Shown: positions 1 through 64,000 of the stretch, piece after piece | Layout: each line of letters opens with the position of its first letter | How positions within the stretch are numbered: position 1 is the stretch's first letter | Assembly: GCA_018648225.1 (NCBI GenBank) | Contig: JABGRQ010000073.1 | Coordinates: forward strand, 26,064-90,063 | Source: Chloroflexota bacterium | GTDB taxonomy: Bacteria; Chloroflexota; Anaerolineae; Anaerolineales; UBA11858 | Length of the DNA stretch: 64,000 nt | Direction: 5' to 3' | Notes under the pieces: model-generated | The model's input: the letters and a program-made list of their open reading frames with translations, nothing else | Told to the model about the DNA's origin: nothing | The model's database searches: none | Made by a program: the position numbers and the translations under genes

Positions 1-4
1 GAAA

Positions 5-634
5 TTGACTGGCGATTTACAGGCCCGCGGCCGCTGGGAACTAGCCCAAGAAGATTTTCTACGCTACAGCAAAACAGACTCGCTCAATCATCGCAATGGT
101 AAACCCGATGTCTGGCGCATCCGCGGCGCGCATGATCTTGATTCCAAGAAAGCCGCTGTATTGAATGAATTGTGCCGCTATCGCGACAAAAAAGCCCGCG
201 CTCTCAATCGCCCATTATTTAAGGTGATTAGTGATAAAGCGCTCTTGTCTATTGCCGAGGCAGCCCCCAGATCACGAGGTCAGTTAACACATATCAACAA
301 TATTTCAGACCGGCAAATAAGCTGGCTGGGAGAAGGGATCATTGCCTCGGTGCTGCGAGGTTTGAAAGCTGATCCGATTACCCCTCCCCATAAACCACGC
401 CCCAGCAATGACTATCTCGAACGCGTGGACCGCTTGCGCCGCTGGCGCATCCGCAAAGCAAAACAGTGGGGGGTAAATTCCGATGTAATTTTGCCAAAAG
501 ATATTCTTTATGATCTGGCAGAGAAGAACCCCACATCGAAAGCAGCGTTTGATATGATTTTGAATTCAATTCCCTGGCGGCGGCAGGAATTTGGTGAAGA
601 AATTTTCAATCTTCTGGCCGCGATACAACTCTAG
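5..634 (+). CDS. Ribonuclease D-like protein, C-terminal part with two HRDC-type domains (5' end lies outside the window)
   Basis: ORF open to the left edge. HRDC-like helical segments LCRYRDKKARALNRPLFKVISDKAL and RLRRWRIRKAKQWGVNSDVILPKDIL. Confidence 0.6.
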   Translation: MTGDLQARGRWELAQEDFLRYSKTDSLNHRNGKPDVWRIRGAHDLDSKKAAVLNELCRYRDKKARALNRPLFKVISDKALLSIAEAAPRSRGQLTHINNISDRQISWLGEGIIASVLRGLKADPITPPHKPRPSNDYLERVDRLRRWRIRKAKQWGVNSDVILPKDILYDLAEKNPTSKAAFDMILNSIPWRRQEFGEEIFNLLAAIQL

Positions 635-704
635 AAGAGTTTTTTTATATTTCCTGCATGTAGAAAATCCTGGTCATTTGACGTTGTCAAAACGGAGGTG
701 TGCA

Positions 705-2102
705 ATGAATATTCATTTCCACGGGGCAGCCCAAACCGTAACCGGATCGCAACATTTACTTGAAATCAATGGTCGTAAATTACTGCTGGAATGTGGTCTG
801 TTCCAGGGGCGCCGCAGTGAAACCTACGAACGCAACCGGCATTTCCATTTTGATCCCAAAGATTTAGATGCCGTCATTCTTTCACACGCCCATATCGATC
901 ACAGCGGTAACCTGCCACATATCGTCAAAGATGGCTACGAAGGCCCCATTTACGCCACCAAAGCCACCGCGCATCTGGTCAACTTGATGCTGATGGATTC
1001 AGGCCACATTCACGAATCGGATGCAGCCTATCTAAATAAAAAACGCGCCCGGCGCGGACAGCCCCCCATTGAGCCGTTGTACACTCAGGTAGACGCCGCG
1101 CATGTTGCCCAATATACTGTTGGGGTTCCTTATGACGAGCAATTTGAAGTCATCCCTGGCGTGACGGCGCATTTTGTCGACGCCGGGCATATTCTAGGCT
1201 CGGCTGCGGTGGCGCTCGACATCCAGGAAGGCAGTCGTTCATATCGTTTATGGTTCTCAGGGGATATTGGACGCCGGGATATGCCGCTACTGCGCGACCC
1301 TGTGCTACCCAGCAATGCCGACTACTTGCTGATGGAATGCACCTACGGCGACAAAGCCCACCGCGACCCCCAACTGGCATTTGATGAATTTCGAAAAGTG
1401 GTTACTGAAACTACAGCCCGCGGGGGCAAAGTCATCATCCCTGCCTTTGCTGTCGGACGCACACAAGAACTGGTGTATTATCTCCACCAAATGGTAGATA
1501 GCGGCGACACGCCGCGCGTGCCAGTATTTGTGGATAGCCCCCTGGCAGTCAATGCTTCGGATATATTCCGCGCTCACCCCGAAGTTTTTGATGAAGAAAC
1601 CCGCGAATTTATGCGCAATGACAAGCACAATGCCGCGCTTGGCTTTGAAATGCTCACGTATACGCGCTCTGTCGAAGAATCGAAAGCCATCAACTTGATC
1701 GAAGGCCCGGCAATCATCATCTCGGCCTCGGGCATGGCCGAAACTGGCCGCATCTTGCACCACCTGCGCAATAACATCGAAAACCCGCTCAACACTATTC
1801 TGATTGTTTCCTGGCAAGCACCGCACACCCTCGGGCGGCGACTGGCTGAACGCCAGGAGCAAGTGAAAATCTTCGGGGAGGTATACCACCGCCGAGCCAG
1901 GATCGAAACCATCGGCGGTCTCTCGGCGCACGCCGGACAATCCATGCTGATTGAGTACGCCACAGCGGTGAAAGATCAGGTGAAAAAAGTTTTCCTTGTA
2001 CATGGGGAGGCGCGCGGCGCGCAACCCCTGATGGAAAAGCTCAAAGAAAGCGGGCTTTCCGAAGTTTATTTCCCGGAGCCGCATACATTTTTCGAAGTGT
2101 AA
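705..2102 (+). CDS. MBL-fold beta-CASP RNA-metabolising hydrolase (RNase J/CPSF-like family)
   Basis: HAHIDHSG metallo-beta-lactamase motif and beta-CASP-like C-terminal half. Start chosen at ATG 705, preceded by GGAGG; the track ORF starts at 591. Confidence 0.85.
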   Translation: MNIHFHGAAQTVTGSQHLLEINGRKLLLECGLFQGRRSETYERNRHFHFDPKDLDAVILSHAHIDHSGNLPHIVKDGYEGPIYATKATAHLVNLMLMDSGHIHESDAAYLNKKRARRGQPPIEPLYTQVDAAHVAQYTVGVPYDEQFEVIPGVTAHFVDAGHILGSAAVALDIQEGSRSYRLWFSGDIGRRDMPLLRDPVLPSNADYLLMECTYGDKAHRDPQLAFDEFRKVVTETTARGGKVIIPAFAVGRTQELVYYLHQMVDSGDTPRVPVFVDSPLAVNASDIFRAHPEVFDEETREFMRNDKHNAALGFEMLTYTRSVEESKAINLIEGPAIIISASGMAETGRILHHLRNNIENPLNTILIVSWQAPHTLGRRLAERQEQVKIFGEVYHRRARIETIGGLSAHAGQSMLIEYATAVKDQVKKVFLVHGEARGAQPLMEKLKESGLSEVYFPEPHTFFEV

Positions 2103-2126
2103 TGGTATAATTTTGCCCGCTATGTT

Positions 2127-2213
2127 GGAGAGGTGCCAGAGTGGACGATTGGGGCGGTCTCGAAAACCGCTGTAGCCGCAAGGCTACCGAGGGTTCGAAT
2201 CCCTCCCTCTCCG
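2127..2213 (+). tRNA. tRNA-Ser (anticodon CGA)
   Basis: Hand-folded cloverleaf: acceptor GGAGAGG/CCTCTCC, anticodon stem GCGGT/ACCGC with loop CTCGAAA, long variable arm GTAGCC-GCAA-GGCTAC, T arm GAGGG-TTCGAAT-CCCTC. CCA is not encoded. Confidence 0.9.
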
Positions 2214-2230
2214 CAGAAAGAACTTAAAAA

Positions 2231-2265
2231 GGAGCGAGGTGGCTATGCTACCCTCGCTCCTTTTT
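2231..2265 (+). terminator. Rho-independent terminator after tRNA-Ser
   Basis: GGAGCGAGG / CCTCGCTCC 9-bp stem followed by TTTTT. Confidence 0.6.
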
Positions 2266-2291
2266 CAATAAACCATCAGAAAGGGCTTTGC

Positions 2292-2774
2292 ATGAAACTC
2301 GCCACACTGTGTTATGTGCGCCAAGATGGGCAGACCCTCATGCTCCATCGCACAAAAAAAGAAAACGATATTCATGAAGGCAAGTGGAACGGTCTGGGGG
2401 GAAAATTTGAACCGGGTGAAACCCCCGAAGAGTGCGCCCGCCGCGAGATATTTGAAGAATCGGGGCTGATCGCGAAGAAGTTGGAATTAAAAGGCTTGCT
2501 GACGTTTCCGCTGTTTGCCCACGATGAAGATTGGTATGCCTTTGTGTTTATGGCGACGGAACTGGAAGGGGAGTTGATCGATTCCCCCGAGGGGAATCTC
2601 GCCTGGGTGCCGGATCAGCAACTCACAGAACTTAACCTATGGGATGGGGATTATATCTTTCTGCCCTGGCTCGACCAGGCGGAATTTTTCTCGGCTAAAT
2701 TCATTTATCGTGAGGGTAAATTTATGGAACATCAAGTGACCTTCTACCCGCCGGGGAGTATTCAATTTGTGTAG
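2292..2774 (+). CDS. NUDIX hydrolase (MutT-like)
   Basis: Nudix box GGKFEPGETPEECARREIFEESG. Start taken at ATG 2292 because the longer track ORF runs through the tRNA. Confidence 0.8.
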   Translation: MKLATLCYVRQDGQTLMLHRTKKENDIHEGKWNGLGGKFEPGETPEECARREIFEESGLIAKKLELKGLLTFPLFAHDEDWYAFVFMATELEGELIDSPEGNLAWVPDQQLTELNLWDGDYIFLPWLDQAEFFSAKFIYREGKFMEHQVTFYPPGSIQFV

Positions 2775-2971
2775 TTGTCTTACAATTGGGAGTTTTATCA
2801 CATATCCGCCGTGATCTTTGACCATCGGAAATCGATCTTTTTTTTGATACGATTCACATAGAATGAGGGATACTTCTTTCATTCATCGCTGTTTCCTCCT
2901 TTGGCGAAGTCTCCATTGGGTCCCTCACCATCCAATGGAGACTTACTCTTTAAGCGGCTACCCACCCCAGG

Positions 2972-4885
2972 CTAGTTTGTTCCTTTCTCGATCGGCAGCA
3001 CCACCGTAAAGGCAGAACCTTCCCCTTCAACTGAATCCACCCAAACGCGGCCCTGATGATTCTCAACGATGGATTTCACGATTGCTAATCCCAGGCCGCT
3101 GCCAGATACATTTTCTACAACATTGCTGGCGCGATAGAATTTCTCAAAAATATGCGGACGGTCTGCCGCTGGAATGCCGCAACCGCTATCTTCTACACGG
3201 AAAATGATTTGGTCATTTTCTTCTTTGGCTACCACAATAATCTCACCATCTTCGGACGAGTAGCGGATTGCATTTCCCAACAGATTATCAATGACCTGGC
3301 GCAAGCGCACAGAATCGCCAAAAATATTGGGTAAATGTGAGGCAACTTCCTGGCGCAAGGTCAGGTTTTTCTCCTCGAGCGGGCTGCGCAGGTTCTCAAC
3401 CGAATACTGTAGGAGATTCTTGATCGAAAGCGAAACTTTACGCTCATTGAAACCTGCTTCAATACGACCCAAATCGAGCAAATCGTTGATGAGTTCTGTA
3501 ATATTGCGCACACTGGTTTGCACGCGCTGAATGAAGTTGCGCTGCCGTTCATTGATCGGGCCAACGCGTTCTAACAACTCAACATAGCCCAGAATGGCTG
3601 TGAGCGGCGAGCGCAAGTCGTGCGAAACTGTGCTGACAAAATCGCTCTTGATACGATCCAGTTCTTTGAAGTAGGTTATATCGTGTAGCGTAATGGTCAT
3701 GCCAATCTCAGGGATAAGATTCAATTGTGCATTGACCACGCGCTCATCATCGAGTTCCAATTCAACCCGGTACGGAAAGGTATCATGACCATCTCGAATG
3801 AGGGCCAGGAGTTGGTCGTGAGTGAAGCACTCTTCCAACGCGCAGGGCAAGGCTGCCGGTTTCGAGTGTTTGAACATGGCGCGTGCCATTGGGTTTGCCA
3901 AAATGACTTGCTCATTGGCATCGATAACAATCACACCATCTTCAATGCGCGTTAATATCGATTCAAGTTTTTTACGCTCAATTTCGGTATTCTCAAAAAG
4001 GCGCGCATTCTCAATTGCGATGGAAGCATAGTCAGCCAGGGCTGAAACCAGTGCAACGTGCCGTTGATGGAACGATTTTTGCTGCTCACGATTTGCTACC
4101 CCCAAAACGCCAATTATGCGTTCTTGTACTTCTAAAGGTGCGTAGATCAGCGTTTTTACAAGATAGGATGTTTTTATTTTTTGGGGCGATTCTTGATCCA
4201 GCAAGATCGGTTTCCCCGTACGCATGACTTCTCCGGCCAACGTATCGCTAACCGGTACGCGAAAAGTGTTTACCAAATCATCATGCACATTGCGTGCCGC
4301 ACGCATATAGAGTTCGCCCGTGGTTTCATCCAGCATAAGCAAACTGCTTTCTTCCGCGCCAGTAAGCTCAACAGCAGCATCCACAACCACCTTTAGAACT
4401 TCGTCGAGGTCTAATAGCGCGGTTACCGAACGTCCAACCTTGCCCAGTGTTTCCAGCAAACTAACTCGTTGGCGCAAAATATCGGTATTACGCCGGTTGC
4501 TTTCTTTTGCCCAGGTGATGATGCGCTGGCGCTTTTTCAGGGCACGCTGCACAGCAGCCAGAATGGCATCGGGTTTCAGCGGCGGCGTGAGAAAATCGAA
4601 TACTCCGGCACGCAACGCATCCAGCATGTGGGCCTGTTCTTCGGTTGAGGCAATTAATATGAGGGGCAACGCAGGGTATGTTTCAGCCAGATCGATAGCG
4701 AGTTGAACGCCCCCAACCGCGCTTTCCAAAATGGCAACATCTATGGATGATGAACGCATCATCACCGCGGCTGCCGCGGCATCGCCAACCTGAGTTACCC
4801 GAAAACCTGCCGGAGCTAATACCCCTCGATCCAGCAATTCTCCTGTTTGACTATTCGCGACAATGAGAAGAATTGTAGTATCCAT
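2972..4885 (-). CDS. Sensor histidine kinase: degenerate receiver-like domain, GAF, PAS, HisKA, HATPase_c
   Basis: H-box FVSTVSHDLRSPL and the N/G boxes (NLLGNAIRYS, DSGCGI, GSGLGLAI). GAF-like middle region. The N-terminal CheY-like fold lacks the acceptor Asp. Confidence 0.9.
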   Translation of the reverse strand: MDTTILLIVANSQTGELLDRGVLAPAGFRVTQVGDAAAAAVMMRSSSIDVAILESAVGGVQLAIDLAETYPALPLILIASTEEQAHMLDALRAGVFDFLTPPLKPDAILAAVQRALKKRQRIITWAKESNRRNTDILRQRVSLLETLGKVGRSVTALLDLDEVLKVVVDAAVELTGAEESSLLMLDETTGELYMRAARNVHDDLVNTFRVPVSDTLAGEVMRTGKPILLDQESPQKIKTSYLVKTLIYAPLEVQERIIGVLGVANREQQKSFHQRHVALVSALADYASIAIENARLFENTEIERKKLESILTRIEDGVIVIDANEQVILANPMARAMFKHSKPAALPCALEECFTHDQLLALIRDGHDTFPYRVELELDDERVVNAQLNLIPEIGMTITLHDITYFKELDRIKSDFVSTVSHDLRSPLTAILGYVELLERVGPINERQRNFIQRVQTSVRNITELINDLLDLGRIEAGFNERKVSLSIKNLLQYSVENLRSPLEEKNLTLRQEVASHLPNIFGDSVRLRQVIDNLLGNAIRYSSEDGEIIVVAKEENDQIIFRVEDSGCGIPAADRPHIFEKFYRASNVVENVSGSGLGLAIVKSIVENHQGRVWVDSVEGEGSAFTVVLPIEKGTN

Positions 4886-4899
4886 ACAAGGTGCTTCTG

Positions 4900-6066
4900 T
4901 TATTCGTCATCCCGAGCTTGTGTGGAATGAATAAACGCGTTTTTAAGGCTTTCCAGATTCATGCGAATATTCTGAACAGCTTTTCGCTGTTGAGCAATCA
5001 GATTCGCATCCGTTGCCATAAGAATTGCCAAATTTGATTCGATTTCTTCAATGGATTGAAATAATGTCTTTCCATCACTGCTAAACGAATCTGCTCCCGA
5101 CTGTGAAGCCTCCAAGACAGCTTGCAAGGAACGGGCGCGCTGTTCTACGGCCTGGAATAATCGCGCGTTGACCAACGAAATTGATGCATAATCTGCCAGA
5201 GCTTCCAGCATGGCTTGATTACCCGCATCGAACGGCAATGCTTTTTGGCGTATCGCCACCAGCAATCCAACAACTTCTTCCTGTGCCTTAACCGGCACAA
5301 CCAGGGCTGATTTCCCTAAACGTGCGACCTTAAATTTCTCTAAAGCGGGGCCATGAATAGAAAGCGATTCCCCTGAAAGCGCCACTAATGAACTGATGCC
5401 GTCATCCCAGGGTTGGCCGATCTGAACCCCTTTGGATTCGGGCAAATTACGAAACGCTCGCAAGACAAATTTCTTGCTATTTCCCTTCCGTAAATGCAAC
5501 CAGCCGCGATCGGCTTCGGTAACAAAAATCGCTCCTTCGACAATACGCTCAAATAATGCTCGCTGGTCTGCAATTGAAGTCACCGATTTTCCGACGCTGA
5601 AAATCGTAGTGAGATCGCGCACCCGGCGCTGGAGTTCACGATTTGTGCGTTCCAGCTTCTCGGCCAGGCGCTCGCGCTCGCGCCGCGCCCTCACTTGTTG
5701 CAACGCACGCTCCACGGCTGAAACCACTTCGGCTTCACGCAACGGCCACTGCAAATAATCTGTAGCGCCCAGCCGGAATGCCTGGATAACATCTGCTTCC
5801 TGCCCATCTTCGGCCAACACAATCACCGGCACAGAAACCCCCTGGGAGGATAGGGCCACCAATAAATCTTTACCGCTCAACCCTGGCAAACTGATGTTGA
5901 CAAGAATAACATCTGGCGAAAAACGGGCGGCTTCCTGAATGGCCTGTGGTGCCCCAACAACTACTTTAACGCGGAAACCCAATGGCCCCAGCGCCTGCCG
6001 GGCAATTAAATCGCTAACTTCAGGATCACTCTCAACAATCAGAATACGTTCAGCCACAGTAGTCAT
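4900..6066 (-). CDS. Receiver-like (degenerate) plus GAF domain protein
   Basis: CheY-like N-terminus (ILIVESDPE, PDVILVNISLPG, DYLQWPL), a coiled-coil linker, then a GAF-like domain. It lies 14 nt upstream of the kinase gene on the same strand. Confidence 0.85.
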   Translation of the reverse strand: MTTVAERILIVESDPEVSDLIARQALGPLGFRVKVVVGAPQAIQEAARFSPDVILVNISLPGLSGKDLLVALSSQGVSVPVIVLAEDGQEADVIQAFRLGATDYLQWPLREAEVVSAVERALQQVRARRERERLAEKLERTNRELQRRVRDLTTIFSVGKSVTSIADQRALFERIVEGAIFVTEADRGWLHLRKGNSKKFVLRAFRNLPESKGVQIGQPWDDGISSLVALSGESLSIHGPALEKFKVARLGKSALVVPVKAQEEVVGLLVAIRQKALPFDAGNQAMLEALADYASISLVNARLFQAVEQRARSLQAVLEASQSGADSFSSDGKTLFQSIEEIESNLAILMATDANLIAQQRKAVQNIRMNLESLKNAFIHSTQARDDE

Positions 6067-6353
6067 ACGCCACTATAATAGCATGGTTCATAAAGAATCG
6101 GGGAGTCTTGTTTTAGCACTTTAGCACTACATATTCAGACACCCAAATTTTTAATAATCAGGCTTCCGCTACTGCACGCGAGAAACCCAAAACCGGCATA
6201 TTTTTCAACGATTAGAGTTTACTAAGTGCTGCCTGTCTGAGCTTGACGTAAGCGGCATGCAGCACATAGAATCAATGATATGGATCTACGCAGTGCGAGG
6301 AAATGCCGTGAGGTTCCCACAGCATTTTCAGAAACCCAACAGGAAGTGCAGCT

Positions 6354-7529
6354 ATGAAAAAAACAACCCACATATTGATCGCCATTGCCGCCATGCTTTT
6401 GATCGTCTCGGCAGCCTGTGCGGTATCCGGTCAGGTAACAACTGAAACAACCCCGGTGAGTACAGATGAAATGCCTGCGCCAACAATCGAAGCAACGTCA
6501 CCACCCCCTACGCTGGATTTGCGCACACAAGAAGAACTGCTGACTTCACTCTATCAGCAAGTCAATCCTGGTGTTGTGGCAATTCACGTATTGAGTTCTG
6601 ACAGCATGGGCAGTTCATCGCTGGGTTCTGGCTTCATTATCGATGAAGAAGGCCATATCGTCACCAATTATCATGTCGTCCACGGGGCCTCAGAGCTAGA
6701 AGTGGATTTCCCATCCGGATATAAAACCCGCGCAGAAATCTTGGGAACGGACCCGGATTCGGATATTGCTGTACTCAAAGTGGATGTTCCCGCCGAAGAA
6801 CTGGCCCCGATCTCCCTGGGCGATTCAGACCAGCTCAGGGTGGGTCAAACGGTTGTGGCAATTGGCAACCCCCATGGGTTGTATGGCACCATGACGGTCG
6901 GCATCATCTCGTCGCTGGGGCGCACCATGCAATCCCTGCATGAAGCCCCAGGGGGAGCCTACTTCACCGCGGGCGGCATCATCCAAACCGACGCCGCCAT
7001 CAACCCTGGCAACTCTGGCGGCCCGTTGCTCAACCTGGATGGGGAGATTATTGGCGTCAATGTGGCGATCCAAAGCTCAACATTTGACAGCAGCGGCCAG
7101 CCCGTAAACTCCGGAATTGGCTTTACAATTCCGATCAATATTGTCAAGCGCGTGGTGCCTCATCTCATCGCGGATGGCTATTATAATTATCCGTATATCG
7201 GTATCGGCAGCCTGCCCGGCGGCGAACTGACGCTCATCCAGCAAGAAGAATTAGGGCTGCCACAATCTACCGGCGTGTATATTCTCGATGTATCCAGCGA
7301 TAGCCCCGCGGAAGCTGCCGGGCTGCGCGGCGCTGCCAGAGCCGATAATAATGGTCTCCCGCTGGGTGGCGATCTCATCATTGCCATTGATGACACCGAA
7401 GTGCGCAATTTCAATGATCTAATCACTTATCTCTCGATGCACAAAAGCCCCGGAGATGCTATTATTTTGACGGTTTTGCGCGATGGGGAGGAAGCACAAA
7501 TCGAACTGACGCTGGGTGAACGCCCATAG
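6354..7529 (+). CDS. HtrA/DegP-family trypsin-like serine protease with PDZ domain, exported
   Basis: Signal/anchor LIAIAAMLLIVSAACA, TNYHVV (His), DIAVLKV (Asp), GNSGGPLLN (Ser), and a C-terminal PDZ-like segment. Confidence 0.9.
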   Translation: MKKTTHILIAIAAMLLIVSAACAVSGQVTTETTPVSTDEMPAPTIEATSPPPTLDLRTQEELLTSLYQQVNPGVVAIHVLSSDSMGSSSLGSGFIIDEEGHIVTNYHVVHGASELEVDFPSGYKTRAEILGTDPDSDIAVLKVDVPAEELAPISLGDSDQLRVGQTVVAIGNPHGLYGTMTVGIISSLGRTMQSLHEAPGGAYFTAGGIIQTDAAINPGNSGGPLLNLDGEIIGVNVAIQSSTFDSSGQPVNSGIGFTIPINIVKRVVPHLIADGYYNYPYIGIGSLPGGELTLIQQEELGLPQSTGVYILDVSSDSPAEAAGLRGAARADNNGLPLGGDLIIAIDDTEVRNFNDLITYLSMHKSPGDAIILTVLRDGEEAQIELTLGERP

Positions 7530-7576
7530 CGTAAAAAACAGAACGGGAGCCTACAGCTCCCGTTCTGTTTTTTACG
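7530..7576. terminator. Bidirectional terminator hairpin between convergent genes
   Basis: 21-bp perfect stem CGTAAAAAACAGAACGGGAGC / GCTCCCGTTCTGTTTTTTACG with loop CTACA and A/T tracts on both sides. It covers the stop codon of the minus-strand gene (7572-7574). Confidence 0.6.
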
Positions 7577-10001
7577 GGGTACGATCATAAAGACGACGAT
7601 AAATCGAGAAGATTTCGTAAACCCCTTTAATATAACGCCGCGTTTCTTCAAAACGTATCACTTCCACAAATAAATCCGGATCATCCCCAGCCAGCGATTG
7701 CCAGATTGCCGCATTGCCCGGCCCCCCATTATAAGCCGCCAAAGCAACGTATAGATCATCAAAATATTCATGCTGGGTATTAAGGTAATCGGCCCCAAAG
7801 GTAATACTCACCAGCGGGCGGTAGAGGTCTTCATCAGTATAATCGGGGGGCCAGCCCATTTGTGCGGCAATCGAAGCTCCGGTGCTGGAGATTATTTGCA
7901 TCAGACCGCGCGCGCCAGCAGAAGATTGTACCCAACCCGCAAATAGGCTTTCTTGTCGTACTACGCTAAATAAAAACAGGGGGTGCAAATTATTCTGTTG
8001 TGCCGCAGGAATAAGCAATTCGCGGTAATAACTGCCAAAACGCACATGATTAAAAAAGATCGGGGCATTCATTGTGGCCGCATCATTCATTTGGTTGAGG
8101 TCAAGAATATCACGAGCCGCGAATATGGCCGTGCGATAGAATCCCAAATCCAATAGATAGTTGACCAAGCGGTAATTATCCATCGGGTTAGAGCGCACAC
8201 CCTGCCATAAGGACTCAAATTCCAGGCGGGCGGTATCATAAAGTCCCAAATACCATAGCTCGGTACCGCGGATCATGCGGACATCGGCCATCAAGGGCGA
8301 GGGGTCAGAAATATCCAACTCGGCGGGGATGGCAAAAATTTCACGCATCCAGGCTTCGGCCTCGGTGCGCTCGCCAGCCAGATCGTAGCCAATATCATAA
8401 ACCAAGGGGGGGGCGAAAGGCGCGCGCCCAATCAGAAAATCACGGGCGCGCTCACTATAATAGCCGGTGGGGTCGGTATTGGCTGCCCGTGTGAATGCGG
8501 CCTCGGCAACGCCCGCATTTCCGGCAGCCTGGTAGGCTTTCCCCATCCAGAAATGAGCCGCAGAGCGATCGCCCAAATCGGCAGAGGTGCCCAGGAATTG
8601 CTCAAAACTTGTCAGCGCCGAGGCATAATCTTCCATACGGTAATAGGTAATCCCGGTGATGAAAACTGCCCGAGGCACGTATTCGCTGGAGGGATATTCG
8701 GGGGGAATCCGCTGCCAGATGCGGGCAGCCAACCCCAGGTCGCGGCCCCGTTCAGCCACGCGCCCAGCATCAAATAAAAACTCAGCGGCGCGCGCGTGCC
8801 AGGGGGCTTCATCCACAAATCCCAATAATGTTTCCAGAGCCGCGTCAAAATCTTCGAGATACCCCCACTGGGTGTAGGCTTTCTCTTCCCAGGCATCATC
8901 CCAACGATCGGCTTCAGGATACTGTTGAATGATTTCATCCCAAATGGCAATCGCAGTTTGCGAATCGCCCAACGCGCGGTAAGCCATGCCGCGGTAATAA
9001 TGCGCCGTGGCGGCATTTTCGGCGGTGCTTTGAAGATAACGATCAAAAGCCGCGATAGAAAGAGTGTATTGCCCGGCGAAATAATCCACCAGGCCGCGGT
9101 CAAACTCGCTAACCGGGTAGCCCGCATCCACCAATAAGATCAGCGCCTGATACGTATCGTATGAGAGTGGGTAGTTTTCAACCGCATCGAGATACGCTGC
9201 ATTCGCCTGATCCGTTTGACCCAACGCAGTATGTGCCTGCCCCATCAGAAAATCGAGCGTGGCTTTTGTGAAATCGTTATTGGTGCGATTGTAAATATCC
9301 TGATAAGCGACAACGGCCGTATTATAATCACCCTGGAAGTAGTAAACATTTGCAATTTTCTGCTCAATAGGCAGGGTATCACCAAGACGCGGCGCAGACA
9401 ACGCAGCCTGATAGGCGCTAATTGCCCCAACCAAATCGCCCGCGGCAACCAATGCATCGCCGCGCCAATCGTTGATATAAGAATCAATCAATCCCGGACG
9501 AATATCCAGATAGGCGCGATAGGCTTCTGCCGCCAGAAAATACTCTTCGATGGCTTCATAGACTAACGCGCTGGTAATGCGCCCGGCGGGGATTTCGGCG
9601 GCATTGGGATAGTCATTGAACAAAAGCTGAAGTGTATCTAACGCGGCCTGATATTCTGCCTGATGATAGTAGGTTCTTGCCATCCCCAATAAGGCCGCTG
9701 AACGCAATTCGGCAGCAGCGTTGTTCTGATAGGCATTTGAATAAGCCAGTAAAGCACTTTCCCAATCCCCATAGAAGCGCGCCCGATCACCATCTTCAAT
9801 GCTGACTGCTGGCAAAGAAAGCGTCGCGGGTGTGGATGTGGGAGTTGGCGGCGGCTCGGGCTGAACAGGCGACTCTACGGCAACTGGCACCGCTGATTCA
9901 GGCAACGCATCCGTGGCCGATTCGCTCGCCGGGCGATTGCAACCTGCCAACCAGAATAACCCCAAAAGCAATATACTTCTGTATATATTTATTTTGTGCA
10001 A
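7572..10001 (-). CDS. TPR-repeat lytic transglycosylase (Slt-type), lipoprotein
   Basis: C-terminal SLT catalytic motif VVRQESLFAGW...GLMQI and a long TPR-like N-terminal region. Lipobox LFWLAGC. Start uncertain: TTG at 10001 gives a 21-aa signal peptide, and the track ORF extends to ATG 10076. Confidence 0.8.
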   Translation of the reverse strand: MHKINIYRSILLLGLFWLAGCNRPASESATDALPESAVPVAVESPVQPEPPPTPTSTPATLSLPAVSIEDGDRARFYGDWESALLAYSNAYQNNAAAELRSAALLGMARTYYHQAEYQAALDTLQLLFNDYPNAAEIPAGRITSALVYEAIEEYFLAAEAYRAYLDIRPGLIDSYINDWRGDALVAAGDLVGAISAYQAALSAPRLGDTLPIEQKIANVYYFQGDYNTAVVAYQDIYNRTNNDFTKATLDFLMGQAHTALGQTDQANAAYLDAVENYPLSYDTYQALILLVDAGYPVSEFDRGLVDYFAGQYTLSIAAFDRYLQSTAENAATAHYYRGMAYRALGDSQTAIAIWDEIIQQYPEADRWDDAWEEKAYTQWGYLEDFDAALETLLGFVDEAPWHARAAEFLFDAGRVAERGRDLGLAARIWQRIPPEYPSSEYVPRAVFITGITYYRMEDYASALTSFEQFLGTSADLGDRSAAHFWMGKAYQAAGNAGVAEAAFTRAANTDPTGYYSERARDFLIGRAPFAPPLVYDIGYDLAGERTEAEAWMREIFAIPAELDISDPSPLMADVRMIRGTELWYLGLYDTARLEFESLWQGVRSNPMDNYRLVNYLLDLGFYRTAIFAARDILDLNQMNDAATMNAPIFFNHVRFGSYYRELLIPAAQQNNLHPLFLFSVVRQESLFAGWVQSSAGARGLMQIISSTGASIAAQMGWPPDYTDEDLYRPLVSITFGADYLNTQHEYFDDLYVALAAYNGGPGNAAIWQSLAGDDPDLFVEVIRFEETRRYIKGVYEIFSIYRRLYDRTP

Positions 10002-10348
10002 ATTTCCACCAATACAATGATGATCTATGTTATAATGAAACGGATTTTTGTGCGTTGAGAAGCCACTTACGAACAAATATCAACAGGAGTGCGATTTTCA
10101 TTCAGGCATGGAGGTTTTTGACGAACCATTCTACTAGAAACACCCCGCCTACCCGAATCCACTCGGTTCACGTTCGTAAACGTTAACCGGGTTTTCATTT
10201 TTTTAATAAAGATACTAAAACGGGTCTCCGGGAATCACCGTGGTAGTTCCCAAAGAGCCACAAAAATAGCATATCGGGAAACCATTCAGAGTAAGGATTG
10301 TATCCCAGAGCGTACAACAACGCAACTTGAAGACAACGAACTGCAAGG

Positions 10349-10435
10349 AAATACGCAGTTCATTAGGAAATCGGTAAAAATAGGGGTGTAGGGTGTGCGG
10401 CGCATACCTTACACCCCTATTTTCCGGCTTTTTCT
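10349..10435 (+). repeat. Box-plus-GGGGTGT-hairpin element, copy A (candidate sRNA or leader)
   Basis: AAATACGCAGTTCATTAGGAA box (the 12-mer GTTCATTAGGAA is at 10358-10369), then the hairpin AAAATAGGGGTGTA..TACACCCCTATTTT (10377-10423), then CCGGCTTTTTC. Confidence 0.6.
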
Positions 10436-10468
10436 AACGTAATTATAGAGATCGCGCGAAATTGAATT

Positions 10469-10496
10469 TTGTTATTACTCGCGCCTGTGCTATTAT
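10469..10496 (+). promoter_or_regulatory. Candidate sigma-70 promoter for infA
   Basis: TTGTTA, a 16-nt spacer, then TGcTATTAT (extended -10), about 37 nt upstream of the infA ATG. Confidence 0.4.
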
Positions 10497-10532
10497 GTAG
10501 ATAAAGATTGTATCAGGAGAGAAAAAGTTTTT

Positions 10533-10769
10533 ATGGCAAAAGCAGAAGATAAGATCAGAGTAGATGGCACAATCGTGGAAGCGTTGCCGGGCACTCAGTT
10601 TAAGGTTGAATTGGATAACGGGCATGAAATTCTTGCCTACCTTGCCGGTAAAATGCGCAAGTATTATATTCGTGTGCTGCTCGGCGACAGAGTAACTATT
10701 GAAATGTCACCCTACGATATGACACGCGGACGCATAGTCTATCGACATAAAAAATCTTCACATCGATAA
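10533..10769 (+). CDS. infA: Translation initiation factor IF-1
   Basis: Near-canonical IF-1 sequence ([56 protein letters not shown]). RBS GGAGAG upstream. Confidence 0.95.
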
Positions 10770-10795
10770 ATCTGTTTGTTGGTATTTTAAAATTT

Positions 10796-12037
<1,242 letters not shown>

Positions 12038-12047
12038 TTTTTCAAGA

Positions 12048-12090
12048 CCGGGTGAGCAGCCTATAAAAACGCGCTCATCCGGTTTTATTT
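12048..12090 (+). terminator. Terminator after rpoD
   Basis: ACCGGGTGAGC / GCTCATCCGGT stem (one G-U pair) followed by TTTTATTTT. Confidence 0.5.
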
Positions 12091-12288
12091 TCCCTCATAG
12101 GGTTTGCACAGCGTATTGAAAATATCCCGAAAATAGATGAACATGGAAAGATTCATATCGCCCTGTTTTCGGGCTAAAGCAAACGCCGCTGCAATTTTAT
12201 CCCCATACAAATACACCACATCCACCACAGGGGCAGGCACACGTTTATAGTCAGAGTTCGGAACAAGATCTCACAAATTGGTGCTAAT

Positions 12289-13245
12289 ATGTCGAGCAAC
12301 TTCCACAACGAAAACACCAGTCGGCGTACTTCCTACCCATCCTCCCAGCCATCCGATTATCATATTGATCTTTCTTCCAGAATGACTTACAGTCAAAAGG
12401 ATGATGACTGGGTGGCCGCGCAGAGCTATCTCCAAAATGGGGAAATCCTTGAACTCAAGATCATTGAACAAAACCGCGGCGGTCTGGTTGTAAAATTTGG
12501 TCAGCTTCAAGGGTTCATCCCGAATTCCCAAATCCCGAATCTGGCTTCCGGAAATCACGATACGCTCAAAAGCCGCAAAGTCGGTTCACTTATGCCGGTA
12601 GCTGTTATCGAAGCCGACAAAAAGCGCAATCGGTTGATCTTCACGGCCAAACTGGATGCGCAAGAATACAGCCGCAACCAATGGGCGCAGGGTCTCGAAG
12701 TTGGGCAGATACTCACCGGAAGAATTATCAATCTGGTAGAATTTGGCGCCTTTGCCGATATTGGCAACGGCATTAATGGCCTGATCCACATTTCTGAATT
12801 GGCGTGGCGGCGCGTCACTGCCCCGGCCGAGGTTGTCAAAGTCGACGAAACAGTGCAGGTTCGCATACAGGAAATCGACTTTAAACACCGGCGCATCAGT
12901 CTGAGCCGCAAGGCCGTGCGCCCCAACCCCTGGATTGATATTAAGAAACGCTATCGCATTGGCGATCTGGTGGAGGGTGTGGTCACAACAGAGCAACGCT
13001 TTGGCTTTTTTATTGAATTGGGCGCAGGGGTTGAAGGCTTGCTGCACCGCAGCGAGATTCCCTTCGGAGGCAGTATACTAGGCCACGAAAACGTCATCCC
13101 CGGCGAAAAAATTCTGCTGCGCATTACCAATATTGAAGCCCAACAACAACGCATTAGCCTGAGTTTGCAATTGGTTACGATCGAAGAACAAATTTCATGG
13201 TTGATGCACAGGCAGAATAAAGAATCACTCGGAGAAAAGGCATGA
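12289..13245 (+). CDS. S1 RNA-binding domain protein (three S1 repeats, ribosomal protein S1-like)
   Basis: Three repeats of the S1 pattern (GEILELKIIEQNRGGLVVKF, GQILTGRIINLVEFGAFADIG, GDLVEGVVTTEQRFGFFIELG). Confidence 0.85.
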   Translation: MSSNFHNENTSRRTSYPSSQPSDYHIDLSSRMTYSQKDDDWVAAQSYLQNGEILELKIIEQNRGGLVVKFGQLQGFIPNSQIPNLASGNHDTLKSRKVGSLMPVAVIEADKKRNRLIFTAKLDAQEYSRNQWAQGLEVGQILTGRIINLVEFGAFADIGNGINGLIHISELAWRRVTAPAEVVKVDETVQVRIQEIDFKHRRISLSRKAVRPNPWIDIKKRYRIGDLVEGVVTTEQRFGFFIELGAGVEGLLHRSEIPFGGSILGHENVIPGEKILLRITNIEAQQQRISLSLQLVTIEEQISWLMHRQNKESLGEKA

Positions 13246-14111
13246 CTTCAGATCATTCAGCACCTACTTTCAGCCAGCGGATGATTAACTTGATTCGCTT
13301 TATTGTGCGCCTGCTCTTTACGCTGATACTCGCCATTGGACTGGGACTCGCAGTCTATTATGCCGCGGCGTATGGCGTTCCCGCGCTGCGTATGCGCTAT
13401 ATTCAACCCGTAGAAGAAAACACCCAACGGCTCAACGACCTTGAAGCTCAACAACGCCAAACCCTGGAAGCGCTCACTCAACAAATCGAAAGCCTGCACA
13501 CACGGCTGACCGAACTTGAAATTCAGCACGATGATTCAAAAACGCAGCTTGCCCAACTCGAAAGCGCGCTCGCTGCCGCAGAAAGCACTCAGGCTACACA
13601 AGCTGCCGCGCTCACCGACACACAAGCCAGGCTGACCGATGCGCTGAATGCTCTTGAAGATTTATCTTCTGGGCTGGATGCACTGGCCACCAAACTTGAA
13701 AGCATGGAAACAGACGGTATTGGCAATCGCGCATTGCTTACTGAGATACAGAGCGAACTCAATATATTGCGCTTGCTGGAAGCATTGACACGCGGGCGGC
13801 TGTTCATCTCGCAGGGGAATTACACTCAGGCGGAGGCCAGCATCTGGGCCGGTTTGGCGGCGATCGATTCGATCAGTGCCTCTGCGCCAGATTATCAGCG
13901 CACGGCGCTAACTCAGGTAAGTGAGTTGCTGCAAAACGCACTGGAACAATTGGCGGTTTCACCCCTTCTGGCGGCTGACCAGCTTGACGGAGCCTGGCAA
14001 ATCATCCAGAGCGGATTGCCTGCTAAACCAAGTCCCACGCCCGAGGCAGAATCTACACCGGAAGCAGAAGCCAACCCGGCCCCCAGTCCGACGGCTACGC
14101 CTGAGAGTTAA
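13242..14111 (+). CDS. Membrane-anchored coiled-coil protein, unknown function
   Basis: 4-nt overlap (ATGA) with the S1 gene. One N-terminal TM helix, a long Q/A/L/E-rich heptad-like region and a Pro/Thr/Glu tail. Confidence 0.6.
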   Translation: MTSDHSAPTFSQRMINLIRFIVRLLFTLILAIGLGLAVYYAAAYGVPALRMRYIQPVEENTQRLNDLEAQQRQTLEALTQQIESLHTRLTELEIQHDDSKTQLAQLESALAAAESTQATQAAALTDTQARLTDALNALEDLSSGLDALATKLESMETDGIGNRALLTEIQSELNILRLLEALTRGRLFISQGNYTQAEASIWAGLAAIDSISASAPDYQRTALTQVSELLQNALEQLAVSPLLAADQLDGAWQIIQSGLPAKPSPTPEAESTPEAEANPAPSPTATPES

Positions 14112-14144
14112 TTTCGCCAGAATCCCCACCCAAGGAGTAAACCC

Positions 14145-14585
14145 ATGCCCGGTATTGTCTGCGCCATCCGCGGCGGCCCCGCCAGTCAGCCGACTATTCA
14201 AAAAGCTATTCAACTCGCCGAAAAAACTCATCAGACGGTTTATTTTTTGTACGTAGTTAATTTGGATTTTTTGACCCTGACTTCGACCAGCCGGGTGCAT
14301 GTGGTTGAGAAAGAACTTCACCAGATGGGAGAATTTATTTTACTCACGGCGCAAACACAGGCGGCAAAAAACAGCGTGACGGCGGAGCCAGTAGTCCGGA
14401 AAGGACAGGTGCGCGATGAGATCATCGGGCTATGCCATGAAGTTGGTGCAGAGTACGTGATTCTAGGCCAACCGCGCGGGCAAAATGAAGTGGATACATT
14501 CACCCACGAACATATGGAGCAATTTCGGCAAGAGATTGAGCAAGAAAGTGGTGCAAAAGTGGTCCTGGCCGAGGAAGCCCAGTAA
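14145..14585 (+). CDS. Universal stress protein (UspA family)
   Basis: Usp-like size and pattern (ICAIRGGPAS ... YVILGQPRG). Confidence 0.75.
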   Translation: MPGIVCAIRGGPASQPTIQKAIQLAEKTHQTVYFLYVVNLDFLTLTSTSRVHVVEKELHQMGEFILLTAQTQAAKNSVTAEPVVRKGQVRDEIIGLCHEVGAEYVILGQPRGQNEVDTFTHEHMEQFRQEIEQESGAKVVLAEEAQ

Positions 14586-16297
14586 TGAAGCGGAAAACAA
14601 ACTTGCAGCGTTATCTAGTTGCTGCGCTGCTACTGGCCGGGGCATTGATATTTTACGCGCCGAATCGCATCGGGAAAGCTCAGGACGCGGGTTTGGGCAC
14701 TATTTTTGGCCGCGTACTGGACGAACAAGGGGTTGCGGTAGAAGGCGCAGAAGTTTCTCTGCTGGCCGACAGAAAAATCGCTGTGTTGCATACAACCACA
14801 CAAAGCGATGGCAGTTTTGCGTTGCACTTGAGCGCGCCCAATGACCCCACGGAATTTGACGAAGCTATCTATTTGCATATTGAGCGCCCTCACTTTAGCC
14901 CGGCAGAAATCGCTCTTGAATCCGCAGACTTGCAACAATTGAACGCCGGGGCGGCAGTCGAAATTCCAGATATAACGCTGGCACGCAAAATCAGTCTGGC
15001 GTTTTGGCTCGCTACGGTGATCTTCATCAGCATGCTGCTACTCATCGCCACCGACAAATTGCACAACACGCTGGCCGCGCTGGTCGGCGCGTCGCTGGTG
15101 CTCATCATCAGCTATTTGGGGCATCCGATCTCGGAAAATCTGTATATTTTCGATTTCACCGACTCGCTCAAATATATCGACTGGAATGTGATCTTCCTGA
15201 TCATGGGTATGATGATCGTGGTCGCTGTAGTGGAAAACACGGGTATTTTCCAATGGCTGGCCTTTTTTGCCTACCGTGCTTCGCGGGGCAATGTGTATAT
15301 TTTGCTCGCCATTCTCATGCTCATCGCCGGGGTGGCTTCGGCCTTCCTCGATAACGTCACCACCATGCTGCTGATGACCCCCATCACCATTCAGATCGCC
15401 ATTTCGATGGGCATCAATCCGCTGGCCTTTTTGCTCCCCGAAGTCATGGCTTCCAACGTCGTTGGCATCAGTACGCTCATCGGCACGCCTACCAATATTC
15501 TCATTGGCTCGTATGCCGATATTTCTTTTAGTGAATTTTTAACCAATCTCACCCCCGGCGTATTGATGGCTTTCATCGGGCTGATTATATACAGCCTGCT
15601 GATCTACAAAAAAGAGTTGGTCGCTGCCAGCGAAGCTTCGCCTATGCTCTTAGAGCATCTTGCCGAGCGGGGACGCATCACCCAGCCGGAACACCTGAAA
15701 AAAGCGGGGTGGGTCGGTTTGGGGATGTTGCTGCTATTCATCTTTGGCGAGAAAATTCACCTGCTCCCCGCGGTGACGGCGCTTGTTGGCGCGACAACGC
15801 TCATGGTATGGATCAAACCCGATATCGAAGAAATGATCGAAGCCGTAGACTGGACGACGCTGGTATTCTTCATGGCCCTGTTCATGGTTGTGGGCGCCAT
15901 TCAAGAAGTCGGCCTGATTAGCTATATTGCCGTATTCATTGGGCAGCTGGTGGGCGAAAATCTTGTATTGGCGATGATTGCAGTCACCTGGTTGAGCGCC
16001 ATCCTTTCGATGGTGATCGCCAATATCCCCTTTACGGCAGCCATGCTGCCCGTGGTTGGGTTTCTCACCACAACCGTTCCTGGCGCAGAGAGCAAAGTAC
16101 TGTTTTTCTGTCTCTCGGTGGGTTCGGCAATGGGTGGCAACGGCTCGTTAATTGGTGCTTCAGCCAATATGATTGCATCAGGCATCGCCGAGCGCGCCGG
16201 ATACTCGATCAGTTATATGTATTTCCTTAAAAAAGGACTTCCCGCCTTGCTGATCACCGTCGGCCTGGCGATGTTGTGGTTGTTGATTAAGTTCTAA
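14585..16297 (+). CDS. ArsB/NhaD-superfamily (SLC13/YbiR-like) permease with an N-terminal exported CarboxypepD_reg-like domain
   Basis: Signal sequence plus GTIFGRVLDEQGVAVEGAEVSLL...SDGSFAL (beta-sandwich pattern), then about 10 TM segments including FLDNVTTMLLMTPI and GTPTNILIG. Start overlaps the Usp stop (TAATG). Confidence 0.8.
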   Translation: MKRKTNLQRYLVAALLLAGALIFYAPNRIGKAQDAGLGTIFGRVLDEQGVAVEGAEVSLLADRKIAVLHTTTQSDGSFALHLSAPNDPTEFDEAIYLHIERPHFSPAEIALESADLQQLNAGAAVEIPDITLARKISLAFWLATVIFISMLLLIATDKLHNTLAALVGASLVLIISYLGHPISENLYIFDFTDSLKYIDWNVIFLIMGMMIVVAVVENTGIFQWLAFFAYRASRGNVYILLAILMLIAGVASAFLDNVTTMLLMTPITIQIAISMGINPLAFLLPEVMASNVVGISTLIGTPTNILIGSYADISFSEFLTNLTPGVLMAFIGLIIYSLLIYKKELVAASEASPMLLEHLAERGRITQPEHLKKAGWVGLGMLLLFIFGEKIHLLPAVTALVGATTLMVWIKPDIEEMIEAVDWTTLVFFMALFMVVGAIQEVGLISYIAVFIGQLVGENLVLAMIAVTWLSAILSMVIANIPFTAAMLPVVGFLTTTVPGAESKVLFFCLSVGSAMGGNGSLIGASANMIASGIAERAGYSISYMYFLKKGLPALLITVGLAMLWLLIKF

Positions 16298-16310
16298 AAT
16301 TAAAACTAAG

Positions 16311-16402
16311 GCCGCCAGGATGCAAAGGTGCAAAGAAAACGCTGTAAGTATGTTGCTGTTTTATCAAAGAACTTTGCGACTTTGTCCCTTTGCGCCCTGG
16401 CG
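16311..16402. repeat. Tandem-octamer hairpin element, copy E1 (GCAAAG type)
   Basis: Left arm CGCCAGGATGCAAAGGTGCAAAG. The reverse complement of the right arm is CGCCAGGGCGCAAAGGGACAAAGTCGCAAAG. AT-rich centre. Intergenic. Confidence 0.7.
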
Positions 16403-16423
16403 TTATAGCGTATAGGAAATCTC

Positions 16424-16885
16424 ATGTCCGAAAAAAACATTCGATCTATCATCTGTGCCGTGTACGGCAAACCCAGCAGCCGCGCCACCGTCACCCGTGC
16501 TATTAATCTGGCGCTGGAGCACAACGCCAAACTGACCTTTGTACACGCCATCAACGCCGAATTTTTAAAATCATCCGGCCCGTCAATGATGCCCCTGAAA
16601 ACCGTTTACAAACAGCTACACGATATGGGCAATTTTGCCATGCTGATGCTGATTGACCGCGCCGAACGCCGCGGTGTTTCGCAAGCTGCCTACCTGGTGC
16701 GCGAAGGTGATGTGCAAGCACAACTCCACAAAGCTGTTTTGGAACTGCGTCCAGATTTGCTGGTCATCGGCGAACCCACCACGGCTTTGGGCGAAGCGGC
16801 TTTCAAAAGCCAAAGCCTGAAAGAATTTATCCAACAGCTACAAGACGCTCTGCATATTCAAGTCGAAATCGTCGAACCCGAATGA
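16424..16885 (+). CDS. Universal stress protein (UspA family), second copy
   Basis: Usp-like pattern (IICAVYGKPSS ... DLLVIGEPT). Confidence 0.75.
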   Translation: MSEKNIRSIICAVYGKPSSRATVTRAINLALEHNAKLTFVHAINAEFLKSSGPSMMPLKTVYKQLHDMGNFAMLMLIDRAERRGVSQAAYLVREGDVQAQLHKAVLELRPDLLVIGEPTTALGEAAFKSQSLKEFIQQLQDALHIQVEIVEPE

Positions 16886-16955
16886 ACCGCGGATACACGC
16901 AGATAAACGCAGAAAAAAATAAAAATCAGCGTTCATCCGTACTTATCTGCGGTTC
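16884..16955. repeat. Tandem-unit hairpin element, copy E2 (CGCAGATAA type)
   Basis: GAACCGC...GCAGATAA on the left pairs with TTATCTGCGGTTC on the right. The centre is an A-rich run. Confidence 0.6.
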
Positions 16956-16973
16956 CATTTACGAATAGAAACT

Positions 16974-17888
16974 ATGACTACCACAGCACTCATCGTTATT
17001 TTACACGAACCCAAATTACTCTCGAAACTCTTACGCGCCTGGAACCGTGCCAATGTCCCCGGTGTGACGATTTTACCCAGCATGGGTGGATTCCAGGCTC
17101 AGAAACAAGTGCGCCGCGGCGGATTGGGCAGCCTGCTGAATATGTTCACCCCGGACGAACCCGGTCAGCGCACCCTGCTCAGCCTGATTGATGATCCTGA
17201 AACTTTGGAACGCGCCATCTCCGAAGCCGACCGCGTGGTCAAGGGCTTTGATAGCCCGCGCAGCGGCGTTCTCTTCACTATGCCCATTGATAACGTCATG
17301 GGCCTGCAAAAATGGCGGCATACGCCCCCCACCCAAGAGATTGAAGAACCTGAACAAAAAGAACCCTCCAATTTGTTGAAATGGTTCTACGAAGATGTCA
17401 AGGAAACCTACGGGCGTGATGCCCTCTCTGATAGGAGCAGCCAACGTCAATTGCAGGTCGGCGAAATCATTCACACCCTCGATCTGGACCCTATCATCGT
17501 GCGTGTGGATACGCCCATCGGTGAAATCCTGCCCCGAATGCTTGAAAATTCTACGGTTTCTATGGCCTGCGTGGTCAACACCGAGCAACGGCTTATGGGC
17601 ATTATCCCCATCGCCACCCTTGCCGAAGTATTGCTCGCCCCAATTGTCCCCGAAGCCTTTGTGGATGAATCCGACGGTTATAACAAAGCGTTGCAATACT
17701 CCGCCCCCAATATCAATTTGCTCGCCGCCGACATTATGGACGAGCCGGTTTACGCTCACACCACTGCCGATCTGGCTGAAACCTATCAGCGCATGAAAGA
17801 ACACAATCTTAGTGAGTTGCCCGTGGTTGATCCGTTTTATCATGTCATGGGCCACATCACCCTGCTCGAAATTTTGGCAAGGCTTTGA
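16974..17888 (+). CDS. CBS-pair protein with an N-terminal PII-like (beta-alpha-beta x2) domain
   Basis: Two CBS motifs in the C-terminal half (IIVRVDTPIGEILPRM...GIIPIATL; IMDEPVYAHTTADLAETYQRM...GHITLLEIL). The PII-like call on the N-terminal 110 aa rests on secondary-structure pattern only. Confidence 0.7.
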   Translation: MTTTALIVILHEPKLLSKLLRAWNRANVPGVTILPSMGGFQAQKQVRRGGLGSLLNMFTPDEPGQRTLLSLIDDPETLERAISEADRVVKGFDSPRSGVLFTMPIDNVMGLQKWRHTPPTQEIEEPEQKEPSNLLKWFYEDVKETYGRDALSDRSSQRQLQVGEIIHTLDLDPIIVRVDTPIGEILPRMLENSTVSMACVVNTEQRLMGIIPIATLAEVLLAPIVPEAFVDESDGYNKALQYSAPNINLLAADIMDEPVYAHTTADLAETYQRMKEHNLSELPVVDPFYHVMGHITLLEILARL

Positions 17889-17937
17889 CAGCCCCTGACA
17901 GGCATGATACACTTCCCCGGTTTTGACAGGATTGCAT

Positions 17938-19041
17938 ATGAAAACCGTCGAATGGGATTTCACCACCCACAAACTCCAGATGATCGACCAACGGCTGCTC
18001 CCCGGAACATTTGAAGTAGCCGTTTTTGATGATTATCGCGCTGTTGCGCAGGCGATTACAGATATGGTTGTGCGCGGCGCACCGGCGATTGGCGCAGCAG
18101 CGGGATTCGGCTTGGCGTTGGCTGCCATTCAATCGGGCGCAACCACTCCCGAGGGCTTACTCACCGATCTAAAATCTGCCGCCGACCTGCTCAAAAAAGC
18201 TCGCCCTACCGCTGTCAACCTGGCCTGGGCGTTGGATCGTATCTTGAATTCCCTCACCCAAACCCTCTCCCAGGGGGAGAGGGGGCAACTAAGTCCCCTC
18301 CCCCGGTGGGGGAGGGCGGAGGCTGGGGGAATTCTTGCGGATTTACGCGCCGCCGTTCTCACCGAAGCCCAACGCATCGCCGATGAAGATGTTGAAATCA
18401 ACCAGCGCATGGCACGTCATGGCGCAGAACTCATTGAAGACGGCGATACGATCATTCATCACTGCAACACAGGCGCGCTAGCGACTGTTGATTGGGGCAC
18501 CGCCTTGGGCGTGATCCGTTTGGCACATGAACAGGGCAAGCGCATCCACGTTCTCGTCGATGAGACTCGCCCGCGCCTGCAAGGCTCACGTCTGACGGCC
18601 TGGGAACTCACCCAATACGGCATCCCCTACGACATCATCAGCGATAACGCCGCCGGGCATTTCCTCAGCAGCGGGCAAGTGGATAAAGTCTTCGTCGGCT
18701 CCGACCGCACCGCCGCCAACGGCGATGTGTGCAACAAAATTGGCACTTATATGCTGGCACTGGCTGCCTACGATAACGGCGTACCTTTCTACCCCGTGGT
18801 ACCCACCTCGACGATTGACATGACACTCGCCACCGGGGCAGAAATCCCCATCGAAGAACGCACTCAAGCCGAAGTTCTGTCGCTAACCTTCCAGGGGCAG
18901 GCTGCATTCCCCGAAGGCGCCTCGGCACGCAATCCAGCTTTCGATGTCACACCGCACAGGCTTGTTACGGGCATCGTGACTGAAAACGGGGTGGCGTATC
19001 CCCCATTCATAACAAATCTCGCACCTTTGGTAAAACGTTAA
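17938..19041 (+). CDS. mtnA: S-methyl-5-thioribose-1-phosphate isomerase
   Basis: MtnA/eIF-2B-related motifs (VVRGAPAIGAAA, RPTAVNLAWAL, HHCNTGALAT, VDETRPRLQG, GSDRTAANGD, NKIGTY). Carries an in-frame insertion of about 25 aa. Confidence 0.9.
   Translation: MKTVEWDFTTHKLQMIDQRLLPGTFEVAVFDDYRAVAQAITDMVVRGAPAIGAAAGFGLALAAIQSGATTPEGLLTDLKSAADLLKKARPTAVNLAWALDRILNSLTQTLSQGERGQLSPLPRWGRAEAGGILADLRAAVLTEAQRIADEDVEINQRMARHGAELIEDGDTIIHHCNTGALATVDWGTALGVIRLAHEQGKRIHVLVDETRPRLQGSRLTAWELTQYGIPYDIISDNAAGHFLSSGQVDKVFVGSDRTAANGDVCNKIGTYMLALAAYDNGVPFYPVVPTSTIDMTLATGAEIPIEERTQAEVLSLTFQGQAAFPEGASARNPAFDVTPHRLVTGIVTENGVAYPPFITNLAPLVKR
18263..18316. repeat. Twin GC-rich mini-hairpins inside mtnA
   Basis: CCCTCTCCC-AGG-GGGAGAGGG (18263-18283) and CCCTCCCCC-GGT-GGGGGAGGG (18296-18316). 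The second stem recurs at 42640-42660. Confidence 0.8.
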
Positions 19042-19044
19042 AAA

Positions 19045-19099
19045 TTGAAGGTTGAAAGTTGAACGTTAAACCTGTAACCTTCAACTTTCAACCCTGAAG
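19045..19099. repeat. Tandem-octamer hairpin element, copy E3 (TTGAAAG type)
   Basis: GGTTGAAAGTTGAA / TTCAACTTTCAACC is a 14-bp perfect core. It lies between the mtnA stop and the RBS of the next gene. Confidence 0.7.
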
Positions 19100-19107
19100 A
19101 GGAACAT

Positions 19108-20064
19108 ATGGATATTGTATTAACTGGCTCCGTCGCCTACGACTACCTGATGACCTTCCCCGGTCTCTTCAAAGATCACTTTCTGCCCGAAAAGCTGGAT
19201 TCGATCAGCCTATCGTTTCTCGTTACTTCAATGGTGCGTCACCGCGGCGGAATTGCGCCCAATATTGCCTACACCCTGGCGCTGCTCGGCGGCAAGCCGC
19301 GCGTCATGGCCACCGTTGGCGAAGATTTTTCCGATTACCGCTCTTTTCTTGAAACTGCGGGCGTAGACACCAAACTGATGAAAGTTGTCGAAGGCAAATT
19401 CACGGCTTCGTTTTTCGCCAACACGGATGAATCCAACGCCCAGATTGCCAGTTTTTACCCCGGGGCCATGGATCACGCCGGGGAGTTGTCTTTTCACGAC
19501 CTCGCGAACCAACCCGATTTGGTGGTTGTCTCGCCCAATGCCCCCGATGCGATGGTGCAATATCCCGTCGAGTGTCAGGCCCTCGGCATTCCCTATCTTT
19601 ACGATCCCAGCCAGCAAATTCCGCGCATGAGCGGTGAAGATTTGCGCGCCGGTGTGGAGGGCTGCTGCGCCCTGATGGTTAACGACTACGAATTTGAATT
19701 GGTCAAGAAAAGCACCGGGATGAGCGAAGCTGAAATTTTGGGTGGCCGCGCCTTCACAGTAGTGACGCGTGGCAAAGATGGGGCTTCTATTTACGTGGGC
19801 GACGAAGAGATTCGCACCCCCGTGGTGACTCCTGCTCAAATCGCCGACCCCACCGGCGTGGGCGACGCCTTCCGCGGCGGTTTCCTGACGGGTTATTCTC
19901 ACAGCCTCGATTGGGAAATCTGCGGTAAAATTGGCGCTTTGGCGGCCACATATTGCCTGGAATCTAAAGGCACCCAAGAACACAGTTTCACCCCCAAAGA
20001 ATTCATAACGCGCTTCCGTGAACATTTTGATGATGATGGCGCGTTGGATGTATTAATTCGTTAA
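19108..20064 (+). CDS. PfkB-family carbohydrate/nucleoside kinase (adenosine kinase-like)
   Basis: PfkB signature DPTGVGDAFRGGF near the C-terminus and an N-terminal GSVAYD motif. Confidence 0.85.
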   Translation: MDIVLTGSVAYDYLMTFPGLFKDHFLPEKLDSISLSFLVTSMVRHRGGIAPNIAYTLALLGGKPRVMATVGEDFSDYRSFLETAGVDTKLMKVVEGKFTASFFANTDESNAQIASFYPGAMDHAGELSFHDLANQPDLVVVSPNAPDAMVQYPVECQALGIPYLYDPSQQIPRMSGEDLRAGVEGCCALMVNDYEFELVKKSTGMSEAEILGGRAFTVVTRGKDGASIYVGDEEIRTPVVTPAQIADPTGVGDAFRGGFLTGYSHSLDWEICGKIGALAATYCLESKGTQEHSFTPKEFITRFREHFDDDGALDVLIR

Positions 20065-20073
20065 GGAGAAAAA

Positions 20074-21492
20074 ATGTTAGACACTGTATTGAAAGAAACA
20101 ACGACTGATTATTATGTGGCAGATATGTCACTTGCCGAATGGGGTCATAAAGAGATCGCCATTGCCGAAAAAGAAATGCCCGGTTTGATGACCTTGCAGA
20201 AAAAATATGGCCAGGCAAAACCCTTAGCTGGCGCGCGGATTGCAGGCTCACTGCATATGACCATCCAGACCGCTGTGCTGATAAAAACACTCGTCAAATT
20301 GGGCGCAGATGTGCGCTGGGCTTCCTGCAATATCTTCTCCACGCAGGATCACGCAGCCGCCGCGGTTGCTGATCTGGGTATCCCCGTTTTTGCTTATAAA
20401 GGCGAAAATCTGGACGAATACTGGGAGTTCACCCACCGCATCATGGAATGGGCAGACGGCGGCACCCCCAATCTCATTTTGGACGATGGCGGCGATGCTA
20501 CCCTTCTTGTAATTCTTGGCTCCAATGCCGAAAAAGACCCCTCCGTGCTGGATAATCCCGGCAGCGAAGAAGAAGTTGCCCTCTTCACTGCCATCCGCAA
20601 ACGCCTGAGCGAGAAACCCGGCTGGTACGGCGAACGTCTCGAAGCCATTCAGGGTGTCTCTGAAGAGACTACCACTGGTGTACATCGCCTCTATCAACTC
20701 TTTGAAGAGGACAAACTCCCCTTCCCCGCTTTCAATGTCAACGATTCTGTCACTAAATCTAAATTTGACAATCTTTATGGCTGCCGCGAATCGCTCGTGG
20801 ATGGCATCAAACGCGCCACCGACGTCATGATCGCTGGCAAGATCGCCGTTGTGCTTGGTTATGGTGATGTTGGTAAAGGCAGCGCCCAGTCTTTGCGCGG
20901 TTTGGGTGCCACTGTCTGGATTACAGAAATTGATCCCATTAACGCCTTGCAGGCAGCGATGGAAGGGTATCGCGTTGTGCGTATGGATGAAGTATGTTCG
21001 CAGGCTGATATTTTCGTCACCGCTACTGGCAACTTCCACGTCATTACCCACGATCACATGGCCCAGATGAAAGACGAAGCCATCGTCTGCAATATCGGTC
21101 ATTTCGACAACGAAATTGACGTTGCCAGCCTTGAACAGTACGAATGGGACGAAATCAAACCGCAAGTTGACCATATTATCTTCCCTGATGGCAAGAAAAT
21201 CATCTTGCTAGCAAAGGGACGCCTGGTTAACCTTGGTTGTGCCACGGGTCATCCCAGCTTTGTGATGTCCAACAGTTTCACCAACCAGGTTTTGGCGCAG
21301 ATGGAACTCTGGCAGAACAACGAGAAATATGAAAATCATGTTTACACGCTTCCCAAGAAATTGGATGAAGAAGTTGCCCGGTTGCACCTTGCAAAGATTG
21401 GCGTCAATCTGACCGAACTCTCAAAAGAGCAAGCCGACTATATTGGCGTTCACATTGAAGGGCCTTACAAACCCGATCACTATCGCTATTAA
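20074..21492 (+). CDS. ahcY: Adenosylhomocysteinase
   Basis: Canonical AhcY sequence ([66 protein letters not shown]). Confidence 0.95.
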
Positions 21493-21500
21493 ACCGTTAC

Positions 21501-21531
21501 AGGTTGAAGGTTGCAAGTTGAAAGTTAAGCC
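21501..21531 (+). repeat. Tandem TTGAAAG-type units, copy E4 (no inverted partner)
   Basis: AGGTTGAAGGTTGCAAGTTGAAAGTTAAG. 25 of 28 nt are identical to the left arm of E3. Confidence 0.65.
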
Positions 21532-21554
21532 CGTCGATTTCGGCGGGCTTTTTT
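21527..21554 (+). terminator. Rho-independent terminator after ahcY
   Basis: AAGCCCG ... CGGGCTT stem followed by TTTTTT. Confidence 0.6.
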
Positions 21555-21574
21555 AATGGTTTTCGTTGGTACAA

Positions 21575-21603
21575 TTCACATCCTGGATACATTTTTATAC
21601 AAT
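21575..21603 (+). promoter_or_regulatory. Candidate promoter of the ABC exporter gene
   Basis: TTCACA, a 17-nt spacer, then TACAAT. The predicted transcript start falls at the first base of hairpin E5. Confidence 0.4.
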
Positions 21604-21610
21604 GCTGAAG

Positions 21611-21679
21611 AACCACAAAGACTCAAAGTCACGAAGAAAACTTGATAGAAAACCTTTGTGTCTTCGTGACTGTGTGGTT
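21611..21679 (+). repeat. Tandem-octamer hairpin element, copy E5 (CACAAAG/CACGAAG type)
   Basis: Left arm AACCACAAAGACTCAAAGTCACGAAGA. The reverse complement of the right arm is AACCACACAGTCACGAAGACACAAAG. It ends 11 nt before the GGAGG RBS (21691-21695). Confidence 0.7.
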
Positions 21680-21699
21680 TACTTTTCTACGGAGGTCTT

Positions 21700-23646
21700 A
21701 TGGGCATGCACGGAGCTGGCTGGTGGGCTTACATCCGCCACGATGAGAAACAAGATCATACTAAAATCACTCGCGAGTTATTGCTGCGGGTTTGGGATTT
21801 TGCACAACCCTATCGCCAAGCTGTAATCGGCTTGCTGATTACTATTCTCTTAATTTCCAGTATCACGCTGGTTTCCCCGTTGCTATACCGCGATCTGATT
21901 GATAACGCCATCCCCAACGGCGATCTAACGCGCCTCAACTGGTTGGCTTTGGGCATGATCGGTGTGCCGCTTATAAATGGCGTGGTCGGCGTGTGGCAGC
22001 GGCGTTTGAATTCGGCGATTGGCGAGGGCGTCATCTACGATTTGCGCCGCGCCCTCTACGCCCATTTACAGCGCATGTCGCTGCGTTTCTTTACCCAAAC
22101 GCGCACCGGCGAGTTGATGTCGCGCCTCAACAACGATGTCGTCGGGGCACAGCGTGCCATCAGCAATATTCTCGTTTCGCTCGTCTCAAATCTGGTATCC
22201 GCGATCGTCACCCTGGGCATTATGCTGGCCCTGGAATGGCGGCTGACGCTGCTCGGGCTGGCGATTCTGCCGCTCTTCATCATCCCCGCACGGCGCATTG
22301 GGCGCATCTTGCGCCGCCTCAGTCGTCGCTCAATGGAGCTCAATGCCGAGATGAACGCATCCATGAACGAGACCCTCAATATCAGCGGAGCGCTGCTGGT
22401 CAAGCTCTTTGGGCGCGAGCAGCGCGAATATGACCGCTTCAGCCGTGACAGTGATTCCGTGCGCGATATCGGCGTGCGCTCGGCGGTAACCATGCACTGG
22501 TTCTTCATGTTACTGAGCGTAGTCAGTGCGGTGGGGTCTGCGGTGGTATTCTGGGTGGGTGGGCATCTGGTATTACGCGGCGAGTTCACTATCGGGACAA
22601 TTGTGGCTTTCGGCACCTATCTCACCCAGCTTTACAACCCGCTCATGGCCCTCACCAACGCCCAGATCGAATTCTCCCAGAGTATGGTCAGCTTTGAACG
22701 CGTTTTTGAAGTGTTGGATATTCCTGTGGAGATCGCCGAACGGACGAACGCCCGGCGCTTGACTCAGGTCAAAGGGCAGATTCAATTTGAAGATATTTCC
22801 TTCGCCTATGAGGGACTCGGCACCGAGAAGATCGGCCTGGACGAGATCGCCCGCTTCACCTGGTTCCGCGCCGATGAATCGCATCTCAAGCGCGGCAAAG
22901 AGAAGGCAGGCGAGGGGTCAGGTACCAGCCCCGAGGCAGGCGAGTCGCCCACCCAATGGGCGTTGCAAGACATCAATTTCAGCATCCAGCCCGGGGAGTT
23001 GGTTGCCCTGGTCGGTCCCAGCGGAGCGGGAAAATCTACCATCACCTATATGATTCCGCGGCTCTATGATCCCACCCACGGGCGCGTACGCATCGACGGG
23101 CAAGACATCCGAGGCCTAACCCTGAATTCGTTAGCCGAGAATATCGGCATGGTCACGCAGGAAACATACCTGTTCTACGAAACCCTCCGCGCCAACTTAT
23201 TGTATGCGCGGCCTGATGCCAGCGAAGCCGAAATGGTCGCTGCCGCCCAGGCCGCCAATATTCACGAACTCATCGCCGGGCTGCCCGATGGCTACGATAC
23301 GGTAGTTGGCGAGCGCGGCTACCGCCTGAGCGGGGGAGAACGCCAGCGTATGGCAATTGCGCGCGTCATTTTGCGCGATCCGCGTATTCTGGTGCTCGAT
23401 GAAGCCACCTCCAGCCTGGATTCACTCTCGGAGGAGTTAATTCAGCACGCGTTGCAAAAGGTTATGCGAGGCCGCAGCAGCCTGGTGATTGCTCACCGGC
23501 TTTCCACCATTCTGGCTGCCGACAAAATTCTAGTGCTCGATGGCGGACGATTGGTGCAACAAGGCAATCACGAAGAATTGCTCATACAAGGCGGTTTGTA
23601 TAAAACCCTGTACGAGACACAGTTTAAAGTAGATCCTGCACAATAG
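21700..23646 (+). CDS. ABC exporter, fused permease and ATPase (MsbA/type-1 exporter fold)
   Basis: Six TM helices, then Walker A GPSGAGKST, signature LSGGERQR and Walker B ILVLDEATS. Confidence 0.9.
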   Translation: MGMHGAGWWAYIRHDEKQDHTKITRELLLRVWDFAQPYRQAVIGLLITILLISSITLVSPLLYRDLIDNAIPNGDLTRLNWLALGMIGVPLINGVVGVWQRRLNSAIGEGVIYDLRRALYAHLQRMSLRFFTQTRTGELMSRLNNDVVGAQRAISNILVSLVSNLVSAIVTLGIMLALEWRLTLLGLAILPLFIIPARRIGRILRRLSRRSMELNAEMNASMNETLNISGALLVKLFGREQREYDRFSRDSDSVRDIGVRSAVTMHWFFMLLSVVSAVGSAVVFWVGGHLVLRGEFTIGTIVAFGTYLTQLYNPLMALTNAQIEFSQSMVSFERVFEVLDIPVEIAERTNARRLTQVKGQIQFEDISFAYEGLGTEKIGLDEIARFTWFRADESHLKRGKEKAGEGSGTSPEAGESPTQWALQDINFSIQPGELVALVGPSGAGKSTITYMIPRLYDPTHGRVRIDGQDIRGLTLNSLAENIGMVTQETYLFYETLRANLLYARPDASEAEMVAAAQAANIHELIAGLPDGYDTVVGERGYRLSGGERQRMAIARVILRDPRILVLDEATSSLDSLSEELIQHALQKVMRGRSSLVIAHRLSTILAADKILVLDGGRLVQQGNHEELLIQGGLYKTLYETQFKVDPAQ

Positions 23647-23770
23647 CGCTTATACTGGGCAGGAGTTCTCGCTTGCGATCGCAAAAAACCTGCAAATATG
23701 AGCATTTATTAATAGCTACAGAAATACCAACAACGCATGATACAATCCGGTGGAAATTCTGATTAGAACT

Positions 23771-23850
23771 TACGCAGTTCGCTAAAATATGTGCCGAAAA
23801 TAGGGGTGTGTTGGGCGCGAAGCGCCCAACACACCCCTATTTTCGGGTTT
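23771..23850 (+). repeat. Box-plus-GGGGTGT-hairpin element, copy B (candidate sRNA or leader)
   Basis: TACGCAGTTCGCTAAAAT box, then the 23-bp perfect stem GAAAATAGGGGTGTGTTGGGCGC-GAA-GCGCCCAACACACCCCTATTTTC. TGATACAAT lies at 23738-23746. Confidence 0.6.
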
Positions 23851-23889
23851 TGCCTGCGCAAGTCCTGCTTATAAAATTAGGAGATACAA

Positions 23890-25203
23890 GTGAAACAACA
23901 TTCTCAAAAGTTTAGTTGGCTGCTCATCGCAGCTTTGCTCCTTACCGCACTGACAGCCTGTCAGGCCGAAGAAGCTCCCGCAGCAACCGAAAGCGCCGAG
24001 ATCGAATCCATCCCCGCTGAAGAAGATGTAGTACCCACCATCGAAAGCGCCGTAACCTTCTTCACCGGCGATGCCACGCCTGTCCCCGAACCAATTGTGC
24101 TCGAAGGCGCCCTGGTCACCGAAAGCGGCCTGCAATACCTTGAAATTAGCGCTGGCGAGGGAGATACCCCACAAGCCGGGGATATTGTCACGATGGAAGT
24201 CGTTGGCAACCTGGCAGATGGCACCGAACTCGTCAACACATACGCGCAAGGCACGCCTGCAATTGCTATTCTGGGGCGCGAGCAACTGCTGCCCGGTTGG
24301 GAAGAAGGCATTATGCTGATGCAGGTTGGCGGCAGCGCGCAGCTTGTGCTGCCGCCTGAGTTGGCCTTTGGCGAAGAAGGCTACGGCATGATCCCGCCCA
24401 ACACGGAACTTATCATGGAAGTCACGCTAATTTCTGTTGAAGCGCCTCCTGTCCCCAGCGAAGTCGCAGCCGATGAAATGGTGGCTACCGAAAGCGGTTT
24501 GCAATACTACGATCTGGTTGAAGGCGACGGCGAAGTTGCCGAAGCCAACAGCAACGTTACCACCAACTACACCCTCTGGGTGCAAGGCGAAGAAGAAAAT
24601 ACCTTCATTGTTTCCTCCGATGGCAGCCAGCCCGTCTCGTTTGTGATTGGCCGCGGCGATGTCGTCTTCCCCGGCTGGGATGAAGGCGTTACCGGCATGA
24701 AGAGCAATGGCAAGCGCCTGTTGGTCATTCCCCCCGATCTAGCACTCGGCGAAACGGGTTCAGGCGAAATTCCTGCCAATGCCACGCTTATCATGGAAAT
24801 CGAACTCCTTGATGTCTTCAACCCGCCAACAATCACCGAGATTGACCCCGAAGAATTCACCACTACCGAGAGCGGCTTGCAATACTACGATATTATCGCC
24901 GGTGACGGTGCCACCCCCGAAGCCGGGCAAACTGTGGTCGTCCACTACACCGGCTGGCTCGCCGATGGCACCATGTTCGATAGCTCCCTTACCCGCGGCG
25001 AACCCTTCTCCTTTGTGCTGGGCGATGGTTATGTCATTGCAGGTTGGGATGAAGGTGTAGCCACGATGCAAGTCGGCAGCACGCGCCAACTGATTATCCC
25101 GTCTGATCTGGCCTATGGCGAAAATGGCGCGGGCGGTCTGATTCCACCCGATGCTACCCTGGTCTTTGAAGTCGAACTACTCGAAATTCAAGAATCCGAA
25201 TAA
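23890..25203 (+). CDS. FKBP-type peptidyl-prolyl isomerase lipoprotein with three tandem FKBP domains
   Basis: Lipobox LLTALTAC. Three repeats of ESGLQY...G.G..P..G..V...Y.G.L.DGT.F.......P..F..G.G.VI.GW. GTG start after AGGAG. Confidence 0.9.
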   Translation: MKQHSQKFSWLLIAALLLTALTACQAEEAPAATESAEIESIPAEEDVVPTIESAVTFFTGDATPVPEPIVLEGALVTESGLQYLEISAGEGDTPQAGDIVTMEVVGNLADGTELVNTYAQGTPAIAILGREQLLPGWEEGIMLMQVGGSAQLVLPPELAFGEEGYGMIPPNTELIMEVTLISVEAPPVPSEVAADEMVATESGLQYYDLVEGDGEVAEANSNVTTNYTLWVQGEEENTFIVSSDGSQPVSFVIGRGDVVFPGWDEGVTGMKSNGKRLLVIPPDLALGETGSGEIPANATLIMEIELLDVFNPPTITEIDPEEFTTTESGLQYYDIIAGDGATPEAGQTVVVHYTGWLADGTMFDSSLTRGEPFSFVLGDGYVIAGWDEGVATMQVGSTRQLIIPSDLAYGENGAGGLIPPDATLVFEVELLEIQESE

Positions 25204-25233
25204 GCGCAACCACAGGTGACAGTCACTTCATAG

Positions 25234-26637
25234 GTGATTGTCACCTGTCACACTCTTTCTGTGGAAATTCCAGCCGAGTTTCTGGCACGCATAAAAAATC
25301 AATTGGGGGATGAATTTGAAGCCTTTCTGGCTCATTACGATGAACCTGCCGAGATTGGTTTACGCGTCAACACACTAAAACTCATCCCCGCGGCTTTCGC
25401 TGAACGAACTCCTTTCAAGTTGGCACCTGTTCCCTGGGCGCCAGCCGGATTTTTAGTCGATTCCAGTGAACGCCCCGGCAAACACCCTTACCATACCGCC
25501 GGGCTATATTACCTGCAAGACCCTGCCGCAATGGCTGTGACCGAATTGCTCAATCCGCAGCCCGGCGAACGCATCCTCGATCTGGCTGCCGCGCCTGGGG
25601 GCAAAACTACCCATATTGCTGCCCGGATGCAAAACCGCGGTTTGCTGATCGCCAACGATCTGATGGCGCATCGCGCCCAAGTGCTGGCAAAAAATATCGA
25701 ACGCTGGGGGGCAACAAACACCGTCGTACTCAATGAGACCCCCGCACGGCTGGCAGCCCATTTTGGCGCTTTTTTCGACCGCGTTCTCGTCGATGCGCCC
25801 TGCTCGGGCGAAGGTATGTTCCGCAAGGAACCCGCCACCCGCAGCGACTGGATGCCCAAACTCGTCGAGAGTTGCGCCCTGCGTCAGGATACTATCCTCG
25901 CCGAGGCGGCTCTATTGGTGCGCCCTGGGGGAATATTAGTCTATTCCACCTGCACCTTCACCCCTACCGAAGATGAGGGCAGCATCGCCCGTTTTCTGAC
26001 CAAGCATCCCGAGTTCGAAATTGAATCCCCGCCGCGTTACCCCGGCTTTTCCCCGGGCCGCCCCGATTGGCTGGACGATGAGCATTTACAGAATCCAGCT
26101 TTGAAGCAATTAATACGCCTGTGGCCGCACAATGCGCCGGGTGAAGGTCATTTCATCGCCGTCCTGCGCAAAACAAGCGGGGAGGAGAATCCGCTTCGGG
26201 AGGCTCAGGCCACCCCGCCGGAGAACGCCGCGCGGCACGATTTCCAGCAATTCTGCACGCAAACCCTGCACCGGCAGCCCGATGAAACACACCTTTCCCA
26301 GCAAGGCGCATATATTTACACCCTGCCCGCAGGCTGCCCCGATCTACGCGGGCTACGCGTGGTTCACTGGGGCTGGTGGTTGGGGATAGCCAAGAAAAAC
26401 CGCTTTGAACCCTCACACGCTCTGGCAATGGGTTTACAACCCACTCAGATAAAAAACACTCACAATCTGGTCGTTGGCGATGCAGCCCTGGCCGCGTACC
26501 TGCGCGGCGAAGTGCTGTCATCACCCGGCGAGAATGGCTGGGTGATGCTCACCGTGGATGGCTTCCCGCTGGGGTGGGGAAAACGTGTGAACAATCGTAT
26601 CAAGCCACATTTGCCCAACTGGCTAAGACAGTTTTAA
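25234..26637 (+). CDS. RsmB/RsmF-like (NOL1/NOP2/Sun) RNA m5C methyltransferase
   Basis: SAM motif DLAAAPGGKT and catalytic Cys motifs DAPCSGEG and YSTCT. The start is uncertain; GTG 25261, after the 25212-25248 inverted repeat, is an alternative. Confidence 0.85.
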   Translation: MIVTCHTLSVEIPAEFLARIKNQLGDEFEAFLAHYDEPAEIGLRVNTLKLIPAAFAERTPFKLAPVPWAPAGFLVDSSERPGKHPYHTAGLYYLQDPAAMAVTELLNPQPGERILDLAAAPGGKTTHIAARMQNRGLLIANDLMAHRAQVLAKNIERWGATNTVVLNETPARLAAHFGAFFDRVLVDAPCSGEGMFRKEPATRSDWMPKLVESCALRQDTILAEAALLVRPGGILVYSTCTFTPTEDEGSIARFLTKHPEFEIESPPRYPGFSPGRPDWLDDEHLQNPALKQLIRLWPHNAPGEGHFIAVLRKTSGEENPLREAQATPPENAARHDFQQFCTQTLHRQPDETHLSQQGAYIYTLPAGCPDLRGLRVVHWGWWLGIAKKNRFEPSHALAMGLQPTQIKNTHNLVVGDAALAAYLRGEVLSSPGENGWVMLTVDGFPLGWGKRVNNRIKPHLPNWLRQF

Positions 26638-26716
26638 CGCAAGGCGCAGAGAAGCAAAGACACAAAGAAAAATATATGAAGAGTTTTGCGCCCTTGCACC
26701 CTTGTGCCTTTGCGTT
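26636..26716. repeat. Tandem-octamer hairpin element, copy E6 (GCAAAG/CACAAAG type)
   Basis: Left arm AACGCAAGGCGCAGAGAAGCAAAGACACAAAGAAAAA. The reverse complement of the right arm is AACGCAAAGGCACAAGGGTGCAAGGGCGCAAAA. Confidence 0.7.
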
Positions 26717-26739
26717 AAAAAACGTGTTAAAATCACCCC

Positions 26740-28713
26740 ATGCAACCCCCCGCTGAATCACCGAGAAAAACAAAAAAACACCGCTCGCGCCGGGTTTCAT
26801 TTTCGCGCCTGAGCGTCTTTCTGTTTTTGATGATTGTCCTGATCGCCATTGGCGCGCTAGGCTGGGTGGCGTTGCGGGCGCAGTTCAACTACCCGTCCCT
26901 TGCCATAACCCAGGCGCCGGAAGTTAACTTCAGTGAACCTCCCACCCCCAGCGCATCCCCCGCGGTAGCCGCCGCCGAAGCCATCCCGGACCGCGCCCCC
27001 CTGCCGGCCGACGAAATCGGCCTGCTGCTGCTCGCCATCCGCGAAGGGCTGGATACCCATCTCTTCGCCTATCGGCCTGTGGAGTACGGCGGCGCAACTT
27101 TACCCCTGACGCGCCTCACCAACGGCGATTGGAACGACATCACTCCGGCGCTCAGCCCCGATGGAACTCGCCTGGCCTTCGCATCCAACCGCAGTGGGGG
27201 CTGGCAAATTTATATCTGGAATCTCGAAAACGGACAAATTGCCCCGCTGACCCAACAGCCCGGTTACAAAGCCTCGCCTTCATGGTCGCCCGATGGCCTG
27301 TGGCTGGCCTATGAGGGCTATGCCGAAAACAACCTGGATATTTTTATTCAGGCCGCCGATGGCAGTGGCGACCCGTTGGCTGTCACCAACCATCTGGGGG
27401 GCGATTTCGCTCCGGCGTGGTCGCCGCGTGGCCGCCTGATTGCCTTTGTCTCAACCCGTAGCGGACGCGAGCAAATCTGGCTCGCCGATCTGGATAAAAG
27501 CGGCGAAGAACGTTTTAAGTCCATCGAAAACCTGAATGAATCCCGTGCCGCGCATCCTTTATGGTCGGCAGATGGACGCTATCTCAGTTGGGGGGCAATT
27601 CTCGAAGATGGCTTCCACAAGATTTTCTCCTGGGATAGCGAAACGCCCCAACGCCCGCCGTTGGCGCTGGTCAGTGGTGACCAGCCCGCCTGGAGCCGCA
27701 CCGGCAGCATCATCTACGCCACCCTCGAAACGCCCCACCAAACCTATCTCACCGGCTACGACATCGCCCAGCCCGATTTGGTCTGGTTGCCCCCTGTGGC
27801 GCTTCCAGGGAGCATCGTGAGCCTCACCTGGGCCGACCTGAGCGTCGAGAGCCTGCTCCCCAACCAACAGTCGGCCACACCTACCCTATTGTGGAATCCG
27901 GCCATTGAGCCGAATCCTGAAATCCCCGGCGAGCGCTGGAATATCGTTGAGCTTGGCGATGTCAGCGCGCCCTACCCCAAACTACACGACCGCGTTGACG
28001 AAGCTTTCAATGGCCTGCGTGCCCAAGTGGCCGTGCAAACCGGCTGGGATGCCCTCGCCAGTCTCGAAAACGCCTACGTCCCGCTCACCATTCCATTGCA
28101 GCCCGGCTATCAACAAGATTGGCTCTACACCGGGCGCGCCTTTGCCCTCAGCCCGCTACCGATTCATGCGGGTTGGATGGCAGTTGTGCGCCAAGATTTC
28201 GGTCAGGAAACCTATTGGCGCGTTTACCTACGCGCCCGCTATCAGGATGGCACACTGGGAGAGCCGCTGCACGCCCTGCCCTGGGACTTCGATGCCCGCT
28301 ATCGCGCCGAACCGCGGCCCTACGAACAGGGCGGCGCGCTTATGTCCAATATCCCCGCAGGCTACTGGATCGACATCACTGAGCTGGCAGGCAACTACGG
28401 CTGGCAGCGCCTGCCTTCTTTCTCGAACTGGCGGTCAGCCTACAGCGCCACACGCTTTAACGAATTTGTGCGCACCGACGGCCTCGACTGGCAATCGGCA
28501 ATGCTCGAACTGTATCCACGCGAAATTCTCATCACGCCCACCGAAATTCCCACCAATACCCCCACGCCAACGCCTACCTTCACCTTCACGCCAACCCTCA
28601 CCCCCACGCGCACACTCACACCCAGCATAACGCTAAGTCCCACCCGCACGCTAAGCCCCACCGTGACACCCTCACCGACTCTGCCCCTCATAACCAGCAC
28701 ATCCACACCATGA
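26740..28713 (+). CDS. TolB-like beta-propeller protein with N-terminal TM anchor and Pro/Thr-rich tail
   Basis: Repeated WD40-like propeller motifs (SPDGTRLAFASNRSGGWQIY, SWSPDGLWLAY, AWSPRGRLIAFVSTRSG). The C-terminus is a TPTPTPTFTFTPTLTPT low-complexity region. Confidence 0.8.
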   Translation: MQPPAESPRKTKKHRSRRVSFSRLSVFLFLMIVLIAIGALGWVALRAQFNYPSLAITQAPEVNFSEPPTPSASPAVAAAEAIPDRAPLPADEIGLLLLAIREGLDTHLFAYRPVEYGGATLPLTRLTNGDWNDITPALSPDGTRLAFASNRSGGWQIYIWNLENGQIAPLTQQPGYKASPSWSPDGLWLAYEGYAENNLDIFIQAADGSGDPLAVTNHLGGDFAPAWSPRGRLIAFVSTRSGREQIWLADLDKSGEERFKSIENLNESRAAHPLWSADGRYLSWGAILEDGFHKIFSWDSETPQRPPLALVSGDQPAWSRTGSIIYATLETPHQTYLTGYDIAQPDLVWLPPVALPGSIVSLTWADLSVESLLPNQQSATPTLLWNPAIEPNPEIPGERWNIVELGDVSAPYPKLHDRVDEAFNGLRAQVAVQTGWDALASLENAYVPLTIPLQPGYQQDWLYTGRAFALSPLPIHAGWMAVVRQDFGQETYWRVYLRARYQDGTLGEPLHALPWDFDARYRAEPRPYEQGGALMSNIPAGYWIDITELAGNYGWQRLPSFSNWRSAYSATRFNEFVRTDGLDWQSAMLELYPREILITPTEIPTNTPTPTPTFTFTPTLTPTRTLTPSITLSPTRTLSPTVTPSPTLPLITSTSTP

Positions 28714-29867
28714 AAAAACATATTATCCTGATAACGGCTGTCGCCGTGCTGCTGTTCCTCCCCGCGTGTACGCTTGGGGATGGAATCCCCTTTCAGGCTG
28801 AATCAGCCCAAGAGGCAGAATCTGGCCCGCTGGCAAGCCTCACCCCCGAGCAGGCTGTCGCCACAGCCACGCAGGTGGTTGCCACACTCGCCGCCAATCC
28901 CAACCCCGTGGCGGAGACTCCCCTCCCCACCCCAGTTGATGATCCGCTGCGCCTGGTTTTCCCCGCGGCAGAACCACCCCCGGTTTCGATCTGGCGACCG
29001 GCATTGTATCCGATCCCCTGGGAACCCACCGCGATGGATCATTTCTATTTTTCGCGGCCCATCGCCGCAAACGAAGTCAACTGGCCGTTAGACGAGTATC
29101 GTTATGGGGGGGTTTTCTTTGAAAATGTGGTGCATACCGGGGTAGATATCCCCGCCCCGCCGGGCACGCCAGTGCTGGCCGCGGGCGATGGTAAAGTAGT
29201 CTGGTCGGGCTATGGCCTGTACCGCGGCGTGTATGGCGATACCAGCGATCCCTACGGACAGGCCGTGGTGATTCAGCACGACTTTGGCTACCGCGGCAAG
29301 CAATTGTTTACCGTCTATGGGCATTTGCATGAAATTTTTGTGCGCCGCGGGACAACTGTAAAAACTGGCGATGAATTGGGGCTGGTCGGTTCCACCGGCA
29401 AAGTGACCGGACCGCACCTGCATCTCGAAGTTCGTTGGGGCGAGATGAATTTCTTCTACACACTCAACCCCGAATTATGGCTGGTGCCTCCCCAAGGCTG
29501 GGGGATACTGGTGATGCAAGTCAAACGCACCAATGGCAAAACCGCCTACTACCATCCGATGAAGATTATCTCGATCAATACCGGGCAAGAGTGGCGCGCT
29601 TATTCTTATGCGGATGGCGCGGTAAACCTGGATTTATATTATCAGGAAAATCTGGTTGTCGGCGACTTGCCTGCCGGACGCTACGAAATTCAGACTTCAT
29701 ATTCAGGCAAACTCTACACACTTGAATTTGACATCAATCCGGGCCGGGTGAGTTTTTTATCGTTTCAGGGCAAAAACGGCTTTGGCACCAACCCGCCGCC
29801 GCTGCCGGGAGCCAGGTTTGATCCATCGGATTTAGACCCAACGGCGACGCCAACGCTTGAGAATTAA
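28710..29867 (+). CDS. M23-family metallopeptidase lipoprotein
   Basis: Lipobox LFLPAC, HTGVDIPAPPGTPV and GSTGKVTGPHLHLEV motifs. 4-nt overlap with the upstream gene. Confidence 0.85.
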   Translation: MKKHIILITAVAVLLFLPACTLGDGIPFQAESAQEAESGPLASLTPEQAVATATQVVATLAANPNPVAETPLPTPVDDPLRLVFPAAEPPPVSIWRPALYPIPWEPTAMDHFYFSRPIAANEVNWPLDEYRYGGVFFENVVHTGVDIPAPPGTPVLAAGDGKVVWSGYGLYRGVYGDTSDPYGQAVVIQHDFGYRGKQLFTVYGHLHEIFVRRGTTVKTGDELGLVGSTGKVTGPHLHLEVRWGEMNFFYTLNPELWLVPPQGWGILVMQVKRTNGKTAYYHPMKIISINTGQEWRAYSYADGAVNLDLYYQENLVVGDLPAGRYEIQTSYSGKLYTLEFDINPGRVSFLSFQGKNGFGTNPPPLPGARFDPSDLDPTATPTLEN

Positions 29868-29870
29868 TGC

Positions 29871-29917
29871 TTGCCCTCACCCTGATTCTCGCTGCGCTCG
29901 AATCAGGGTGAGGGCAA
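29871..29917. terminator. Long perfect hairpin after the M23 gene (terminator-like, no T tract)
   Basis: TTGCCCTCACCCTGATTC / GAATCAGGGTGAGGGCAA, an 18-bp perfect stem with an 11-nt loop. Confidence 0.4.
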
Positions 29918-29929
29918 ACTTGTCAAACC

Positions 29930-29957
29930 TTGACAACTAGAACATTCGTGCTAAAAT
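29930..29957 (+). promoter_or_regulatory. Near-consensus sigma-70 promoter
   Basis: TTGACA, a 16-nt spacer, then TAAAAT. The ATG of the next gene is 15 nt after the -10 box. Confidence 0.5.
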
Positions 29958-29972
29958 TGAGCTAAATTCTGA

Positions 29973-30428
29973 ATGGATTTCATAAACAAGTACTTTTACA
30001 TGGTGTTACGCGGACTTTGGTTATTGCTGAAGCCGCTATCCATTGGTGTTCGTGTCTTGATGGTAAAAGAAGATCAGATATTGCTCGTAAAACATGTCTA
30101 TCAAGATGAATGGTTTTTACCGGGGGGATTGGTCGAACAAGGCGAATCGCTGCAAGCTGCTGCCCGGCGTGAAACTTCGGAAGAAGTCGGAGCTGATTTG
30201 CGTGATGTTACCTTGTTTGGCATTTATTCACATCGGGAATATCGCAAGATCGATCACGTGGTTGTTTTTCTATCGCGTGATTTTTCGTTAAATGGCGTTT
30301 CCGATGACGAAATTGAGCAATGCACCTTCTTCAATTTGCAGCAGCTACCCGCCGATATTTCTCCCGGAAGCAAGCAGCAAATCGAACATTATCTAAATGG
30401 AGATAGTCCCCAGTACGAGATGATTTGA
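29973..30428 (+). CDS. NUDIX hydrolase
   Basis: Nudix box GGLVEQGESLQAAARRETSEEVG. Visibly lower GC than the neighbouring genes. Confidence 0.8.
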   Translation: MDFINKYFYMVLRGLWLLLKPLSIGVRVLMVKEDQILLVKHVYQDEWFLPGGLVEQGESLQAAARRETSEEVGADLRDVTLFGIYSHREYRKIDHVVVFLSRDFSLNGVSDDEIEQCTFFNLQQLPADISPGSKQQIEHYLNGDSPQYEMI

Positions 30429-30570
30429 TAGAAATTTATGAAAGGTTGCGAGGTTTCGCTGACCAGATGTAAAAGAACGAGTAAAATATCAAAGTAGTTT
30501 CTCACTTAAAGCCGCAAAACTGATTTATTTTTTGGTTTACTTGACGTGAGATTGAATAAAGGAGTAAAAA

Positions 30571-31620
30571 ATGGCGAAAGATTCATCAGATGCCCGTCAG
30601 GCTGCACTCGACAAAGCCATGGGCGATTTGGCAAAGCGTTACGGCGAAGGCACGATTATGCGTCTGGGTGATGCAACCCACATGTCGGTAGATGTCATCC
30701 CAACCGGTTCGCTATCGCTGGATATTGCACTGGGCGTAGGCGGGATTCCCCGCGGCCGGGTGACTGAAATTTACGGGCCGGAATCTTCCGGCAAAACAAC
30801 TATCTGCCAGCATATTGTGGCCGAGCTACAAAATATGGGGGGTACGGCTGCATTTATTGATATGGAGCACGCTCTTGATCCGCGCTATGCTGCCGCGTGT
30901 GGTGTAGATGTTGAAAATCTACTGATTTCGCAACCCGATACGGGCGAACAAGCCCTGGAAATTGTTGAAGCTCTGGTTCGTTCCGGCGCAGTCGATATGG
31001 TCGTAATCGACTCTGTGGCGGCGCTGGTGCCGCGCGCCGAAATTGAAGGCGATATGGGCGATGCCCACATGGGCCTGATGGCCCGCCTGATGTCTCAAGC
31101 ATTGCGCAAGCTCTCTGGAGCGATCAAGCAAACCAACACCGCCGTAATTTTCACCAACCAGCTTCGTCAGAAAATCGGCGTGATGTTTGGTAATCCCGAA
31201 ACCACCACCGGCGGGCAGGCGCTCAAATTCTACGCCTCGGTGCGCCTGGATGTGCGCCGCATTCAATCGATCAAAGTTGGTTCAGAGATTATCGGTAATC
31301 GCACGCGTGTGCGCGTGGTCAAGAATAAAGTTGCACCCCCCTTCCAAACCGTCGAATTTGACATCATGTACAACGAAGGCATCTCAAAAGTCGGCGACAT
31401 CGTTGACCTGGGCACCGATATGGATATCATCTCCAAACGTGGTTCGTATTATTCGTATGGCGACTTGCGCCTGGCGCAGGGCCGCGAAAATGCCAAAGAA
31501 TTCTTGCGCGATAACCCCGATCTGCTTATGGAGATCGAAACCCTGATCCGCCAATCTTCGATGGAAAACAGCGCCCCGGCGCGTATTGTGGATGATGAAG
31601 AAGAGATGATGGAAGATTAG
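30571..31620 (+). CDS. recA: Recombinase A
   Basis: Canonical RecA ([65 protein letters not shown]). RBS AAGGAG. Confidence 0.97.
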
Positions 31621-31621
31621 T

Positions 31622-32173
31622 ATGCGCATCCATTGGCGTTGGATAGTGCTAAGTTTGCTGATCGGGCTGATGATAACAGGCTGCCGCGCGGAAGATACGC
31701 GCGGAACTCCAACACTCGATGTATACAAACCCCCGACGGTTGACCCGGCCATGCTTGATTTTCAGGCCACCGAGGCTGCTAAACTCACGGCAGTCAGCTT
31801 ACCCACGCCCACGCCCGTTTGCAGCAACAATCTGCAATTTCTTGAAGACCTCAGTATCGAAGATGGAACTGTCGTTGCTCCGGGGGATGGTCTCGACAAA
31901 CGCTGGAAAGTGCGCAATACTGGAACCTGCAATTGGAATACGGAATATGAAGTTCGGCTGGTTGCTGGCCCTATCATGGGCGCGCCTTCCCCCCAGGCGC
32001 TTTACCCGGCCCTGAGCGGCACCGAGACCGAAATTCGAATGGTATTCGCCGCCCCAGATGAACCGGGAGCTTATCGCAGCGCCTGGCAGGCCTTCGCCCC
32101 TGATGGCACCCCCTTTGGCGTTTCGTTTTTTATTGATATTGTCGTCGAAGGCGAAACCGCAACAGAAGAATAA
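31622..32173 (+). CDS. Exported lipoprotein with an NBR1-like Ig domain
   Basis: Lipobox MITGC. The pattern DGTVVAPGDGLDKRWKVRNTGTCNW...PGAYRSAWQAF.PDGTPFG matches the N_BRCA1_IG family architecture. Start is 1 nt after the recA stop. Confidence 0.7.
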   Translation: MRIHWRWIVLSLLIGLMITGCRAEDTRGTPTLDVYKPPTVDPAMLDFQATEAAKLTAVSLPTPTPVCSNNLQFLEDLSIEDGTVVAPGDGLDKRWKVRNTGTCNWNTEYEVRLVAGPIMGAPSPQALYPALSGTETEIRMVFAAPDEPGAYRSAWQAFAPDGTPFGVSFFIDIVVEGETATEE

Positions 32174-32191
32174 GATTTTTACAAAAACGAT

Positions 32192-32671
32192 ATGACTTCA
32201 CCCCTTAGCGCCAGCGCCCAACGCGTACAAGACGCGCTCAATATAATCGGCCTCAATTTGCACGTGGTCGAATTACCCGGCAGCACGCGCACCGCGGCTG
32301 ATGCCGCCGCATCGATTGGTTGCACGGTGGCACAAATTGCCAAGTCGCTAATTTTCCGGCTGAAATCATCAGACCAGGCGTTGCTGGTAATTGCCAGCGG
32401 GGGCAACCGCGTAGACGAAAAACTTCTCGCCAAGCATATAGGAGAAAAAATCGGCAAAGCCGATGCCGATTTTGTGCGCGCACAAACCGGTTTTGTAATC
32501 GGCGGCGTACCGCCGGTAGGCCACAGCACTAAAATTCACACTTTCATTGACGAAGACCTGTTCCAGTTTGATGACATTTGGGCAGCGGCCGGAACCCCAA
32601 ACGCCGTTTTTCGCCTGACGCCCGACAATTTATTGCGCGCCACACAGGGACAAGTGATTGCTGTAAAATAA
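32192..32671 (+). CDS. YbaK/EbsC-family aminoacyl-tRNA deacylase
   Basis: Family-typical size and motifs (TRTAADAAASIGCTVAQIAKSLIF, GGVPPVGH). Confidence 0.8.
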   Translation: MTSPLSASAQRVQDALNIIGLNLHVVELPGSTRTAADAAASIGCTVAQIAKSLIFRLKSSDQALLVIASGGNRVDEKLLAKHIGEKIGKADADFVRAQTGFVIGGVPPVGHSTKIHTFIDEDLFQFDDIWAAAGTPNAVFRLTPDNLLRATQGQVIAVK

Positions 32672-32687
32672 GCAGCGGTCAGAAAAT

Positions 32688-32742
32688 CCTAAAAAGATGG
32701 TTGTGCGGAGCGCAAAGCGCTCCGCACAACCATCTTTTTAGG
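32688..32742. terminator. 26-bp perfect hairpin after the ybaK-like gene
   Basis: CCTAAAAAGATGGTTGTGCGGAGCGC-AAA-GCGCTCCGCACAACCATCTTTTTAGG. Confidence 0.55.
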
Positions 32743-32757
32743 TATACTAGACCAAAT

Positions 32758-33612
32758 ATGAAACGTGTGTATTTCAGTATTCTAGGCGTTGCCGCTGGTT
32801 TGATATTTTGGCTGCTGTTTGTTGCCCTAGGGCGCAGTGGACTTATGGCGCGTACACTGGCGCAGGTTTCAACAACCACAATTGCACAATCCCCTACAAA
32901 TACCCAATCTCCCACCCTGTCTGCAACTCCTGCTCCACCCACAGTAACACCCTTTCAGCCGAACACGTTTACCCCGACCGCATCCATAACCCCCAGCAGC
33001 ACACCAACCGCCACCTTCACCGAAACTCCGCTCCCCACACTCACGCCAAGCATTCCGAATGCCGCTGCCATCACTGGAATTTCTGGCCGCTGGCCTGCAC
33101 TCTCGCTAGATTGCGAAGCCCGTTCTGCGGTAGATTGGGCAGCTTATTTTGGTACTCCCATTGATGAGTTGGCCTTCTTCAACAGCCTGCCACTTTCCGA
33201 CAACCCCAACAAGGGCTTTGTGGGCAATGTTTACGCGCCCTGGGGACAGGTTCCGCCAGCGGATTATGGCGTGCATGCCAGCCCTGTGGCGCAACTCTTG
33301 CGGGCCTATGGCCTCAAGGCCGATGCGGTAACTGGCCTGAGTTGGGACGCACTACGCAGCGAAATTGCTGCCGGACAGCCAGTCATTGTGTGGGTCATCG
33401 GCAGGGTTGCACTCGGCACACCGGTGGCGTATACATCTACCGATGGCGCCAAAACCACTGTGGCGCGCTTCGAGCATACTGTGATCGTAATTGGCTATGA
33501 TGAAACCCGCGTAACCGTTTTGGATGGCGACTGGGTCTATCAACGCTCGGTGAATGATTTTCTGGATTCATGGAGTGTCTTGGGGAATATGGCGGTGATC
33601 TGGAATGACTAA
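32758..33612 (+). CDS. Membrane-anchored C39-like (papain-fold) peptidase domain protein
   Basis: N-terminal TM helix, a Pro/Thr linker, then a domain with Cys (LSLDCEARSAVDW) and His (FEHTVIVIGYD) in the Peptidase_C39_2-like arrangement. Start at ATG 32758. Confidence 0.7.
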   Translation: MKRVYFSILGVAAGLIFWLLFVALGRSGLMARTLAQVSTTTIAQSPTNTQSPTLSATPAPPTVTPFQPNTFTPTASITPSSTPTATFTETPLPTLTPSIPNAAAITGISGRWPALSLDCEARSAVDWAAYFGTPIDELAFFNSLPLSDNPNKGFVGNVYAPWGQVPPADYGVHASPVAQLLRAYGLKADAVTGLSWDALRSEIAAGQPVIVWVIGRVALGTPVAYTSTDGAKTTVARFEHTVIVIGYDETRVTVLDGDWVYQRSVNDFLDSWSVLGNMAVIWND

Positions 33613-34519
33613 GCAGGCACGACGACGCGCGGCCCCGGTGAGGAAACCCAAATCTAGGGCGAGTACTGCATTGGGATGGTTGTTCGTCGGAACACTAGCC
33701 CTGGCTCTGGGGGGATTTCTGGGATGGGCATTATTTGTCTTTATGGATGGATATTCCACGGTGCAGGCTTTCGCCCATACCAGCACGCCCACGCTCAGCC
33801 CGTCTCCCAGCGCCACGGGCACAGCCACCCCCGCGGAGGCACAACCTACCCTCACTCCGCTGCCCCCACCCACGGCTACGCGCCGCATTCCGCCATCTCT
33901 TTCTCCGACAGTATCTCACACGCCCGTTCCCGTCCCCACGCGCCATGTCTCATCCACCCCGCCACCCAACTCGAAAATTGAAGGCTTTGTGGGCGACAAA
34001 CAGGCGCTCCCGCTAAGTTGTGAGGCCAGCGCTGCCACAGATTGGGCGGCTTTTTTCGGCATCCAGATTGATGAACTGGCCTTTCAATCTCAGTTGCCGG
34101 TCTCAGACAATCCGCAGAGCGGTTTTGTGGGCGATGTCGAAGGCAATTGGGGGCGGGTTCCGCCTGAACCGTATGGTGTCCACCCAGAACCTGTGGCGCA
34201 TCTGTTACGGGTTTATGGCGCTTCGGCCTGGCCGATGCACAATATGAGTTGGGAAAGTTTGAAAAATGAAATTTACGCCGGACATCCTGTGATCGTTTGG
34301 GTGGTGGGGCATGTGGTCCGCGGCACTCCGGTGGCGTATACGGCTAGTGATGGCTCAGAAATTACGGTAGCCCGCTACGAGCATACCGTTGTGGTGACAG
34401 GGTTTGACGAACATCAGGTATGGATTGCCGACGGCAAAGATGTATATACACGCTCGATTGAGCGTTTTCTGGAATCGTGGGGGGTATTGGGAAATCTGGC
34501 GATTATCTGGCGGGAATAA
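33605..34519 (+). CDS. Membrane-anchored C39-like peptidase domain protein (paralogue)
   Basis: Same architecture (LSCEASAATDW; YEHTVVVTGFD). 8-nt overlap with the upstream paralogue. Confidence 0.7.
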   Translation: MTKQARRRAAPVRKPKSRASTALGWLFVGTLALALGGFLGWALFVFMDGYSTVQAFAHTSTPTLSPSPSATGTATPAEAQPTLTPLPPPTATRRIPPSLSPTVSHTPVPVPTRHVSSTPPPNSKIEGFVGDKQALPLSCEASAATDWAAFFGIQIDELAFQSQLPVSDNPQSGFVGDVEGNWGRVPPEPYGVHPEPVAHLLRVYGASAWPMHNMSWESLKNEIYAGHPVIVWVVGHVVRGTPVAYTASDGSEITVARYEHTVVVTGFDEHQVWIADGKDVYTRSIERFLESWGVLGNLAIIWRE

Positions 34520-34539
34520 AATTCCCGGGAATTATTTCT

Positions 34540-34929
34540 TCAGTCAATTTCAAAACTGGTTTCGGCGAAATCAACATCAATGCGTTCCGGGCGCACCAGC
34601 GTGCCTTCTTCCTGAACTTCGTCTTCAAATTCCTGAATATAAAAAAGTTGCACTGTGGCGTTGTAGATACCATAAGGCGTTTCACCACGCAGGTGCATGG
34701 TGATTTCCATTTTAGGGTCAATCGTCTCGATAATATTGGCATTGGCAACCATATTGCCAAAAGCGTCACGAATGATGACTTCCCCGCTGGGGCGCTGCTG
34801 AAAGGGTGTCACTTCGAGGTATATCTTCACCCGACGGCCATCTGGCCAGGGATTGGCGCTAAACTCGCGGATACGCACTTCATCCGGGGGCAAAGGCACA
34901 TCAGAAGGGTCTGTAAAGAAAATATCCAT
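34540..34929 (-). CDS. Hypothetical acidic protein (129 aa)
   Basis: Clean ORF with AAGGA 10 nt upstream. It sits 56 nt downstream of the ParB-like gene on the same strand. No family recognised. Confidence 0.55.
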   Translation of the reverse strand: MDIFFTDPSDVPLPPDEVRIREFSANPWPDGRRVKIYLEVTPFQQRPSGEVIIRDAFGNMVANANIIETIDPKMEITMHLRGETPYGIYNATVQLFYIQEFEDEVQEEGTLVRPERIDVDFAETSFEID

Positions 34930-34985
34930 TATTTCAAATCCTTAAAAACGAAGCGCAAAGCCGCAAGAGTTTCGGCCTTTTTTTA

Positions 34986-35828
34986 TTACTCGTCGAAAAG
35001 ATAAGTTGATTCGGCGTAGTAGCGCACCCGTTTGGCGGCCAAACGCGCCTTCATCCAGGCTTGCAAGGCAATATTCTTGTCTTCCAGCGATTTTTCCGCA
35101 GCGAGTTCTTCGAGCGGAAAATTTAGATGCAATACGCGCGGCGAGATCGTGAACCGCGTGCTTCCCGGGGGCATTAAGTAGCCTTCACTGACAATATAAA
35201 GAATTTCATCAATACGGAATTGAGGCAGCATGACCAGTCCGCTCAGCTCCGGATAAATTTTTTCGAGTGATTCCATATCGGTGATAAGTGTACGGTCAAG
35301 GGTGGCGCGGTCTTTATAAGCATCCACCACCCGGTTGAGAGTCTGCATCCGCTGGAGCAATTTATGATGCGAGGTGAGTAGCTGATAATACTCGCCATTT
35401 GGACAACTGATAACGGCCAATGTGTGCAGGCTTTGGGGATAATGTGTCATCATGTCGCTATCCCCGGGTTTCACAATCACCTCCGGCAATGCCAACATCC
35501 AGTCAATAAAATCGGAAGAAGAAGGCCCCCATACTACATGATGCCAGGGCGTCATCCCAAGGCCAGGGTCATCCGCCGGGACAACTTGCACAACAATATG
35601 CTCAATTCCGAGGCTTTGAATCGCTGTGACACGATTAGCCCCATCCAGCACCATATACGAATTAGTTTCATCGCGCAATGGCACAACGATGGGGGGATTG
35701 CGCAGCCTGCCGCTTTCGCTGATCGCGCGTGCAATCGGTGGGGTTCGCTGTGGGTCGTGGTATTCGTGGAGAATTAATTTATCAACGGGAAGAATTGCCA
35801 ATAATGGCAAATCACGGATTTTCGTCAT
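34986..35828 (-). CDS. ParB/sulfiredoxin-fold N-terminal domain protein with an unassigned C-terminal domain
   Basis: ParB-N-like segment LPVDKLILHEYHD...NPPIVVPL...YMVLDGANRVTAI, which keeps a GxxRxxA-type box. No HTH recognised. A TTG start at 35846 is also possible. Confidence 0.65.
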   Translation of the reverse strand: MTKIRDLPLLAILPVDKLILHEYHDPQRTPPIARAISESGRLRNPPIVVPLRDETNSYMVLDGANRVTAIQSLGIEHIVVQVVPADDPGLGMTPWHHVVWGPSSSDFIDWMLALPEVIVKPGDSDMMTHYPQSLHTLAVISCPNGEYYQLLTSHHKLLQRMQTLNRVVDAYKDRATLDRTLITDMESLEKIYPELSGLVMLPQFRIDEILYIVSEGYLMPPGSTRFTISPRVLHLNFPLEELAAEKSLEDKNIALQAWMKARLAAKRVRYYAESTYLFDE

Positions 35829-35931
35829 GATAATACTCTCAAGCAAAATTACTCAACTTTGATGGGAAATTCAGGCAAAACTAATCGGGCATTAGCGTAC
35901 CACGGTTTATATGAAGCGTCAAAACTTTCAA

Positions 35932-35976
35932 AACACAGACATGGCCGCAAGCGTCGCCTGCGGCCATGTCTGTGTT
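35932..35976 (-). terminator. Terminator after the DegV gene
   Basis: 18-bp perfect stem AACACAGACATGGCCGCA / TGCGGCCATGTCTGTGTT, followed by a T-rich run on the minus strand. Confidence 0.55.
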
Positions 35977-35996
35977 GATACGCAATCCGATTCTAT

Positions 35997-36845
35997 CTAG
36001 TTGATCAAATAAGCCAATCCTACTGTACCCGGACCAGCATGGGTTCCGACCACCGGGCTAACTTCCGAAAATATAGTTTCATCCACATTGCCCAATTGTG
36101 CCTGAGCAGCTTCTAACAAGGCTTTGGCATCTTCATGCGCTGAGGCGTGCAACGTCGCCAATTTAATTGTTTTCCCGCCCTGGGTGCGTTCTGCCAAAAT
36201 TTCGATCAGGCGGTTATGCGCCTTGGTTTTGGTGCGTACGCGCTCGATAGCTTCCACGCGGCCATCGCGCACTTCCAGAATTGGCTTCAGTTGCAAAGCC
36301 GTCCCTAAAAAGCGCGAGGCCCCACCAATGCGTCCACCGCGGTGCAGAAATTCCAGCGTGTCCACGGCAAAAACCACCCCTGTGCGCTGTTTGAGGTCTT
36401 CAGCCAGAGCTTTACACTCAGCCAGCGAAGCGCCCTTCTCAGCAGCGCGCGCCACTTCAAGGACAACAAATCCCAACATCATGGCAACGCCCTGCGAGTT
36501 GATAATTTCAATATTCGCATCGGGAAAAAATTCCAGAGCCTGCGTCGCGGAACTAATCGTGCCTGAAAGCTTATCCGATACTAAAATCGCCAAAATATCT
36601 TTGCCCTGCCCCAGCAATTTTTCATAAAGTTCTTTGAAATCTTTTACCGCAACCTGAGAAGTCGTCGGCATAACATCAGCGGTACTCAGGCGGTTGTAGA
36701 ATTCAGCAGGTTGAATATCTACCCCATCGCGCAGGGTTTCTTCGCCCCAAATCAGAACCTGGGGCGCAACTGAGATGCCATATTTTTCTACCATCTCGTC
36801 GGGTAAATAGGCCGTACTATCGGTAATGATGGCTACGTTTGACAT
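35997..36845 (-). CDS. DegV-family fatty-acid-binding protein
   Basis: DegV hallmarks (IITDSTAYLP, TSQ, LSGT, TLEFLHRGGRIG). Confidence 0.9.
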   Translation of the reverse strand: MSNVAIITDSTAYLPDEMVEKYGISVAPQVLIWGEETLRDGVDIQPAEFYNRLSTADVMPTTSQVAVKDFKELYEKLLGQGKDILAILVSDKLSGTISSATQALEFFPDANIEIINSQGVAMMLGFVVLEVARAAEKGASLAECKALAEDLKQRTGVVFAVDTLEFLHRGGRIGGASRFLGTALQLKPILEVRDGRVEAIERVRTKTKAHNRLIEILAERTQGGKTIKLATLHASAHEDAKALLEAAQAQLGNVDETIFSEVSPVVGTHAGPGTVGLAYLIN

Positions 36846-36948
36846 ACCACCTCACTTTCAAAGACTCAGAAAATAATATATCCAATACGCATTTCAGATA
36901 CTCGAAGATATTTCAGTGATGCGTATTGGAGAAGACGCTCAACATTCT

Positions 36949-37797
36949 TCAATCTTCGTATGTATACGCCAAACCTACGGTGCCAGGGCCAACGTGGGTA
37001 CCAATTACCGGGCTGACTTCTGAACGAATGGCTTCAATCGCACTCATCCTTGCGCTGGCATCATCCAAGACCCGATTGGCATCTTCGCTGGAATTGGCAT
37101 GTAACGTTGCCAAACGAATATTCTTCTTCCCAGCAACCCGCTCGCTGATAACTTCAATCAGGCGCTCATGCGCTTTACGCTTGGTACGAACTTTGTCTAC
37201 GGGTTCAATCACACCATTTGTAACTTCCAGCAACGGTTTAAGCTTGAGTGCCGTGCCTAAAAAGCGCGAAGCTCCACCAATCCGTCCACCGCGATGGAGA
37301 AATTCAAGCGTGTCCACTGCAAAAATAACGCCAGATCGGCTACGGACATCTGCTGCAGCCGCTTTGCATGCCGCCAAATCGGCGCCTTCTGCTGCCGCAC
37401 GGGCCGCAGCCAAAGCCTGGAAGCCCAGCGCCATCGCCGTTGTTTCCGAATCGAAGATTTCAATCGTAGCATCGGGCACCATTTTATAAGCCTGCTCGGC
37501 GGAAGAAATCGTCCCTGATAACTTAGACGAAATCAAAACCGACAGAATTTCATATCCTGCACTGTGTAAACGCTCGTAAGCGTCTTTGAAATCCTGGATC
37601 GTAGCCTGGGATGTAGTTGGCATCACATTAGCAGTTTCGAGGCGGGTATAAAACTGCGTAGGGGTAATATCAATATCATCACGGTAAGTTTCTTCTCCCC
37701 AAATCACCGTCAGGGGGACAACCGTCATATTATATTTTTCAACCAAGTCTTTCGGAAGATAAGCGGTACTATCGGTAACAATAGCGACTTTCGACAT
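36949..37797 (-). CDS. DegV-family fatty-acid-binding protein (tandem paralogue)
   Basis: Same motifs (IVTDSTAYLP, TLEFLHRGGRIG). Same length (282 aa) as its neighbour. Confidence 0.9.
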   Translation of the reverse strand: MSKVAIVTDSTAYLPKDLVEKYNMTVVPLTVIWGEETYRDDIDITPTQFYTRLETANVMPTTSQATIQDFKDAYERLHSAGYEILSVLISSKLSGTISSAEQAYKMVPDATIEIFDSETTAMALGFQALAAARAAAEGADLAACKAAAADVRSRSGVIFAVDTLEFLHRGGRIGGASRFLGTALKLKPLLEVTNGVIEPVDKVRTKRKAHERLIEVISERVAGKKNIRLATLHANSSEDANRVLDDASARMSAIEAIRSEVSPVIGTHVGPGTVGLAYTYED

Positions 37798-37965
37798 ATT
37801 TTTTCTCTCCAGTAGATAATTACTAACTTGGGCTTTCGCTGCGTCGCAAAAGCCCTTTAATAAAAATAAGGGTAAACATACCTCAGGATATAACCCAATG
37901 ATGATCGATAAGTTGCGGGGAGATTATTTTGGCTTGGCTGGCTTCACGCGAGCGCAAACTTTCCA

Positions 37966-37992
37966 ACAAAAAAGGACGGAGAAATCCGTCCT
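37966..37992 (-). terminator. Terminator after tRNA-Arg
   Basis: AGGACGGA-GAAA-TCCGTCCT stem-loop followed by a T run on the minus strand. Confidence 0.55.
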
Positions 37993-37997
37993 TTCTG

Positions 37998-38070
37998 CGC
38001 TCTCGGCGCGACTCGAACGCGCGACCCCTTAGTCCGCAACCAAGTGCTCTATCCACTGAGCTACGAGAGC
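37998..38070 (-). tRNA. tRNA-Arg (anticodon GCG)
   Basis: Hand-folded cloverleaf: GCTCTCG acceptor, D arm GCTC-AGTGGATA-GAGC, anticodon stem CTTGG/CTAAG with loop TTGCGGA, T arm GCGCG-TTCGAGT-CGCGC. Confidence 0.85.
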
Positions 38071-38113
38071 ATGTGCGCCAGAATTCTACACCAAGATACA
38101 AAAAATGGCAACA

Positions 38114-39208
38114 CTATGGCTGTACGGATAGCACAACACCAAACGTGTTTATATCCAGCGTCCAGGCGCTGCCGGGTTGATAGCGCTGGTATTCAGCAAA
38201 ATCTTCGGGGCTATAGGTATACACACCATCATCGGTTTGGAATACAACACTATACGTTTCGCTGCGCTGATCGCCCAAACGTTGGTCATTGCTCAGGTTG
38301 GGGGATGGCCATTCAGCGTTGAGATTTGAGCCATTGGCAACAATCTTGTCGGCAAACGACCAATCCAACACCGTATAGGAACAAAAATCATCATAGACCT
38401 GGTATTCACAATCTTGCACGACTTCAGCAAAGCCACTTCCCGAATCGACGGAGTAGGGTGTGCCACAAACTTCTTTAGAGTTCTCAGCTGGTGTAGAACT
38501 TGTATAGCGATATTCTTGAACGCAAGAAATATCCTCAGCACCTGCCGGCAGTTCATCGTGCCAGGCGCTGCGCTCCACCGGGCCAAAAGCTTCAATATTG
38601 ACCGAACGCTCCCACTGTACCTGCTGAACGACCCCGCTAACGCTATTGGAGCGCATGGATAACAGCGCCACGACGGCCATACCCAAACAAATCAGTACAG
38701 CCACGACAATCAGGGCGACTGGTTTCTTTTTGCTTTTCGGTTGTCCTGCAACTGCGGATGCTCCAGCAGCTTGCTGAGGCATTCCGGGCAGAACAGCAGC
38801 TTTCAGCGGAGCGCCACACTCACCGCACTGACCAACCGTGGCAGGATTCTCAGCGCCACAAGCATCACAAGCCACCGCCTGCGCGGGGCCACTCTGATAC
38901 GCGCCAATCACGCGGCCCGTTTGACGTTTTGTACCCTCCGAAATATCCGCACCACAGTGGACGCAGGTTTCGGCGTCGCTGGTGTTGCGCGTGCCACAAT
39001 AGGCACAGTGAATATCGGGGCCTGCCTTGGCTTGCTCAATCAAGGCTTTGTCTGCGATGATTTCCTGTTGTGCAACCTGCTCAAACTGGACATCTTCGGG
39101 CTGAGGCGCGCCACACATCGTACAGGTTTTCTCCCGTCCGAGGTTGCGATTATCGCAATTCGGGCAACGCCACTGCAATTCAATATGACCTAATTCCTTA
39201 CGAGCCAT
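38114..39208 (-). CDS. Membrane protein with three cytoplasmic zinc-ribbon modules and a Cys-containing extracytoplasmic domain
   Basis: Three CxxC-N10/11-CxxC units (CPNC..CTMC, CAYC..CVHC, CDAC..CGEC), one TM helix (VALIVVAVLICLGMAVVALL), and RBS AGGAG. Confidence 0.75.
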   Translation of the reverse strand: MARKELGHIELQWRCPNCDNRNLGREKTCTMCGAPQPEDVQFEQVAQQEIIADKALIEQAKAGPDIHCAYCGTRNTSDAETCVHCGADISEGTKRQTGRVIGAYQSGPAQAVACDACGAENPATVGQCGECGAPLKAAVLPGMPQQAAGASAVAGQPKSKKKPVALIVVAVLICLGMAVVALLSMRSNSVSGVVQQVQWERSVNIEAFGPVERSAWHDELPAGAEDISCVQEYRYTSSTPAENSKEVCGTPYSVDSGSGFAEVVQDCEYQVYDDFCSYTVLDWSFADKIVANGSNLNAEWPSPNLSNDQRLGDQRSETYSVVFQTDDGVYTYSPEDFAEYQRYQPGSAWTLDINTFGVVLSVQP

Positions 39209-39396
39209 ACCTCACTCCTATTCTGCGAGCCTATCCGCCAACGCAGCCATCCCAGAACCAACATATGTGCCAATTACCGAGCAAAGCCTTTGGGCTGCCT
39301 GTGTGCTTTTCTGAGCAAAAAAATAATCTCCTGACCAGAAAAGATGCCGCTGATTATACCACCCGGCCAAGCCTCAACATGCTATACTTGGCAATT

Positions 39397-40938
39397 ATGA
39401 AACATGTTGCCCGCTCAACCATCATTGTAGGCGTTTTCTTCGCCCTCGAAAAAGCGCTTGGCTTTATACGCCAGGTCGTCATCGCCCGCACATTCGGCCT
39501 CTCTGCCGAAATTGATGCCTTCAACGCCGCCAACAATTACCCCGATCTGCTCTTTGCGCTGATCTCTGGCGGGGCATTGGCGATGGCCTTGATCCCTGTA
39601 CTCAGCCAACAACTCGAAAAAAGTGGGAAAACCGCGGCCTGGGGCCTTTTCTCGCGCATTGGCAATTTGCTCTTTCTGGCAACTGCCGGGCTGTCGCTGC
39701 TGATCGGTCTGTTCGCGCCTGCCATTGTGACCTCCTGGTGGGGCGTTGCACCGCATTTCAGCGTTGAGCAACAGAATCTGGTCATTGAGTTGATGCGCAT
39801 TAATCTATTTGCCACATTGCTCTTTTCGATGAGCGGATTGATGATTGCCGGATTGCAAGCCAATCAGCATTTTTTGCTCCCCGCGCTCGCGCCCAGTATG
39901 TATGATGTGGGCATGCTGGTTGGGGTGCTGATTCTCGCCCCCACGGAGGGCTTCACCCTGGGGGGAATCACGCTCCCGGCTCTGGGGTTGGGAGTTCATG
40001 GCCTGGTGTATGGGACTGTGCTCGGTGCGCTGCTGTTTTTCCTGGCACAAATTCCGGGGCTGATTCACTTCCAATTCCGCTGGACGCCGCGTATAGAGTT
40101 TGGCAATCCCCACGTCCAGCAAGTCATCCGCCTGATGCTGCCGCGCATCGGCACGGTTTTCTTCATCCAGGTGATTTTCCTGGCGCAAGACAATTTTGCC
40201 TCCGCTCTGCCTGCCGGAGCCGTCACCGCGCTGGTTTATGGCTGGTTATTCATGCAAGTACCTGAGTCCCTGATCGGCACAGCCATTGGCACCGCTTTAC
40301 TGCCCACACTCTCCGAACACAGCGCCCGCGGCGAAAGAGATGCATTCCGCAGCGCGCTGGAAGCCACCGTGCGCACTATTCTGGCGCTGACCATCCCCAG
40401 CGCGATATTGCTCGCCATTGGCATCCGCCCGCTGATCGCGATTCTCGGCTTTGACCCTGCCGGAAGCGAACTCGTCGTCTGGACGGTACGCGCCTATATG
40501 GCGGGCCTGGTGGGGCATTCACTGCTCGAAGTGGCGGCGCGCGCCTTTTATGCCCGTCAAAATGCCCTTACCCCTCTGCTGACATCTTCCATCACGGCAT
40601 TGGCTTTTGTTCTTACCGGGCTGATATTTTCCCGCCAAATGGGAGCGCCTGGGATCGGGCTGGCGAATACACTGGTCTTCACCCTTGAGGCGTTAGCGCT
40701 ATTGTGGCTTCAGGAAAAATCACTGGCCTATTGGCTGCGTTTGGCAAAACCGTTGCTACGCGTGGTTGTGGTATCCTTGGTCAGTGGCGGGCTGGCTTAT
40801 ATATTACAAACCCAGCTTCCACTCGACAATCTCTCCACCAGTATGCACGCCCTGAGCGGATTGGCTATAATGGGCTTCGGCGCAATACTTACCTTGCCCT
40901 TTATCTGGCCGGAGATAAAATTGCTGGGCAAGATATAA
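39397..40938 (+). CDS. murJ: Lipid II flippase MurJ (MviN family)
   Basis: MurJ-like N-terminus (ALGFIRQVVIARTFGLSAEIDAFNAANNYPDLLF) and about 14 TM segments. The ORF sequence upstream of 39379 overlaps the zinc-ribbon gene and is not counted. Confidence 0.85.
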   Translation: MKHVARSTIIVGVFFALEKALGFIRQVVIARTFGLSAEIDAFNAANNYPDLLFALISGGALAMALIPVLSQQLEKSGKTAAWGLFSRIGNLLFLATAGLSLLIGLFAPAIVTSWWGVAPHFSVEQQNLVIELMRINLFATLLFSMSGLMIAGLQANQHFLLPALAPSMYDVGMLVGVLILAPTEGFTLGGITLPALGLGVHGLVYGTVLGALLFFLAQIPGLIHFQFRWTPRIEFGNPHVQQVIRLMLPRIGTVFFIQVIFLAQDNFASALPAGAVTALVYGWLFMQVPESLIGTAIGTALLPTLSEHSARGERDAFRSALEATVRTILALTIPSAILLAIGIRPLIAILGFDPAGSELVVWTVRAYMAGLVGHSLLEVAARAFYARQNALTPLLTSSITALAFVLTGLIFSRQMGAPGIGLANTLVFTLEALALLWLQEKSLAYWLRLAKPLLRVVVVSLVSGGLAYILQTQLPLDNLSTSMHALSGLAIMGFGAILTLPFIWPEIKLLGKI

Positions 40939-41021
40939 ACAACATCACCAGACCTCCAAGATTTTAAACGCTTTAGGACTTACACAATGCGATAAAAAAT
41001 ATCGGAGGTCTTCACGCAATT

Positions 41022-41264
41022 ATGAATCAAGAACACTATAAACAATTTCTTATCGAATATACCAGGCGCGCCCTCGATGGCAGTGATGGCACGCCAGATG
41101 GGGCTGTGCGCTACCTCAATCAACTCAAAAAGCCAGGTATTTTTTCCTCGCAAGAAAAGAAAACTGCTTATGTGCGCGCCCAACGCATATTCGCTGAAAT
41201 GAACGACCGACCGCTTTGGCTGATATTGAAAGCTCTGGGACTATCCCCAGAAGATTTAGAATAA
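41022..41264 (+). CDS. Hypothetical small protein (80 aa)
   Basis: ORF only, with GGAGG 14 nt upstream. No family recognised. Confidence 0.4.
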   Translation: MNQEHYKQFLIEYTRRALDGSDGTPDGAVRYLNQLKKPGIFSSQEKKTAYVRAQRIFAEMNDRPLWLILKALGLSPEDLE

Positions 41265-41278
41265 AACCAACAGACATT

Positions 41279-41358
41279 CACCACAAAGACACAATACCCC
41301 GAAGGGTACAGGCGGCACGAAAAAATGCCATCCTTTGAGTCTTTGTGCCTTCGTGGCG
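41279..41358. repeat. Tandem-octamer hairpin element, copy E7 (CACAAAG/CACGAAG type)
   Basis: Left arm CACCACAAAGACACAATACC. The reverse complement of the right arm is CGCCACGAAGGCACAAAGACTCAAAGG. It lies just upstream of the AGGAG RBS. Confidence 0.65.
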
Positions 41359-41377
41359 AACTCTAGGAGCAAAATTT

Positions 41378-42535
41378 ATGAGCATGACTTCACGGGAACG
41401 TGTTTTAGCCTGCATAAATCATGAAGTGCCCGATCGTGTGCCAATTGTCATCGGCGAGAGCAATGCCACCGGCATCAAAATGCACACCTACAAAGGCATC
41501 AAAAAAATGATCGGCGTGAACGCCCCCGACGAGTATATTTATGGCTGGCCGGAGCTTGGCACCGCCAGGATTGATGAGGAAACCATGCAACGGCTGCACA
41601 GCGATGTGCGCGGCGTGCGCGATCTGGAGCCAGAAGCGGTGCGCCAGCGCAACCGCAACCGTCCACCCCACAGCGATTGCATCGATTCGTGGGGTAGCGG
41701 GCAGCGCGAAGTTGAAGAGGGTTACTGGTATCCCGGCGTACATCCTATCCCCGAGGCAAAAGCCATCGAAGATATTGAAAACTACACTGGCTGGCCAGAC
41801 ATGAGCGACCCATCTCGCGTCGCGCATGTCAAAGAGCAGGCGCGCAAACTGGCCGAACAAAACCAATATGCCATCCTGGCGACCCCGTGGCTGCTCTTCC
41901 CCTTTGAGCGGGCACACGCGATGCAGGGCATGGATGTTTTTCTGCTCAATATGGCAATGTATCCAGATTTTGCCAAAGCCTTGTTGACCAAAATCACGGA
42001 AGTTTGTAAAGAACTCATGGGCCCTTTCCTGGCCGAACTGGGCAACAACGTGGATATCATCAAAATCGGAGATGATCTGGGGACGCAAGAGAGCCTGCTC
42101 ATCTCTCCGAAGATGTATCGCGATCTTCTCAAGCCATTGCACGCCGATCTGATTAGTTTCATCAAGGCGCGCACCGACGCCAAAATTTTCTTCCACACGG
42201 ATGGTGATGTCCTGCCCCTGGTGGATGATTTTATCGAAATTGGAATCGATATTCTCAATCCGATTCAAACCTCAGCGGGAAAAATGTCAGATTTAGCGCA
42301 AGTGAAGCAACGGGCTGGCAAGAACCTGGTATTATGCGGCGCAATGGACACCCACAAAGTTTTGCCCTACGGCACACCCGAAGAAGTGCGCCAGGAAGTC
42401 AAACGCGTGATCGAACACCTTGGCCCCGGCAGCGGTTATATGTTGGCCTCCGTGCATACTGTGATGAACGATGTTCCCCCGGAAAATGTGCTGGCAATGG
42501 TCGATGCTGTAGAAGAGTTTGGGTATTACGAATAA
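41378..42535 (+). CDS. Uroporphyrinogen decarboxylase (URO-D) family protein, MtaA/CmuA-like
   Basis: URO-D family pattern across the length (RVP.V...., DDLGTQ, FFHTDGDV, ILNPIQ). Start at the ATG after AGGAG. Confidence 0.8.
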   Translation: MSMTSRERVLACINHEVPDRVPIVIGESNATGIKMHTYKGIKKMIGVNAPDEYIYGWPELGTARIDEETMQRLHSDVRGVRDLEPEAVRQRNRNRPPHSDCIDSWGSGQREVEEGYWYPGVHPIPEAKAIEDIENYTGWPDMSDPSRVAHVKEQARKLAEQNQYAILATPWLLFPFERAHAMQGMDVFLLNMAMYPDFAKALLTKITEVCKELMGPFLAELGNNVDIIKIGDDLGTQESLLISPKMYRDLLKPLHADLISFIKARTDAKIFFHTDGDVLPLVDDFIEIGIDILNPIQTSAGKMSDLAQVKQRAGKNLVLCGAMDTHKVLPYGTPEEVRQEVKRVIEHLGPGSGYMLASVHTVMNDVPPENVLAMVDAVEEFGYYE

Positions 42536-42550
42536 AAGCCCCCATCCCTA

Positions 42551-42573
42551 ACCCTTCCCCCAATGGGAGAAGG
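42551..42573. repeat. GC-rich mini-hairpin (type 1)
   Basis: CCCTTCCCC-CAATG-GGAGAAGGG, similar to 18263-18283. Confidence 0.6.
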
Positions 42574-42582
42574 GAACAAAGA

Positions 42583-42633
42583 ACGCAAAAAAGATGAGTC
42601 GCTGTAAAATACAGCGACTCATCTTTTTTGCGT
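42583..42633. terminator. Bidirectional terminator, 24-bp perfect hairpin between convergent genes
   Basis: ACGCAAAAAAGATGAGTCGCTGTA-AAA-TACAGCGACTCATCTTTTTTGCGT. Confidence 0.6.
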
Positions 42634-42639
42634 CAATCT

Positions 42640-42660
42640 CCCTCCCCCGGCGGGGGAGGG
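42640..42660. repeat. GC-rich mini-hairpin (type 2)
   Basis: CCCTCCCCC-GGC-GGGGGAGGG. The stem is identical to the one at 18296-18316. Confidence 0.7.
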
Positions 42661-42666
42661 GGTTTT

Positions 42667-43941
42667 CTATTCTTTCTCGTAAGGTTGCCCATCAGCGGCG
42701 GGCATCTGGCCGCGGCCAACCACCCCGGCCAGCGCCACCATTGTGGCAATATAGGGGAACATCAGCATGATTTCCGATGGAATCGGCACCCTCAAAATAG
42801 CGATTTTGGCGGCAAGCGCATCAAAGAAACCAAACAACAAGCCCGCGCCAAACGATCCGATGGGATTCCAGTTGCCGAAGATCATAGCGGCCAAACCAAT
42901 AAAACCGCGCCCGGCTGTCATCACTTCGTCGAAGCGGCCCACCGAACCCAGCGTGAAGTAAGCCCCGCCAAATCCGGCCATCATTCCGCCCAGGATGACC
43001 GAAATGTAGCGTGTGCGGAAGACATTAATCCCCAACGTGTCGGCAGCTTTAGGATGTTCGCCCACGGAGCGCGTGCGCAAACCCCAGCGCGTGTAATACA
43101 GGCCAACCGTCAGCACAATCAGGAAGATATACAGCGCATACACAAACATATTGTGCTGGAACATGATCGGCCCAATAAAGGGGATTTTTGAAAGCACAGG
43201 AACTTCAATCGTTGGGAAACGCCCCGGATCGTTGAGATGCTGGTAACGCTGCAAAAACTTGGCAGAAAGGAATGATGTAATCCCCGTAGCGAAGATGTTA
43301 ATCACCGTCCCGGCGATGATCTGATCGGTTTTGTATTTGATCGAGAGTACTGCCAGTATCCAGGCCAGCAGACCGCCCGAAAGCACCGCGGCGAAGAGGC
43401 CAATCCAGATATTGGTGACACTGCCAACAAACGCGCCAACAAAGGCACCAGTGAGCATCATACCTTCGATGGCGATGTTGACCACACCGGAGCGCTCACA
43501 CAGAACTCCGGAGAGGGCGCCAATTGTCAGGGGAACCGCCTTGACCAGGGCGCTGCGGAACAGTCCTGCCAAATTGAGCGTCCCACCCGATGTGGCCCAA
43601 CTCAGGAAACCAAAGATAAACATGGCGGCTGCCAGGCCCAGCATGAGCGTGGTGCGCTTGCCAAAACCGCGGGCAAGCTGATAGCCACCCAGTGCAATAC
43701 TCAATACAGAAAGCATATTGAGCATATTTTGGCTGTTGAATACCCAATCGGGAAGTTCCTGCGCTGAGCCTCCCGGAGTCAACCTGAAGGTAGTCAGCGC
43801 GTCCCCACCGATACCGCGGCCAAACATAATCCACAGTAAAATGCCCAGGGACAGAAAAAGGATTCCCATCACCCGACGCCGAGTCGGAGAAATATATTCA
43901 AAGTTATTCGTTGCAGTTGCCATGATTAGTTGCCTCCCCAA
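42667..43941 (-). CDS. ABC importer permease (BMP/nucleoside-type, YufQ/NupQ-like)
   Basis: Polytopic membrane protein of the branched ribose/nucleoside permease type. Operon context with a BMP-family binding protein. Confidence 0.85.
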   Translation of the reverse strand: MGRQLIMATATNNFEYISPTRRRVMGILFLSLGILLWIMFGRGIGGDALTTFRLTPGGSAQELPDWVFNSQNMLNMLSVLSIALGGYQLARGFGKRTTLMLGLAAAMFIFGFLSWATSGGTLNLAGLFRSALVKAVPLTIGALSGVLCERSGVVNIAIEGMMLTGAFVGAFVGSVTNIWIGLFAAVLSGGLLAWILAVLSIKYKTDQIIAGTVINIFATGITSFLSAKFLQRYQHLNDPGRFPTIEVPVLSKIPFIGPIMFQHNMFVYALYIFLIVLTVGLYYTRWGLRTRSVGEHPKAADTLGINVFRTRYISVILGGMMAGFGGAYFTLGSVGRFDEVMTAGRGFIGLAAMIFGNWNPIGSFGAGLLFGFFDALAAKIAILRVPIPSEIMLMFPYIATMVALAGVVGRGQMPAADGQPYEKE

Positions 43942-45173
43942 CCGCGGAGTGTAACAGCATCCAAATCCATATCGGGTTCTTTCAATCGGTACATAGTGCG
44001 GATAATCGCCGGTGCAGCAATGAAAGCCAGAATTGCGGCTTGCAAAACCGAGATAATGTCAATCGGGATGCCCGCCGTGAGTTGCATTTGAATAGCGCCA
44101 TTGCGCAGGAAGCCAAACATGATGGCTGCCAGCACCACCCCCAACGGATTGCTCTTACCGAGCAAGGCTAGCGCAATCGCGTCGAAACCATAGCCAGAGG
44201 AAAAGGCCACTGCGAGGTTGTGGTTGACGCCCAAAACCTCGTTGGCGCCTGCCAACCCTGCCAGACCACCCGACAGGAACATGGCAATGACTGTACTTTT
44301 CATGATGCTCATCCCGGCATATTTGGCAGCCCGCGGGTTTGAACCCACCGTGCGCAGCGTGAAGCCCCAGGTGGTTTTAAACAGCAGCCAGTACACCAAA
44401 AAAGCAAAAAACAAGGCAACGAAAAAGCCAATGTGGAAACGAATGGGATTCTCAAAAAAGCGGAAAAGTTTGGCTGAATCCTGAATATCGGCGCTGACGG
44501 GGGTGTAGCCATCGGGGTCTTTCAACGGGCCGCGCAGCAAAAATTCGCTCAAACGGAAGGCAATATAGTTCATCATAATCGTGTTGATGACCTCGTGCCC
44601 ACCGGTCTGCGCTTTGAGCCAGCCGGGGATAAACCCCCACAAGCCGCCGCCGATAAAACCCGCCAGCAGCGAAATCGGCACGTGGATGATGGCAGGTAAT
44701 CCTTTGAGAAAGATCGCCGCGATCACGGTGGTTGTCGCACCAATGAAAAGCTGGCCTTCCGCACCGATGTTGAACAAACCTACCCGGAAACCCAGCGCAA
44801 CGGCTAACCCGGCGAAAATATAAGGCGTGGAAGCCACCAGACTCTCAAAAAACGGATTGATCGCCCGGCGAATTTCTTCGGCATCGCCGCCCTGAAAGGC
44901 TGCCACGATCTTGGCTGGGTTGCCTACCGAGCCAGTAAATAAAGCCTGATAAGTTTTCCAGGCAGCATTGGCGCCAATTTTGATCGCTTCCCAGGGCGAG
45001 GCAGAGAACGCAGCATACGCTTCTTCGGTGGTAATGGCAACCAGCAACCCGCCCAGCAGCAATCCAGTGAGAATTGCCAAAACAGTGACGGTTAGGGGGC
45101 TTTTGGACAACTCTTCCAGAAAGATTTTGCCGCCATCTTTCTTGTTGGGTTGTTCGCTTTCTTTATTGGTCAT
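43926..45173 (-). CDS. ABC importer permease (YufP/NupP-like)
   Basis: Polytopic permease with a 16-nt overlap onto the downstream permease. Confidence 0.85.
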   Translation of the reverse strand: MTNKESEQPNKKDGGKIFLEELSKSPLTVTVLAILTGLLLGGLLVAITTEEAYAAFSASPWEAIKIGANAAWKTYQALFTGSVGNPAKIVAAFQGGDAEEIRRAINPFFESLVASTPYIFAGLAVALGFRVGLFNIGAEGQLFIGATTTVIAAIFLKGLPAIIHVPISLLAGFIGGGLWGFIPGWLKAQTGGHEVINTIMMNYIAFRLSEFLLRGPLKDPDGYTPVSADIQDSAKLFRFFENPIRFHIGFFVALFFAFLVYWLLFKTTWGFTLRTVGSNPRAAKYAGMSIMKSTVIAMFLSGGLAGLAGANEVLGVNHNLAVAFSSGYGFDAIALALLGKSNPLGVVLAAIMFGFLRNGAIQMQLTAGIPIDIISVLQAAILAFIAAPAIIRTMYRLKEPDMDLDAVTLRGWGGN

Positions 45174-45194
45174 AGATTATTCCTCAAAGTACTT

Positions 45195-45268
45195 ACCACG
45201 AAGACACAAAGTCACGAAGATAAAAGGAAGAGATTTTTATCTCTTTGTGTCTTCGTGTCTTTGTGGTG
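45195..45268. repeat. Tandem-octamer hairpin element, copy E8 (CACGAAG/CACAAAG type), intercistronic
   Basis: ACCACGAAGACACAAAGTCACGAAGA on the left. The reverse complement of the right arm is ACCACAAAGACACGAAGACACAAAGA. Mismatches fall only at the R position of each unit and one T/A. Confidence 0.75.
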
Positions 45269-45276
45269 AATATCAT

Positions 45277-46800
45277 TTATGCGACAGCGTTCTCAACCAC
45301 CCCCGCCATCAGCAGGCCGACTTGTTCTTTGGTAACATCCTGCGCGTCTACAATGGCAATGATCTCACCACGATACATCACCGCGATGCGATCTGAGAGT
45401 TCCATAATCTCGTCAAGTTCCGTTGAAACCAGCAACACAGCACAACCCGAATCGCGTTTTTCAATCAGCCGACTGTGAATATATTCAATCGAACCAACAT
45501 CCAGGCCGCGCGTTGGTTGTGCGGCTACCAGGAATTTGATCGGACGGGAAAATTCGCGTCCGACAATCACTTTTTGCTGATTGCCACCCGATAACGAACC
45601 CACCGGAATCAAAGAGCTTGGTGTACGCACATCAAAATTCGAGACAATTTTATCCGCTGATTCCAATACAGTATCCTGTTGCAGCATAACGCCTTTCGCA
45701 AATGGCTCCAGATAATAGGTGTTCAGCACCAGATTATCTGCAATTGGCGCAGTCAGCACCAAGCCGTCTTTCTGGCGGTCTTCAGGGATGTGCGCCGACC
45801 CCAACTCGGTGATGGTACGTGGCGAAGCCTTGGCAATTGATTCGCCCAACAGAGTAATTTCGCCGCTGACGGGGTGTGTCAATCCGGTCAGCGCTTTGAC
45901 CAATTCGGTCTGTCCGTTGCCTTGCACGCCGGCCACACCCAAAATTTCACCGGCACGCACATCAAAGGAGATTTTCTTGACCATGACCTGATCTGTCTCG
46001 TCGAGAACAACAATATCTTCAACTTCGAGTACCACTTCTTGCGGGTCTGCGGGCTGCTTTTCGACATGCAGATCAACCGCTCGCCCGACCATCATGGCAG
46101 CCAGTGAATTTTGATCGGCTTCTTCGGGCAGAGCCGAACCCACCACTTTGCCCCCGCGAATCACGGTAATCCGGTCAGCAAATTCGAGTACTTCGCGTAA
46201 TTTGTGAGTAATAAAAATAATCGATTTGCCGCTCTCAACTAATGAGCGCATGATCGTGAATAATTCGTCTACTTCCTGAGGGGTAAGTACGGCAGTCGGT
46301 TCATCCAAGATCAAAATATCCGCTTCGCGGTAGAGCAGCTTGATAATTTCGACGCGCTGCTGCACACCCACGGGCAGATCTTTCACATATGCGTTCGGAT
46401 TCACCTCGAGCCGGTACTGTTCCGAAATCTCGCGAATGCGCTTGGCCGCCGAACGGCGATCCAGCAATCCACCCATGCGCAGGCTCTCGTCGCCCAGCAT
46501 CACGTTCTCGGTTACAGTAAACACCGGAATGAGCATAAAGTGCTGATGAACCATCCCCACACCGGCTGCGATGGCATCACGCGGCGATGTGACAACAATT
46601 TTTTGCCCGTTAACAAAAATTTCGCCCTCATCGGGCGCATACAGGCCATATAAAATATTCATCAGGGTGGATTTTCCTGCTCCGTTTTCCCCCAGCAAGG
46701 CGTGGATCTCTCCCTTTTCTAGCGTGAGATCAATATGATCGTTTGCCAGTACGCCAGGAAACCGTTTGGTAATTCCACGTAATTCAAGAATCGGCGCCAT
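45277..46800 (-). CDS. ABC importer ATPase with duplicated nucleotide-binding domains
   Basis: Walker A GENGAGKST, signature LPVGVQQRV and LSGGNQQKV, Walker B ILILDEPT. Start at ATG 46800 after GAGG; the track ORF starts at 46821. Confidence 0.9.
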   Translation of the reverse strand: MAPILELRGITKRFPGVLANDHIDLTLEKGEIHALLGENGAGKSTLMNILYGLYAPDEGEIFVNGQKIVVTSPRDAIAAGVGMVHQHFMLIPVFTVTENVMLGDESLRMGGLLDRRSAAKRIREISEQYRLEVNPNAYVKDLPVGVQQRVEIIKLLYREADILILDEPTAVLTPQEVDELFTIMRSLVESGKSIIFITHKLREVLEFADRITVIRGGKVVGSALPEEADQNSLAAMMVGRAVDLHVEKQPADPQEVVLEVEDIVVLDETDQVMVKKISFDVRAGEILGVAGVQGNGQTELVKALTGLTHPVSGEITLLGESIAKASPRTITELGSAHIPEDRQKDGLVLTAPIADNLVLNTYYLEPFAKGVMLQQDTVLESADKIVSNFDVRTPSSLIPVGSLSGGNQQKVIVGREFSRPIKFLVAAQPTRGLDVGSIEYIHSRLIEKRDSGCAVLLVSTELDEIMELSDRIAVMYRGEIIAIVDAQDVTKEQVGLLMAGVVENAVA

Positions 46801-46938
46801 AGATACCTCATCATGTCTCAATAAATTTTGACTGATTATCGGGTGATTATATCATGGGGATTCTGAAAAAAGATGCGTGTCTCGCCTATTTGGGCTGCAC
46901 AAGCTCGGAAACGGACGCGAAAAAAAACACCAAAAATA

Positions 46939-47991
46939 CTACGGAATATTCTCTGCCACCAATTCAATCGTCCCGCTTTGCACCTCGGTGTACATTTCTT
47001 CGACGCTGTGCAAGCGCCCCATGCTCAGCCAATCCGGGTTAATCTCGCTGAAGGCCAGCGAAACATCCACAACTTGCCCATTTACTCCGGCTGCGAACTC
47101 AGGCCAAAAATTATAATAGGCTTCGAGGGGAGAAAATATGAGTGAAGCCACCCAGGAGGCGCGCACATTTTCGGGGGGCAGGCTCGTGCCAATCATCTGC
47201 GCGCCTGCCTGAGCGATATAGCGCATCAGGTTCTCATCCCCAGCCCCCGGGCCAAGATAGATCATCTCCACATTGCGCTGCAACAAAAAATCGACCGCGG
47301 CCTGCCATTCGGCTGCATCCGCGCCCGCATTCGCTTGATAATATAAAGGGTACTCCAAAAAAGGCGGGTACGTAGGCGAACACGCGCCACAGTAAAATTT
47401 TGCGCCAGTCAGAAAACTACGCCGCGCCAATTGTCCGGCTTCGGTATCCGCCACGCTAATCACCCCCACACGCCAATCGGGGGTAAGCATGGCGGCGATA
47501 TATCCGGCCAAAAAGCCCTGCTGATCGAAACGCCCGCCATCGGCGCCGATCACGCTGATATTTGAGGCAGCCTCAATGCCATTTACGCCAACAGCCAGAA
47601 AACGCGTTTCCGGTGCAGCCGCGGCCCAGATCGCCAAATCGGGGGCAGGGGGCAATGCGATCACCCACTGAATATCATCGGCCTGGATGCTCTCGATAGA
47701 CAGTGAGGGGCGCATTTGATAGCGCAATCCGGCTGCGGGAATGGCCTGTGTCAGGTGAGTTTGAAGCGCATCCACCAGGGCTGGATCCGCGCCATCGGGA
47801 GCAAACAGCACCCCCACGGGTGGGAGCGGCGTGGCTGCAGGTGGAGGAGGCTCTGTGGGCAAAGAAGTTGGTTCTGCCTCCGCCGGAGGTTGAGTCGCCG
47901 CAGTGCGCTCCGCGTCTGCGCCACTGCATCCGGCCAGGCCAATCAGCAAGATTATGAAGAATATTCCAACAAATATTCGGGTAGACTTCAT
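46939..47991 (-). CDS. BMP-family (Med/PnrA-like) substrate-binding lipoprotein
   Basis: Lipobox LIGLAGC, a Pro-rich linker and a periplasmic-binding-fold body. First gene of the four-gene importer operon. Confidence 0.8.
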   Translation of the reverse strand: MKSTRIFVGIFFIILLIGLAGCSGADAERTAATQPPAEAEPTSLPTEPPPPAATPLPPVGVLFAPDGADPALVDALQTHLTQAIPAAGLRYQMRPSLSIESIQADDIQWVIALPPAPDLAIWAAAAPETRFLAVGVNGIEAASNISVIGADGGRFDQQGFLAGYIAAMLTPDWRVGVISVADTEAGQLARRSFLTGAKFYCGACSPTYPPFLEYPLYYQANAGADAAEWQAAVDFLLQRNVEMIYLGPGAGDENLMRYIAQAGAQMIGTSLPPENVRASWVASLIFSPLEAYYNFWPEFAAGVNGQVVDVSLAFSEINPDWLSMGRLHSVEEMYTEVQSGTIELVAENIP

Positions 47992-48046
47992 TCGTTCACT
48001 ACTCCCGTAAGAAAATTATTGGCTATTTGGGAATCGTCGGGGTTGC

Positions 48047-48128
48047 CCCCAGATATAGGGGTGTACGGGGTGCTTCGCACCCCGTACACCCCTATATCTG
48101 GGGAATGTCCCGCCAGTTCCTAATGAAC
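48047..48128 (-). repeat. Box-plus-GGGGTGT-hairpin element, copy C (candidate sRNA or leader)
   Basis: On the minus strand: GTTCATTAGGAA (48128-48117), then the 27-bp perfect stem CCCCAGATATAGGGGTGTACGGGGTGC and its complement (48103-48047). Confidence 0.6.
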
Positions 48129-48277
48129 CTGTATTTTACTTCATTCGGGCATTCAGCGCGCCTGTAATCTTGTAACCCTGAGCCGTGGCGCGTATTGTAT
48201 AATAAGCACAGACTCGAGCTATACGATTCCATGGCGGCATCACAAAGCAATTTAGTACACACTATTTTAGCAAAAAA

Positions 48278-49483
48278 ATGACTCTCCCCAAAACCGAGCA
48301 AACCCCCGATGATCCCCAGCGCCTGCCAGCCGCGCGCAGACGACGCGCCCAGCGCAAGTTGCTCCCGCTGGCTCCGGATGAGCGCGAGGCTTTTCTCGAC
48401 GAAATTGCACAGCGTACATCGCCATCATTTGATTTCTTTCTCTTTTCTGTGCTGGCGGGGCTGACGGTCGGTATTGGCCTGCTGCTTGATTTACCGGCAT
48501 TACTTGTACTCGGAGCCGTTCTGGCTCCGACAATGGCACCGCTGGTGGGGATAGCGCTGGGCGCAATTAGCGGCTCCGCTCAGTTTTTTGGGCGCAATTT
48601 ACTGGGGCTGGTTATGGGCAGCGGGTTGGTCTTTATTGCCAGCCTGAGCCTGGGGTTGGTTGCCCGCAACGGTGGTGTATTTGAGATCACCCAGGCTTAT
48701 TTACACACGCGCATTGCCTGGCATCATTTTGTTGTGCTGACTATCGGTAGCGTGCTGACCACGATTGCGATCGCCCGCGGGGGTAAACGCACGGCGGTTG
48801 CCAGTGTGGCGCTGGCCTACGAAATCTATGTGCCACTGTGTGCAGCCGGTTATGGGCTGGGCAGCGGCACACTCCATTTATGGCCCGATGGGCTGGTGGT
48901 ATTTATCATTCATATGGCCTGGGCAATCATTTTGAGTACTTTTACGCTGGTTGTACTCGGTTTTCGCCCGCTGACTCTCTTTGGCTACACGGCAGGGGGG
49001 ATGCTCAGCCTGATTGGGTTGATTCTAATCATTGGGCTGGGCGGCGCAGGCGCAGCCGTGGGGGGGCAGGTTGCAATCCCAACCGCACGACCCAGCAAAA
49101 CACCCACTCCTTCACAAACTTTTACGCCAACACTTTCACCTACCATTACCGAAACCCCTCTCCCTGTCACGGCTACACTACCTGTTACGTTGACGGCTTC
49201 GATTACGCCATCGCCCACAAATACGCTGCCACCCAGCCCTACACCGGTTTATGCGCGGGTCAACGCTCCCGAAGAGTATGGCGGGGCCATTCTGCGAAGC
49301 GAACCCGGCTTTGACGGCCGCGCACTTACATCTTTCCTGAATGGTACTTTGATCGAGCTTTTATCGGATGTCCCCGCGGAGGCCGATAACCGGCAATGGC
49401 TGAATGTGCGCCTCCCTGGCGGGCCGGAAGGCTGGATGCTGCAATCGGTGATTTCTGTCGCTACCCCCGTGCCCAATTGGTAA
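48278..49483 (+). CDS. DUF389-like integral membrane protein with Pro/Thr linker and C-terminal SH3b-like domain
   Basis: Multi-TM core (SPSFDFFLFSVLAGLTVGIGLL...), a TPTPSQTFTPTLSPT linker and an SH3b-like tail (GGAILRSEPGFDG...WLNVRLPGGPEGWM). Confidence 0.65.
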   Translation: MTLPKTEQTPDDPQRLPAARRRRAQRKLLPLAPDEREAFLDEIAQRTSPSFDFFLFSVLAGLTVGIGLLLDLPALLVLGAVLAPTMAPLVGIALGAISGSAQFFGRNLLGLVMGSGLVFIASLSLGLVARNGGVFEITQAYLHTRIAWHHFVVLTIGSVLTTIAIARGGKRTAVASVALAYEIYVPLCAAGYGLGSGTLHLWPDGLVVFIIHMAWAIILSTFTLVVLGFRPLTLFGYTAGGMLSLIGLILIIGLGGAGAAVGGQVAIPTARPSKTPTPSQTFTPTLSPTITETPLPVTATLPVTLTASITPSPTNTLPPSPTPVYARVNAPEEYGGAILRSEPGFDGRALTSFLNGTLIELLSDVPAEADNRQWLNVRLPGGPEGWMLQSVISVATPVPNW

Positions 49484-49492
49484 TAATTTGGG

Positions 49493-49882
49493 TTAGATTA
49501 AATCTTTAGGGGTGAAGGCTTTGGGGAGTAACTCGCCCACGCGCAGCTCTTCGACAAGATTACCTTGTTCGTCGGCGATCAACACCAGGGTGTCCAGACC
49601 GAATTCCGCCATCACCTGACGGCATGATCCGCAGGGGGAGCCGCCATTCTCGGTGACCACCGCGATCATTTCAAATTCTCGCTCACCTTCCGAAACTGCC
49701 TTGAAGATCGCCACCCGCTCGGCGCACATCGTCACCGGATAGGCAGCGTTTTCCACATTCGCCCCAAGATAAGTTTTGCCAGTGGCCGTATAGAGCGCCG
49801 CCCCAACCGGGTAATTTGAATAAGGGGCATAAGCATTCTTGCGCGCCTTCACAGCTTTTTGAATCAATTCAGTTTTTTGCAT
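49493..49882 (-). CDS. cdd: Cytidine deaminase
   Basis: AYAPYSNYPVGAAL, the zinc motif CAERVA and PCGSCRQ. Start ATG 49882 gives an N-terminus like B. subtilis Cdd and lies 1 nt after the upstream stop. Confidence 0.9.
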   Translation of the reverse strand: MQKTELIQKAVKARKNAYAPYSNYPVGAALYTATGKTYLGANVENAAYPVTMCAERVAIFKAVSEGEREFEMIAVVTENGGSPCGSCRQVMAEFGLDTLVLIADEQGNLVEELRVGELLPKAFTPKDLI

Positions 49883-49883
49883 T

Positions 49884-51152
49884 TTATTCATTTTCATTGA
49901 TTTGCCCTGTTGACCAAACCCGCTGCGCACGCACTTTGCGGATGCGCCGTTTGCTCACCAGTTCCACGGTCAGGGTTAAATTAGCTTGGGTGAGGCTTTC
50001 ACCGGCAACAGGAATTTGTCCCAGGCGCGTGTAGATATACCCACCAAGCGTGTCGGCTTCATCGTTGGGCAAATCGCAGTCCATGATCTCATTGAAGTCA
50101 TCCAGATCAATGCGGCCCTGAAAAACATAATCGCCATTCTCCAATCGGCGGTAGGGCAGTTCTTCTTCGTCGTATTCATCCTGAATTTCACCGAAAATTT
50201 CTTCGATGATGTCTTCCAAAGTTACCACACCGGCAACGCCACCATACTCGTCCACGACAATCGCCATATGGACGCGTTTTTGCTGCATTTCAGCCAGGAG
50301 TTCATCCAATTTTTTCGCTTCGGGAACAAAATAAGGTTCACGCAGTAGATCGCGGCGCAGGTCAGTTTGCCCATTACCTTCACGCCAAACTTGCAATAAA
50401 TCTTTAGCATAGAGCAAGCCCAATATATGATCGATATTTTCCTCATAGACGGGCACGCGCGAATAACCCGAATTGAGCAGGGTATCTACAGCAACAGATA
50501 ATGGAGCGCCAATTTCCAGGGCATGAACATCGATGCGCGGCACCATAATTTCGCGGGCCAGAGTATCATCCAACTGGAAGATTGAGTGAATCATTTTTCG
50601 CTCTTCTTGTTCAAGAATGCCATCTTTTTGCCCCACATCCACCAGCGTTCTCAACGCATCTTCTGTAACCATGCTAGTGTGTTCATTTGATTTGGCAATT
50701 TCTCGCGACAAGAATAAGCTGGCCCCGATTAACGGGAAAAAAAGCAGCGTCACGAGACGCACAAAGCCCGATAAACGCAATATCCAACTTTCGGGATCGC
50801 GTAACACGTTACGCTCTGCGATCCACTCTACCCAGGCTACCAACAAGCCAGCCGCCAGCAACACACCGAACTTACCCCAGAGTGTAGTGATACCTGCATC
50901 GGCTTGAACTACCAGATAGATACCGCCAATTTGGAAAAAACGTAATAAGGATTGCAAAAGATGCAAACCTGCATAGGGGCGCGGCATTTTTTCGATCAAT
51001 TCAAGAGTGCGCTTTGCATTAGGCTCATTCAACTCGCGCATGTGAATCAATCGCGCCAGGCTGGCATGACGCAACGCGGCACGCGCCGCGATAACAACGA
51101 GATCAACAGCTAATACAAATAATAAACCTGAAACAATTACTGAAGTATGCAT
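49884..51152 (-). CDS. CNNM/hemolysin-family protein (DUF21, CBS pair, CorC_HlyC)
   Basis: Four N-terminal TM helices, a CBS pair (REIMVPRIDVHAL...) and a CorC C-terminal domain. Start ATG 51152 is 1 nt after the glmU stop. Confidence 0.85.
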   Translation of the reverse strand: MHTSVIVSGLLFVLAVDLVVIAARAALRHASLARLIHMRELNEPNAKRTLELIEKMPRPYAGLHLLQSLLRFFQIGGIYLVVQADAGITTLWGKFGVLLAAGLLVAWVEWIAERNVLRDPESWILRLSGFVRLVTLLFFPLIGASLFLSREIAKSNEHTSMVTEDALRTLVDVGQKDGILEQEERKMIHSIFQLDDTLAREIMVPRIDVHALEIGAPLSVAVDTLLNSGYSRVPVYEENIDHILGLLYAKDLLQVWREGNGQTDLRRDLLREPYFVPEAKKLDELLAEMQQKRVHMAIVVDEYGGVAGVVTLEDIIEEIFGEIQDEYDEEELPYRRLENGDYVFQGRIDLDDFNEIMDCDLPNDEADTLGGYIYTRLGQIPVAGESLTQANLTLTVELVSKRRIRKVRAQRVWSTGQINENE

Positions 51153-51153
51153 A

Positions 51154-52497
51154 CTAATCCAATTTCCGTATTGTGCGGGCAGGCATGCCCACAACCAGGG
51201 TTTTCTCTGCAACTGTTTTCGTTACCACAGAGCCTGCTCCGGTACGCGCACCTGCGCCAATTTTTAATGGCGCAACCAGCATGGTATCGCTGCCGATGAA
51301 TACATCATCGCCGATTTCTGTAGGATGTTTGTGTTCACCGTCATAATTACAGGTGATCGTCCCAGCCCCAATGTTGACCTTGGCTCCAGTGGTGGTATCG
51401 CCAAGATAGGAGAAATGCCCCATTTTGGTGCCCGGCCCGAGGTAAGAGTTTTTTACTTCCCCAAAATTCCCCATGTGGACACCCGCAGCCAGATGAGCGC
51501 CTTTGCGTAAATGGGCAAAGGGGCCAATATCCACATCATCTTCGAGCAAGGCTGCCTCGACTACGGAAGCAAAGACTTCGCAGCGGTGGCCCAATTTCGA
51601 ATCGCGGATGAAGGAGTTTGGCCCGATGATGCAGGCTGTGCCAATGTCGGTTGAACCGATGAGATGGGTGTTCGAGGCAATGACGGTGTCACGGCCAATC
51701 TGAACTGTTGGCTCAATATAGGTTGTGGCAGGGTCTTGAAGGGTGACACCTGCCAGCATCCAGGCACGGTTGATGCGCTGCTGCATACTTGCGGCGGCAT
51801 CGGAAAGATGCACGCGGGTATTAATACCGATCATTTCGGTTTCATCGGTTGTGGGGATGGCCTGCACGGAGTGGCCTTCTTTTACCGCAATTTCCACCAG
51901 ATCGGTAAGGTAGTATTCGCCTTTGGGAGAAAGTTCAACCCGTTTGAGCGTATCCCATAACCAATCTGCCGAGAAACAGAACACACCGGTATTCAGTTCT
52001 TTTATGGCAAGTTCTTCGGGCGTAGCTTGCGCTTCTTCCACAATGGCCCTCACTGAGCCATCTTCGCCGCGCACAATCCGCCCAAAGCCACGCGGATCAT
52101 CGGCAATCAGAGTCAGCACACTAATCGGCCCCGTATGATTTTGCTGCACTTCAAGGAGCTCCTGCACGGTTTCAGCGGTCACCAGGGGCATATCGCCATA
52201 CAGTATGAGTACATAATCGCTCTTACCCCGCAGGAGCGTTTCGGCCTGTTGCACAGCGTGACCTGTGCCCAACTGTGGTTTCTGCAGCACATATTCGGCA
52301 GCCTCGCCAACAGCGGCGCGCACCTGTTCGGCTGCATGCCCCACCACCAACACAGACGGCGATTGGGTAATTGCCTGAGCTACAGCAACCGGATACCGGA
52401 TCAACGGCTGACCCAGGATGGGGTGCAAAACTTTCGGCAGGTCTGAGTGCATACGAGTGCCTTTGCCTGCCGCTAAAATCACAACGCTTGTTTTCAT
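51154..52497 (-). CDS. glmU: Bifunctional GlcNAc-1-P uridyltransferase / GlcN-1-P acetyltransferase
   Basis: N-terminal LAAGKGTRM motif and C-terminal left-handed beta-helix hexapeptide repeats. Confidence 0.92.
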   Translation of the reverse strand: MKTSVVILAAGKGTRMHSDLPKVLHPILGQPLIRYPVAVAQAITQSPSVLVVGHAAEQVRAAVGEAAEYVLQKPQLGTGHAVQQAETLLRGKSDYVLILYGDMPLVTAETVQELLEVQQNHTGPISVLTLIADDPRGFGRIVRGEDGSVRAIVEEAQATPEELAIKELNTGVFCFSADWLWDTLKRVELSPKGEYYLTDLVEIAVKEGHSVQAIPTTDETEMIGINTRVHLSDAAASMQQRINRAWMLAGVTLQDPATTYIEPTVQIGRDTVIASNTHLIGSTDIGTACIIGPNSFIRDSKLGHRCEVFASVVEAALLEDDVDIGPFAHLRKGAHLAAGVHMGNFGEVKNSYLGPGTKMGHFSYLGDTTTGAKVNIGAGTITCNYDGEHKHPTEIGDDVFIGSDTMLVAPLKIGAGARTGAGSVVTKTVAEKTLVVGMPARTIRKLD

Positions 52498-52622
52498 ATA
52501 TTACTCCACACGAAAAAACATCGTGCCGCGGTTGCGCTACACGAAGTTGTCAGTATGCTGTTCTTCAATTGGCAATCTAAATGGGGGTCGTCGTCAGATA
52601 GTTCGTTCATTACAAAAAAAGG

Positions 52623-52693
52623 CAGGGGAGCACGGATTCGAACCATGATCAACAGTTCCAAAGACTGCTGTGCTGCCATTGCACCACTCCCCT
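52623..52693 (-). tRNA. tRNA-Gln (anticodon TTG)
   Basis: Hand-folded cloverleaf: acceptor AGGGGAG/CTCCCCT, D arm GTGC-AATGGCA-GCAC, anticodon loop CTTTGGA, T arm CATGG-TTCGAAT-CCGTG. Confidence 0.85.
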
Positions 52694-52757
52694 ACGAGTA
52701 TGCTTGCCGCTCACGAGGCGAGCGAGATTGTATCACAAGCCCAAGAGGGTGGCAATA

Positions 52758-53822
52758 TTATTGCTCAGCATCTTCTTCCGGGGTCAGCCCCAGGCGGCGG
52801 GCTTCATCATAGCTCAACGAATCGGCATTCGTGAGGCCATCGTGCGAGGCATCGGTTGAGGCAGTATCCCAGAACACGTTCGCATCTTGTTCAATTTCGG
52901 ATGAGGCAACTTCTTCGAATAGAGCCGCCATCTCGGGGGCGACTTCAGCATCTTCTGCAAACGGGGGCTCCGGCTCGACTTCCTGACGGGTGGGTTGTTT
53001 GCTGCTGGTGAGGCGGACACCCATCTTTGAGAGGATGGCTAACAAATCTTGCAAGCCACTATGAACCAGGCGCATGGCTTCTGCCATCTGGTCGCTGCTC
53101 GTCCCAGGGTTAGCTGCAACCAGCAACGCATAAGATTCGCCCACATGTGCCAAGAAAATATCATATTTAACACCCGCGAAAAAGAGAATATCGCGCGGCG
53201 GCTTGGTATTCAGCAACTTAGAAATCCGATTACTGGCGCTGAAGGCGGTCATTAGAGCAGGGAACAGCGCGGTTTCAATTGAAGCATCGGGCAGGTCACC
53301 CGCACGGGCCAGTACACGGCTGCGCTCATCCAGCATCACTGCCGAGATGGCGTTCAAATCTTTACGCAGGCTGGTCAAACGCTCGGCCACGCTTTCGGCA
53401 GGTTTCTCCAGATCATCATCCGGGATATTCGGTTCAACGATCACGGCATCGATCAAGCCCAATGCACGTTCAACGGCGTCCAGAAAATCGGCAGTTTCAA
53501 TTGGTTTCAGGAAAAAAGCGGCTGCGCCCGCATCGGCAACTGCCTGACGCACATGCGCATCTACCATCCCAGTGACTAAAATAACATGCAGTTCCGGCTG
53601 ACGGATGCGAATTTTGGTCAGCAATTCCAGGCCAGATATGCCCGGCAGGCGCACATCAGATACCAATAAATCAAAGGGGCCAGAGGATAATTCCAGCAAC
53701 CCTTCTTCACCCGATGGCACATCCCTGATTTCGATGTTGGCGTCCAAAGTTTCGATGGCGCTGACTAGCGCCCTGCGAACTTCGCGTGTGTCGTCTACGA
53801 TTAAAACTCGATAATCAGCCAT
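52758..53822 (-). CDS. Response regulator: canonical receiver plus Roadblock/LC7 (MglB-like) domain and acidic tail
   Basis: Receiver with intact DD, D (DLLVSDVRLPG), T and K (FFLKP). The middle region has a Roadblock-like pattern (ISAVMLDERSRVLARAGDLPD...YALLVAANP). Confidence 0.7.
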   Translation of the reverse strand: MADYRVLIVDDTREVRRALVSAIETLDANIEIRDVPSGEEGLLELSSGPFDLLVSDVRLPGISGLELLTKIRIRQPELHVILVTGMVDAHVRQAVADAGAAAFFLKPIETADFLDAVERALGLIDAVIVEPNIPDDDLEKPAESVAERLTSLRKDLNAISAVMLDERSRVLARAGDLPDASIETALFPALMTAFSASNRISKLLNTKPPRDILFFAGVKYDIFLAHVGESYALLVAANPGTSSDQMAEAMRLVHSGLQDLLAILSKMGVRLTSSKQPTRQEVEPEPPFAEDAEVAPEMAALFEEVASSEIEQDANVFWDTASTDASHDGLTNADSLSYDEARRLGLTPEEDAEQ

Positions 53823-53884
53823 AATGAAAATTATTGTAACATGGAAGTAACCACGCAGAACGAAAAATTATCCTGAATAGCAAA

Positions 53885-53911
53885 AGACGCCAGCAAAATT
53901 CGCTGGCGTCT
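53885..53911 (-). terminator. Terminator after the peptide ABC operon
   Basis: AGACGCCAGC / GCTGGCGTCT 10-bp stem, with a T-rich run on the minus strand. Confidence 0.45.
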
Positions 53912-53927
53912 AAGCAATCAATCGGGG

Positions 53928-54923
53928 CTACACGTGATAGCAAGCTGCCTGATGCCCGCCACCTTTATCTTCCAACGGTGGATGGTCATTGCTTTCGCAA
54001 ACTTTGTCGGCCAGCGGACAGCGGTCATAGAAACGGCAGCGCGGAGCCGGATCGACAGGGCGTGAAACGCCCCCCTTAATCTTGATGGGCTCACGCGTGT
54101 AGGTAGGATCAGGCACCGGCACAGCCGAAATCAGCGCTTTAGTATAGGGGTGCTGTGGATTCTGCAACACATCTTCGGTATCACCAATCTCTACAATTTT
54201 ACCCAGATACATAACTGCGATACGATCACACATATAACGAGCCACGGCCAAGTCGTGTGTGATGTAGAGATACGTTACGCCAAAGCGATCGGCCAAATCC
54301 TGCATCAGGTGCATCACGCCTGTTCGCACCGACACATCCAGCATGGAGGTAGGTTCGTCAGCAACCACAAAGTCGGGGTTAATCACCAGAGCGCGCGCAA
54401 TGGCAACACGCTGGCGTTGACCACCCGAAAGTTCGTGAGGATAACGGAATAAGAAGCTGGATGCCGGAGCCAGACCGACAGTTTCGAGTAGATCGGCTAC
54501 GCGGGCCTCACGCTCGGCCACAGAACCCACTCCCTGAACATTGAGCGGTTCAGCAACAGTATCATAAATCGTCAAACGGGGGTTCATCGATTCGTAAGGG
54601 TCCTGGAAGATCATTTGCACACGGCGGCGGAAAATTTTCATTTTCTTACCGCGCATGTGAGCAATATCCACTTGGCCTTCATCCGTATCCAGAATGATAT
54701 TTCCATCGGTGGGATCGAGCAAACGGGTCAGCAGCTTCCCGGTCGTAGTTTTGCCACAACCTGATTCGCCAACCAAGCCTACGCTTTCACCACGTTTGAT
54801 CTGCAAGTTTAGTTCGCTCACTGCATGAACAAAAGAAGCTGCCTGTTTGAAAACGCCCTGCCCAATAGGGAAGAGTTTTGACAGATTTTGCACATCAACG
54901 AGAATATTATTATCTTGTGTCAT
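53928..54923 (-). CDS. Peptide/nickel-type ABC importer ATPase (OppF/DppF-like)
   Basis: Walker [10 protein letters not shown], signature LSGGQRQR and a C-terminal oligopeptide-transporter Cys-rich extension. Start overlaps the upstream stop (TAATG). Confidence 0.9.
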   Translation of the reverse strand: MTQDNNILVDVQNLSKLFPIGQGVFKQAASFVHAVSELNLQIKRGESVGLVGESGCGKTTTGKLLTRLLDPTDGNIILDTDEGQVDIAHMRGKKMKIFRRRVQMIFQDPYESMNPRLTIYDTVAEPLNVQGVGSVAEREARVADLLETVGLAPASSFLFRYPHELSGGQRQRVAIARALVINPDFVVADEPTSMLDVSVRTGVMHLMQDLADRFGVTYLYITHDLAVARYMCDRIAVMYLGKIVEIGDTEDVLQNPQHPYTKALISAVPVPDPTYTREPIKIKGGVSRPVDPAPRCRFYDRCPLADKVCESNDHPPLEDKGGGHQAACYHV

Positions 54924-55894
54924 TATTTTTCGCCTCCCGGATGCCAGCAAGCGGCAAAATGGTCTGCGCCGTGATCTCTAAATTCCGGTTCTTGTTCATG
55001 GCAGATTTCTGTAGCATAGGGGCAGCGCGGATGGAAACGGCAGCCAGAGGGCGGGTTTAGCAGGTCTGGCGGTTCCCCGGCTAGTGTTACCAAATCAGCC
55101 TTCTCACCTACGATAGATGGAAACGAAGACATCAGCGCCATGGTATAAGGGTGAACAGGGCGATGGAAGATAGCTTCGGTACTCGCCATTTCGACCAGTT
55201 TTCCGGCATACATGACACCCACACGTTTACTGACTTCGGCGATCACGGCAATATCGTGAGAGATATAGATCATTGCCATATTCAGTTTTTCCTGAATTTC
55301 GCGCACGCGCTTCAGAATGGCATCCTGAACGATTACATCCAGCGCGGTCGTCGGTTCGTCAGCAATAATAATATCGGGATCACACGAAAGCGCCATAGCA
55401 ATCACCGCACGCTGGCGCATACCGCCGCTGTATTGGTGAGGATACTGATCTTTCAGAGTTGGGTCCAAACCCACAAGAGTGAAAAGATGGTCAATTTTTT
55501 CGTCCATTTCCTTGTCGCTGAGTTGCGGCATATGCTCACGCATCGCTTCAAGGATCTGCTCTTCAACTGTGTAGACCGGGTTCATGGAATTCATCGCCGC
55601 CTGGAATACCATTGAGATATCCTTCCAGCGATATTTATTCATTTCATTATCGGTCAGGGGCACAACATCTGTATCGTTAATTCTGATCTCGCCATTGAGA
55701 ATTTTTGCATTATTGGGCAATAATTTCAACAAGGAAATCGCGATTGATGTTTTCCCACAGCCGGATTCGCCCACCAGGCCAATAGCTTCACCGCGGTCAA
55801 CATGGAAGGTAACACCATCCACGGCAAACACGGGGCCTTTGCGGGTCATATAATGCATCGTCAGGTCATTTACTGCAAGAACTTTTTCTGTCAT
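54923..55894 (-). CDS. Peptide/nickel-type ABC importer ATPase (OppD/DppD-like)
   Basis: Walker [10 protein letters not shown], signature YSGGMRQR, Walker B IIIADEPT. Confidence 0.9.
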
Positions 55895-55926
55895 TTGTAA
55901 TAATCCTGTTTTCTAGCCAGTTCTGG

Positions 55927-56877
55927 TTACCGTTCGCGCAACCGGGGATTCACTACCTCGTCAAGCGCGCGTCCAACCAGATAGAAAGCCGCACACAGAA
56001 GGGTGATCGCCAAGCTGGCCGGGATTAACAGATACCAGGTATCGAAACGCATGAGATACCCGAAAACTTGCGTGGTGTTGATCATCAGACCCCAACTCAT
56101 ATCGATCTCGGTGAGACCAAAGAAGGAAAGCACAGCCTCAGAGAAAATGGCGCTGGTGACAACAAACATCATGTAGAGTAGAGCAATGGGCAGCAAGTTC
56201 GGCACCATGTGGGTAAAGATGATGTGGAAATCGCCACCACCCGAGATGCGGGCGGCTTCGATATAGGGTTTCACCTTCACGGTAAGCGCCTGAGATTTGA
56301 TCACAATAGCCGTTCCCCCAAACCCAGATAGGATCCCAATCACAAGCGCCAACTCGAGCATACCAACATGCATCAAGGCGCTCATCACAATTAGAATGGG
56401 CAAGAACGGCACCATAATCACCAAATCGACCACACGCATCAAGATTACATCAATCACACCGCCATAATAGGCGGATACTGCTCCAATGGTAGTCGCGATC
56501 AAAACCGTTACGAGGGCCGATATCATGCCCAGGGCAAACTCAAAGCGCGTGCTAAACATGAGTTGGCTGAGCACATCGCGCCCCATAGGATCCGTACCCA
56601 AAAGATGTTTGGCGGAGGGAGGTGATGGGTGAAAAGGAATTTCGATATCAAACCCATTGACAGGATCGTAAACTTTTCGTTCCCAGGCCGTATTCATCAA
56701 AATTGGATGTGCCAAAGCAAATAATCCAAAGAAAATGATCAGACCCAGGCCGAGCAATCCGATTGGGTTTTCGGTAAATGTAGCCCAGTTTGTTTTTACA
56801 GACCGCCAAAACAGGCGCAGACGAACCCGCCAGAGTGGGACATAGATTATTTCGGCAGAGGATGAAAGTGTACTCAT
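55927..56877 (-). CDS. Peptide-type ABC importer permease (OppC/DppC-like)
   Basis: BPD-transporter permease pattern with N-terminal HLLGTDPMGRDVLS. Confidence 0.9.
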   Translation of the reverse strand: MSTLSSSAEIIYVPLWRVRLRLFWRSVKTNWATFTENPIGLLGLGLIIFFGLFALAHPILMNTAWERKVYDPVNGFDIEIPFHPSPPSAKHLLGTDPMGRDVLSQLMFSTRFEFALGMISALVTVLIATTIGAVSAYYGGVIDVILMRVVDLVIMVPFLPILIVMSALMHVGMLELALVIGILSGFGGTAIVIKSQALTVKVKPYIEAARISGGGDFHIIFTHMVPNLLPIALLYMMFVVTSAIFSEAVLSFFGLTEIDMSWGLMINTTQVFGYLMRFDTWYLLIPASLAITLLCAAFYLVGRALDEVVNPRLRER

Positions 56878-56899
56878 GATTTATCTCCTAAGTCTCATC

Positions 56900-58063
56900 C
56901 TAGTTATAGCGAATACGCGGATCGAGGAAGGCATAGCCAACATCAGCCACCAGGTGGCTTACCAGCGTCAATAAACCAGTAATGGTGAGCGCCCCCATCG
57001 CCAGGGGAATATCCTCAACCTGCGCAGCTGTAAGCAGAGTCAGGCCAAGTCCCGGCCAGGAAAAGACGGTTTCTGTAATAATACCGCCGCTCACCGAACC
57101 GCCGATGCTAAAGACCAATCCAGTCCACACAGGTAGCAAGGCGTTGCGTGCGGCATGTTTGTCGCGTACAACTTTTTCAGACAGACCTTTGGCGCGTGCG
57201 GTAAGAATATAATCTTCACGCAGGGTTTCCAGCATACTGGTGCGCATCAACAACATCGTACCGCCATAAGCAATCAGGGTGACAGTTAGCACCGGCAGTA
57301 CCAGGTGCTGTAAAATATCCCAGGCATAAGAATTGAAGCCCACAGCCACGAAGCGCCAATATACAAACAGGCCAATCATGGGGACAATAAAACTGATCCA
57401 GCGTCCCAACCTGCGAAGTTGAGTCGACAAGCGAGCGGTAAATACCAACCCAGCCACTAAGACACCCGAAGCAATCAACGCCGACCAGATCATTCGCAAA
57501 AAGACATTGTTGGCGTGAAGGCCTTCAGGGGCATCCAACCAGATAATTGGATCAAGGAATTTGCCCGGTGGCAACCAATCCAGATAAACGGCAAAGAGCC
57601 AGATCATCATCAGAGCAAACCAGGGCGTGAAGACGGTATACAAAATTACGCCAACCAGGGTTGATGAGTACTCCAGCGCACCGCCACGCTTCCATGCCAG
57701 CACTTTTCCTGAGACGTAACCTGCCCAAAACGAAATCACCGATGCAGTCAAAAACAGCACCAGCGTTCGGGGAAGACGTTCGAAAATAATTTCAGTAACG
57801 GGGCGAGGGAACTGGGAAAATGATACCCCCATATCGCCGCGATAAAAATTGCCGACATATTTGAAAAAGCGCTCCACGGGGGGGCGGTCTAAACCCAAAT
57901 CTTGGCGGATACGATCACGTTCCGCCGGAGGAATATCCGGGTTCATCGTGAGCAAGTCTGCGATGTCGCCAGGCTGTGCATCCATTAAGAAGTAGGTTAC
58001 AGTCTGGAACATCAGCAGGGTTATGAACATCTGTAAAAGACGTTTACCTAAAAATTTCCACAT
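56900..58063 (-). CDS. Peptide-type ABC importer permease (OppB/DppB-like)
   Basis: Typical N-terminus MWKFLGKRLLQMFITLL and EAA-like loop (TARAKGLSEKVV). Start at 58063 after AAGGAG; the track ORF extends to 58150. Confidence 0.9.
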   Translation of the reverse strand: MWKFLGKRLLQMFITLLMFQTVTYFLMDAQPGDIADLLTMNPDIPPAERDRIRQDLGLDRPPVERFFKYVGNFYRGDMGVSFSQFPRPVTEIIFERLPRTLVLFLTASVISFWAGYVSGKVLAWKRGGALEYSSTLVGVILYTVFTPWFALMMIWLFAVYLDWLPPGKFLDPIIWLDAPEGLHANNVFLRMIWSALIASGVLVAGLVFTARLSTQLRRLGRWISFIVPMIGLFVYWRFVAVGFNSYAWDILQHLVLPVLTVTLIAYGGTMLLMRTSMLETLREDYILTARAKGLSEKVVRDKHAARNALLPVWTGLVFSIGGSVSGGIITETVFSWPGLGLTLLTAAQVEDIPLAMGALTITGLLTLVSHLVADVGYAFLDPRIRYN

Positions 58064-58374
58064 ATTTTTATTGTCTCCTTCAAATTTTTGCGTACTCTGC
58101 ACTCCGCACCCCTCACCGATGCGAAGCGGAGTGCGGAACACGCAAACCAAAGGATAATTCCTGAATTATTTGTGCTTGCGCAAATCCAAACCTGCGCAGC
58201 AAGAAGTTCACAAAAAAGGGTGTGCATAGAGGGTGCTACCCCAATGCACACCCTTTTTTGTGTTTCTCCCACTATCAGCGAGAGCAATGATTTCAGTTTT
58301 TTTATTTTGGGAGAAGCTTTGATTTAGGAGCGGGCGGAAATCCGCCCGCTCCCGTAATCTCTTACATCCAAAAA

Positions 58375-60459
58375 CTACTTGGAGAGCATAACTTGAGCGT
58401 CAGTCTGCATACCAGTCTGGAACTCAATGCCACCAAGGGATTCGGTGTAGGGGAACACCACGCGCTCGTTGGCGAGATCGTGGGTCTGCTTGTAGAACAA
58501 GTTGATGTAAGGGCGTTCGTCAGCCAGAACTACCTGCATCTGGTAAACAAGTTCCTGGGCGCGGGCGAGGTCGCCAGTGCTCATGAATTCTTCTACCAAG
58601 GCATCATACGTATCGCTCTTAAGACACGGCGTGTTGTAGTTGCCGGTGTCGGCAGTACATTGGCTGCTGTGCCAGAAATCGAAGAAGTAGCTGGGGAAGG
58701 CCACGTTGCCGAGGCTCCAGCCGAGGATATACATATCGTAGTTCGCTTCAACGAACACGGGGCCGAGGATGGTGTTGAAACCGGTCAGTTCAGACTGAAC
58801 GGGCATACCCAGCTCGCGAGCCCACTCGGAGATCCACTGGTTGAAGGTTGCGCGCAGGGGATCGTAAGCGGGGCCAGGGCCGAGGATAGTCAGTTCGGGA
58901 ACTTCTTGTCCATCGGGGCCTGTGACGCCAACACCAGGATCAACATCTTCGGTATCAGCATTGTAGGCGGGGGCAGTTTCCCAAGACCAACCAGCATCGG
59001 TAAGAACCTGAACGGCCAAGTTGACGCGTTCTTCGCGGGTCATACCAACGTAAGGAGTCTCAACATCGGGGTTGTACCAGAAACCATTTCCAGGAGGCAT
59101 GGCCGAGTACATGGGGAAGACAACGCCACCAAGTACGCTGTTGACAACAAATTCTTTGTCAATCACGATATCCATAGCCTGGCGGAACGCGTAATCCGAC
59201 ATGGGGAATTTGTTCATGTTGAAGGCAATGTAGTACATGCCATAGTCGGCGTTGGTGTAGGTTTTAATACCTTCACCGCGTTCAGCCTGTTCGCGCAAAC
59301 CGCGGGAGAGGCCGAGGGGGTTGATTACGTAGTCAACTTCGCCATTGGCCAGAGCCAGGAAAGCAGCATCCTGAGAACCGTAGATGGAGAAGATAATGTT
59401 GGGGCTGTAAGGGCCAGAAGTGTAGCGCAAAGTTTCTTCGCCTTCGGCGGCGCCGTAGAGCATCATTTCGGTGCCATCGGGCATGACTAACATCCAGGTG
59501 CCATCTTCGTACTCAACGATTTCGGCGCCCTTGAAGTAGTAGCCTTCATTGGCAGTGCGCTGCACGAACGCGCCAGCTTCCCATTTGTCGGTGGTATAAC
59601 CACCAGCGGAGGGAGCGTCAGTCGCATCGGCTTCGTACAAGGTGGTGCGAGCATTGGTATATGCTTCATCATAGGTAGCATAGGCGGCACAAGCATCAGC
59701 ATCGGCGCCTTCGGCTTCGCAGTCTTCGGGGCGCTCAACTTCAGGAGCAACTATGCCATCAATGAAGGCATAAGCTTCAGCAACACCAGCAGCCCAGTAG
59801 TGTTCGGGCAGAATCGGAGCCAAAGCAATACCAGCCTGCCAAGTACCCAGGGAGGGGGCTTCGGCAAAGGTGTACACAACAGTATATTCGTCAGCCGCTT
59901 CGGCGGTAACGTCAACACCATTGGGTGAACACTGGTTGGGCCAGTTCTGGGTCAATTTGAGGTCTTTACAAGCGTTGTGGGTGAAGACCACGTCATCAGC
60001 GGTGAGGGCTTCGCCATCGCTCCAAGTTGATGCAACCATCTCAACGGTGATCGTCCAGGTGCCATCGCCATTGTCCACAGCTTCGGGAACTGCCTTAGCC
60101 AGGGAGGGGATGAAATCGAAACGAACATCGGAGAGGCCGAACAGAGCAGGAGCCTGACCAGCAAGCACGTACTGAGTCCAAACCGAACTGCCTGGTCCAA
60201 GGTAGTTCCAGTAGTTCAACGAAACAGGCTCTTCGAAGATAGCAATGCGATAAGCATCACAGCATTCGCCGCCAGCGGGAACTTCTTCCATTGCCGGGGC
60301 TTCGGCTTCAACTTCGACGACCACGGTTTCAACAATGGTCTCGCCTTCTTTTTCAACGATCACAGTTTCAATGACTGTGACAGTCTCGGGAGCGCAGGCC
60401 GCCAATGCGAGGCTGGCGATCACTAGGATACCGAGAACTAAATAGAATTTTTTAGACAT
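58375..60459 (-). CDS. ABC family-5 (peptide/oligosaccharide-type) substrate-binding lipoprotein
   Basis: Lipobox LALAAC. Size and sequence pattern of a family-5 SBP. RBS GGAGGAG. Confidence 0.88.
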   Translation of the reverse strand: MSKKFYLVLGILVIASLALAACAPETVTVIETVIVEKEGETIVETVVVEVEAEAPAMEEVPAGGECCDAYRIAIFEEPVSLNYWNYLGPGSSVWTQYVLAGQAPALFGLSDVRFDFIPSLAKAVPEAVDNGDGTWTITVEMVASTWSDGEALTADDVVFTHNACKDLKLTQNWPNQCSPNGVDVTAEAADEYTVVYTFAEAPSLGTWQAGIALAPILPEHYWAAGVAEAYAFIDGIVAPEVERPEDCEAEGADADACAAYATYDEAYTNARTTLYEADATDAPSAGGYTTDKWEAGAFVQRTANEGYYFKGAEIVEYEDGTWMLVMPDGTEMMLYGAAEGEETLRYTSGPYSPNIIFSIYGSQDAAFLALANGEVDYVINPLGLSRGLREQAERGEGIKTYTNADYGMYYIAFNMNKFPMSDYAFRQAMDIVIDKEFVVNSVLGGVVFPMYSAMPPGNGFWYNPDVETPYVGMTREERVNLAVQVLTDAGWSWETAPAYNADTEDVDPGVGVTGPDGQEVPELTILGPGPAYDPLRATFNQWISEWARELGMPVQSELTGFNTILGPVFVEANYDMYILGWSLGNVAFPSYFFDFWHSSQCTADTGNYNTPCLKSDTYDALVEEFMSTGDLARAQELVYQMQVVLADERPYINLFYKQTHDLANERVVFPYTESLGGIEFQTGMQTDAQVMLSK

Positions 60460-60619
60460 TTTCCTTACTCCTCCATTTGGATTAGGTAAATGGGTTTGAT
60501 TTTTTTCGTACAGGTGTGTGTTCAGATTACAGTCTCAATCTTGGCAGGCACCACCTCCTTATGGGTTACACTATGCAGTAAATTTCTAGAACTTCAGGAT
60601 CTACTGTGAGAAATCTCAT

Positions 60620-60693
60620 ATTTAGGGGTACGCAGCAGACAAAACCCGCTGCATACCCCTAAATACGGACACCCACTATTCAATTCCTAAAGA
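60620..60693 (-). repeat. Box-plus-GGGGT-hairpin element, copy D (candidate sRNA or leader)
   Basis: On the minus strand: TCTTTAGGAA (60693-60684), then the hairpin ATTTAGGGGTA..TACCCCTAAAT (60664-60620). TGTTATAAT lies at 60774-60766. Confidence 0.6.
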
Positions 60694-60831
60694 GCCAAAA
60701 TTTCTCGGGCGCTATGCTGCGATTGTGTCGTTTTTGTGGTACAGCGCCCACTTACTAGCCAAGCGATTATAACATAACTAAAACTTGCCTAATAGCCATA
60801 AGCAACGCCAAAAAATGGCGCTAAATCTTCA

Positions 60832-62772
60832 TCACGGTCTACAATCATCCTTACCGGCAAAACTTTCAATATTCATTAAATTCAATTGTATATCCATTGT
60901 GCCGGGTCTTGCACAAATATCCGTGTGGTATGCGGAAATTTCCGGGTTCCAATACAATGGCACGGCAGGCAAATCTTGCGCGAAAACCATCTGTGCCCGC
61001 TGTTGGGCTTGCAAATATTCCGGCGTATCGGGCAAGGTTGTTTGCGCGGTGCGACAAGCCTGATCGAATTCAGGGTTGCTATAACCGGCAATATTCCCGC
61101 CGCCCCAACCTTTTGCAAAATCGGGCAACGGGCCGGGGATTTCGTCACTGGTGAACAGGAAACAAGGCGCGATCTGCCCGATCGACCAGGCAAATTGCGC
61201 CATATCGAAGCGCCGTCCGAAGACTGCACCATCTGGGCCAGGGCTGAGGAATTGCTCCCAGGGTTGAGTTTTTATATTGACGTGGATGCCGCACTCGCTC
61301 AGTGAGGCCTGCACCCAATTGGCGGCTGCCTGTCTCGGGGGGTCTTCGGGCACCCAATAATCAAACGCAAAGGGGGAACCATCGGCAATATCGGTGCGGC
61401 CCAGCGCAGTGAGGGGTGTATCTGCATTCTGATCGCTATCTACCCAGCCGACGCTGGCGAGAAGTTCCAAAGCCGCCTGGGGATCGTAGGGATAGGTGGG
61501 TAATTCGGCGGGAAACAGTATATGCTCCGCGGGTAGATAGCCATCGGATGCGGCTGCCAACCCTGAAAGGAGTCCGTCCACCATCCCCTGACGATCTATG
61601 CACATAGCAATCGCCTGGCGCACTTCCCGGCTGGCAAAGAAATCCGCCCGTTCTTCACTGAAAGTATCCAGACCAAACACGGCTTGCTCCCACGAAGTGT
61701 CATTTTCAACATACAGACCAATCTGACCGCCTGACTGGGCTTCGAGCAGCCGCGGGGCATCATCCAGCGTGAGGGCGGTTTGGTCGATATAATCACACTC
61801 GCCAACCAGTAACGTATCAACTGCGGCCGAACCGCCATCGACAAAGCGGAAGACGAGATACTCGAAACGCGGCAAACCCTCCGCACTGCGGAAATAATTT
61901 TCGTTGCGATGCAAGGTAATATGATCGCCGGAGATCCATTCTTCGAACGCATAGGCTCCCCATCCCAAAGGATTGCGAGCAGCCAACTCGGAAGTCGGCA
62001 AGATATTCATATCGATTGCGCCCAGAATATGCTCTGGCAACGGAGAGAAGAAATTGGTAGCGTAGGCCCCCTGATACCCCGGAATGGCGAACCACTCGAC
62101 AGTTTGGGCATCGAGTGCGGTGTAACTTTGCGTATACCGCAAAGCATCTGATACGTTGCCATAAAAAGCCTGCGCAATATTGAATGAATAAACTGAATCT
62201 TGCGCCGTAAGGGGAGTGCCGTCCGACCAGAGCAAACCCGGCAAAAGGCGAAAACGCACAGCTAACGCGTCCATCAGCACGGATTGGTCTCCGGCATATG
62301 CCTGAGCGCAATCTGCACTGGTGCATCCGCTAGGGCGATAGCGAGTTTGTTCATTAAGAGTAACCCAATGACCCTCCGCATCTACAATAACATCGCCTTT
62401 TACGACTTCAACCGGGCGCAGTTCTGCATCCCCATTTTGCAGGGAGGGGATGCGCTCCAGAATAACCGGTTGAACTTGACCATGATTGCGATCAAAGGGG
62501 CCATCATAAATGGCCTGTAAAATGCCGCGGGCTGCCGCGGTTGTATCGGCATACATGAATAGCGATGAAGGCTCCTGCCCCATGCACACCGTTAGCACAC
62601 TGGGTGGTTCAGGTGTGGGGCTAGGTTCCGGGGTAGCTGAAGTAATGGCTTCAACCAACGCTTGTACTGTAAGATCCACACCGGGTTCTTCGGGTGTTGG
62701 TGCAGGAGTACAGGCTGTTAATATTCCCAAAATGATGGTCAGGACGAAGAATGGACGGATGGCTTTGAACAT
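60832..62772 (-). CDS. ABC family-5 substrate-binding lipoprotein (second copy)
   Basis: Lipobox LGILTAC, a Pro/Thr/Glu linker and a family-5 SBP-like body. Confidence 0.85.
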   Translation of the reverse strand: MFKAIRPFFVLTIILGILTACTPAPTPEEPGVDLTVQALVEAITSATPEPSPTPEPPSVLTVCMGQEPSSLFMYADTTAAARGILQAIYDGPFDRNHGQVQPVILERIPSLQNGDAELRPVEVVKGDVIVDAEGHWVTLNEQTRYRPSGCTSADCAQAYAGDQSVLMDALAVRFRLLPGLLWSDGTPLTAQDSVYSFNIAQAFYGNVSDALRYTQSYTALDAQTVEWFAIPGYQGAYATNFFSPLPEHILGAIDMNILPTSELAARNPLGWGAYAFEEWISGDHITLHRNENYFRSAEGLPRFEYLVFRFVDGGSAAVDTLLVGECDYIDQTALTLDDAPRLLEAQSGGQIGLYVENDTSWEQAVFGLDTFSEERADFFASREVRQAIAMCIDRQGMVDGLLSGLAAASDGYLPAEHILFPAELPTYPYDPQAALELLASVGWVDSDQNADTPLTALGRTDIADGSPFAFDYWVPEDPPRQAAANWVQASLSECGIHVNIKTQPWEQFLSPGPDGAVFGRRFDMAQFAWSIGQIAPCFLFTSDEIPGPLPDFAKGWGGGNIAGYSNPEFDQACRTAQTTLPDTPEYLQAQQRAQMVFAQDLPAVPLYWNPEISAYHTDICARPGTMDIQLNLMNIESFAGKDDCRP

Positions 62773-62790
62773 AATTTCAAAATAAAAAAC

Positions 62791-62839
62791 GAAAAGCGGC
62801 TGCGCATAAGGGGTGCGCCCTTATGCGCAGCCGCTTTTC
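62791..62839 (-). terminator. Terminator after the ECF sigma operon
   Basis: 22-bp perfect stem GAAAAGCGGCTGCGCATAAGGG and its complement. On the minus strand it is followed by TTTTCGTTTTTTATTTT. Confidence 0.6.
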
Positions 62840-62870
62840 GATAATCTCCCAATTTTTGGCAAGGCAATAC

Positions 62871-63134
62871 CTATAAAATCAATACGCCCATCTGGAGCGA
62901 ATAGGCTGTTGCATGAGCAAAACGGTCAAATGAAGAAGCATTATATTCGCGGTTGAATACCAAATTTACCATTGGAATAAACCAGGAAATTTGGGTGGAT
63001 GATTTTTTCTGCACCGTTCGCAGTATGCGCGTTTTTATATCGACGGGGGGCGACTTTTGATTCAGCCACTGCTTCATGCTACGACGCAGCCTGTGATCGA
63101 AAAGTTCTTGATTCTGTTTTTTATGTGAATTCAT
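62871..63134 (-). CDS. Small protein overlapping the ECF sigma stop (anti-sigma candidate)
   Basis: An ATG at 63134 overlaps the sigma gene end by 14 nt. One hydrophobic segment (ISWFIPMVNLVF). No family recognised. Confidence 0.4.
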   Translation of the reverse strand: MNSHKKQNQELFDHRLRRSMKQWLNQKSPPVDIKTRILRTVQKKSSTQISWFIPMVNLVFNREYNASSFDRFAHATAYSLQMGVLIL

Positions 63135-63702
63135 ATTGAACTTTCCTAATGCTGATGTCGTTTTCCACTTCCAGTTGTGCTTTGAGCGTTTTGCGTCCAT
63201 AATGTAAACGCGATTTGACGGTTCCAACTGGGATTTCAAGCACTGCTGAAATCTCATCTAATGACAGATCACTAAAGTAATGCAACACAATTACTACCCG
63301 GTGTCGAAACGGTAATGTAGCAACTGCGGAGGCAACATGCTGCCACTCTTCGTTTTTTTCTACCTGGAAAGCAGGTGATTGCTTTTTACTTCCCTTAAGC
63401 CATTCGGCCATTTCATCAATGGAATGAAAAAGCCATCGTTTGCGGCGCTTGATCCAGGTATAGGTTAAATTGGTCGTTACCCGATATAACCAGGGTTCTA
63501 ATGGTCGCTCCGGATCAATATGGTGTGAAAAGCGATGAATGCGCAAAAACACATCCTGCAACAAATCGGCGGCGGCAGCATCATCGCCAGTAATTGCCAA
63601 CGCGGTACGATAAACGATATGCTGATACCGGTCGTATAAAGTACCTAGTGCATCCAGGTTTCCGCTCTGGAGCTGTAAAACCAATTCGCGGTCGCTATTC
63701 AA
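63121..63702 (-). CDS. ECF-type sigma-70 family factor
   Basis: Region 2 (YDRYQHIVYRTALAITGDDAAAADLLQDVFLRI) and region 4 (LSLDEISAVLEIPVGTVKSRL). TTG start after AAGGAA. Confidence 0.85.
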   Translation of the reverse strand: MNSDRELVLQLQSGNLDALGTLYDRYQHIVYRTALAITGDDAAAADLLQDVFLRIHRFSHHIDPERPLEPWLYRVTTNLTYTWIKRRKRWLFHSIDEMAEWLKGSKKQSPAFQVEKNEEWQHVASAVATLPFRHRVVIVLHYFSDLSLDEISAVLEIPVGTVKSRLHYGRKTLKAQLEVENDISIRKVQYEFT

Positions 63703-64000
63703 TAGGAATTTCCTTAATTGGTATTCGCACTTAATACTCTCTACCTCGATAAAGGTTCAAAAAATCACTCAAAGGACCACCATCAGGGAAACACCAAGAA
63801 CCTATTTCTTATTCTGTAAACAGAATTAAACATTATCCTTACGCATCTGTCAAATATATCCACTGTCATTACGAGCCGGAGGATGATCTCGTTCGCTAGT
63901 GCTTCTTGCAATGACCTGTTTTTAGTAGAAATCATCGTCTTCTTCACCATAACGCATACGAATATATGATTCATAACGCTCAAAATGGACAGAACCCTCT

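What the first reader, a model, noticed from the sequence alone, without database searches (positions are those of the whole stretch)
16311..16955. Family of intergenic hairpins whose arms are tandem ~8-nt units (8 copies in the window)
Seen: eight loci share one design. Three of them are 16311-16402, 16884-16955 and 19045-19099. The other five are 21501-21531, 21611-21679, 26636-26716, 41279-41358 and 45195-45268. The left arm is 2-4 tandem units of about 8 nt ending in AAG or similar: CACAAAG/CACGAAG/ACTCAAAG in three copies, GCAAAG/ACAAAG in two, TTGAAAG/TTGAAGG in two, and CGCAGATAA in one. An A-rich or AT-rich centre follows, then the complementary units. The arms are imperfect, and mismatches concentrate at the variable R position of each unit, as in copy E8. 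Because the arms are themselves periodic, the stems can pair in more than one register. All copies are intergenic: two bracket the second Usp gene, one forms the predicted 5' end of the ABC exporter mRNA, and one lies between cistrons of the nucleoside importer operon. Inference: this is a REP/BIME-like or MITE-like structured repeat family. It could act as an mRNA stabiliser or processing site, or be a target of an unlinked REP-associated transposase. I do not recognise it as a named family.
Basis: partly seen in the sequence, partly recalled or inferred. Interest (0 to 1): 0.65.

Follow-up and report, generated by a model that had tools for sequence, protein, structure and literature searches.

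The report
Gene-less copies of a tiny transposon
Most of these intergenic hairpins are gene-less copies of a very widespread, apparently undescribed mobile element; its complete form is a roughly 475-bp transposon that carries one small nuclease-like gene between the same repeated 8- or 10-base units.

Summary
Seven of the eight loci fold as long imperfect hairpins whose arms are tandem 7-10-nt units. The eighth, 21501-21531, is a one-armed array in front of an ordinary terminator. Such periodic inverted repeats are far above chance (6 loci against 0.15 in shuffles).

The eight are not one family:
- Five have CRC-N-AAG octamer arms.
- One has CGCAGAT decamer arms.
- Two have GTTGAAR heptamers.

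The octamer arms recur in at least 13 bacterial phyla and in phage-like contigs. In other genomes the octamer and decamer arms bracket a 125-145-aa GxxExxY (PD-(D/E)XK, PF13366) gene, and each protein clade has its own unit type. Four such cassettes, about 475 bp each, carry perfect 8-bp target-site duplications, and one near-identical cassette sits at several sites. Gene-less hairpins also form within-genome families.

The variable unit positions are not complementary between arms more often than chance. What is conserved is therefore the unit, probably a protein-binding site, and not the stem.

The window's copies lack the gene, lack duplications and lack a U-tract. They sit only between co-directional genes.

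The logic resembles REP/RAYT or MITEs, but the partner protein is different. No Rfam family or paper describes it.

The parts
16311..16402 (.). Octamer-class hairpin (CGCAAAG/TGCAAAG variant) between the CitMHS transporter gene and the second Usp gene.
   Evidence: Fold dG -36.7, z -3.8. 5'-arm periodicity 0.69 at period 8. Pattern hits in both arms. The orthologous gap is 163 nt with a CGAAGG-unit hairpin in L128, 49 nt in L129 and 15 nt in L131.
16884..16955 (.). Decamer-class hairpin. The 5' arm is CGCGGATACA/CGCAGATAAA/CGCAGA and the 3' arm is ATCAGCG..ATCTGCGG. It overlaps the Usp stop codon.
   Evidence: Fold dG -28.2, z -6.7. TRF period 10. Periodicity 0.85. Arms of the same kind bracket a separate GxxExxY clade elsewhere.
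19045..19099 (.). Heptamer-class (TTGAAGG/TTGAAAG) hairpin between the IF-2B-like and PfkB genes.
   Evidence: Fold dG -22.6, z -5.2. Periodicity 0.86 at period 7. The orthologous gaps in L128 and L131 are 25 and 18 nt and hold no such hairpin.
21501..21531 (+). One-armed GTTGAAG/GTTGCAA/GTTGAAA array with no inverted partner, directly upstream of the ahcY terminator (21527-21550).
   Evidence: Unpaired in the fold. Terminator scan. An array at the same place is kept in L128 and L131.
21611..21679 (.). Octamer-class hairpin (CCACAAAG ACTCAAAG TCACGAAG ... CTTTGTG TCTTCGTG ACTGTGTGG) in the 5' leader of the ABC exporter gene.
   Evidence: Pattern hits at 21614-21636(+) and 21654-21676(-). Fold dG -23.6 in a shifted register. 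A promoter-like site lies at 21575-21603. Relatives have a hairpin at the same site with other units.
26636..26716 (.). Octamer-class hairpin (CGCAAGG/CGCAGAG/GCAAAG/CACAAAG units) between the RsmF-like and PD40/Tricorn-like genes. It starts at the stop codon.
   Evidence: Fold dG -28.5, z -4.6. Periodicity 0.75. L128 has an unrelated perfect G+C-rich hairpin at this site.
41279..41358 (.). Octamer-class hairpin (TCACCACAAAGACACAA ... CTTTGAGTCTTTGTGCCTTCGTGGCGA) upstream of the URO-D-like gene.
   Evidence: Pattern hits at 41333-41355(-). Fold dG -29.2, z -3.9. The terminal TCAC-CAC...GTG-GCGA matches the commonest ends of the class.
45195..45268 (.). Octamer-class hairpin (ACCACGAAGACACAAAGTCACGAAG ... 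CTTTGTGTCTTCGTGTCTTTGTGGT) between the ABC ATPase gene (45277-46821, -) and the permease gene (43926-45173, -).
   Evidence: Pattern hits in both arms. Fold dG -38.0, z -7.3. Gene identities. It aligns at about 79% with hairpins of other phyla, and the match is confined to the hairpin.

Best explanation
Six of the eight loci are gene-less (MITE-like or REPIN-like) members of a very widespread family of inverted-repeat mobile elements. They are the octamer class at 16311, 21611, 26636, 41279 and 45195, and the decamer class at 16884.

Anatomy of the family:
- Each arm is an array of two to four short units, C-R/A-C-n-A-A-G-r (8 nt) or C-R-C-A-G-A-T-n-n-n (10 nt), ending in ..CCAC / GTGG...
- In the complete element, about 475 bp, the two arms bracket one small gene for a GxxExxY protein (PD-(D/E)XK nuclease superfamily).
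- The complete element inserts with an 8-bp target-site duplication.

Shown:
- The arms are shared between the gene-less and gene-bearing forms.
- Protein clade and unit type go together.
- Gene-bearing cassettes carry target-site duplications and occupy several sites.
- Gene-less copies form within-genome families.
- Related genomes differ in presence or absence at orthologous sites.
- The variable unit positions show no base-pair covariation.

Inferred:
- The units are recognition sites for a protein, most likely the cognate GxxExxY protein supplied from elsewhere in the genome.
- The hairpin is a by-product of two unit arrays lying in inverted orientation.
- In this window the copies are passengers that survive only in spacers between co-directional genes. 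There they are transcribed into polycistronic mRNA as stable stem-loops and could serve as RNase III or exonuclease landmarks.

The two GTTGAAR loci (19045, 21501) belong to a looser, mostly one-armed class of heptamer arrays. I could not show a link between that class and the same system.
For: Distribution:
Most hits are CCAC..GTGG hairpins.
Two permuted-unit controls gave 24 and 33 loci.
- An inverted partner lies within about 200 nt for 45/137 and 61/145 octamer arrays, against 1/18 and 0/25 for the controls.

The partner gene:
- GxxExxY is the only ORF family that recurs next to the arms, in 5 of 120 loci.
- Starting from the protein, 51 of 76 genes have at least two strict period-8 units on both sides, and about 55 of 66 unique loci have inverted arms.
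- A clade only 35-37% identical is flanked by decamer arms. In 24 of 24 fetched members the arm units encode the first and last residues.
- Still more distant members carry other unit types.

Mobility:
- One cassette, 99.6-99.8% identical, sits in unrelated flanks.
- Perfect 8-bp duplications abut four cassettes: AAAAAGCA, CCATGGGC, CAATTTCT and AAATCAGC.
- Gene-less copies within one genome or contig are 88-95% identical including their loops, against 75-80% between genomes.
- One gene-less loop retains the first codons of the gene.

The window's lineage:
- Syntenic relatives show gaps of 9 against 318 nt, 66 against 25 and 18 nt, and 126 against 163, 49 and 15 nt. L131 holds both octamer and decamer hairpins where the window has none.

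Structure:
- There is no covariation: 87 of 246 Watson-Crick pairs against 85.5 +/- 7.1 on permutation.
- The window's true terminators have U-tracts and these hairpins do not.
Against: - No GxxExxY gene lies in the 64-kb window, and the rest of this genome could not be searched.
- None of the window's copies has a target-site duplication, and I found no clean duplication for any gene-less hairpin.
- The loops of the three CACRAAG copies in the window are unrelated, so these are not recent copies of one master.
- A 125-145-aa nuclease-fold protein has not been shown to bind the units or to transpose anything. Another transposase could move both forms.
- Only 1 of 117 gene-less loops shows a remnant of the gene, so most hairpins did not arise by recent deletion.
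- Different hairpins occupy the same intergenic sites in related species. That also fits a host need for a hairpin at those sites.
Confidence: 0.62

Rival explanations
1. The hairpins are host RNA elements that arise and turn over in place. They would be intercistronic stem-loops selected to stabilise upstream cistrons, to mark processing sites or to pause transcription. The periodic arms would come from slippage plus quasi-palindrome correction. The resemblance to GxxExxY cassettes would then be secondary, for instance because cassettes prefer to land in such hairpins.
For: - The same intergenic sites hold hairpins with different units in the window, L128 and L131: transporter|Usp2, Usp2|CBS, the exporter leader and RsmF|Tricorn.
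- The Usp2|CBS hairpins of the window and L128 share their outer bases, as if one had grown from the other.
- All copies lie in co-directional gaps, 0-13 nt after a stop codon, and leave about 20 nt for the next ribosome-binding site.
- Folding is strong.
- Only 1 of 117 loops shows a gene remnant.
- L383 has a second hairpin nested in the loop, so loops do accept insertions.
Against: - The variable positions show no covariation at all, and there is no G:U over A:C excess.
- The same unit sequence and the same CCAC/GTGG ends recur across at least 13 phyla and in phage-like contigs. Local slippage does not predict that.
- Permuted units are much rarer and almost never inverted.
- Cassettes carrying these arms have target-site duplications outside the arms.
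Confidence: 0.17
2. The eight loci are unrelated products of ordinary tandem-repeat slippage with chance inverted partners, and have no common system behind them.
For: - Arbitrary permuted 8-mers also occur as triple tandem arrays, in 24 and 33 loci of the viral collection.
- Many other unit types fill intergenic gaps in phage-like contigs.
- GTTGAAR arrays are mostly one-armed (4 of 47 inverted), and one window locus is one-armed.
Against: - For the octamer and decamer classes there is the cross-phylum recurrence, the conserved ends, the high inverted fraction, the cognate GxxExxY clades and the target-site duplications.
- Adjacent units differ at the free positions about half the time (83 of 164 the same). 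Fresh slippage would give identical neighbours.
Confidence: 0.1
3. They are classical REP/BIME elements, or REPINs, mobilised by a RAYT (an IS200/IS605-type Y1 transposase).
For: The general logic, a gene flanked by its own repeats, matches REP/RAYT (PMC3116915).
Against: - There is no GTAG or CGTC tag (PMC3733652).
- The arms are tandem units rather than a single 20-40-nt palindrome.
- The gene found between the arms is always GxxExxY and never a Y1 transposase.
- The 8-bp target-site duplications are not a feature of IS200/IS605-type single-strand transposition. This last point is from my own knowledge.
Confidence: 0.03
4. They are intrinsic transcription terminators or attenuators.
For: They are stable stems downstream of stop codons.
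Against: - None has a U-tract, whereas the window's real terminators have perfect stems with T-runs, often with A-runs as well.
- Several lie inside apparent operons, and one is in a 5' leader.
- None lies in a convergent gap.
Confidence: 0.04

Closest known systems
REP / REPIN elements with their RAYT transposase (PMC3116915, PMC3733652)
   Same: Both are dispersed extragenic palindromes, often between co-directional genes. In both, the presumed mobilising gene is itself flanked by the same repeats in inverted orientation, each protein clade has its own repeat type, and gene-less copies far outnumber gene-bearing ones.
   Different: The partner here is a GxxExxY PD-(D/E)XK protein and not an HUH/Y1 transposase. 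The arms are arrays of 8- or 10-nt units rather than one palindrome with a GTAG or CGTC tag. Gene-bearing copies make 8-bp target-site duplications. The distribution spans many phyla with the same unit.
MITEs and their autonomous parent transposons
   Same: Both have terminal inverted repeats with nothing coding between them and are small. Longer elements share the same ends and carry a gene, those longer elements show target-site duplications, and copies form within-genome families.
   Different: Copies share only the unit motif and the ends, and loops are mostly unrelated. No target-site duplication was seen on gene-less copies. The 'parent' is only about 475 bp, and its 130-aa product is not a known transposase.
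23S rRNA intervening sequences with an internal ORF, such as the Coxiella burnetii IVS with S23p (PMC4990558)
   Same: Both are a selfish small gene inside a long stem formed by inverted ends. The Coxiella stem carries three tandem heptamers, GACAGAT, just before the start codon, and their number varies between strains; this is close to the CRCAGAT units here. RNase III excises the stem-loop from the host RNA.
   Different: Those elements sit in helix 25 or 45 of 23S rRNA and encode a four-helix-bundle protein. The elements here lie in mRNA spacers, and their complete forms encode GxxExxY. I did not test four-helix-bundle genes for such arms.
Intergenic heptamer direct repeats: cyanobacterial STRR and TAACTGA repeats of Beggiatoaceae, Cyanobacteria and Bacteroidetes (PMC4679880)
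   Same: Both are two to six tandem 7-nt units in intergenic DNA, often just upstream of start codons, with a patchy cross-phylum distribution and no known mechanism. This is the closest match for the GTTGAAR loci (19045, 21501).
   Different: Those repeats are almost always direct and not inverted, have a different unit, and have no associated gene.
PeSL 'mobile regulatory cassettes' of T4-type phages (PMC2839356)
   Same: Stem-loops bracket small genes and mark the joints of modular gene exchange. Several phage-like contigs here carry tandem-unit hairpins in successive intergenic gaps.
   Different: PeSLs combine an early promoter with a stem-loop and are not built of tandem units. They show no target-site duplications and no GxxExxY gene.

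Membership tests
REP/REPIN-RAYT | A 20-40-nt imperfect palindrome with a conserved GTAG or CGTC tag at one end (PMC3733652). | tested here: not met
   Read directly from the sequences. No tag is present, the arms are tandem 7-10-nt units, and the elements are 55-92 nt long.
REP/REPIN-RAYT | An associated RAYT (IS200/IS605-like Y1 transposase) gene flanked by the repeats. | tested here: not met
   In related loci the flanked gene is GxxExxY/PF13366. No flanked gene exists in the window. The window's ORFs were not all scanned for a Y1 transposase.
REP/REPIN-RAYT | Extragenic location and high copy number (hundreds per genome). | tested here: inconclusive
   All copies are extragenic, and there are 7-8 in 64 kb. 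The genome-wide number is unknown because only the window and 20-kb metagenome loci are available.
MITE | Terminal inverted repeats, small size and no coding capacity. | tested here: met
   The elements are 55-92 nt and hold no ORF.
MITE | A target-site duplication flanking each copy. | tested here: not met
   The window's copies have none, and there is no clean case among gene-less hairpins. Gene-bearing cassettes do have perfect 8-bp duplications, four cases.
MITE | A longer element with the same ends that carries the mobilising gene. | tested here: inconclusive
   Cassettes with the same arms exist in other genomes, including Chloroflexota (L071, L083). None lies in the window. Transposase activity of GxxExxY is untested.
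MITE | Copies similar along their whole length. | tested here: not met
   The window's copies share only the units. Elsewhere, copies within one genome are 88-95% alike including their loops.
   Met for 16311, 16884, 21611, 26636, 41279 and 45195. Not met for 19045 and 21501.
   An HMM search of all six frames of the window found nothing with E below 1. The window's copies are gene-less.
Intrinsic terminator | A G+C-rich stem followed by a U-tract. | tested here: not met
   The terminator scan finds 21527-21550 but none of the hairpins apart from a trivial sub-stem. The tails are listed.
23S rRNA IVS-type element | Insertion in helix 25 or 45 of 23S rRNA and excision by RNase III. | tested here: not met
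   The window holds no rRNA, and the elements lie between protein-coding genes. RNase III cleavage cannot be tested with these tools.
STRR / TAACTGA-type heptamer arrays | Direct tandem heptamers in intergenic DNA, with no inverted partner. | tested here: met
   Met in form by 21501-21531. The unit sequence differs from TAACTGA and from the STRR units. 19045 has an inverted partner.
Any Rfam family | A match to a curated covariance model. | tested here: not met
   Only three tRNAs reach gathering score. The permissive scan of 16200-26800 gives only chance miRNA-like hits.

The most novel reading that the evidence does not exclude
GxxExxY cassettes are a new class of ultra-small autonomous transposons, about 475 bp. 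Their 125-145-aa PD-(D/E)XK protein would recognise arrays of 8- or 10-nt units at both ends, make 8-bp staggered target cuts, and also mobilise the far more numerous gene-less hairpins. On this reading the system has spread through most bacterial phyla and their phages. It would seed operon spacers with stem-loops, and it would also account for ORF-bearing intervening sequences of 23S rRNA.
Probability: 0.35. Interest if true: 0.9.

Novelty: new variant of a known kind. Interest (0 to 1): 0.78.

Why it matters
If this reading is right:
- A protein family with thousands of clusters and no known function (PF13366/TIGR04256) would gain a role.
- A class of intergenic hairpin seen from Chloroflexota to Bacteroidota, and in phage-like contigs, would gain an origin.
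- The long-puzzling ORF-bearing intervening sequences of 23S rRNA would have a plausible relative.

It would also be the smallest gene-carrying transposon known in bacteria, built around a nuclease fold instead of a DDE or HUH enzyme.

In practical terms, these hairpins are easily mistaken for terminators or regulatory RNAs. They confuse assembly and gene calling, because in one clade the arm units are translated into the protein's ends. They could also serve as markers of recent insertion in metagenomic populations.

Tried and rejected
- Rfam, at gathering and permissive thresholds: nothing relevant.
- Strain comparison: the six metagenome loci that carry the same Usp protein are 100% identical to the window, so they give no variation.
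- Gene-less hairpins as recent deletion derivatives of cassettes: rejected as a general origin. Only 1 of 117 loops (L142) matches a cassette end.
- Selection on an RNA stem: there is no covariation at the free positions in any register, and no G:U over A:C asymmetry in cassettes oriented by their gene.
- Target-site duplications on the window's copies and on gene-less hairpins: none are convincing. An apparent case in L189 is really a higher-order tandem repeat of hairpin plus spacer.
- Other minigene families between arms: a de novo search for genes enclosed by periodic inverted arms found only GxxExxY in the genome and metagenome loci. In phage-like contigs it found ordinary phage genes lying between separate complete hairpins.
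- The link of GTTGAAR arrays to GxxExxY: not found.
- Structure of GxxExxY: there is no relative in the PDB by sequence. The AlphaFold model from a shallow alignment was unusable (pLDDT 41), so I ran no fold search.
- My 'arm inside an ORF' measure is unreliable because stop-free stretches are common, and I discarded it.
- The four-helix-bundle (S23p) family could not be tested because I had no seed sequence.
- The literature: ten full-text searches found no description of these units or of GxxExxY cassettes.
Full report
**1. What is in the window**

The window is 100% identical to contigs from several marine metagenomes. The one copy of its Usp protein that carries a source name is labelled as a Chloroflexi MAG.

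Seven of the eight loci fold as long imperfect hairpins. Their dG ranges from -22.6 to -38.0 kcal/mol and z from -3.6 to -7.3 against dinucleotide shuffles. At 21501-21531 the GTTGAAG array stays single-stranded, and the only stem is the canonical terminator at 21527-21550.

The periodic arms are real:
- Tandem Repeats Finder reports period 10 at 16888, period 7 at 19037 and 21503, and period 8 at 26686 and 45242.
- The two-unit pattern CWCRAAGNCWCRAAG gives 10 hits against 0.25 expected.
- A generic detector (three units, inverted partner within 120 nt) gives 6 loci against 0.15 in shuffles.

I surveyed all 34 intergenic gaps of 40 nt or more. All other hairpins score 0.64 or less, and these are perfect stems flanked by A- and T-runs, which are this organism's real terminators.

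The periodic hairpins occupy 7 of 19 co-directional gaps and none of the 10 divergent or convergent gaps. They begin 0-13 nt after a stop codon and leave about 20 nt before the next start.

- Two hairpins bracket the second Usp gene.
- One follows a promoter-like site in the leader of the ABC exporter.
- One lies between the ATPase and permease genes of an ABC importer.

**2. Three classes, not one**

By unit the loci fall into three classes:
- An octamer class, C-A/G-C-n-A-A-G-r, at 21611, 41279 and 45195. The CGCAAAG-type variants at 16311 and 26636 belong with it.
- A decamer class, CGCAGATnnn, at 16884.
- A heptamer class, GTTGAAR, at 19045 and at the one-armed 21501.

**3. The octamer hairpin is found across bacteria**

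The hits come from Bacteroidota, Planctomycetota, Verrucomicrobiota, Acidobacteriota, Chloroflexota, Nitrospirota, Desulfobacterota, Pseudomonadota, Actinomycetota, Spirochaetota and others, and include isolates. Most are hairpins of the form ..CCAC-n-AAG (x3), loop, CTT-n-GTG (x3) GG...

Two permuted-unit controls gave 24 and 33 loci in complete scans.

An inverted partner lies within about 200 nt for 33-42% of octamer arrays. The figure is 0-6% for the controls, 9% for GTTGAAR and 0% for ACAGAT heptamers.

The window's copies have the commonest end tetranucleotides of the class, TCAC/GAAC/TTAC-CAC...GTG-GTGA/GCGA. The 45195 copy aligns at about 79% with hairpins from other phyla, and the match stops at the hairpin ends.

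No Rfam family matches.

**4. The gene that goes with the arms**

Among ORFs next to the arms in the 120 genome loci, only one family recurs. It is a protein of about 130 aa that matches TIGR04256 'GxxExxY protein' and Pfam PF13366 (PDDEXK_3).

I then started from the protein. Eighty metagenomic relatives, 61-85% identical, were fetched with their flanks.
- 51 of 76 have at least two strict period-8 units on both sides.
- About 55 of 66 unique loci have inverted arms.
- The layout is GCCAC-n-AAG x3, about 8 nt with a ribosome-binding site, ATG...stop, then 1-13 nt, then CTT-n-GTG x3 ..GTGGC.

A second clade, only 35-37% identical, is bracketed by decamer arms of the 16884 type. In 24 of 24 fetched members the first residues (MNTD/MNAD) and the last residues (..NISDNQRKSVAE) are translations of the arm units. 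One member sits snugly between two genes of a glycine-cleavage operon.

Still more distant members carry other unit types.

Protein clade and unit type therefore go together. That is the signature of specific recognition in REP/RAYT systems (PMC3116915).

The family is very large: more than 6,385 clusters at E of 1e-25 or better, from one query. It is essentially unstudied.

**5. Mobility**

Gene-bearing cassettes:
- One cassette, 99.6-99.8% identical over 476-480 nt, lies in unrelated flanks in L156, L160 and L161. The similarity stops 46-49 nt upstream and 40 nt downstream of the gene.
- Perfect 8-bp direct duplications abut the ends (GTAAC..GCCAC ... GTGGC..GTTAC) of four independent cassettes: AAAAAGCA, CCATGGGC, CAATTTCT and AAATCAGC.
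- Of six elements that fit the strict end pattern, three have an 8/8 match. The chance of that is about 1.5e-5 for each.

Gene-less hairpins:
- Within one genome or contig they are 88-95% identical including their loops (L068/L080, L383, L423, L356, L207). Between genomes the figure is 75-80%.
- One gene-less loop (L142) keeps the first codons of the gene, but 116 of 117 do not.

The window's lineage:
- Syntenic relatives whose Usp protein is 84%, 76% and 68% identical show presence, absence and replacement at orthologous gaps.
- L131 has a decamer hairpin and an octamer hairpin in a 318-nt gap. In the window that gap is 9 nt.

**6. What is conserved**

I took 82 gene-less hairpins with three units in each arm. 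The free position of each unit forms a Watson-Crick pair with its partner 87 times in 246. Permuting the arms among hairpins gives 85.5 +/- 7.1. The spacer position does no better than chance either.

The conserved entity is therefore the unit, C-A-C-n-A-A-G-r, and the CCAC/GTGG ends. The base pairs as such are not conserved.

This points to arrays of protein-binding sites in inverted orientation, that is, terminal inverted repeats with several sites. The hairpin is then a by-product.

It does not exclude a use for the stem. The Coxiella 23S intervening sequence has three GACAGAT heptamers at the base of its stem, just before its S23p ORF, and RNase III excises it there (PMC4990558).

**7. The heptamer class**

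Triple GTTGAAR arrays occur in 64 viral-contig loci. Most are one-armed. They often fill stop-to-start gaps, and sometimes sit next to arrays of other types or in the same contigs as octamer hairpins.

The one-armed array in front of the ahcY terminator is kept at the same place in three species.

I found no gene bracketed by these arms. The closest described phenomenon is the intergenic heptamer direct repeat, such as TAACTGA (PMC4679880).

**8. Verdict**

It is wrong about the partner, which is not a RAYT, and wrong about unity, since there are three classes.

The best reading is that six loci are gene-less members of a GxxExxY-associated transposon family that I could not find described. 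Which enzyme moves them, and whether the host uses the stems, remain inferences.

**Limits**
- The protein-side sample is biased towards close relatives of the query.
- The rest of this genome could not be searched.
- Gene calls in the window are my own longest-ORF heuristic.

Noticed in passing
window 10377-10423, 23794-23846, 48054-48096 (core of a 133-nt palindrome at 48009-48141), 58209-58262, 60619-60665: A second hairpin family. These are perfect 18-26-bp stems that share AAAATAGGGGTGT.. / ..ACACCCCTATTTT arms, with an A-run before and a T-run after, so they look like bidirectional terminators. The 23794 copy is kept in relatives L128 and L131 with compensatory changes.
   Followed up: partly
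window 42552-42660: A 109-nt composite palindrome (dG about -73 kcal/mol) in a convergent gap. A perfect 24-bp A/T-flanked stem is nested inside CCCTTCCCCC..GGGGGAGGG outer arms.
   Followed up: no
window 17885-17913, 21563-21574, about 23760; L128, L129 and L131 at the orthologous sites: Promoter-like boxes, TG(A/G)TACA(A/C)T, with conserved leader sequence are kept upstream of the IF-2B-like, ABC exporter and FKBP genes in relatives whose Usp protein is 68-84% identical.
   Followed up: partly
window 28558-28662: An 18-nt tandem repeat (ACCCTCACCCCCACGCCA, about 3.7 copies, followed by a related array) lies inside the 3' part of the PD40/Tricorn-like gene. It probably encodes a Pro/Thr-rich linker.
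   Followed up: no
L267/L278, L276, L309, L348, L352, L433, L444 (IMG/VR contigs): Phage-like contigs carry tandem-unit hairpins in successive intergenic gaps, so that ordinary structural genes are bracketed by them. Each contig uses its own unit, for example AATTGAC, GAAAATG, CGCAGATGGA, CACGGAACA or AAATCTC.
   Followed up: partly
L383 959-1082 and 4848-4971: Two copies of a nested element: a GGTTCAA/TGAACGG heptamer hairpin sits inside the loop of an octamer hairpin. The inner part differs by one base between the copies, but the outer arms differ at many free positions and in unit order. Either the arms turn over faster than the loops, or the loops are insertion targets.
   Followed up: partly
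L148 186-615, L448 1180-1640, proteins P0017-P0136: In the decamer-arm GxxExxY clade the start codon and the last dozen or so codons are encoded by the arm units themselves (MNTD.., ..NISDNQRKSVAE). The repeat units are therefore translated, and they explain the odd conserved termini of these proteins.
   Followed up: yes
L160 versus L161: The two loci have an identical cassette and an identical 400-nt right flank but unrelated left flanks, and L160 has no target-site duplication. This is either recombination between two copies or a chimeric assembly at the repeat.
   Followed up: no
L024, L045, L113, L326: Long pure tandem arrays of the same units, such as (GGCACGAAG)n, (CTTTGTGC)n and (GGTTGAA)n, run to 16 or more copies without an inverted partner. 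They show that the units can also expand as simple satellites.
   Followed up: no

What the first reader, a model, noticed from the sequence alone, without database searches (positions are those of the whole stretch)
18263..18316. In-frame insertion of a twin GC-rich hairpin repeat inside mtnA
Seen: within mtnA the DNA reads CCCTCTCCC-AGG-GGGAGAGGG (18263-18283) and, 12 nt later, CCCTCCCCC-GGT-GGGGGAGGG (18296-18316). These are two 9-bp hairpins. They translate in frame as roughly TQTLSQGERGQLSPLPRWGRAEAGG, between the conserved RPTAVNLAWALDR segment and the DLRAAVLTEAQRI helix. The second stem is identical to an intergenic hairpin at 42640-42660, and the first resembles 42551-42573. Both loci also share a similar lead-in (CCCTCACCCAAACCCT versus CCCATCCCTAACCCT). 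Established: MtnA orthologues are typically about 340-350 aa, while this one is 367 aa. Inference: a small palindromic repeat, normally intergenic, has inserted into a surface loop of an essential-pathway enzyme without breaking the frame. This would be an example of repeat exaptation, or of tolerated insertion, in coding sequence.
Basis: partly seen in the sequence, partly recalled or inferred. Interest (0 to 1): 0.55.

Follow-up and report, generated by a model that had tools for sequence, protein, structure and literature searches.

The report
BoxC-type palindromic repeat inside mtnA
A small GC-rich palindromic DNA repeat of the BoxC / "triplex motif" family, which E. coli carries only between genes, sits in frame inside the methionine-salvage gene mtnA of an uncultured Anaerolineae bacterium, where it adds about 20 floppy residues to a surface loop and makes that spot of the gene unusually unstable.

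Summary
Two 9-bp GC hairpins lie at 18263-18283 and 18296-18316, in frame in a 367-aa MtnA whose relatives are typically 347 aa.

The insert is an inverted pair of BoxC/PIT/TMECO "intrastrand triplex motif" repeats. Window 18251-18283 (minus strand) matches the published pattern CCCTCNCCC-N3-6-GGGNGAGGG-N3-GGGNGAGGG exactly. The same 40 nt occur about 15 times in each of 5426 E. coli genomes.

In Anaerolineae the family normally sits 2-10 nt after stop codons. Here it encodes a low-confidence loop between two helices of the N-terminal domain, and the family-invariant residues are intact.

About a tenth of related MtnA genes carry the same motif at this loop, read in three different frames. These fall in at least three well-supported clades.

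Two conspecific strains (99% nt identity) have identical flanks but a completely different loop patch. The site is therefore hypervariable and exchanged by recombination.

Exact copies also lie in frame in phage portal, transposase and recombinase genes.

Verdict: this is a tolerated selfish-repeat insertion, comparable to Rickettsia RPEs. There is no evidence of exaptation. It is a new instance of a known kind, and moderately interesting.

The parts
17938..19041 (+). mtnA (S-methyl-5-thioribose-1-phosphate isomerase), 367 aa, host gene of the insertion
   Evidence: ORF list. TIGR00512 398 bits, NF004326 431 bits. PDB 6a34 E 7.5e-95. AF2 model pLDDT 81, Foldseek TM 0.81 to 6a34.
18246..18334 (+). 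Whole inserted palindromic element, from GAATTC to GAATTC. It encodes roughly residues 104-133, about 20 residues more than the 11-residue ancestral loop.
   Evidence: Alignment with 119 short-loop relatives. Folds as one long stem at -66 kcal/mol, z = -4.9. Aligns end to end with intergenic twin elements.
18251..18283 (-). Complete BoxC/PIT/TMECO unit. On the minus strand it reads CCCTCTCCC-CCT-GGGAGAGGG-TTT-GGGTGAGGG.
   Evidence: Exact match to the published pattern, 0 expected by chance. Pattern taken from PMC4666352. Matches in all 5426 E. coli genomes at 80-95% identity.
18251..18259 (+).
   Evidence: Read. Column-conserved in all 9 twin elements.
18263..18283 (+). Hairpin 1: CCCTCTCCC-AGG-GGGAGAGGG
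18284..18295 (+). Spacer between the two hairpins (GGCAACTAAGTC)
   Evidence: Variable in length among copies.
18296..18316 (+). Hairpin 2: CCCTCCCCC-GGT-GGGGGAGGG
18317..18329 (+). Degenerate right outer arm (CGGAGGCTGGGGG, in place of TT-GGGGTGAGGG)
   Evidence: Alignment A2 and pair counts: the window is the copy that breaks pairs 9-82, 10-81 and 13-78.
42541..42665 (+). Intergenic copy of the same family, between convergent genes (41345-42535 +, 42667-43941 -). It comprises the lead-in plus hairpin 42552-42574, a nested unrelated 24-bp perfect hairpin at 42583-42633, and hairpin 42638-42662 followed by a T run.

Best explanation
**What it is.** An inverted pair of BoxC/PIT/TMECO repeats became lodged in the DNA that codes for a length-tolerant surface loop of MtnA. 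This happened in the ancestor of a small Anaerolineae clade (the window's species, the NIOZ-UU35 species and the ALNE18 species). Each repeat unit is a 9-bp C/T-only arm, a loop, a 9-bp G/A-only arm and a third G-rich arm. These repeats are normally parked just downstream of genes.

**Why it is tolerated.**
- The loop joins two helices of the N-terminal domain.
- The arms are pure pyrimidine or pure purine runs, so they cannot contain stop codons. The only stop in the motif is TGA in one frame of GGGTGAGGG.
- The arms translate into Pro/Ser/Leu and Gly/Glu/Arg, which are loop-friendly residues.

**What it does.** The protein simply carries about 20 extra disordered residues. At the DNA level the palindrome makes the site unstable. 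It undergoes slippage in C/G runs, duplication, deletion down to one hairpin, and replacement of the whole patch by homologous recombination. Selection only restores the reading frame, so the peptide differs in every lineage.

**Shown and inferred.** Shown: the identity of the repeat, its position, its absence from most orthologues, the three reading frames, within-species patch replacement, and in-frame copies in other genes. Inferred: neutrality of the peptide, instability caused by non-B DNA, and how the repeat first got in. No mobilising enzyme is known for this family.
For: - **Repeat identity.** Exact TMECO pattern at 18251-18283. Pattern and history of BoxC/PIT/TMECO from PMC4666352. 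Matches in 5426 of 5426 E. coli genomes, median 15 places each.
- **Same architecture in intergenic copies.** Nine twin elements from seven genomes align end to end. 90% of cells pair in the three-helix scheme, against 54-71% when the partners are slid.
- **Normal location.** Eleven of about 20 intergenic copies lie within 10 nt of a stop codon. The window's other copy lies between convergent genes.
- **It is an insertion.** 119 of 180 relatives have an 11-residue loop. PDB homologues lack 18-21 residues at this position.
- **Tolerated position.** AF2 gives helix 93-114, coil 115-130 with pLDDT about 52-66 (below 50 at 125-129), then helix 131-163. All family-invariant columns are kept, including C176 and D256.
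- **Peptide not conserved.** The window has QTLSQGERGQLSPLPRWGRAEA and the closest species has PSPSLKRRGEAPPLPGGEGWGEG. Three frames are used among relatives.
- **Instability.** L008 and L003 are 99.0% identical over 8.3 kb and their mtnA flanks are 100% and 98.7% identical, yet the loop patch is only 36% identical. 71 of 137 differences in 2.9 kb fall within 100 nt. A second patch replacement is seen between L026 and L032. L005 carries a tandem triplication and L003 a single-hairpin remnant.
- **Other in-frame copies.** Phage portal, Mu-type transposase and serine recombinase genes, and a TPR protein.
- **Published precedent for instability.** TM loci are hypervariable among E. coli strains (PMC4666352).
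Against: - The same loop carries the motif in at least three well-supported MtnA clades plus singletons. In 1.3 Mb around mtnA no other gene carries it. Random insertion followed by tolerance does not easily explain such a hot spot.
- Hairpins stay intact while the frame changes, and one C-G to T-A double change is seen between the window and L001. This could mean selection on structure.
- The entry mechanism is unknown. There is no clean target-site duplication: the GAATTC copies are 83 nt apart, which is not a multiple of 3.
- Enzyme activity of the insert-bearing protein is untested.
Confidence: 0.8

Rival explanations
1. The hairpin is a selected nucleic-acid element inside the coding sequence. 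It might be an mRNA structure that slows ribosomes between the N-terminal and C-terminal domains, sets mRNA stability, or binds a protein. On this view it is kept or re-acquired at this exact position in many lineages.
For: - The same motif lies at the same loop in several clades and in three reading frames, so what persists is DNA or RNA, not peptide.
- The predicted RNA stem is very stable: -66 kcal/mol, z = -4.9.
- There is one compensatory pair change between the window and L001.
- The loop is about 50-100 times enriched for the motif relative to flanking DNA.
Against: - About 90% of relatives lack it.
- Within insert-bearing clades it decays: L037 and L101 have lost the hairpin, L168 has none and L169 is decayed.
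- Conspecific strains carry radically different versions.
- The family showed no promoter or terminator activity in E. coli, and purine-motif triplexes do not form in RNA (PMC4666352).
- No Rfam family matches.
- Arm complementarity can be maintained by arm-to-arm templated repair without any selection (my own knowledge of quasi-palindrome mutagenesis).
Confidence: 0.1
2. The extra peptide has been exapted. The 20-residue loop would give MtnA a new property, such as an interaction surface or regulation.
For: The insert is fixed and nucleotide-identical in all sampled assemblies of this species. Expanded loops persist throughout clade A and clade C.
Against: - The peptide sequence is unrelated between the closest species, and the frames differ.
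- Confidence is low and no secondary structure is predicted for residues 115-130.
- Within one species the loop is 30 aa in one strain and 15 aa in another.
Confidence: 0.05
3. It is not an insertion of a dispersed repeat. Instead it would be a local expansion of the native Gly/Pro-rich loop by slippage that happens to be palindromic, or an assembly artefact.
For: The native loop contains GGN GGN codons. Tandem duplication does occur inside the loop, as in L005.
Against: - The match to the 33-nt BoxC/TMECO pattern is exact.
- The segment aligns end to end with intergenic twin elements.
- Empty loops are no more similar to the repeat arms than the rest of the gene: score 11.4 versus 11.6.
- The sequence is identical in five independent assemblies.
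Confidence: 0.03

Closest known systems
BoxC / PIT elements / TMECO intrastrand triplex motifs (E. coli and other Proteobacteria; Holder et al. 2015, PMC4666352)
   Same: The sequence pattern CCCTCNCCC-N3-6-GGGNGAGGG-N3-GGGNGAGGG is identical, with 80-95% identity to E. coli copies. Both occur singly and as inverted ('palindromic') pairs. Both usually sit in short intergenic spaces next to gene ends. In both, local sequence is hypervariable between close strains (against the paper's E. coli comparison).
   Different: In E. coli MG1655 the motif is 'always located intergenically', and the TMECO pattern was reported from proteobacterial genomes. Here it lies in frame inside a conserved enzyme gene of a Chloroflexota (Anaerolineae) bacterium, and exact copies also lie in frame in phage genes.
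Rickettsia palindromic elements (RPE; Ogata et al. 2000, 2002, as summarised in PMC10969869 and PMC3733652)
   Same: A palindromic repeat is inserted in frame in housekeeping genes at positions compatible with the protein fold. It is interpreted as selfish DNA tolerated in coding sequence.
   Different: RPEs are about 100-150 bp, restricted to Rickettsia, and each family encodes a conserved peptide. They occupy dozens of genes per genome. Here the unit is 33-90 nt and very GC-rich, is read in three frames with no conserved peptide, and was seen in only one host gene in the DNA sampled.
REP/BIME and REPIN elements, GTAG- or CGTC-tagged (Di Nocera et al. 2013, PMC3733652)
   Same: These are short GC-rich imperfect palindromes. 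They lie mainly downstream of ORFs between unidirectional or convergent genes, occur as singles and inverted dimers, and are occasionally inside ORFs.
   Different: There is no GTAG or CGTC tag at the ends of the window element (read). There is no evidence of a RAYT transposase. A third arm (triplex architecture) is present, which REPs lack.
MITEs that make in-frame fusions (ERIC, Coxiella QMITE1, cyanobacterial MITEs; PMC10969869, PMC5896051)
   Same: Small non-autonomous repeats that can be translated as part of host proteins.
   Different: No terminal inverted repeats derived from an IS and no consistent target-site duplication. The element is far shorter than most MITEs.
GC clusters of yeast mitochondria and double-hairpin elements of Allomyces mitochondria (my own recollection, not checked here)
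   Same: GC-rich, hairpin-forming mobile repeats, some of them double hairpins, that are found inside coding sequence (for example var1) without destroying it.
   Different: They are organellar and unrelated in sequence. This comparison was not tested with the tools.

Membership tests
BoxC / PIT / TMECO intrastrand triplex motif | Sequence pattern 5'-CCCTCNCCC N3-6 GGGNGAGGG N3 GGGNGAGGG-3' | tested here: met
   Exact match at window 18251-18283, minus strand, with 0 expected in shuffles. The second unit (18296-18329) has a degenerate third arm. Pattern taken from PMC4666352.
BoxC / PIT / TMECO intrastrand triplex motif | Sequence similarity to the E. coli copies | tested here: met
   blastn of window 18247-18336 gives hits in 5426 of 5426 E. 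coli genomes, median 15 places per genome, at 80-95% identity over query positions 2-42.
BoxC / PIT / TMECO intrastrand triplex motif | Dispersed multi-copy repeat in the same genome | tested here: inconclusive
   Only 64 kb of this genome is available. It holds two loci (mtnA and 42541-42665). Related Anaerolineae loci hold 0-5 copies per 10-20 kb.
BoxC / PIT / TMECO intrastrand triplex motif | Intergenic location ('always' in E. coli MG1655) | tested here: not met
   This copy is inside the mtnA ORF, in frame. The other Anaerolineae copies are intergenic, mostly 2-10 nt after a stop codon. Location is a description of the E. coli copies rather than part of the sequence definition.
BoxC / PIT / TMECO intrastrand triplex motif | Formation of an intrastrand purine-motif triplex by the single strand | not testable with these tools
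   This was shown in vitro for E. coli oligonucleotides by CD and NMR, and was not seen in vivo (PMC4666352).
BoxC / PIT / TMECO intrastrand triplex motif | Elevated local sequence variability between close strains | tested here: met
   L008 versus L003: flanks 100% and 98.7% identical, patch 36%, and 71 of 137 differences fall within 100 nt. L026 versus L032 shows the same.
Rickettsia palindromic elements (RPE) | In-frame insertion in a functional protein-coding gene | tested here: met
Rickettsia palindromic elements (RPE) | Each family encodes a conserved peptide read in one frame | tested here: not met
   Three frames are used, and the peptides of the closest relatives are unrelated.
Rickettsia palindromic elements (RPE) | Sequence membership in RPE-1 to RPE-10 | not tested
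   No RPE sequences were compared. The composition (GC-rich, 33-90 nt) and host phylum make membership implausible.
REP (GTAG/CGTC-tagged) mobilised by RAYT | GTAG or CGTC tetranucleotide at one end of the palindrome | tested here: not met
   Neither tag flanks the window element on either strand (read). Definition from PMC3733652.
REP (GTAG/CGTC-tagged) mobilised by RAYT | Cognate RAYT (Y1 transposase) gene in the genome | not tested
   Only 64 kb is available, and the ORFs of the window were not all scanned.
MITE | Terminal inverted repeats plus target-site duplication | tested here: inconclusive
   GAATTC occurs at both ends (18246-18251 and 18329-18334), but the two copies are 83 nt apart, which is not in frame. 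The closest relatives L008 and L001 lack them.
Intrinsic terminator | GC-rich stem followed by a T run | tested here: not met
   No terminator-like site was found in 17800-19200. The intergenic hairpin 42638-42662 does score as one.
MtnA (TIGR00512) | Score above the curated cut-off, with family-invariant residues present | tested here: met
   398 bits against a cut-off of 279. C176 and D256 are among the invariant columns of 61 sequences. Their catalytic role is from my own knowledge of B. subtilis MtnA.

The most novel reading that the evidence does not exclude
BoxC/TM motifs are not merely static intergenic oddities of enterobacteria. They would be a cross-phylum element that still spreads, with phages as likely carriers, and that can land in frame in protein loops and linkers. 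The mtnA loop of Anaerolineae would then be a recurrent landing or exchange site. There, filled, empty, remodelled and within-species polymorphic alleles coexist, giving exact junctions from which the unknown insertion mechanism of this 30-year-old repeat family could be worked out.
Probability: 0.25. Interest if true: 0.7.

Novelty: new member of a known kind. Interest (0 to 1): 0.5.

Why it matters
BoxC/PIT/TMECO repeats have been known since the 1990s, yet no function, mobilising enzyme or origin has been assigned to them.

The published description has them strictly intergenic in E. coli, and the TMECO pattern was counted in proteobacterial genomes. This finding changes three things:

- The identical motif exists in Chloroflexota.
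- It can sit in frame inside a conserved enzyme, and inside phage portal, transposase and recombinase genes.
- The occupied site behaves as the published 'instability' idea predicts. It is the most variable stretch of the gene, is polymorphic within one species, and has been replaced as a patch by recombination.

A conserved gene with empty, filled and remodelled alleles is a much cleaner frame for studying how these repeats arise and decay than variable intergenic DNA.

For annotation, the practical point is that Pro/Ser/Leu-Gly/Glu/Arg-rich extra loops such as 'LSQGERG', 'PLPLGEGPGVRA' and 'PSPSGRG' in bacterial and phage proteins are often translated copies of this repeat.

Tried and rejected
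- **Rfam.** Nothing came near a gathering score on 18150-18450. The whole window gave only three tRNAs.
- **Peptide search with the P0076 insert.** The third returned only three short ORFs and did not even recover P0076, so it is uninformative.
- **Full HMMER scan of 1.84 billion representatives with the window's 30-aa insert.** Only two hits. One is a TPR protein with five tandem translated copies, and the other is an unrelated repetitive ORF.
- **Microhomology hypothesis for the hot spot.** The idea was that the native loop DNA resembles the repeat arms. It is rejected: 132 empty loops score 11.4 against 11.6 for other tiles of the gene.
- **Target-site duplication.** The GAATTC pair is out of frame and absent from relatives.
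- **Internal terminator.** None was predicted in mtnA.
- **Donor of the L003 patch.** Not found among 170 loci.
- **Upstream part of the L170 contig.** It has no match in any other locus.
- **Single ancient origin with many precise losses.** I consider this unlikely, because the 11-residue loop is the majority state and is shared with distant MtnA. The tree backbone is too weak to exclude a smaller number of gains.
Full report
**1.
- Window 18263-18283 reads CCCTCTCCC-AGG-GGGAGAGGG, and 18296-18316 reads CCCTCCCCC-GGT-GGGGGAGGG.
- Both lie in the + strand ORF 17938-19041 (367 aa). They translate in frame as ...NSLTQTLSQGERGQLSPLPRWGRAEAGGILADLR....
- The pattern CCCTCNCCCNNNGGGNGAGGG with up to two mismatches occurs four times in the window (18263, 18296, 42553, 42640), against 0.01 expected.
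- The stem at 42640-42660 is identical to hairpin 2.
- The gene is nucleotide-identical in five independent assemblies. Its product is recorded on at least 24 contigs from four sources, so misassembly is excluded.

**2. The host gene is a normal MtnA with an extra loop.**
- NCBIfam TIGR00512 scores 398 bits against a cut-off of 279. The best solved relative is P. horikoshii MtnA, 6a34 (E 7.5e-95). That structure lacks 18 residues exactly here, and T. maritima 1t9k leaves query residues 104-140 unaligned.
- Among 180 distinct relatives, all Anaerolineae/Chloroflexota MAGs, the stretch between '...DRIL' and 'DLR...' is 11 residues in 119 sequences and 31 in the window.
- An AlphaFold2 model (pLDDT 81; Foldseek TM 0.81 to 6a34) puts helix 93-114, a coil at 115-130 with pLDDT about 52-66 (below 50 at 125-129), and helix 131-163.
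- All columns invariant in 61 relatives are kept, including C176 and D256. From my own knowledge of B. subtilis MtnA, these correspond to the catalytic Cys and Asp.
- The insertion is therefore in an inter-helix connection of the N-terminal domain of an apparently functional enzyme.

**3. What the inserted DNA is.**
- In intergenic DNA of other Anaerolineae genomes the same architecture recurs: CCCTCACCC - hairpin - spacer - hairpin - GGGTGAGGG. Examples are L005 1368-1447, L066 2186-2268, L072 6042-6126, L113 3084-3164 and L118 45-125.
- Nine copies from seven genomes, including the mtnA copies of the window, L008 and L171, align end to end. In the three-helix scheme 90% of cells pair, against 54-71% when the partners are slid. 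Four pairs show double changes.
- A literature search on the arm sequences led to Holder et al. 2015 (PMC4666352). The unit CCCTCNCCC-N3-6-GGGNGAGGG-N3-GGGNGAGGG is the E. coli 'TMECO' intrastrand triplex motif. It was described earlier as BoxC and as PIT elements.
- According to that paper:
  - there are 23 copies in MG1655, 'always located intergenically';
  - 3610 copies were counted in 262 proteobacterial genomes;
  - inverted 'palindromic' pairs exist;
  - no promoter or terminator activity was found, and no linked transposase;
  - the loci show raised sequence variability among E. coli strains.
- Window 18251-18283 matches this pattern exactly on the minus strand, with 0 expected. So do L008's mtnA copy and three intergenic copies.
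- blastn of the window element finds the family in all 5426 complete E. coli genomes, median 15 places each, at 80-95% identity over 40 nt. One such hit starts at the last base of ilvC, between ilvC and ppiC.
- The twin hairpin is thus an inverted pair of BoxC/TM units. The left unit is perfect. The right unit has a decayed third arm.
- No Rfam family fits.

**4. Where the family normally lives.**
- In 1.3 Mb of Anaerolineae DNA (the window plus 83 distinct loci), family-type copies outside mtnA are intergenic or at ORF edges. Eleven of about 20 lie within 10 nt of a stop codon.
- The window's second locus (42541-42665) lies between convergent genes. There the two hairpins are separated by an unrelated 24-bp perfect hairpin, and the second is followed by a T run.

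**5. The same loop is occupied in other MtnA lineages.**
- Every expanded loop whose DNA I could read carries this motif, but in different frames:
  - LSQGE(R/S)G in the window and L001;
  - PPLPxGEGPGVR in L003, L005 and L006;
  - PSPSGRGxRGE in L007 and L026;
  - SLSxxERxxGEG in L022, L084 and L099;
  - LTPSPSLKRRGEAPPLPGGEGWGEG in L008.
- Twelve of 43 pyrimidine-arm hairpins in the 1.3 Mb lie in this roughly 100-nt stretch.
- I built a neighbour-joining tree of 180 MtnA sequences with the loop masked and 100 bootstraps. It places expanded loops in:
  - clade A {window, L008, L003, L001, P0004} (bootstrap 84; core trio 99);
  - a bootstrap-100 clade of five, in which L005 and L006 sit with three short-loop sequences;
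  - clade C (15 sequences, 14 of them expanded, bootstrap 98);
  - singletons L007, L084, P0008 and P0111.
- The backbone of the tree is unsupported, so the number of independent gains is uncertain. It is probably at least three.
- Within clades the hairpin often decays, as in L037, L101, L168 and L169.

**6. The site is hypervariable and exchanged by recombination.**
- L008 (MAG NIOZ-UU35) and L003 are conspecific: 99.0% identity over 8.3 kb, and MtnA is 97.9% identical outside the loop.
- Around the loop their DNA is 100% (89/89) and 98.7% (75/76) identical. In between, a 65-110-nt patch is only 36% identical. 71 of 137 differences in 2.9 kb fall within 100 nt.
- L008 has the twin element (30-aa loop). 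L003 has a single hairpin (15-aa loop).
- The codons just outside the repeat differ mostly at synonymous sites (GCG/GCC, CGA/CGC, TTG/CTA). That is the signature of a patch imported from a diverged allele rather than of local mutation.
- A second case is L026 versus L032 in clade C. A divergence spike of about 90 nt removes the repeat and changes 30 nt beyond it.
- The window and L008, which are about 92% identical genome-wide, are 89-91% identical in the flanks but only 62% in the element, and they read it in different frames.
- One contig (L170) joins unrelated DNA to mtnA exactly at the left end of the element.
- The scattered phylogenetic distribution may therefore owe as much to patch transfer through the very conserved flanks as to repeated insertion.

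**7. In-frame copies are not unique to mtnA.**
- Of 140 exact matches, 42 are spanned by stop-free ORFs with at least 60 codons on each side.
- For seven protein families the ORF is verifiably real:
  - Phage_portal;
  - Portal_Mu (twice);
  - a lambda-type portal;
  - a serine recombinase, with the motif between the resolvase domain and the rest of the protein;
  - a Mu-type transposase, aligned across the insert;
  - a two-domain PHROG protein with the motif in the linker.
- A TPR protein carries five tandem translated copies reading 'SLTPALSQGERG...', which is the window's own frame.

**8. How it most likely works.**
- *Direct from the sequence:* the arms are pure C/T or pure G/A, so they cannot contain stop codons. 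The only stop in the motif is TGA in one frame of GGGTGAGGG. The arms translate to Pro/Ser/Leu and Gly/Glu/Arg.
- *Inference:* such a repeat is intrinsically compatible with an ORF, and it survives wherever the protein tolerates a flexible hydrophilic loop.
- *Inference, in line with PMC4666352 and with my own knowledge of palindrome biology:* the hairpin- or triplex-prone DNA provokes slippage, arm-templated correction, breakage and repair by recombination. This keeps stems complementary without selection. It also makes the loop the fastest-evolving part of the gene, with selection acting only to restore the frame.
- How the repeat first entered is unknown. There is no clean target-site duplication, and empty loops are not unusually similar to the repeat arms.

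**9. Rivals.**
- A selected RNA or DNA element is suggested by the hot spot and by frame-independent persistence. It is weakened by absence in about 90% of relatives, decay within clades and wildly different alleles within one species.
- Exaptation of the peptide is contradicted by the lack of any peptide conservation.
- Local expansion and assembly artefact are excluded.

**10. Limits.**
- Only 64 kb of this genome was available.
- Gene calls in the loci are ORF-based.
- The sample is centred on mtnA, and the search query contained the insert.
- The tree is neighbour-joining only.
- Only seven of the 42 spanned viral matches were validated, and viral contigs may include host DNA.
- No experiment bears on enzyme activity or on DNA structure in vivo.

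Noticed in passing
window 23794-23846, 32688-32742, 42583-42633, 48049-48103: Four long perfect palindromes, with 24-27-bp stems and 3-nt loops. Each has a different sequence. Most have an A run on the 5' side and a T run on the 3' side, like bidirectional terminators. One of them is nested between the two BoxC-type hairpins at 42.5 kb. Perfect stems of this length four times in 64 kb are unusual.
   Followed up: partly
L170 1-340 (ENA ERZ27060321 k141_127676) versus L171 2180-2420: In this contig unrelated DNA (the 5' region of a membrane-protein gene) is joined to the 3' two-thirds of mtnA exactly at the left end of the twin element. The element copy differs at two bases and has an intact GGTGAGGG arm. 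This is either a rearrangement between two repeat copies or a chimera. The element (85 nt) is shorter than the assembler's k of 141, which argues for a real molecule.
   Followed up: partly
L008 10292-10400 versus L003 10292-10363; also L008 10600-10900: Two conspecific strains (99.0% identity over 8.3 kb) carry entirely different loop alleles of mtnA. A second, milder cluster of differences lies further into the gene, so mtnA is a recombination mosaic in this species.
   Followed up: yes
IMG/VR loci L178, L187/L198, L202, L227, L228, L242, L250: Exact BoxC/TMECO units lie in frame inside phage portal proteins, a Mu-type transposase, a serine recombinase and a two-domain PHROG protein. Each time the unit is in a linker, a tail or between matched domain stretches.
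   Followed up: partly
P0128 (335 aa, ENA contig of 53.7 kb): A TPR protein with five tandem in-frame repeats 'SLTPALSQGERxNSPPPxGEGxGERERPVPxRGR'. These are translated BoxC-type units in the same frame as the window's 'SLTQTLSQGERG'.
   Followed up: partly
L005 (= L021, Chloroflexota MAG SuakinDeep_MAG43_1) 10323-10440: Inside mtnA the hairpin is followed by three tandem copies of the third-arm unit (GGGGCCGGGGGTGAGGGCAGAG). This gives 'GEGPGVRAEELGEGPGVRAEGPGVRA' and a 42-residue loop, and it shows slippage expansion of the repeat within coding sequence.
   Followed up: partly
E. coli genomes; NZ_CP029112.1 24641-24681: The 40-nt core of the window element matches every one of 5426 complete E. 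coli genomes, median 15 places each. This shows near-identical conservation of the motif between Proteobacteria and Chloroflexota. One copy starts at the last base of ilvC, between ilvC and ppiC.
   Followed up: partly
window 16974-20064 and loci L003, L168, L171: Gene order is conserved around mtnA in this clade: Usp - CBS-domain protein - mtnA - PfkB-family kinase - S-adenosylhomocysteine hydrolase - ABC transporter - FKBP. The PfkB kinase next to mtnA may be the methylthioribose kinase analogue of these organisms, but this was not tested.
   Followed up: no
L003 18779-18821: A single long hairpin variant of the family, CCTCACCCCCGCCCTCTAC-CGTTG-GTAGAGGGCGGGGGTGAGG, lies 8 nt after a stop codon. 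Its centre contains GTAG, the tag of classical REPs.
   Followed up: no

Follow-up and report, generated by a model that had tools for sequence, protein, structure and literature searches.

The four loci that share a conserved box and a long GGGGTGT-stem hairpin in the window (the whole stretch of 64,000 nucleotides that was analysed) are mobile DNA, and neither a novel small-RNA class nor a novel type of leader: very probably they are intact or decayed copies of two related families of non-coding MITEs of the Anaerolineae, here called T1 and T2. Each box and its hairpin belong together to one palindromic element of about 100–113 bp; intact units measure 109–113 bp and have no coding capacity, and the window copies measure 95–109 bp. 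T1, represented by window copies A and B, is ~113 bp long when intact and carries a 13-bp TIR, TAGGA(C/G)TTACGCA (TAGGACTTACGCA), at both ends of most full-length copies. T2, represented by copies C and D, is ~109 bp long with the TIR GGCTCTTTGGGAA, also given as GGYTCTTTRGGAA. What an earlier note on this DNA called the box is the sub-terminal arm in T1 and the terminal repeat in T2, its hairpin is the centre of the element, and the entire element is a long imperfect palindrome. For example, ~30 copies from the MAG CAYFMI01 align end to end as a 113-bp unit composed of TIR, arm, hairpin, arm and TIR. In the window, copy C retains its TIRs at both ends, B and D at one end, and A as remnants. 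In the literature that was searched, the MITE family is not described, MITEs of Anaerolinea(e) are not the subject of any paper, and the TIR sequence turned up in no further publication.

What identifies these repeats as transposable elements? The combination of TIRs and target-site duplications (TSDs) is the mark of DDE transposition. A perfect 5-bp TSD flanks 36 of the 56 full-length T1 copies, and 7 more match at four of five positions; at seven control offsets there were 0 perfect 5/5 matches. The 36 TSDs represent 33 distinct sequences (three occur twice) and are 73% A+T, against a background of 47%. Similarly, T2 elements are flanked by 8-bp TSDs at loci L052 (7/8 and 8/8), L087 (8/8) and L097 (8/8), three of the four being perfect. 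None of the four window copies has a recognisable TSD, and their status as MITEs thus rests on homology to intact copies elsewhere. Such copies are numerous. A scan of public genomes placed the hairpin core at no fewer than 120 loci, mostly in Anaerolineae/Anaerolineales MAGs, the core matches listed coming mostly from five Anaerolineae-class MAGs. A profile search of the window and the Chloroflexi loci among the matches listed identified 135 elements, that is, in the window and in loci of at least six Anaerolineae-class MAGs that had been gathered with the hairpin core as the search pattern. One copy type occurs at two unrelated loci, as window copy C and at L097. A filled and an empty site were also found: the window has a 38-bp T2 mini-element that the orthologous site (L075) of a 92%-identical genome lacks; the demonstration of insertion polymorphism is limited to this mini-element, copy A being common to both genomes. 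Further T2 mini-elements, of 68–69 bp and with 8-bp duplications, lie in L052. That the unit spreads as DNA is shown by its TIRs and TSDs. A MITE-like repeat had been the third option of the earlier note, and it is the one that the TIRs, the 5-bp and 8-bp TSDs and the many dispersed copies in several species bear out.

The shared motif on which the earlier note had built is real. The hairpin-stem motif ATAGGGGTGT-N21-ACACCCCTAT is exact at 10380–10420, 23800–23840 and 48055–48095, and the 10-mer with one mismatch allowed has 8 matches in place of the 2.1 expected, a number that 0 of 100 shuffles reach. The box GTTCATTAGGAA is identical at 10358–10369 (+) and 48128–48117 (−), copy D has GGCTCTTTAGGAAT ahead of a diverged hairpin at 60664–60620, and all four copies fold far better than shuffles on the gene-direction strand (z = −6.8 to −9.9). 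The weak boxes are by themselves at chance when up to three mismatches are allowed (49 versus 47 expected), and they count only because the family alignments place them at homologous positions. The notion of a single four-copy family had to be given up, A and B matching the T1 profile and C and D the T2 profile.

Copy A (10346–10447, + strand) is a decayed T1 MITE that matches model positions 2–99 of the T1 profile (E = 5e-15) and consists of a left TIR remnant, AAGGAAATACGCA, the sub-terminal box GTTCATTAGGAA, the hairpin at 10377–10423, which resembles a terminator on the + strand according to a terminator scan, and a truncated right arm, with no TSD left. It has an orthologue at the 92%-identical locus L075; the intergenic region is ~95% identical throughout, and the element is conserved no better than its flanks and therefore shows no sign of exaptation. 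Copy B (23763–23864, + strand; T1 profile, E = 6e-24) has an intact left TIR, TAGAACTTACGCA, and has lost the outer right TIR. Its hairpin at 23794–23846 has a perfect stem that we measured at 25 bp, where 23 bp had been given before, and the element ends 26 nt upstream of the GTG of the triple-FKBP gene; elements of CAYFMI01, CALCSH01 and JADHXE01 are 80–87% identical to 23762–23867. Copy C (48021–48129, − strand), identified by the T2 profile and by homology to L097, is a complete 109-bp T2 MITE with the TIRs GGTTCATTAGGAA and GGCTATTTGGGAA (right end, reverse complement). Over 109 nt it is 92.7% identical to the element at the unrelated locus L097, which lies between the 8-bp duplications TTTTCTTT. 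Its central stem of 27–28 bp is not followed by a T-tract and is not terminator-like. The element stops 30 nt upstream of the ATG at 47991 and folds with an energy of −74.6 kcal/mol (gene strand) or −77.0 kcal/mol (opposite strand). Copy D (60596–60697, − strand) is a diverged T2 MITE between two tandem family-5 binding-protein genes, found at 60696–60596 by a T2 profile built without it (E = 4e-8); the left TIR, GGCTCTTTAGGAAT, is intact, the hairpin follows at 60664–60620, and the right TIR has decayed. Because they have lost an end or their duplications, A, B and D are probably immobile relics; copy C keeps both ends.

Three further pieces of the window are related to these elements to different degrees. 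A solo T1 left arm without a hairpin, TAGGACTTACACAATGCGATAAAAAATATCGGA (40973–41005, + strand), was found by a TIR search with up to two mismatches; it resembles the left arm of the CALCSH01 element and is the remnant of a fifth insertion. The 38-bp mini-element (10222–10259, + strand), with the T2-type ends GGGTCTCCGGGAAT and GTTCCCAAAGAGCC and no hairpin core, came to light as a gap in the pairwise alignment, where it forms part of 46 nt inserted in the window relative to the orthologous L075 site, and the T2 profile matches it weakly, at 10223–10254 (E = 0.17). Finally, a perfect 26-bp A-tract/T-tract palindrome at 32688–32742, 17 nt past the stop of a tRNA_edit-domain gene, matches the T1 profile in the window search (E = 5e-8) and is built like the MITE hairpin. 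No TIRs were seen around it, the similarity is only distant, and its membership of the MITE family is uncertain; it is probably a working bidirectional terminator.

The earlier note had preferred to see in these loci either small RNAs of ~90–150 nt, transcribed independently from a promoter of their own and ended by their own terminator, or attenuator-type leaders, and we now consider both very improbable and largely refuted as explanations at the level of the family. The RNA readings could draw on extended −10 motifs ahead of B (TGATACAAT, 23738–23746, + strand, 17 nt upstream) and ahead of D (TGTTATAAT, 60766–60774, − strand), the pattern TGNTAYAAT being enriched in the window (10 sites versus 2.9 expected, some of them just upstream of two tRNA genes). 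However, both motifs lie outside the element and such promoters are absent from other copies; likewise, the extra GC stems that had been counted as part of the layout fall outside the repeat unit, L097 sharing only 48129–48021 with the window, and the promoter-like site of infA (10469–10496) is downstream of copy A. The downstream genes are partly as described, Pfam supporting infA, the triple-FKBP protein and the family-5 binding protein and giving no match for the "BMP-family" gene at 46939–47991. Their co-orientation with the elements is informative for B and D only; A and C lie between divergent genes, so that it is automatic there. A census of the elements, which the earlier note had itself named as a refuting check, largely dissolves the link to gene orientation, leaving a weak bias of ~2:1 (22:10, p = 0.05; 33:16 at 3' ends; p from 0.05 to 0.23), and the contexts of the elements, 56 tandem, 26 divergent and 9 convergent, are at background (about 51, 26 and 14 expected by intergenic length, p = 0.3–0.4). 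In copies A and D the gene-direction strand does have the better pairing, with an advantage of 10 and 18 kcal/mol, only G-U wobbles breaking the perfect pairing on that strand, but we reject these wobbles as a strand signal: across 56 elements sense and antisense fold energies are equal, with no sense-strand advantage relative to the flanking genes (22 versus 26, p = 0.93). In the apical stems, read in element orientation, there are 9 G-T and 2 A-C mismatches, a sample too small to interpret, and strand-biased deamination could also account for the G-T excess. Relative to the arms, the triplet of the apical loop reads either way about equally often (TCC 10 and GGA 9; GAA 4 and TTC 4). Random loop orientation, symmetric folding, promoters outside the unit and gene context at background thus argue against small RNAs and leaders alike, as do TIRs and TSDs, which record spread as DNA. 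The earlier note had recognised no known RNA family, and Rfam agrees: at the gathering score no family matched the window, L029, L075 or L097, and copies C and B, scanned with an E-value cut-off of 1, matched only sub-threshold generic long hairpins, such as eukaryotic miRNA precursors. Stem pairing is nonetheless well kept, with 93.5% of cells paired, both sides changed in 17 of 27 pairs and 49 of 61 apical stems perfect; the covariation, though strong, is symmetric. Pairing of this quality is not what neutral decay of selfish DNA alone would predict, and something maintains the palindrome, either selection or correction at the DNA level.

Is the hairpin itself the functional unit? Its core (A-tract, (T)AGGGGTGTG ... 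CACACCCCT(A), T-tract) occurs inside three TIR types, T1, T2 and T3, the last with GTAACTGCTCAGCC ends and 8-bp duplications, and also inside T1-type elements of cyanobacteria, and hence in two phyla. We tentatively raise the idea, unlikely as it is on present evidence, that the hairpin is a shared, exchangeable cargo module of at least three MITE families in two phyla (Chloroflexota and Cyanobacteria), maybe kept for a function. The three carrier families, with their different ends and duplication lengths, may depend on two or more transposase families, an IS701-like one for T1 and an ISL3-like one for T2. Such a module could serve the host as a portable bidirectional terminator or insulator, insertions thereby becoming tolerable or useful, or it could be a DNA hairpin required in cis to join the element ends for transposition; random loop orientation and near-perfect stems would then reflect active correction of the palindrome at the DNA level. 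Still less probable, in our estimate, is a stronger version in which the module, as a portable bidirectional intrinsic terminator or insulator, is retained by the host and exchanged among transposons, the TIRs being only a vehicle. In addition to the recurrence of the core in three TIR types with different duplication lengths and in cyanobacteria, this version is favoured by pairing kept through changes on both sides, by the same build in window hairpins at convergent or 3' gene ends (7530–7576, 42583–42633, 62790–62840 and 32688–32742), and by the precedent of the SPRITE repeat of S. pneumoniae (PMC10969869). A G+C-rich stem followed by a T-run is present in copy A, whose hairpin was flagged as terminator-like, and by eye in the T1 and T3 consensus (CCCCTATTTTTCGG). 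However, the scan did not flag copy B, C and D have no stem with T-run, and no T-tract follows the stem in these two or in other T2 copies. Neither gene 3' ends nor convergent regions show an excess of elements (the 56/26/9 distribution given above), B and C end 26–30 nt ahead of start codons, and an element lies no more than 40 nt away from 31 of the 123 gene starts that face one; a strong terminator so near a start codon would silence the gene. The conservation of the core is moreover partly built in, since the loci were collected by the core pattern. A last reading, to which we give almost no credence, takes the loci as REP/REPIN palindromes mobilised by a RAYT (IS200/IS605-type tyrosine) transposase. 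They are indeed short, G+C-rich extragenic palindromes in many copies, but their arms are not palindromic REP units, and they have TIRs and precise 5-bp or 8-bp TSDs; to our knowledge neither RAYT nor IS200/IS605 enzymes make this combination, and we know of no REPINs that carry it. We rejected the REP/REPIN reading on the TIRs and duplications.

Which enzymes would move the MITEs? We propose that T1 and T2, as short non-coding DNA transposons, depend for their cut-and-paste movement on a transposase encoded elsewhere, insertion of T1 duplicating 5 bp of an A+T-rich target and insertion of T2 duplicating 8 bp. The match of the T1 TIR to that of ISPlag1 suggests that an IS701-family DDE transposase moves T1, and the GGCTCTT-type ends and 8-bp duplication of T2 similarly suggest an ISL3-family transposase; these two families are the likely mobilisers. 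As no autonomous element with T1 or T2 ends was found in the window or in loci L001–L120, both assignments are drawn from the likeness of the TIRs and the length of the duplications. Searching all loci for the TIR returned further MITEs, solo ends and weak two-mismatch singletons and no parent IS, and a search for paired TIRs 0.6–3.5 kb apart with duplications gave nothing credible. The published TIR of ISPlag1, a Planktothrix element of the IS701 group, contains AGGACTTACGCA, which is common to the T1 TIR (PMC2464740); its terminal repeat, which begins CAGGACTTACGCA, matches T1 at 12 of 13 positions. An ISPlag1-like element recovered from a metagenome encodes a 344-aa transposase that scores 396 bits on NCBIfam NF049921 ("IS701 family transposase"). 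With this transposase, tblastn found matches in metagenome loci only and none in Anaerolineae loci, and a homologue search returned more than 7,000 proteins, the best 120 of which offered no route to an Anaerolineae partner, the named ones among them being mostly cyanobacterial. Two candidate ORFs for a parent IS, obtained by tblastn with the published ISPlag1 motif, proved not to be transposases. A full IS copy (L182) has the same ends and no clean duplication. Elements of the ISL3 family that have GGCTCTTCG ends and 8-bp repeats are on record, as is a MITE of ISL3 origin (PMC6305408, PMC11448079).

Several known systems resemble the window elements in part. Remnants of ISPlag1 of 197 bp have been published (PMC2464740), and ISPlag1-type short non-coding derivatives occur in metagenome loci as 48–50-bp end-to-end palindromes; however, ISPlag1 is cyanobacterial, has no similarity to T1 past the first 13 bp and no GGGGTGT hairpin, and the ISPlag1-like copy examined had no clean duplication. 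The 187-nt ISL3-derived MITE of Microcystis aeruginosa has GGCTCTT-type ends and 8-nt direct repeats, forms a stem-loop and occurs in many copies; where it sits within a gene, transcription runs through it (PMC11448079). T2, as seen in C and D, shares its end type and duplication length, whereas the Microcystis MITE differs in internal sequence and length, resides in a cyanobacterial host and has no GGGGTGT core. SPRITE, the dispersed small repeat of S. pneumoniae, has a conserved core resembling an intrinsic terminator (PMC10969869). The likeness to the window MITEs is judged on that core, the phylum being different and there being no sequence similarity. The window MITEs can also be compared with the Correia elements (CREE/NEMIS), which are unrelated in sequence and are not known to have an A-tract/T-tract terminator-like core. 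Correia elements are MITEs of ~100–150 bp with TIRs that duplicate TA, are known only from Neisseria and lie between and near genes; they are co-transcribed, form long hairpins that affect mRNA processing, and are sometimes promoter donors.

What would the insertions do to their neighbours? Copies A and C lie between divergent genes, and B and C adjoin start codons. A preference for A+T-rich targets would place elements beside promoters and ribosome-binding sites, and for this reason B, C and D probably lie within transcribed 5' UTRs, copy B in that of the FKBP gene if the motif at 23738–23746 is active. There, B, C and D would fold into very stable hairpins (−47 to −75 kcal/mol), and if termination or mRNA stability were affected, this would be a by-product of insertion and not the reason for the existence of the family.

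Finally, the Anaerolineae are abundant and mostly uncultured. The loci described here belong under mobile-element repeats and not among candidate regulatory RNAs, which removes a false lead: the hairpin would otherwise surface as a "conserved structured RNA with covariation" in screens of Anaerolineae intergenic regions. The window contains a ~110-bp element about every 10–15 kb, and contigs L004, L064 and L089 start inside an element or within a few bases of one; a high-copy MITE of this kind helps to explain the fragmented assemblies of Anaerolineae MAGs. The elements can also serve as markers for population genetics at the strain level, and the ends and core common to Anaerolineae and cyanobacteria point to the transfer of mobile DNA between phyla. 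Should the hairpin prove functional, these families would clearly exemplify, in bacteria, the spread of a terminator-like module by MITEs.

What are the four window loci, copies A to D, at which a conserved box precedes a long GGGGTGT-stem hairpin? The core ATAGGGGTGT-N21-ACACCCCTAT is exact in copy A (10380-10420, + strand), copy B (23800-23840, + strand) and copy C (48055-48095, read on the - strand), and in copy D (hairpin 60664-60620, - strand) it has diverged to TAGGGGTAT... Allowing up to one mismatch, the core 10-mer matches eight times in the window against 2.1 expected, and no shuffle gets to eight. The inner 21 nt of A, B and C vary in sequence from copy to copy with complementarity kept; the perfect stem of B measures 25 bp, and C sits within an imperfect palindrome of 65+65 nt. 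All four copies fold far above shuffles. Both strands of B and C fold equally well; the gene-direction strand is the better one by 10 kcal/mol in A and by 18 kcal/mol in D, via G-U wobbles. The box 12-mer GTTCATTAGGAA is, as the earlier note stated, identical in A and C. Its extension to all four copies fared less well: at three mismatches there are 49 matches against 47 expected, which is chance, so that B and D, whose boxes are weaker, need separate support for them. Pfam bears out infA downstream of A, the triple-FKBP protein downstream of B and the family-5 binding proteins (two, in tandem); the gene called BMP-family has no Pfam match.

The pattern ATAGGGGTGT-N17-25-ACACCCCTAT, searched in a public genome collection holding one genome per species, is present at at least 120 loci (L001-L120). 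Chloroflexota account for about 105 of the matches listed; most of these come from five MAGs of the class Anaerolineae, each contributing 9 to 33 loci to the list. Over 8 kb, the window shares 92% identity with a locus of Anaerolineae bacterium NIOZ-UU35 (L075) and therefore derives from a close relative. In the MAG CAYFMI01, about 30 copies can be aligned over their full length as one unit of 113 bp, which we call T1: TAGGACTTACGCAGTTCGTTGAAAATTTACCGAAAA, then ATAGGGGTGTGTGGGGTGC-loop-GCACCCCACACACCCCTAT, then a right arm that reads TTTTCGGACTTTCCTCTCGCAAGTGCGTAACTCCTA (not TTTTCGGACTTTCCTCTCGCAAGTGCGCTAACTCCTA), with 13-bp terminal inverted repeats (TIRs) TAGGA(C/G)TTACGCA at the ends. The noted box is the T1 sub-terminal arm (GCAGTTCGTTGAAAA); box and hairpin are parts of one element. 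Run against the Chloroflexi loci and the window, a profile HMM from the CAYFMI01 copies detects 135 elements. Three MAG contigs (L004, L064, L089) start inside an element or a few bases from one, consistent with repeats breaking short-read assemblies.

Directly outside both ends of the 56 full-length T1 copies with both flanks available, the 5-bp flanks are identical in 36 and match at 4/5 positions in 7 more; a control at seven offsets yields no 5/5 match. These 36 duplications represent 33 distinct sequences, three seen twice, are 73% A+T against 47% overall, and favour A or T at positions 1 and 5. Such 5-bp duplications are the hallmark of a DDE transposase that inserts by cut and paste and prefers A+T-rich targets. 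At window 40973-41005, a solo left arm of T1 (TAGGACTTACACAATGCGATAAAAAATATCGGA) leads without a gap into a GGAGG ribosome-binding site, beyond which an ATG at 41022 opens an 80-aa ORF without a Pfam match.

Copy C belongs elsewhere. It is 92.7% identical to another NIOZ-UU35 locus (L097) over 48129-48021 only, with unrelated flanks, and this 109-bp unit ends in GGTTCWTTAGGAA and, reverse-complemented on the right, GGCTMTTTGGGAA. Such T2-type ends occur on four units of the genome loci, flanked by 8-bp duplications: TTTTCTTT in L097, CCTTCGTA in L087 and GCATATTT in L052 (each 8/8), and a 7/8 match at a second copy in L052. Of the four, two have the GGGGTGT hairpin and two are mini-versions of 68-69 bp that lack it. 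A profile from four T2 copies, D excluded, matches copy D at 60696-60596 (E = 4e-8), where the left end reads GGCTCTTTAGGAAT. Of the window copies, A and B are thus T1 and C and D T2; the repeat proposed in the earlier note stands, as two families in place of one. The 12-mer common to A and C is explained by the resemblance of the T1 sub-terminal arm to the T2 terminal repeat, which suggests that one family may derive from the other. A mini-element of 38 bp whose ends are of the T2 type (GGGTCTCCGGGAAT...GTTCCCAAAGAGCC, window 10222-10259) lies inside a 46-nt insertion (10216-10262) that the orthologous site in L075 (~6340) lacks; its degenerate 8-bp flank repeat, ACTAAAAC / ACAAAAAT, compares with ACCAAAAT at that empty site. 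The 46-nt difference is direct evidence of a recent insertion or excision, after the window and NIOZ-UU35 genomes split. The genome loci also contain a third family, T3, marked by ends GTAACTGCTCAGCC, a core CCCGAAAAAAGGGTGTGCG...CGCACACCCTTTTTTCGGG and 8-bp duplications; of its six copies, three show a perfect duplication and two a 7/8 match (L008 1265-1376; L034 590-701; L050 5434-5551 and 6590-6702; L068 562-673; L113 4704-4810).

Among the readings offered for these loci, small RNAs or leaders on the one hand and a MITE-like repeat on the other, small size, TIRs, fixed-length duplications and many dispersed copies argue for the repeat, and polarity, strand, context and Rfam all speak against the RNA. 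The Rfam scan of the window returned three tRNAs and nothing else. In CAYFMI01 copies oriented by their arms, the 3-nt apical loop is TCC in 10, GGA in 9, GAA in 4 and TTC in 4, so that, measured against the asymmetric arms, GGA is about as common as TCC and GAA as TTC; the element centre has no fixed polarity, and looks as if it inverts. Among 56 elements flanked by tandem genes, folding favours the sense strand in 22 and the antisense in 26 and is equal in 8, with no difference overall (Wilcoxon p = 0.93). The covariation that had been sought is present and strong, with 93.5% of cells paired, both sides changing in 17 of 27 pairs and no shuffle matching, and it is no argument for RNA because a symmetric DNA palindrome yields the same result. 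Of 61 apical stems in CAYFMI01 loci (e.g., L005, L016, L021, L025), 49 are perfect, their sequences differing by copy; nearly perfect stems with flipping loops suggest DNA-level correction, for example template switching within the palindrome, or hairpin selection. REP/REPIN and RNA-family assignments were also tried and rejected, since their expected features failed.

Co-orientation with genes survives, in the census of all Chloroflexi loci, as a weak bias of about 2:1 for the 'top' strand of an element to be that of its neighbouring genes. Tandem, divergent and convergent contexts number 56, 26 and 9, against about 51, 26 and 14 expected from intergenic length (p = 0.3-0.4; genes called as crude greedy ORFs, each opened at its most upstream start). 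In tandem contexts, 22 elements of confident orientation are co-oriented and 10 opposed (p = 0.05, nominal after several looks); the counts are 33 versus 23 without the confidence filter (p = 0.23), and 33 versus 16 relative to upstream gene ends. Selection or a replication-linked insertion bias could produce this. The promoter-like boxes held in part: the sites before B and D are there, outside the repeat unit, the box before C has no TG, and the promoter-like site of infA lies downstream of copy A. The extended -10 TGNTAYAAT occurs ten times in the window against 2.9 expected (2103, 10028 (+), 10507 (-), 21567, 23738, 39353, 46846, 52727, 53833 and 60766). Two of these directly precede tRNA-Ser and tRNA-Gln, so it is probably a local promoter type, and probably the main one of the organism; transcripts from 10028 (+) and 10507 (-) would both cross copy A.

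Copies B and C end 26 and 30 nt before start codons, which places the promoter of each gene within the element or farther upstream, and the hairpins most likely in 5' UTRs. Of the 123 gene starts that face an element in the census, 31 are no more than 40 nt from it, although true distances may be larger given most-upstream starts. A strong terminator so near gene starts would be harmful. In build (A-tract, long G+C-rich stem, T-tract), the cores of T1 and T3 nonetheless resemble bidirectional terminators native to the lineage; copy A is flagged as terminator-like, and B, C and D are not. What look like these native terminators are four long palindromes at convergent or 3' gene ends (7530-7576, 32688-32742, 42583-42633, 62790-62840). 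Their arms of 21-26 bp pair perfectly, with an A-tract at one flank and a T-tract at the opposite one, a build they have in common with the MITE core. That at 32688-32742, a perfect 26-bp hairpin 17 nt past a gene end, scores weakly with the T1 profile and has no TIRs.

Which transposases might move these elements? A full-text literature search for the T1 end surfaced, in one relevant paper, ISPlag1 of Planktothrix, an IS701-group element with terminal repeat CAGGACTTACGCAAGCACGC... (PMC2464740). A metagenome scan with that repeat uncovered a 1.3-kb element that has it at both ends (L170), whose 344-aa transposase matches NCBIfam NF049921 'IS701 family transposase' at 396 bits (cut-off 250); among the named proteins in the best 120 of more than 7,000 homologues, most are cyanobacterial. 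ISL3-family elements have GGCTCTTCG ends and 8-bp direct repeats, and Microcystis has an ISL3-derived MITE (PMC6305408, PMC11448079). From end sequence and duplication length, we propose that T1 would be mobilised by an IS701-like and T2 by an ISL3-like transposase. No autonomous element with T1 or T2 ends is present in the window or the genome loci L001-L120. The metagenome loci also contain 48-50-bp palindromes consisting solely of the two terminal repeats of ISPlag1, fused at their ends (L138 9908-9955 and 11450-11495; L153; L165; L124 302-347); L138, L153 and L165 have them in pairs with about 1.5 kb between, which may delimit a composite element.

The GGGGTGT hairpin is absent from the ISPlag1-like IS. 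The core is found within T3 elements and within T1-type elements of cyanobacteria with 13-bp T1 ends, in Leptolyngbyaceae (L013 615-821, with the 5-bp duplication AAGGT, and 7196-7331; L092 6691-6886) and Nostoc (L032 ~1826-1930). Its occurrence in three element families and in cyanobacteria implies that the core acts as cargo shared between families and phyla. This sharing is partly ascertainment, since the core was the query that gathered the loci; the core and the 13-bp T1 end together in cyanobacteria cannot be chance. The T1-ended core elements point to mobile DNA that may have been exchanged between Cyanobacteria and Anaerolineae.

The elements are MITEs, a known kind, whose cognate IS was not found in the same lineage (window and genome loci). 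The closest described are ISPlag1 and its remnants, the ISL3-derived Microcystis MITE, the Correia elements of Neisseria and SPRITE of S. pneumoniae; the searchable literature yielded no description of MITEs in Anaerolineae. These MITEs are a caution for structured-RNA screens.
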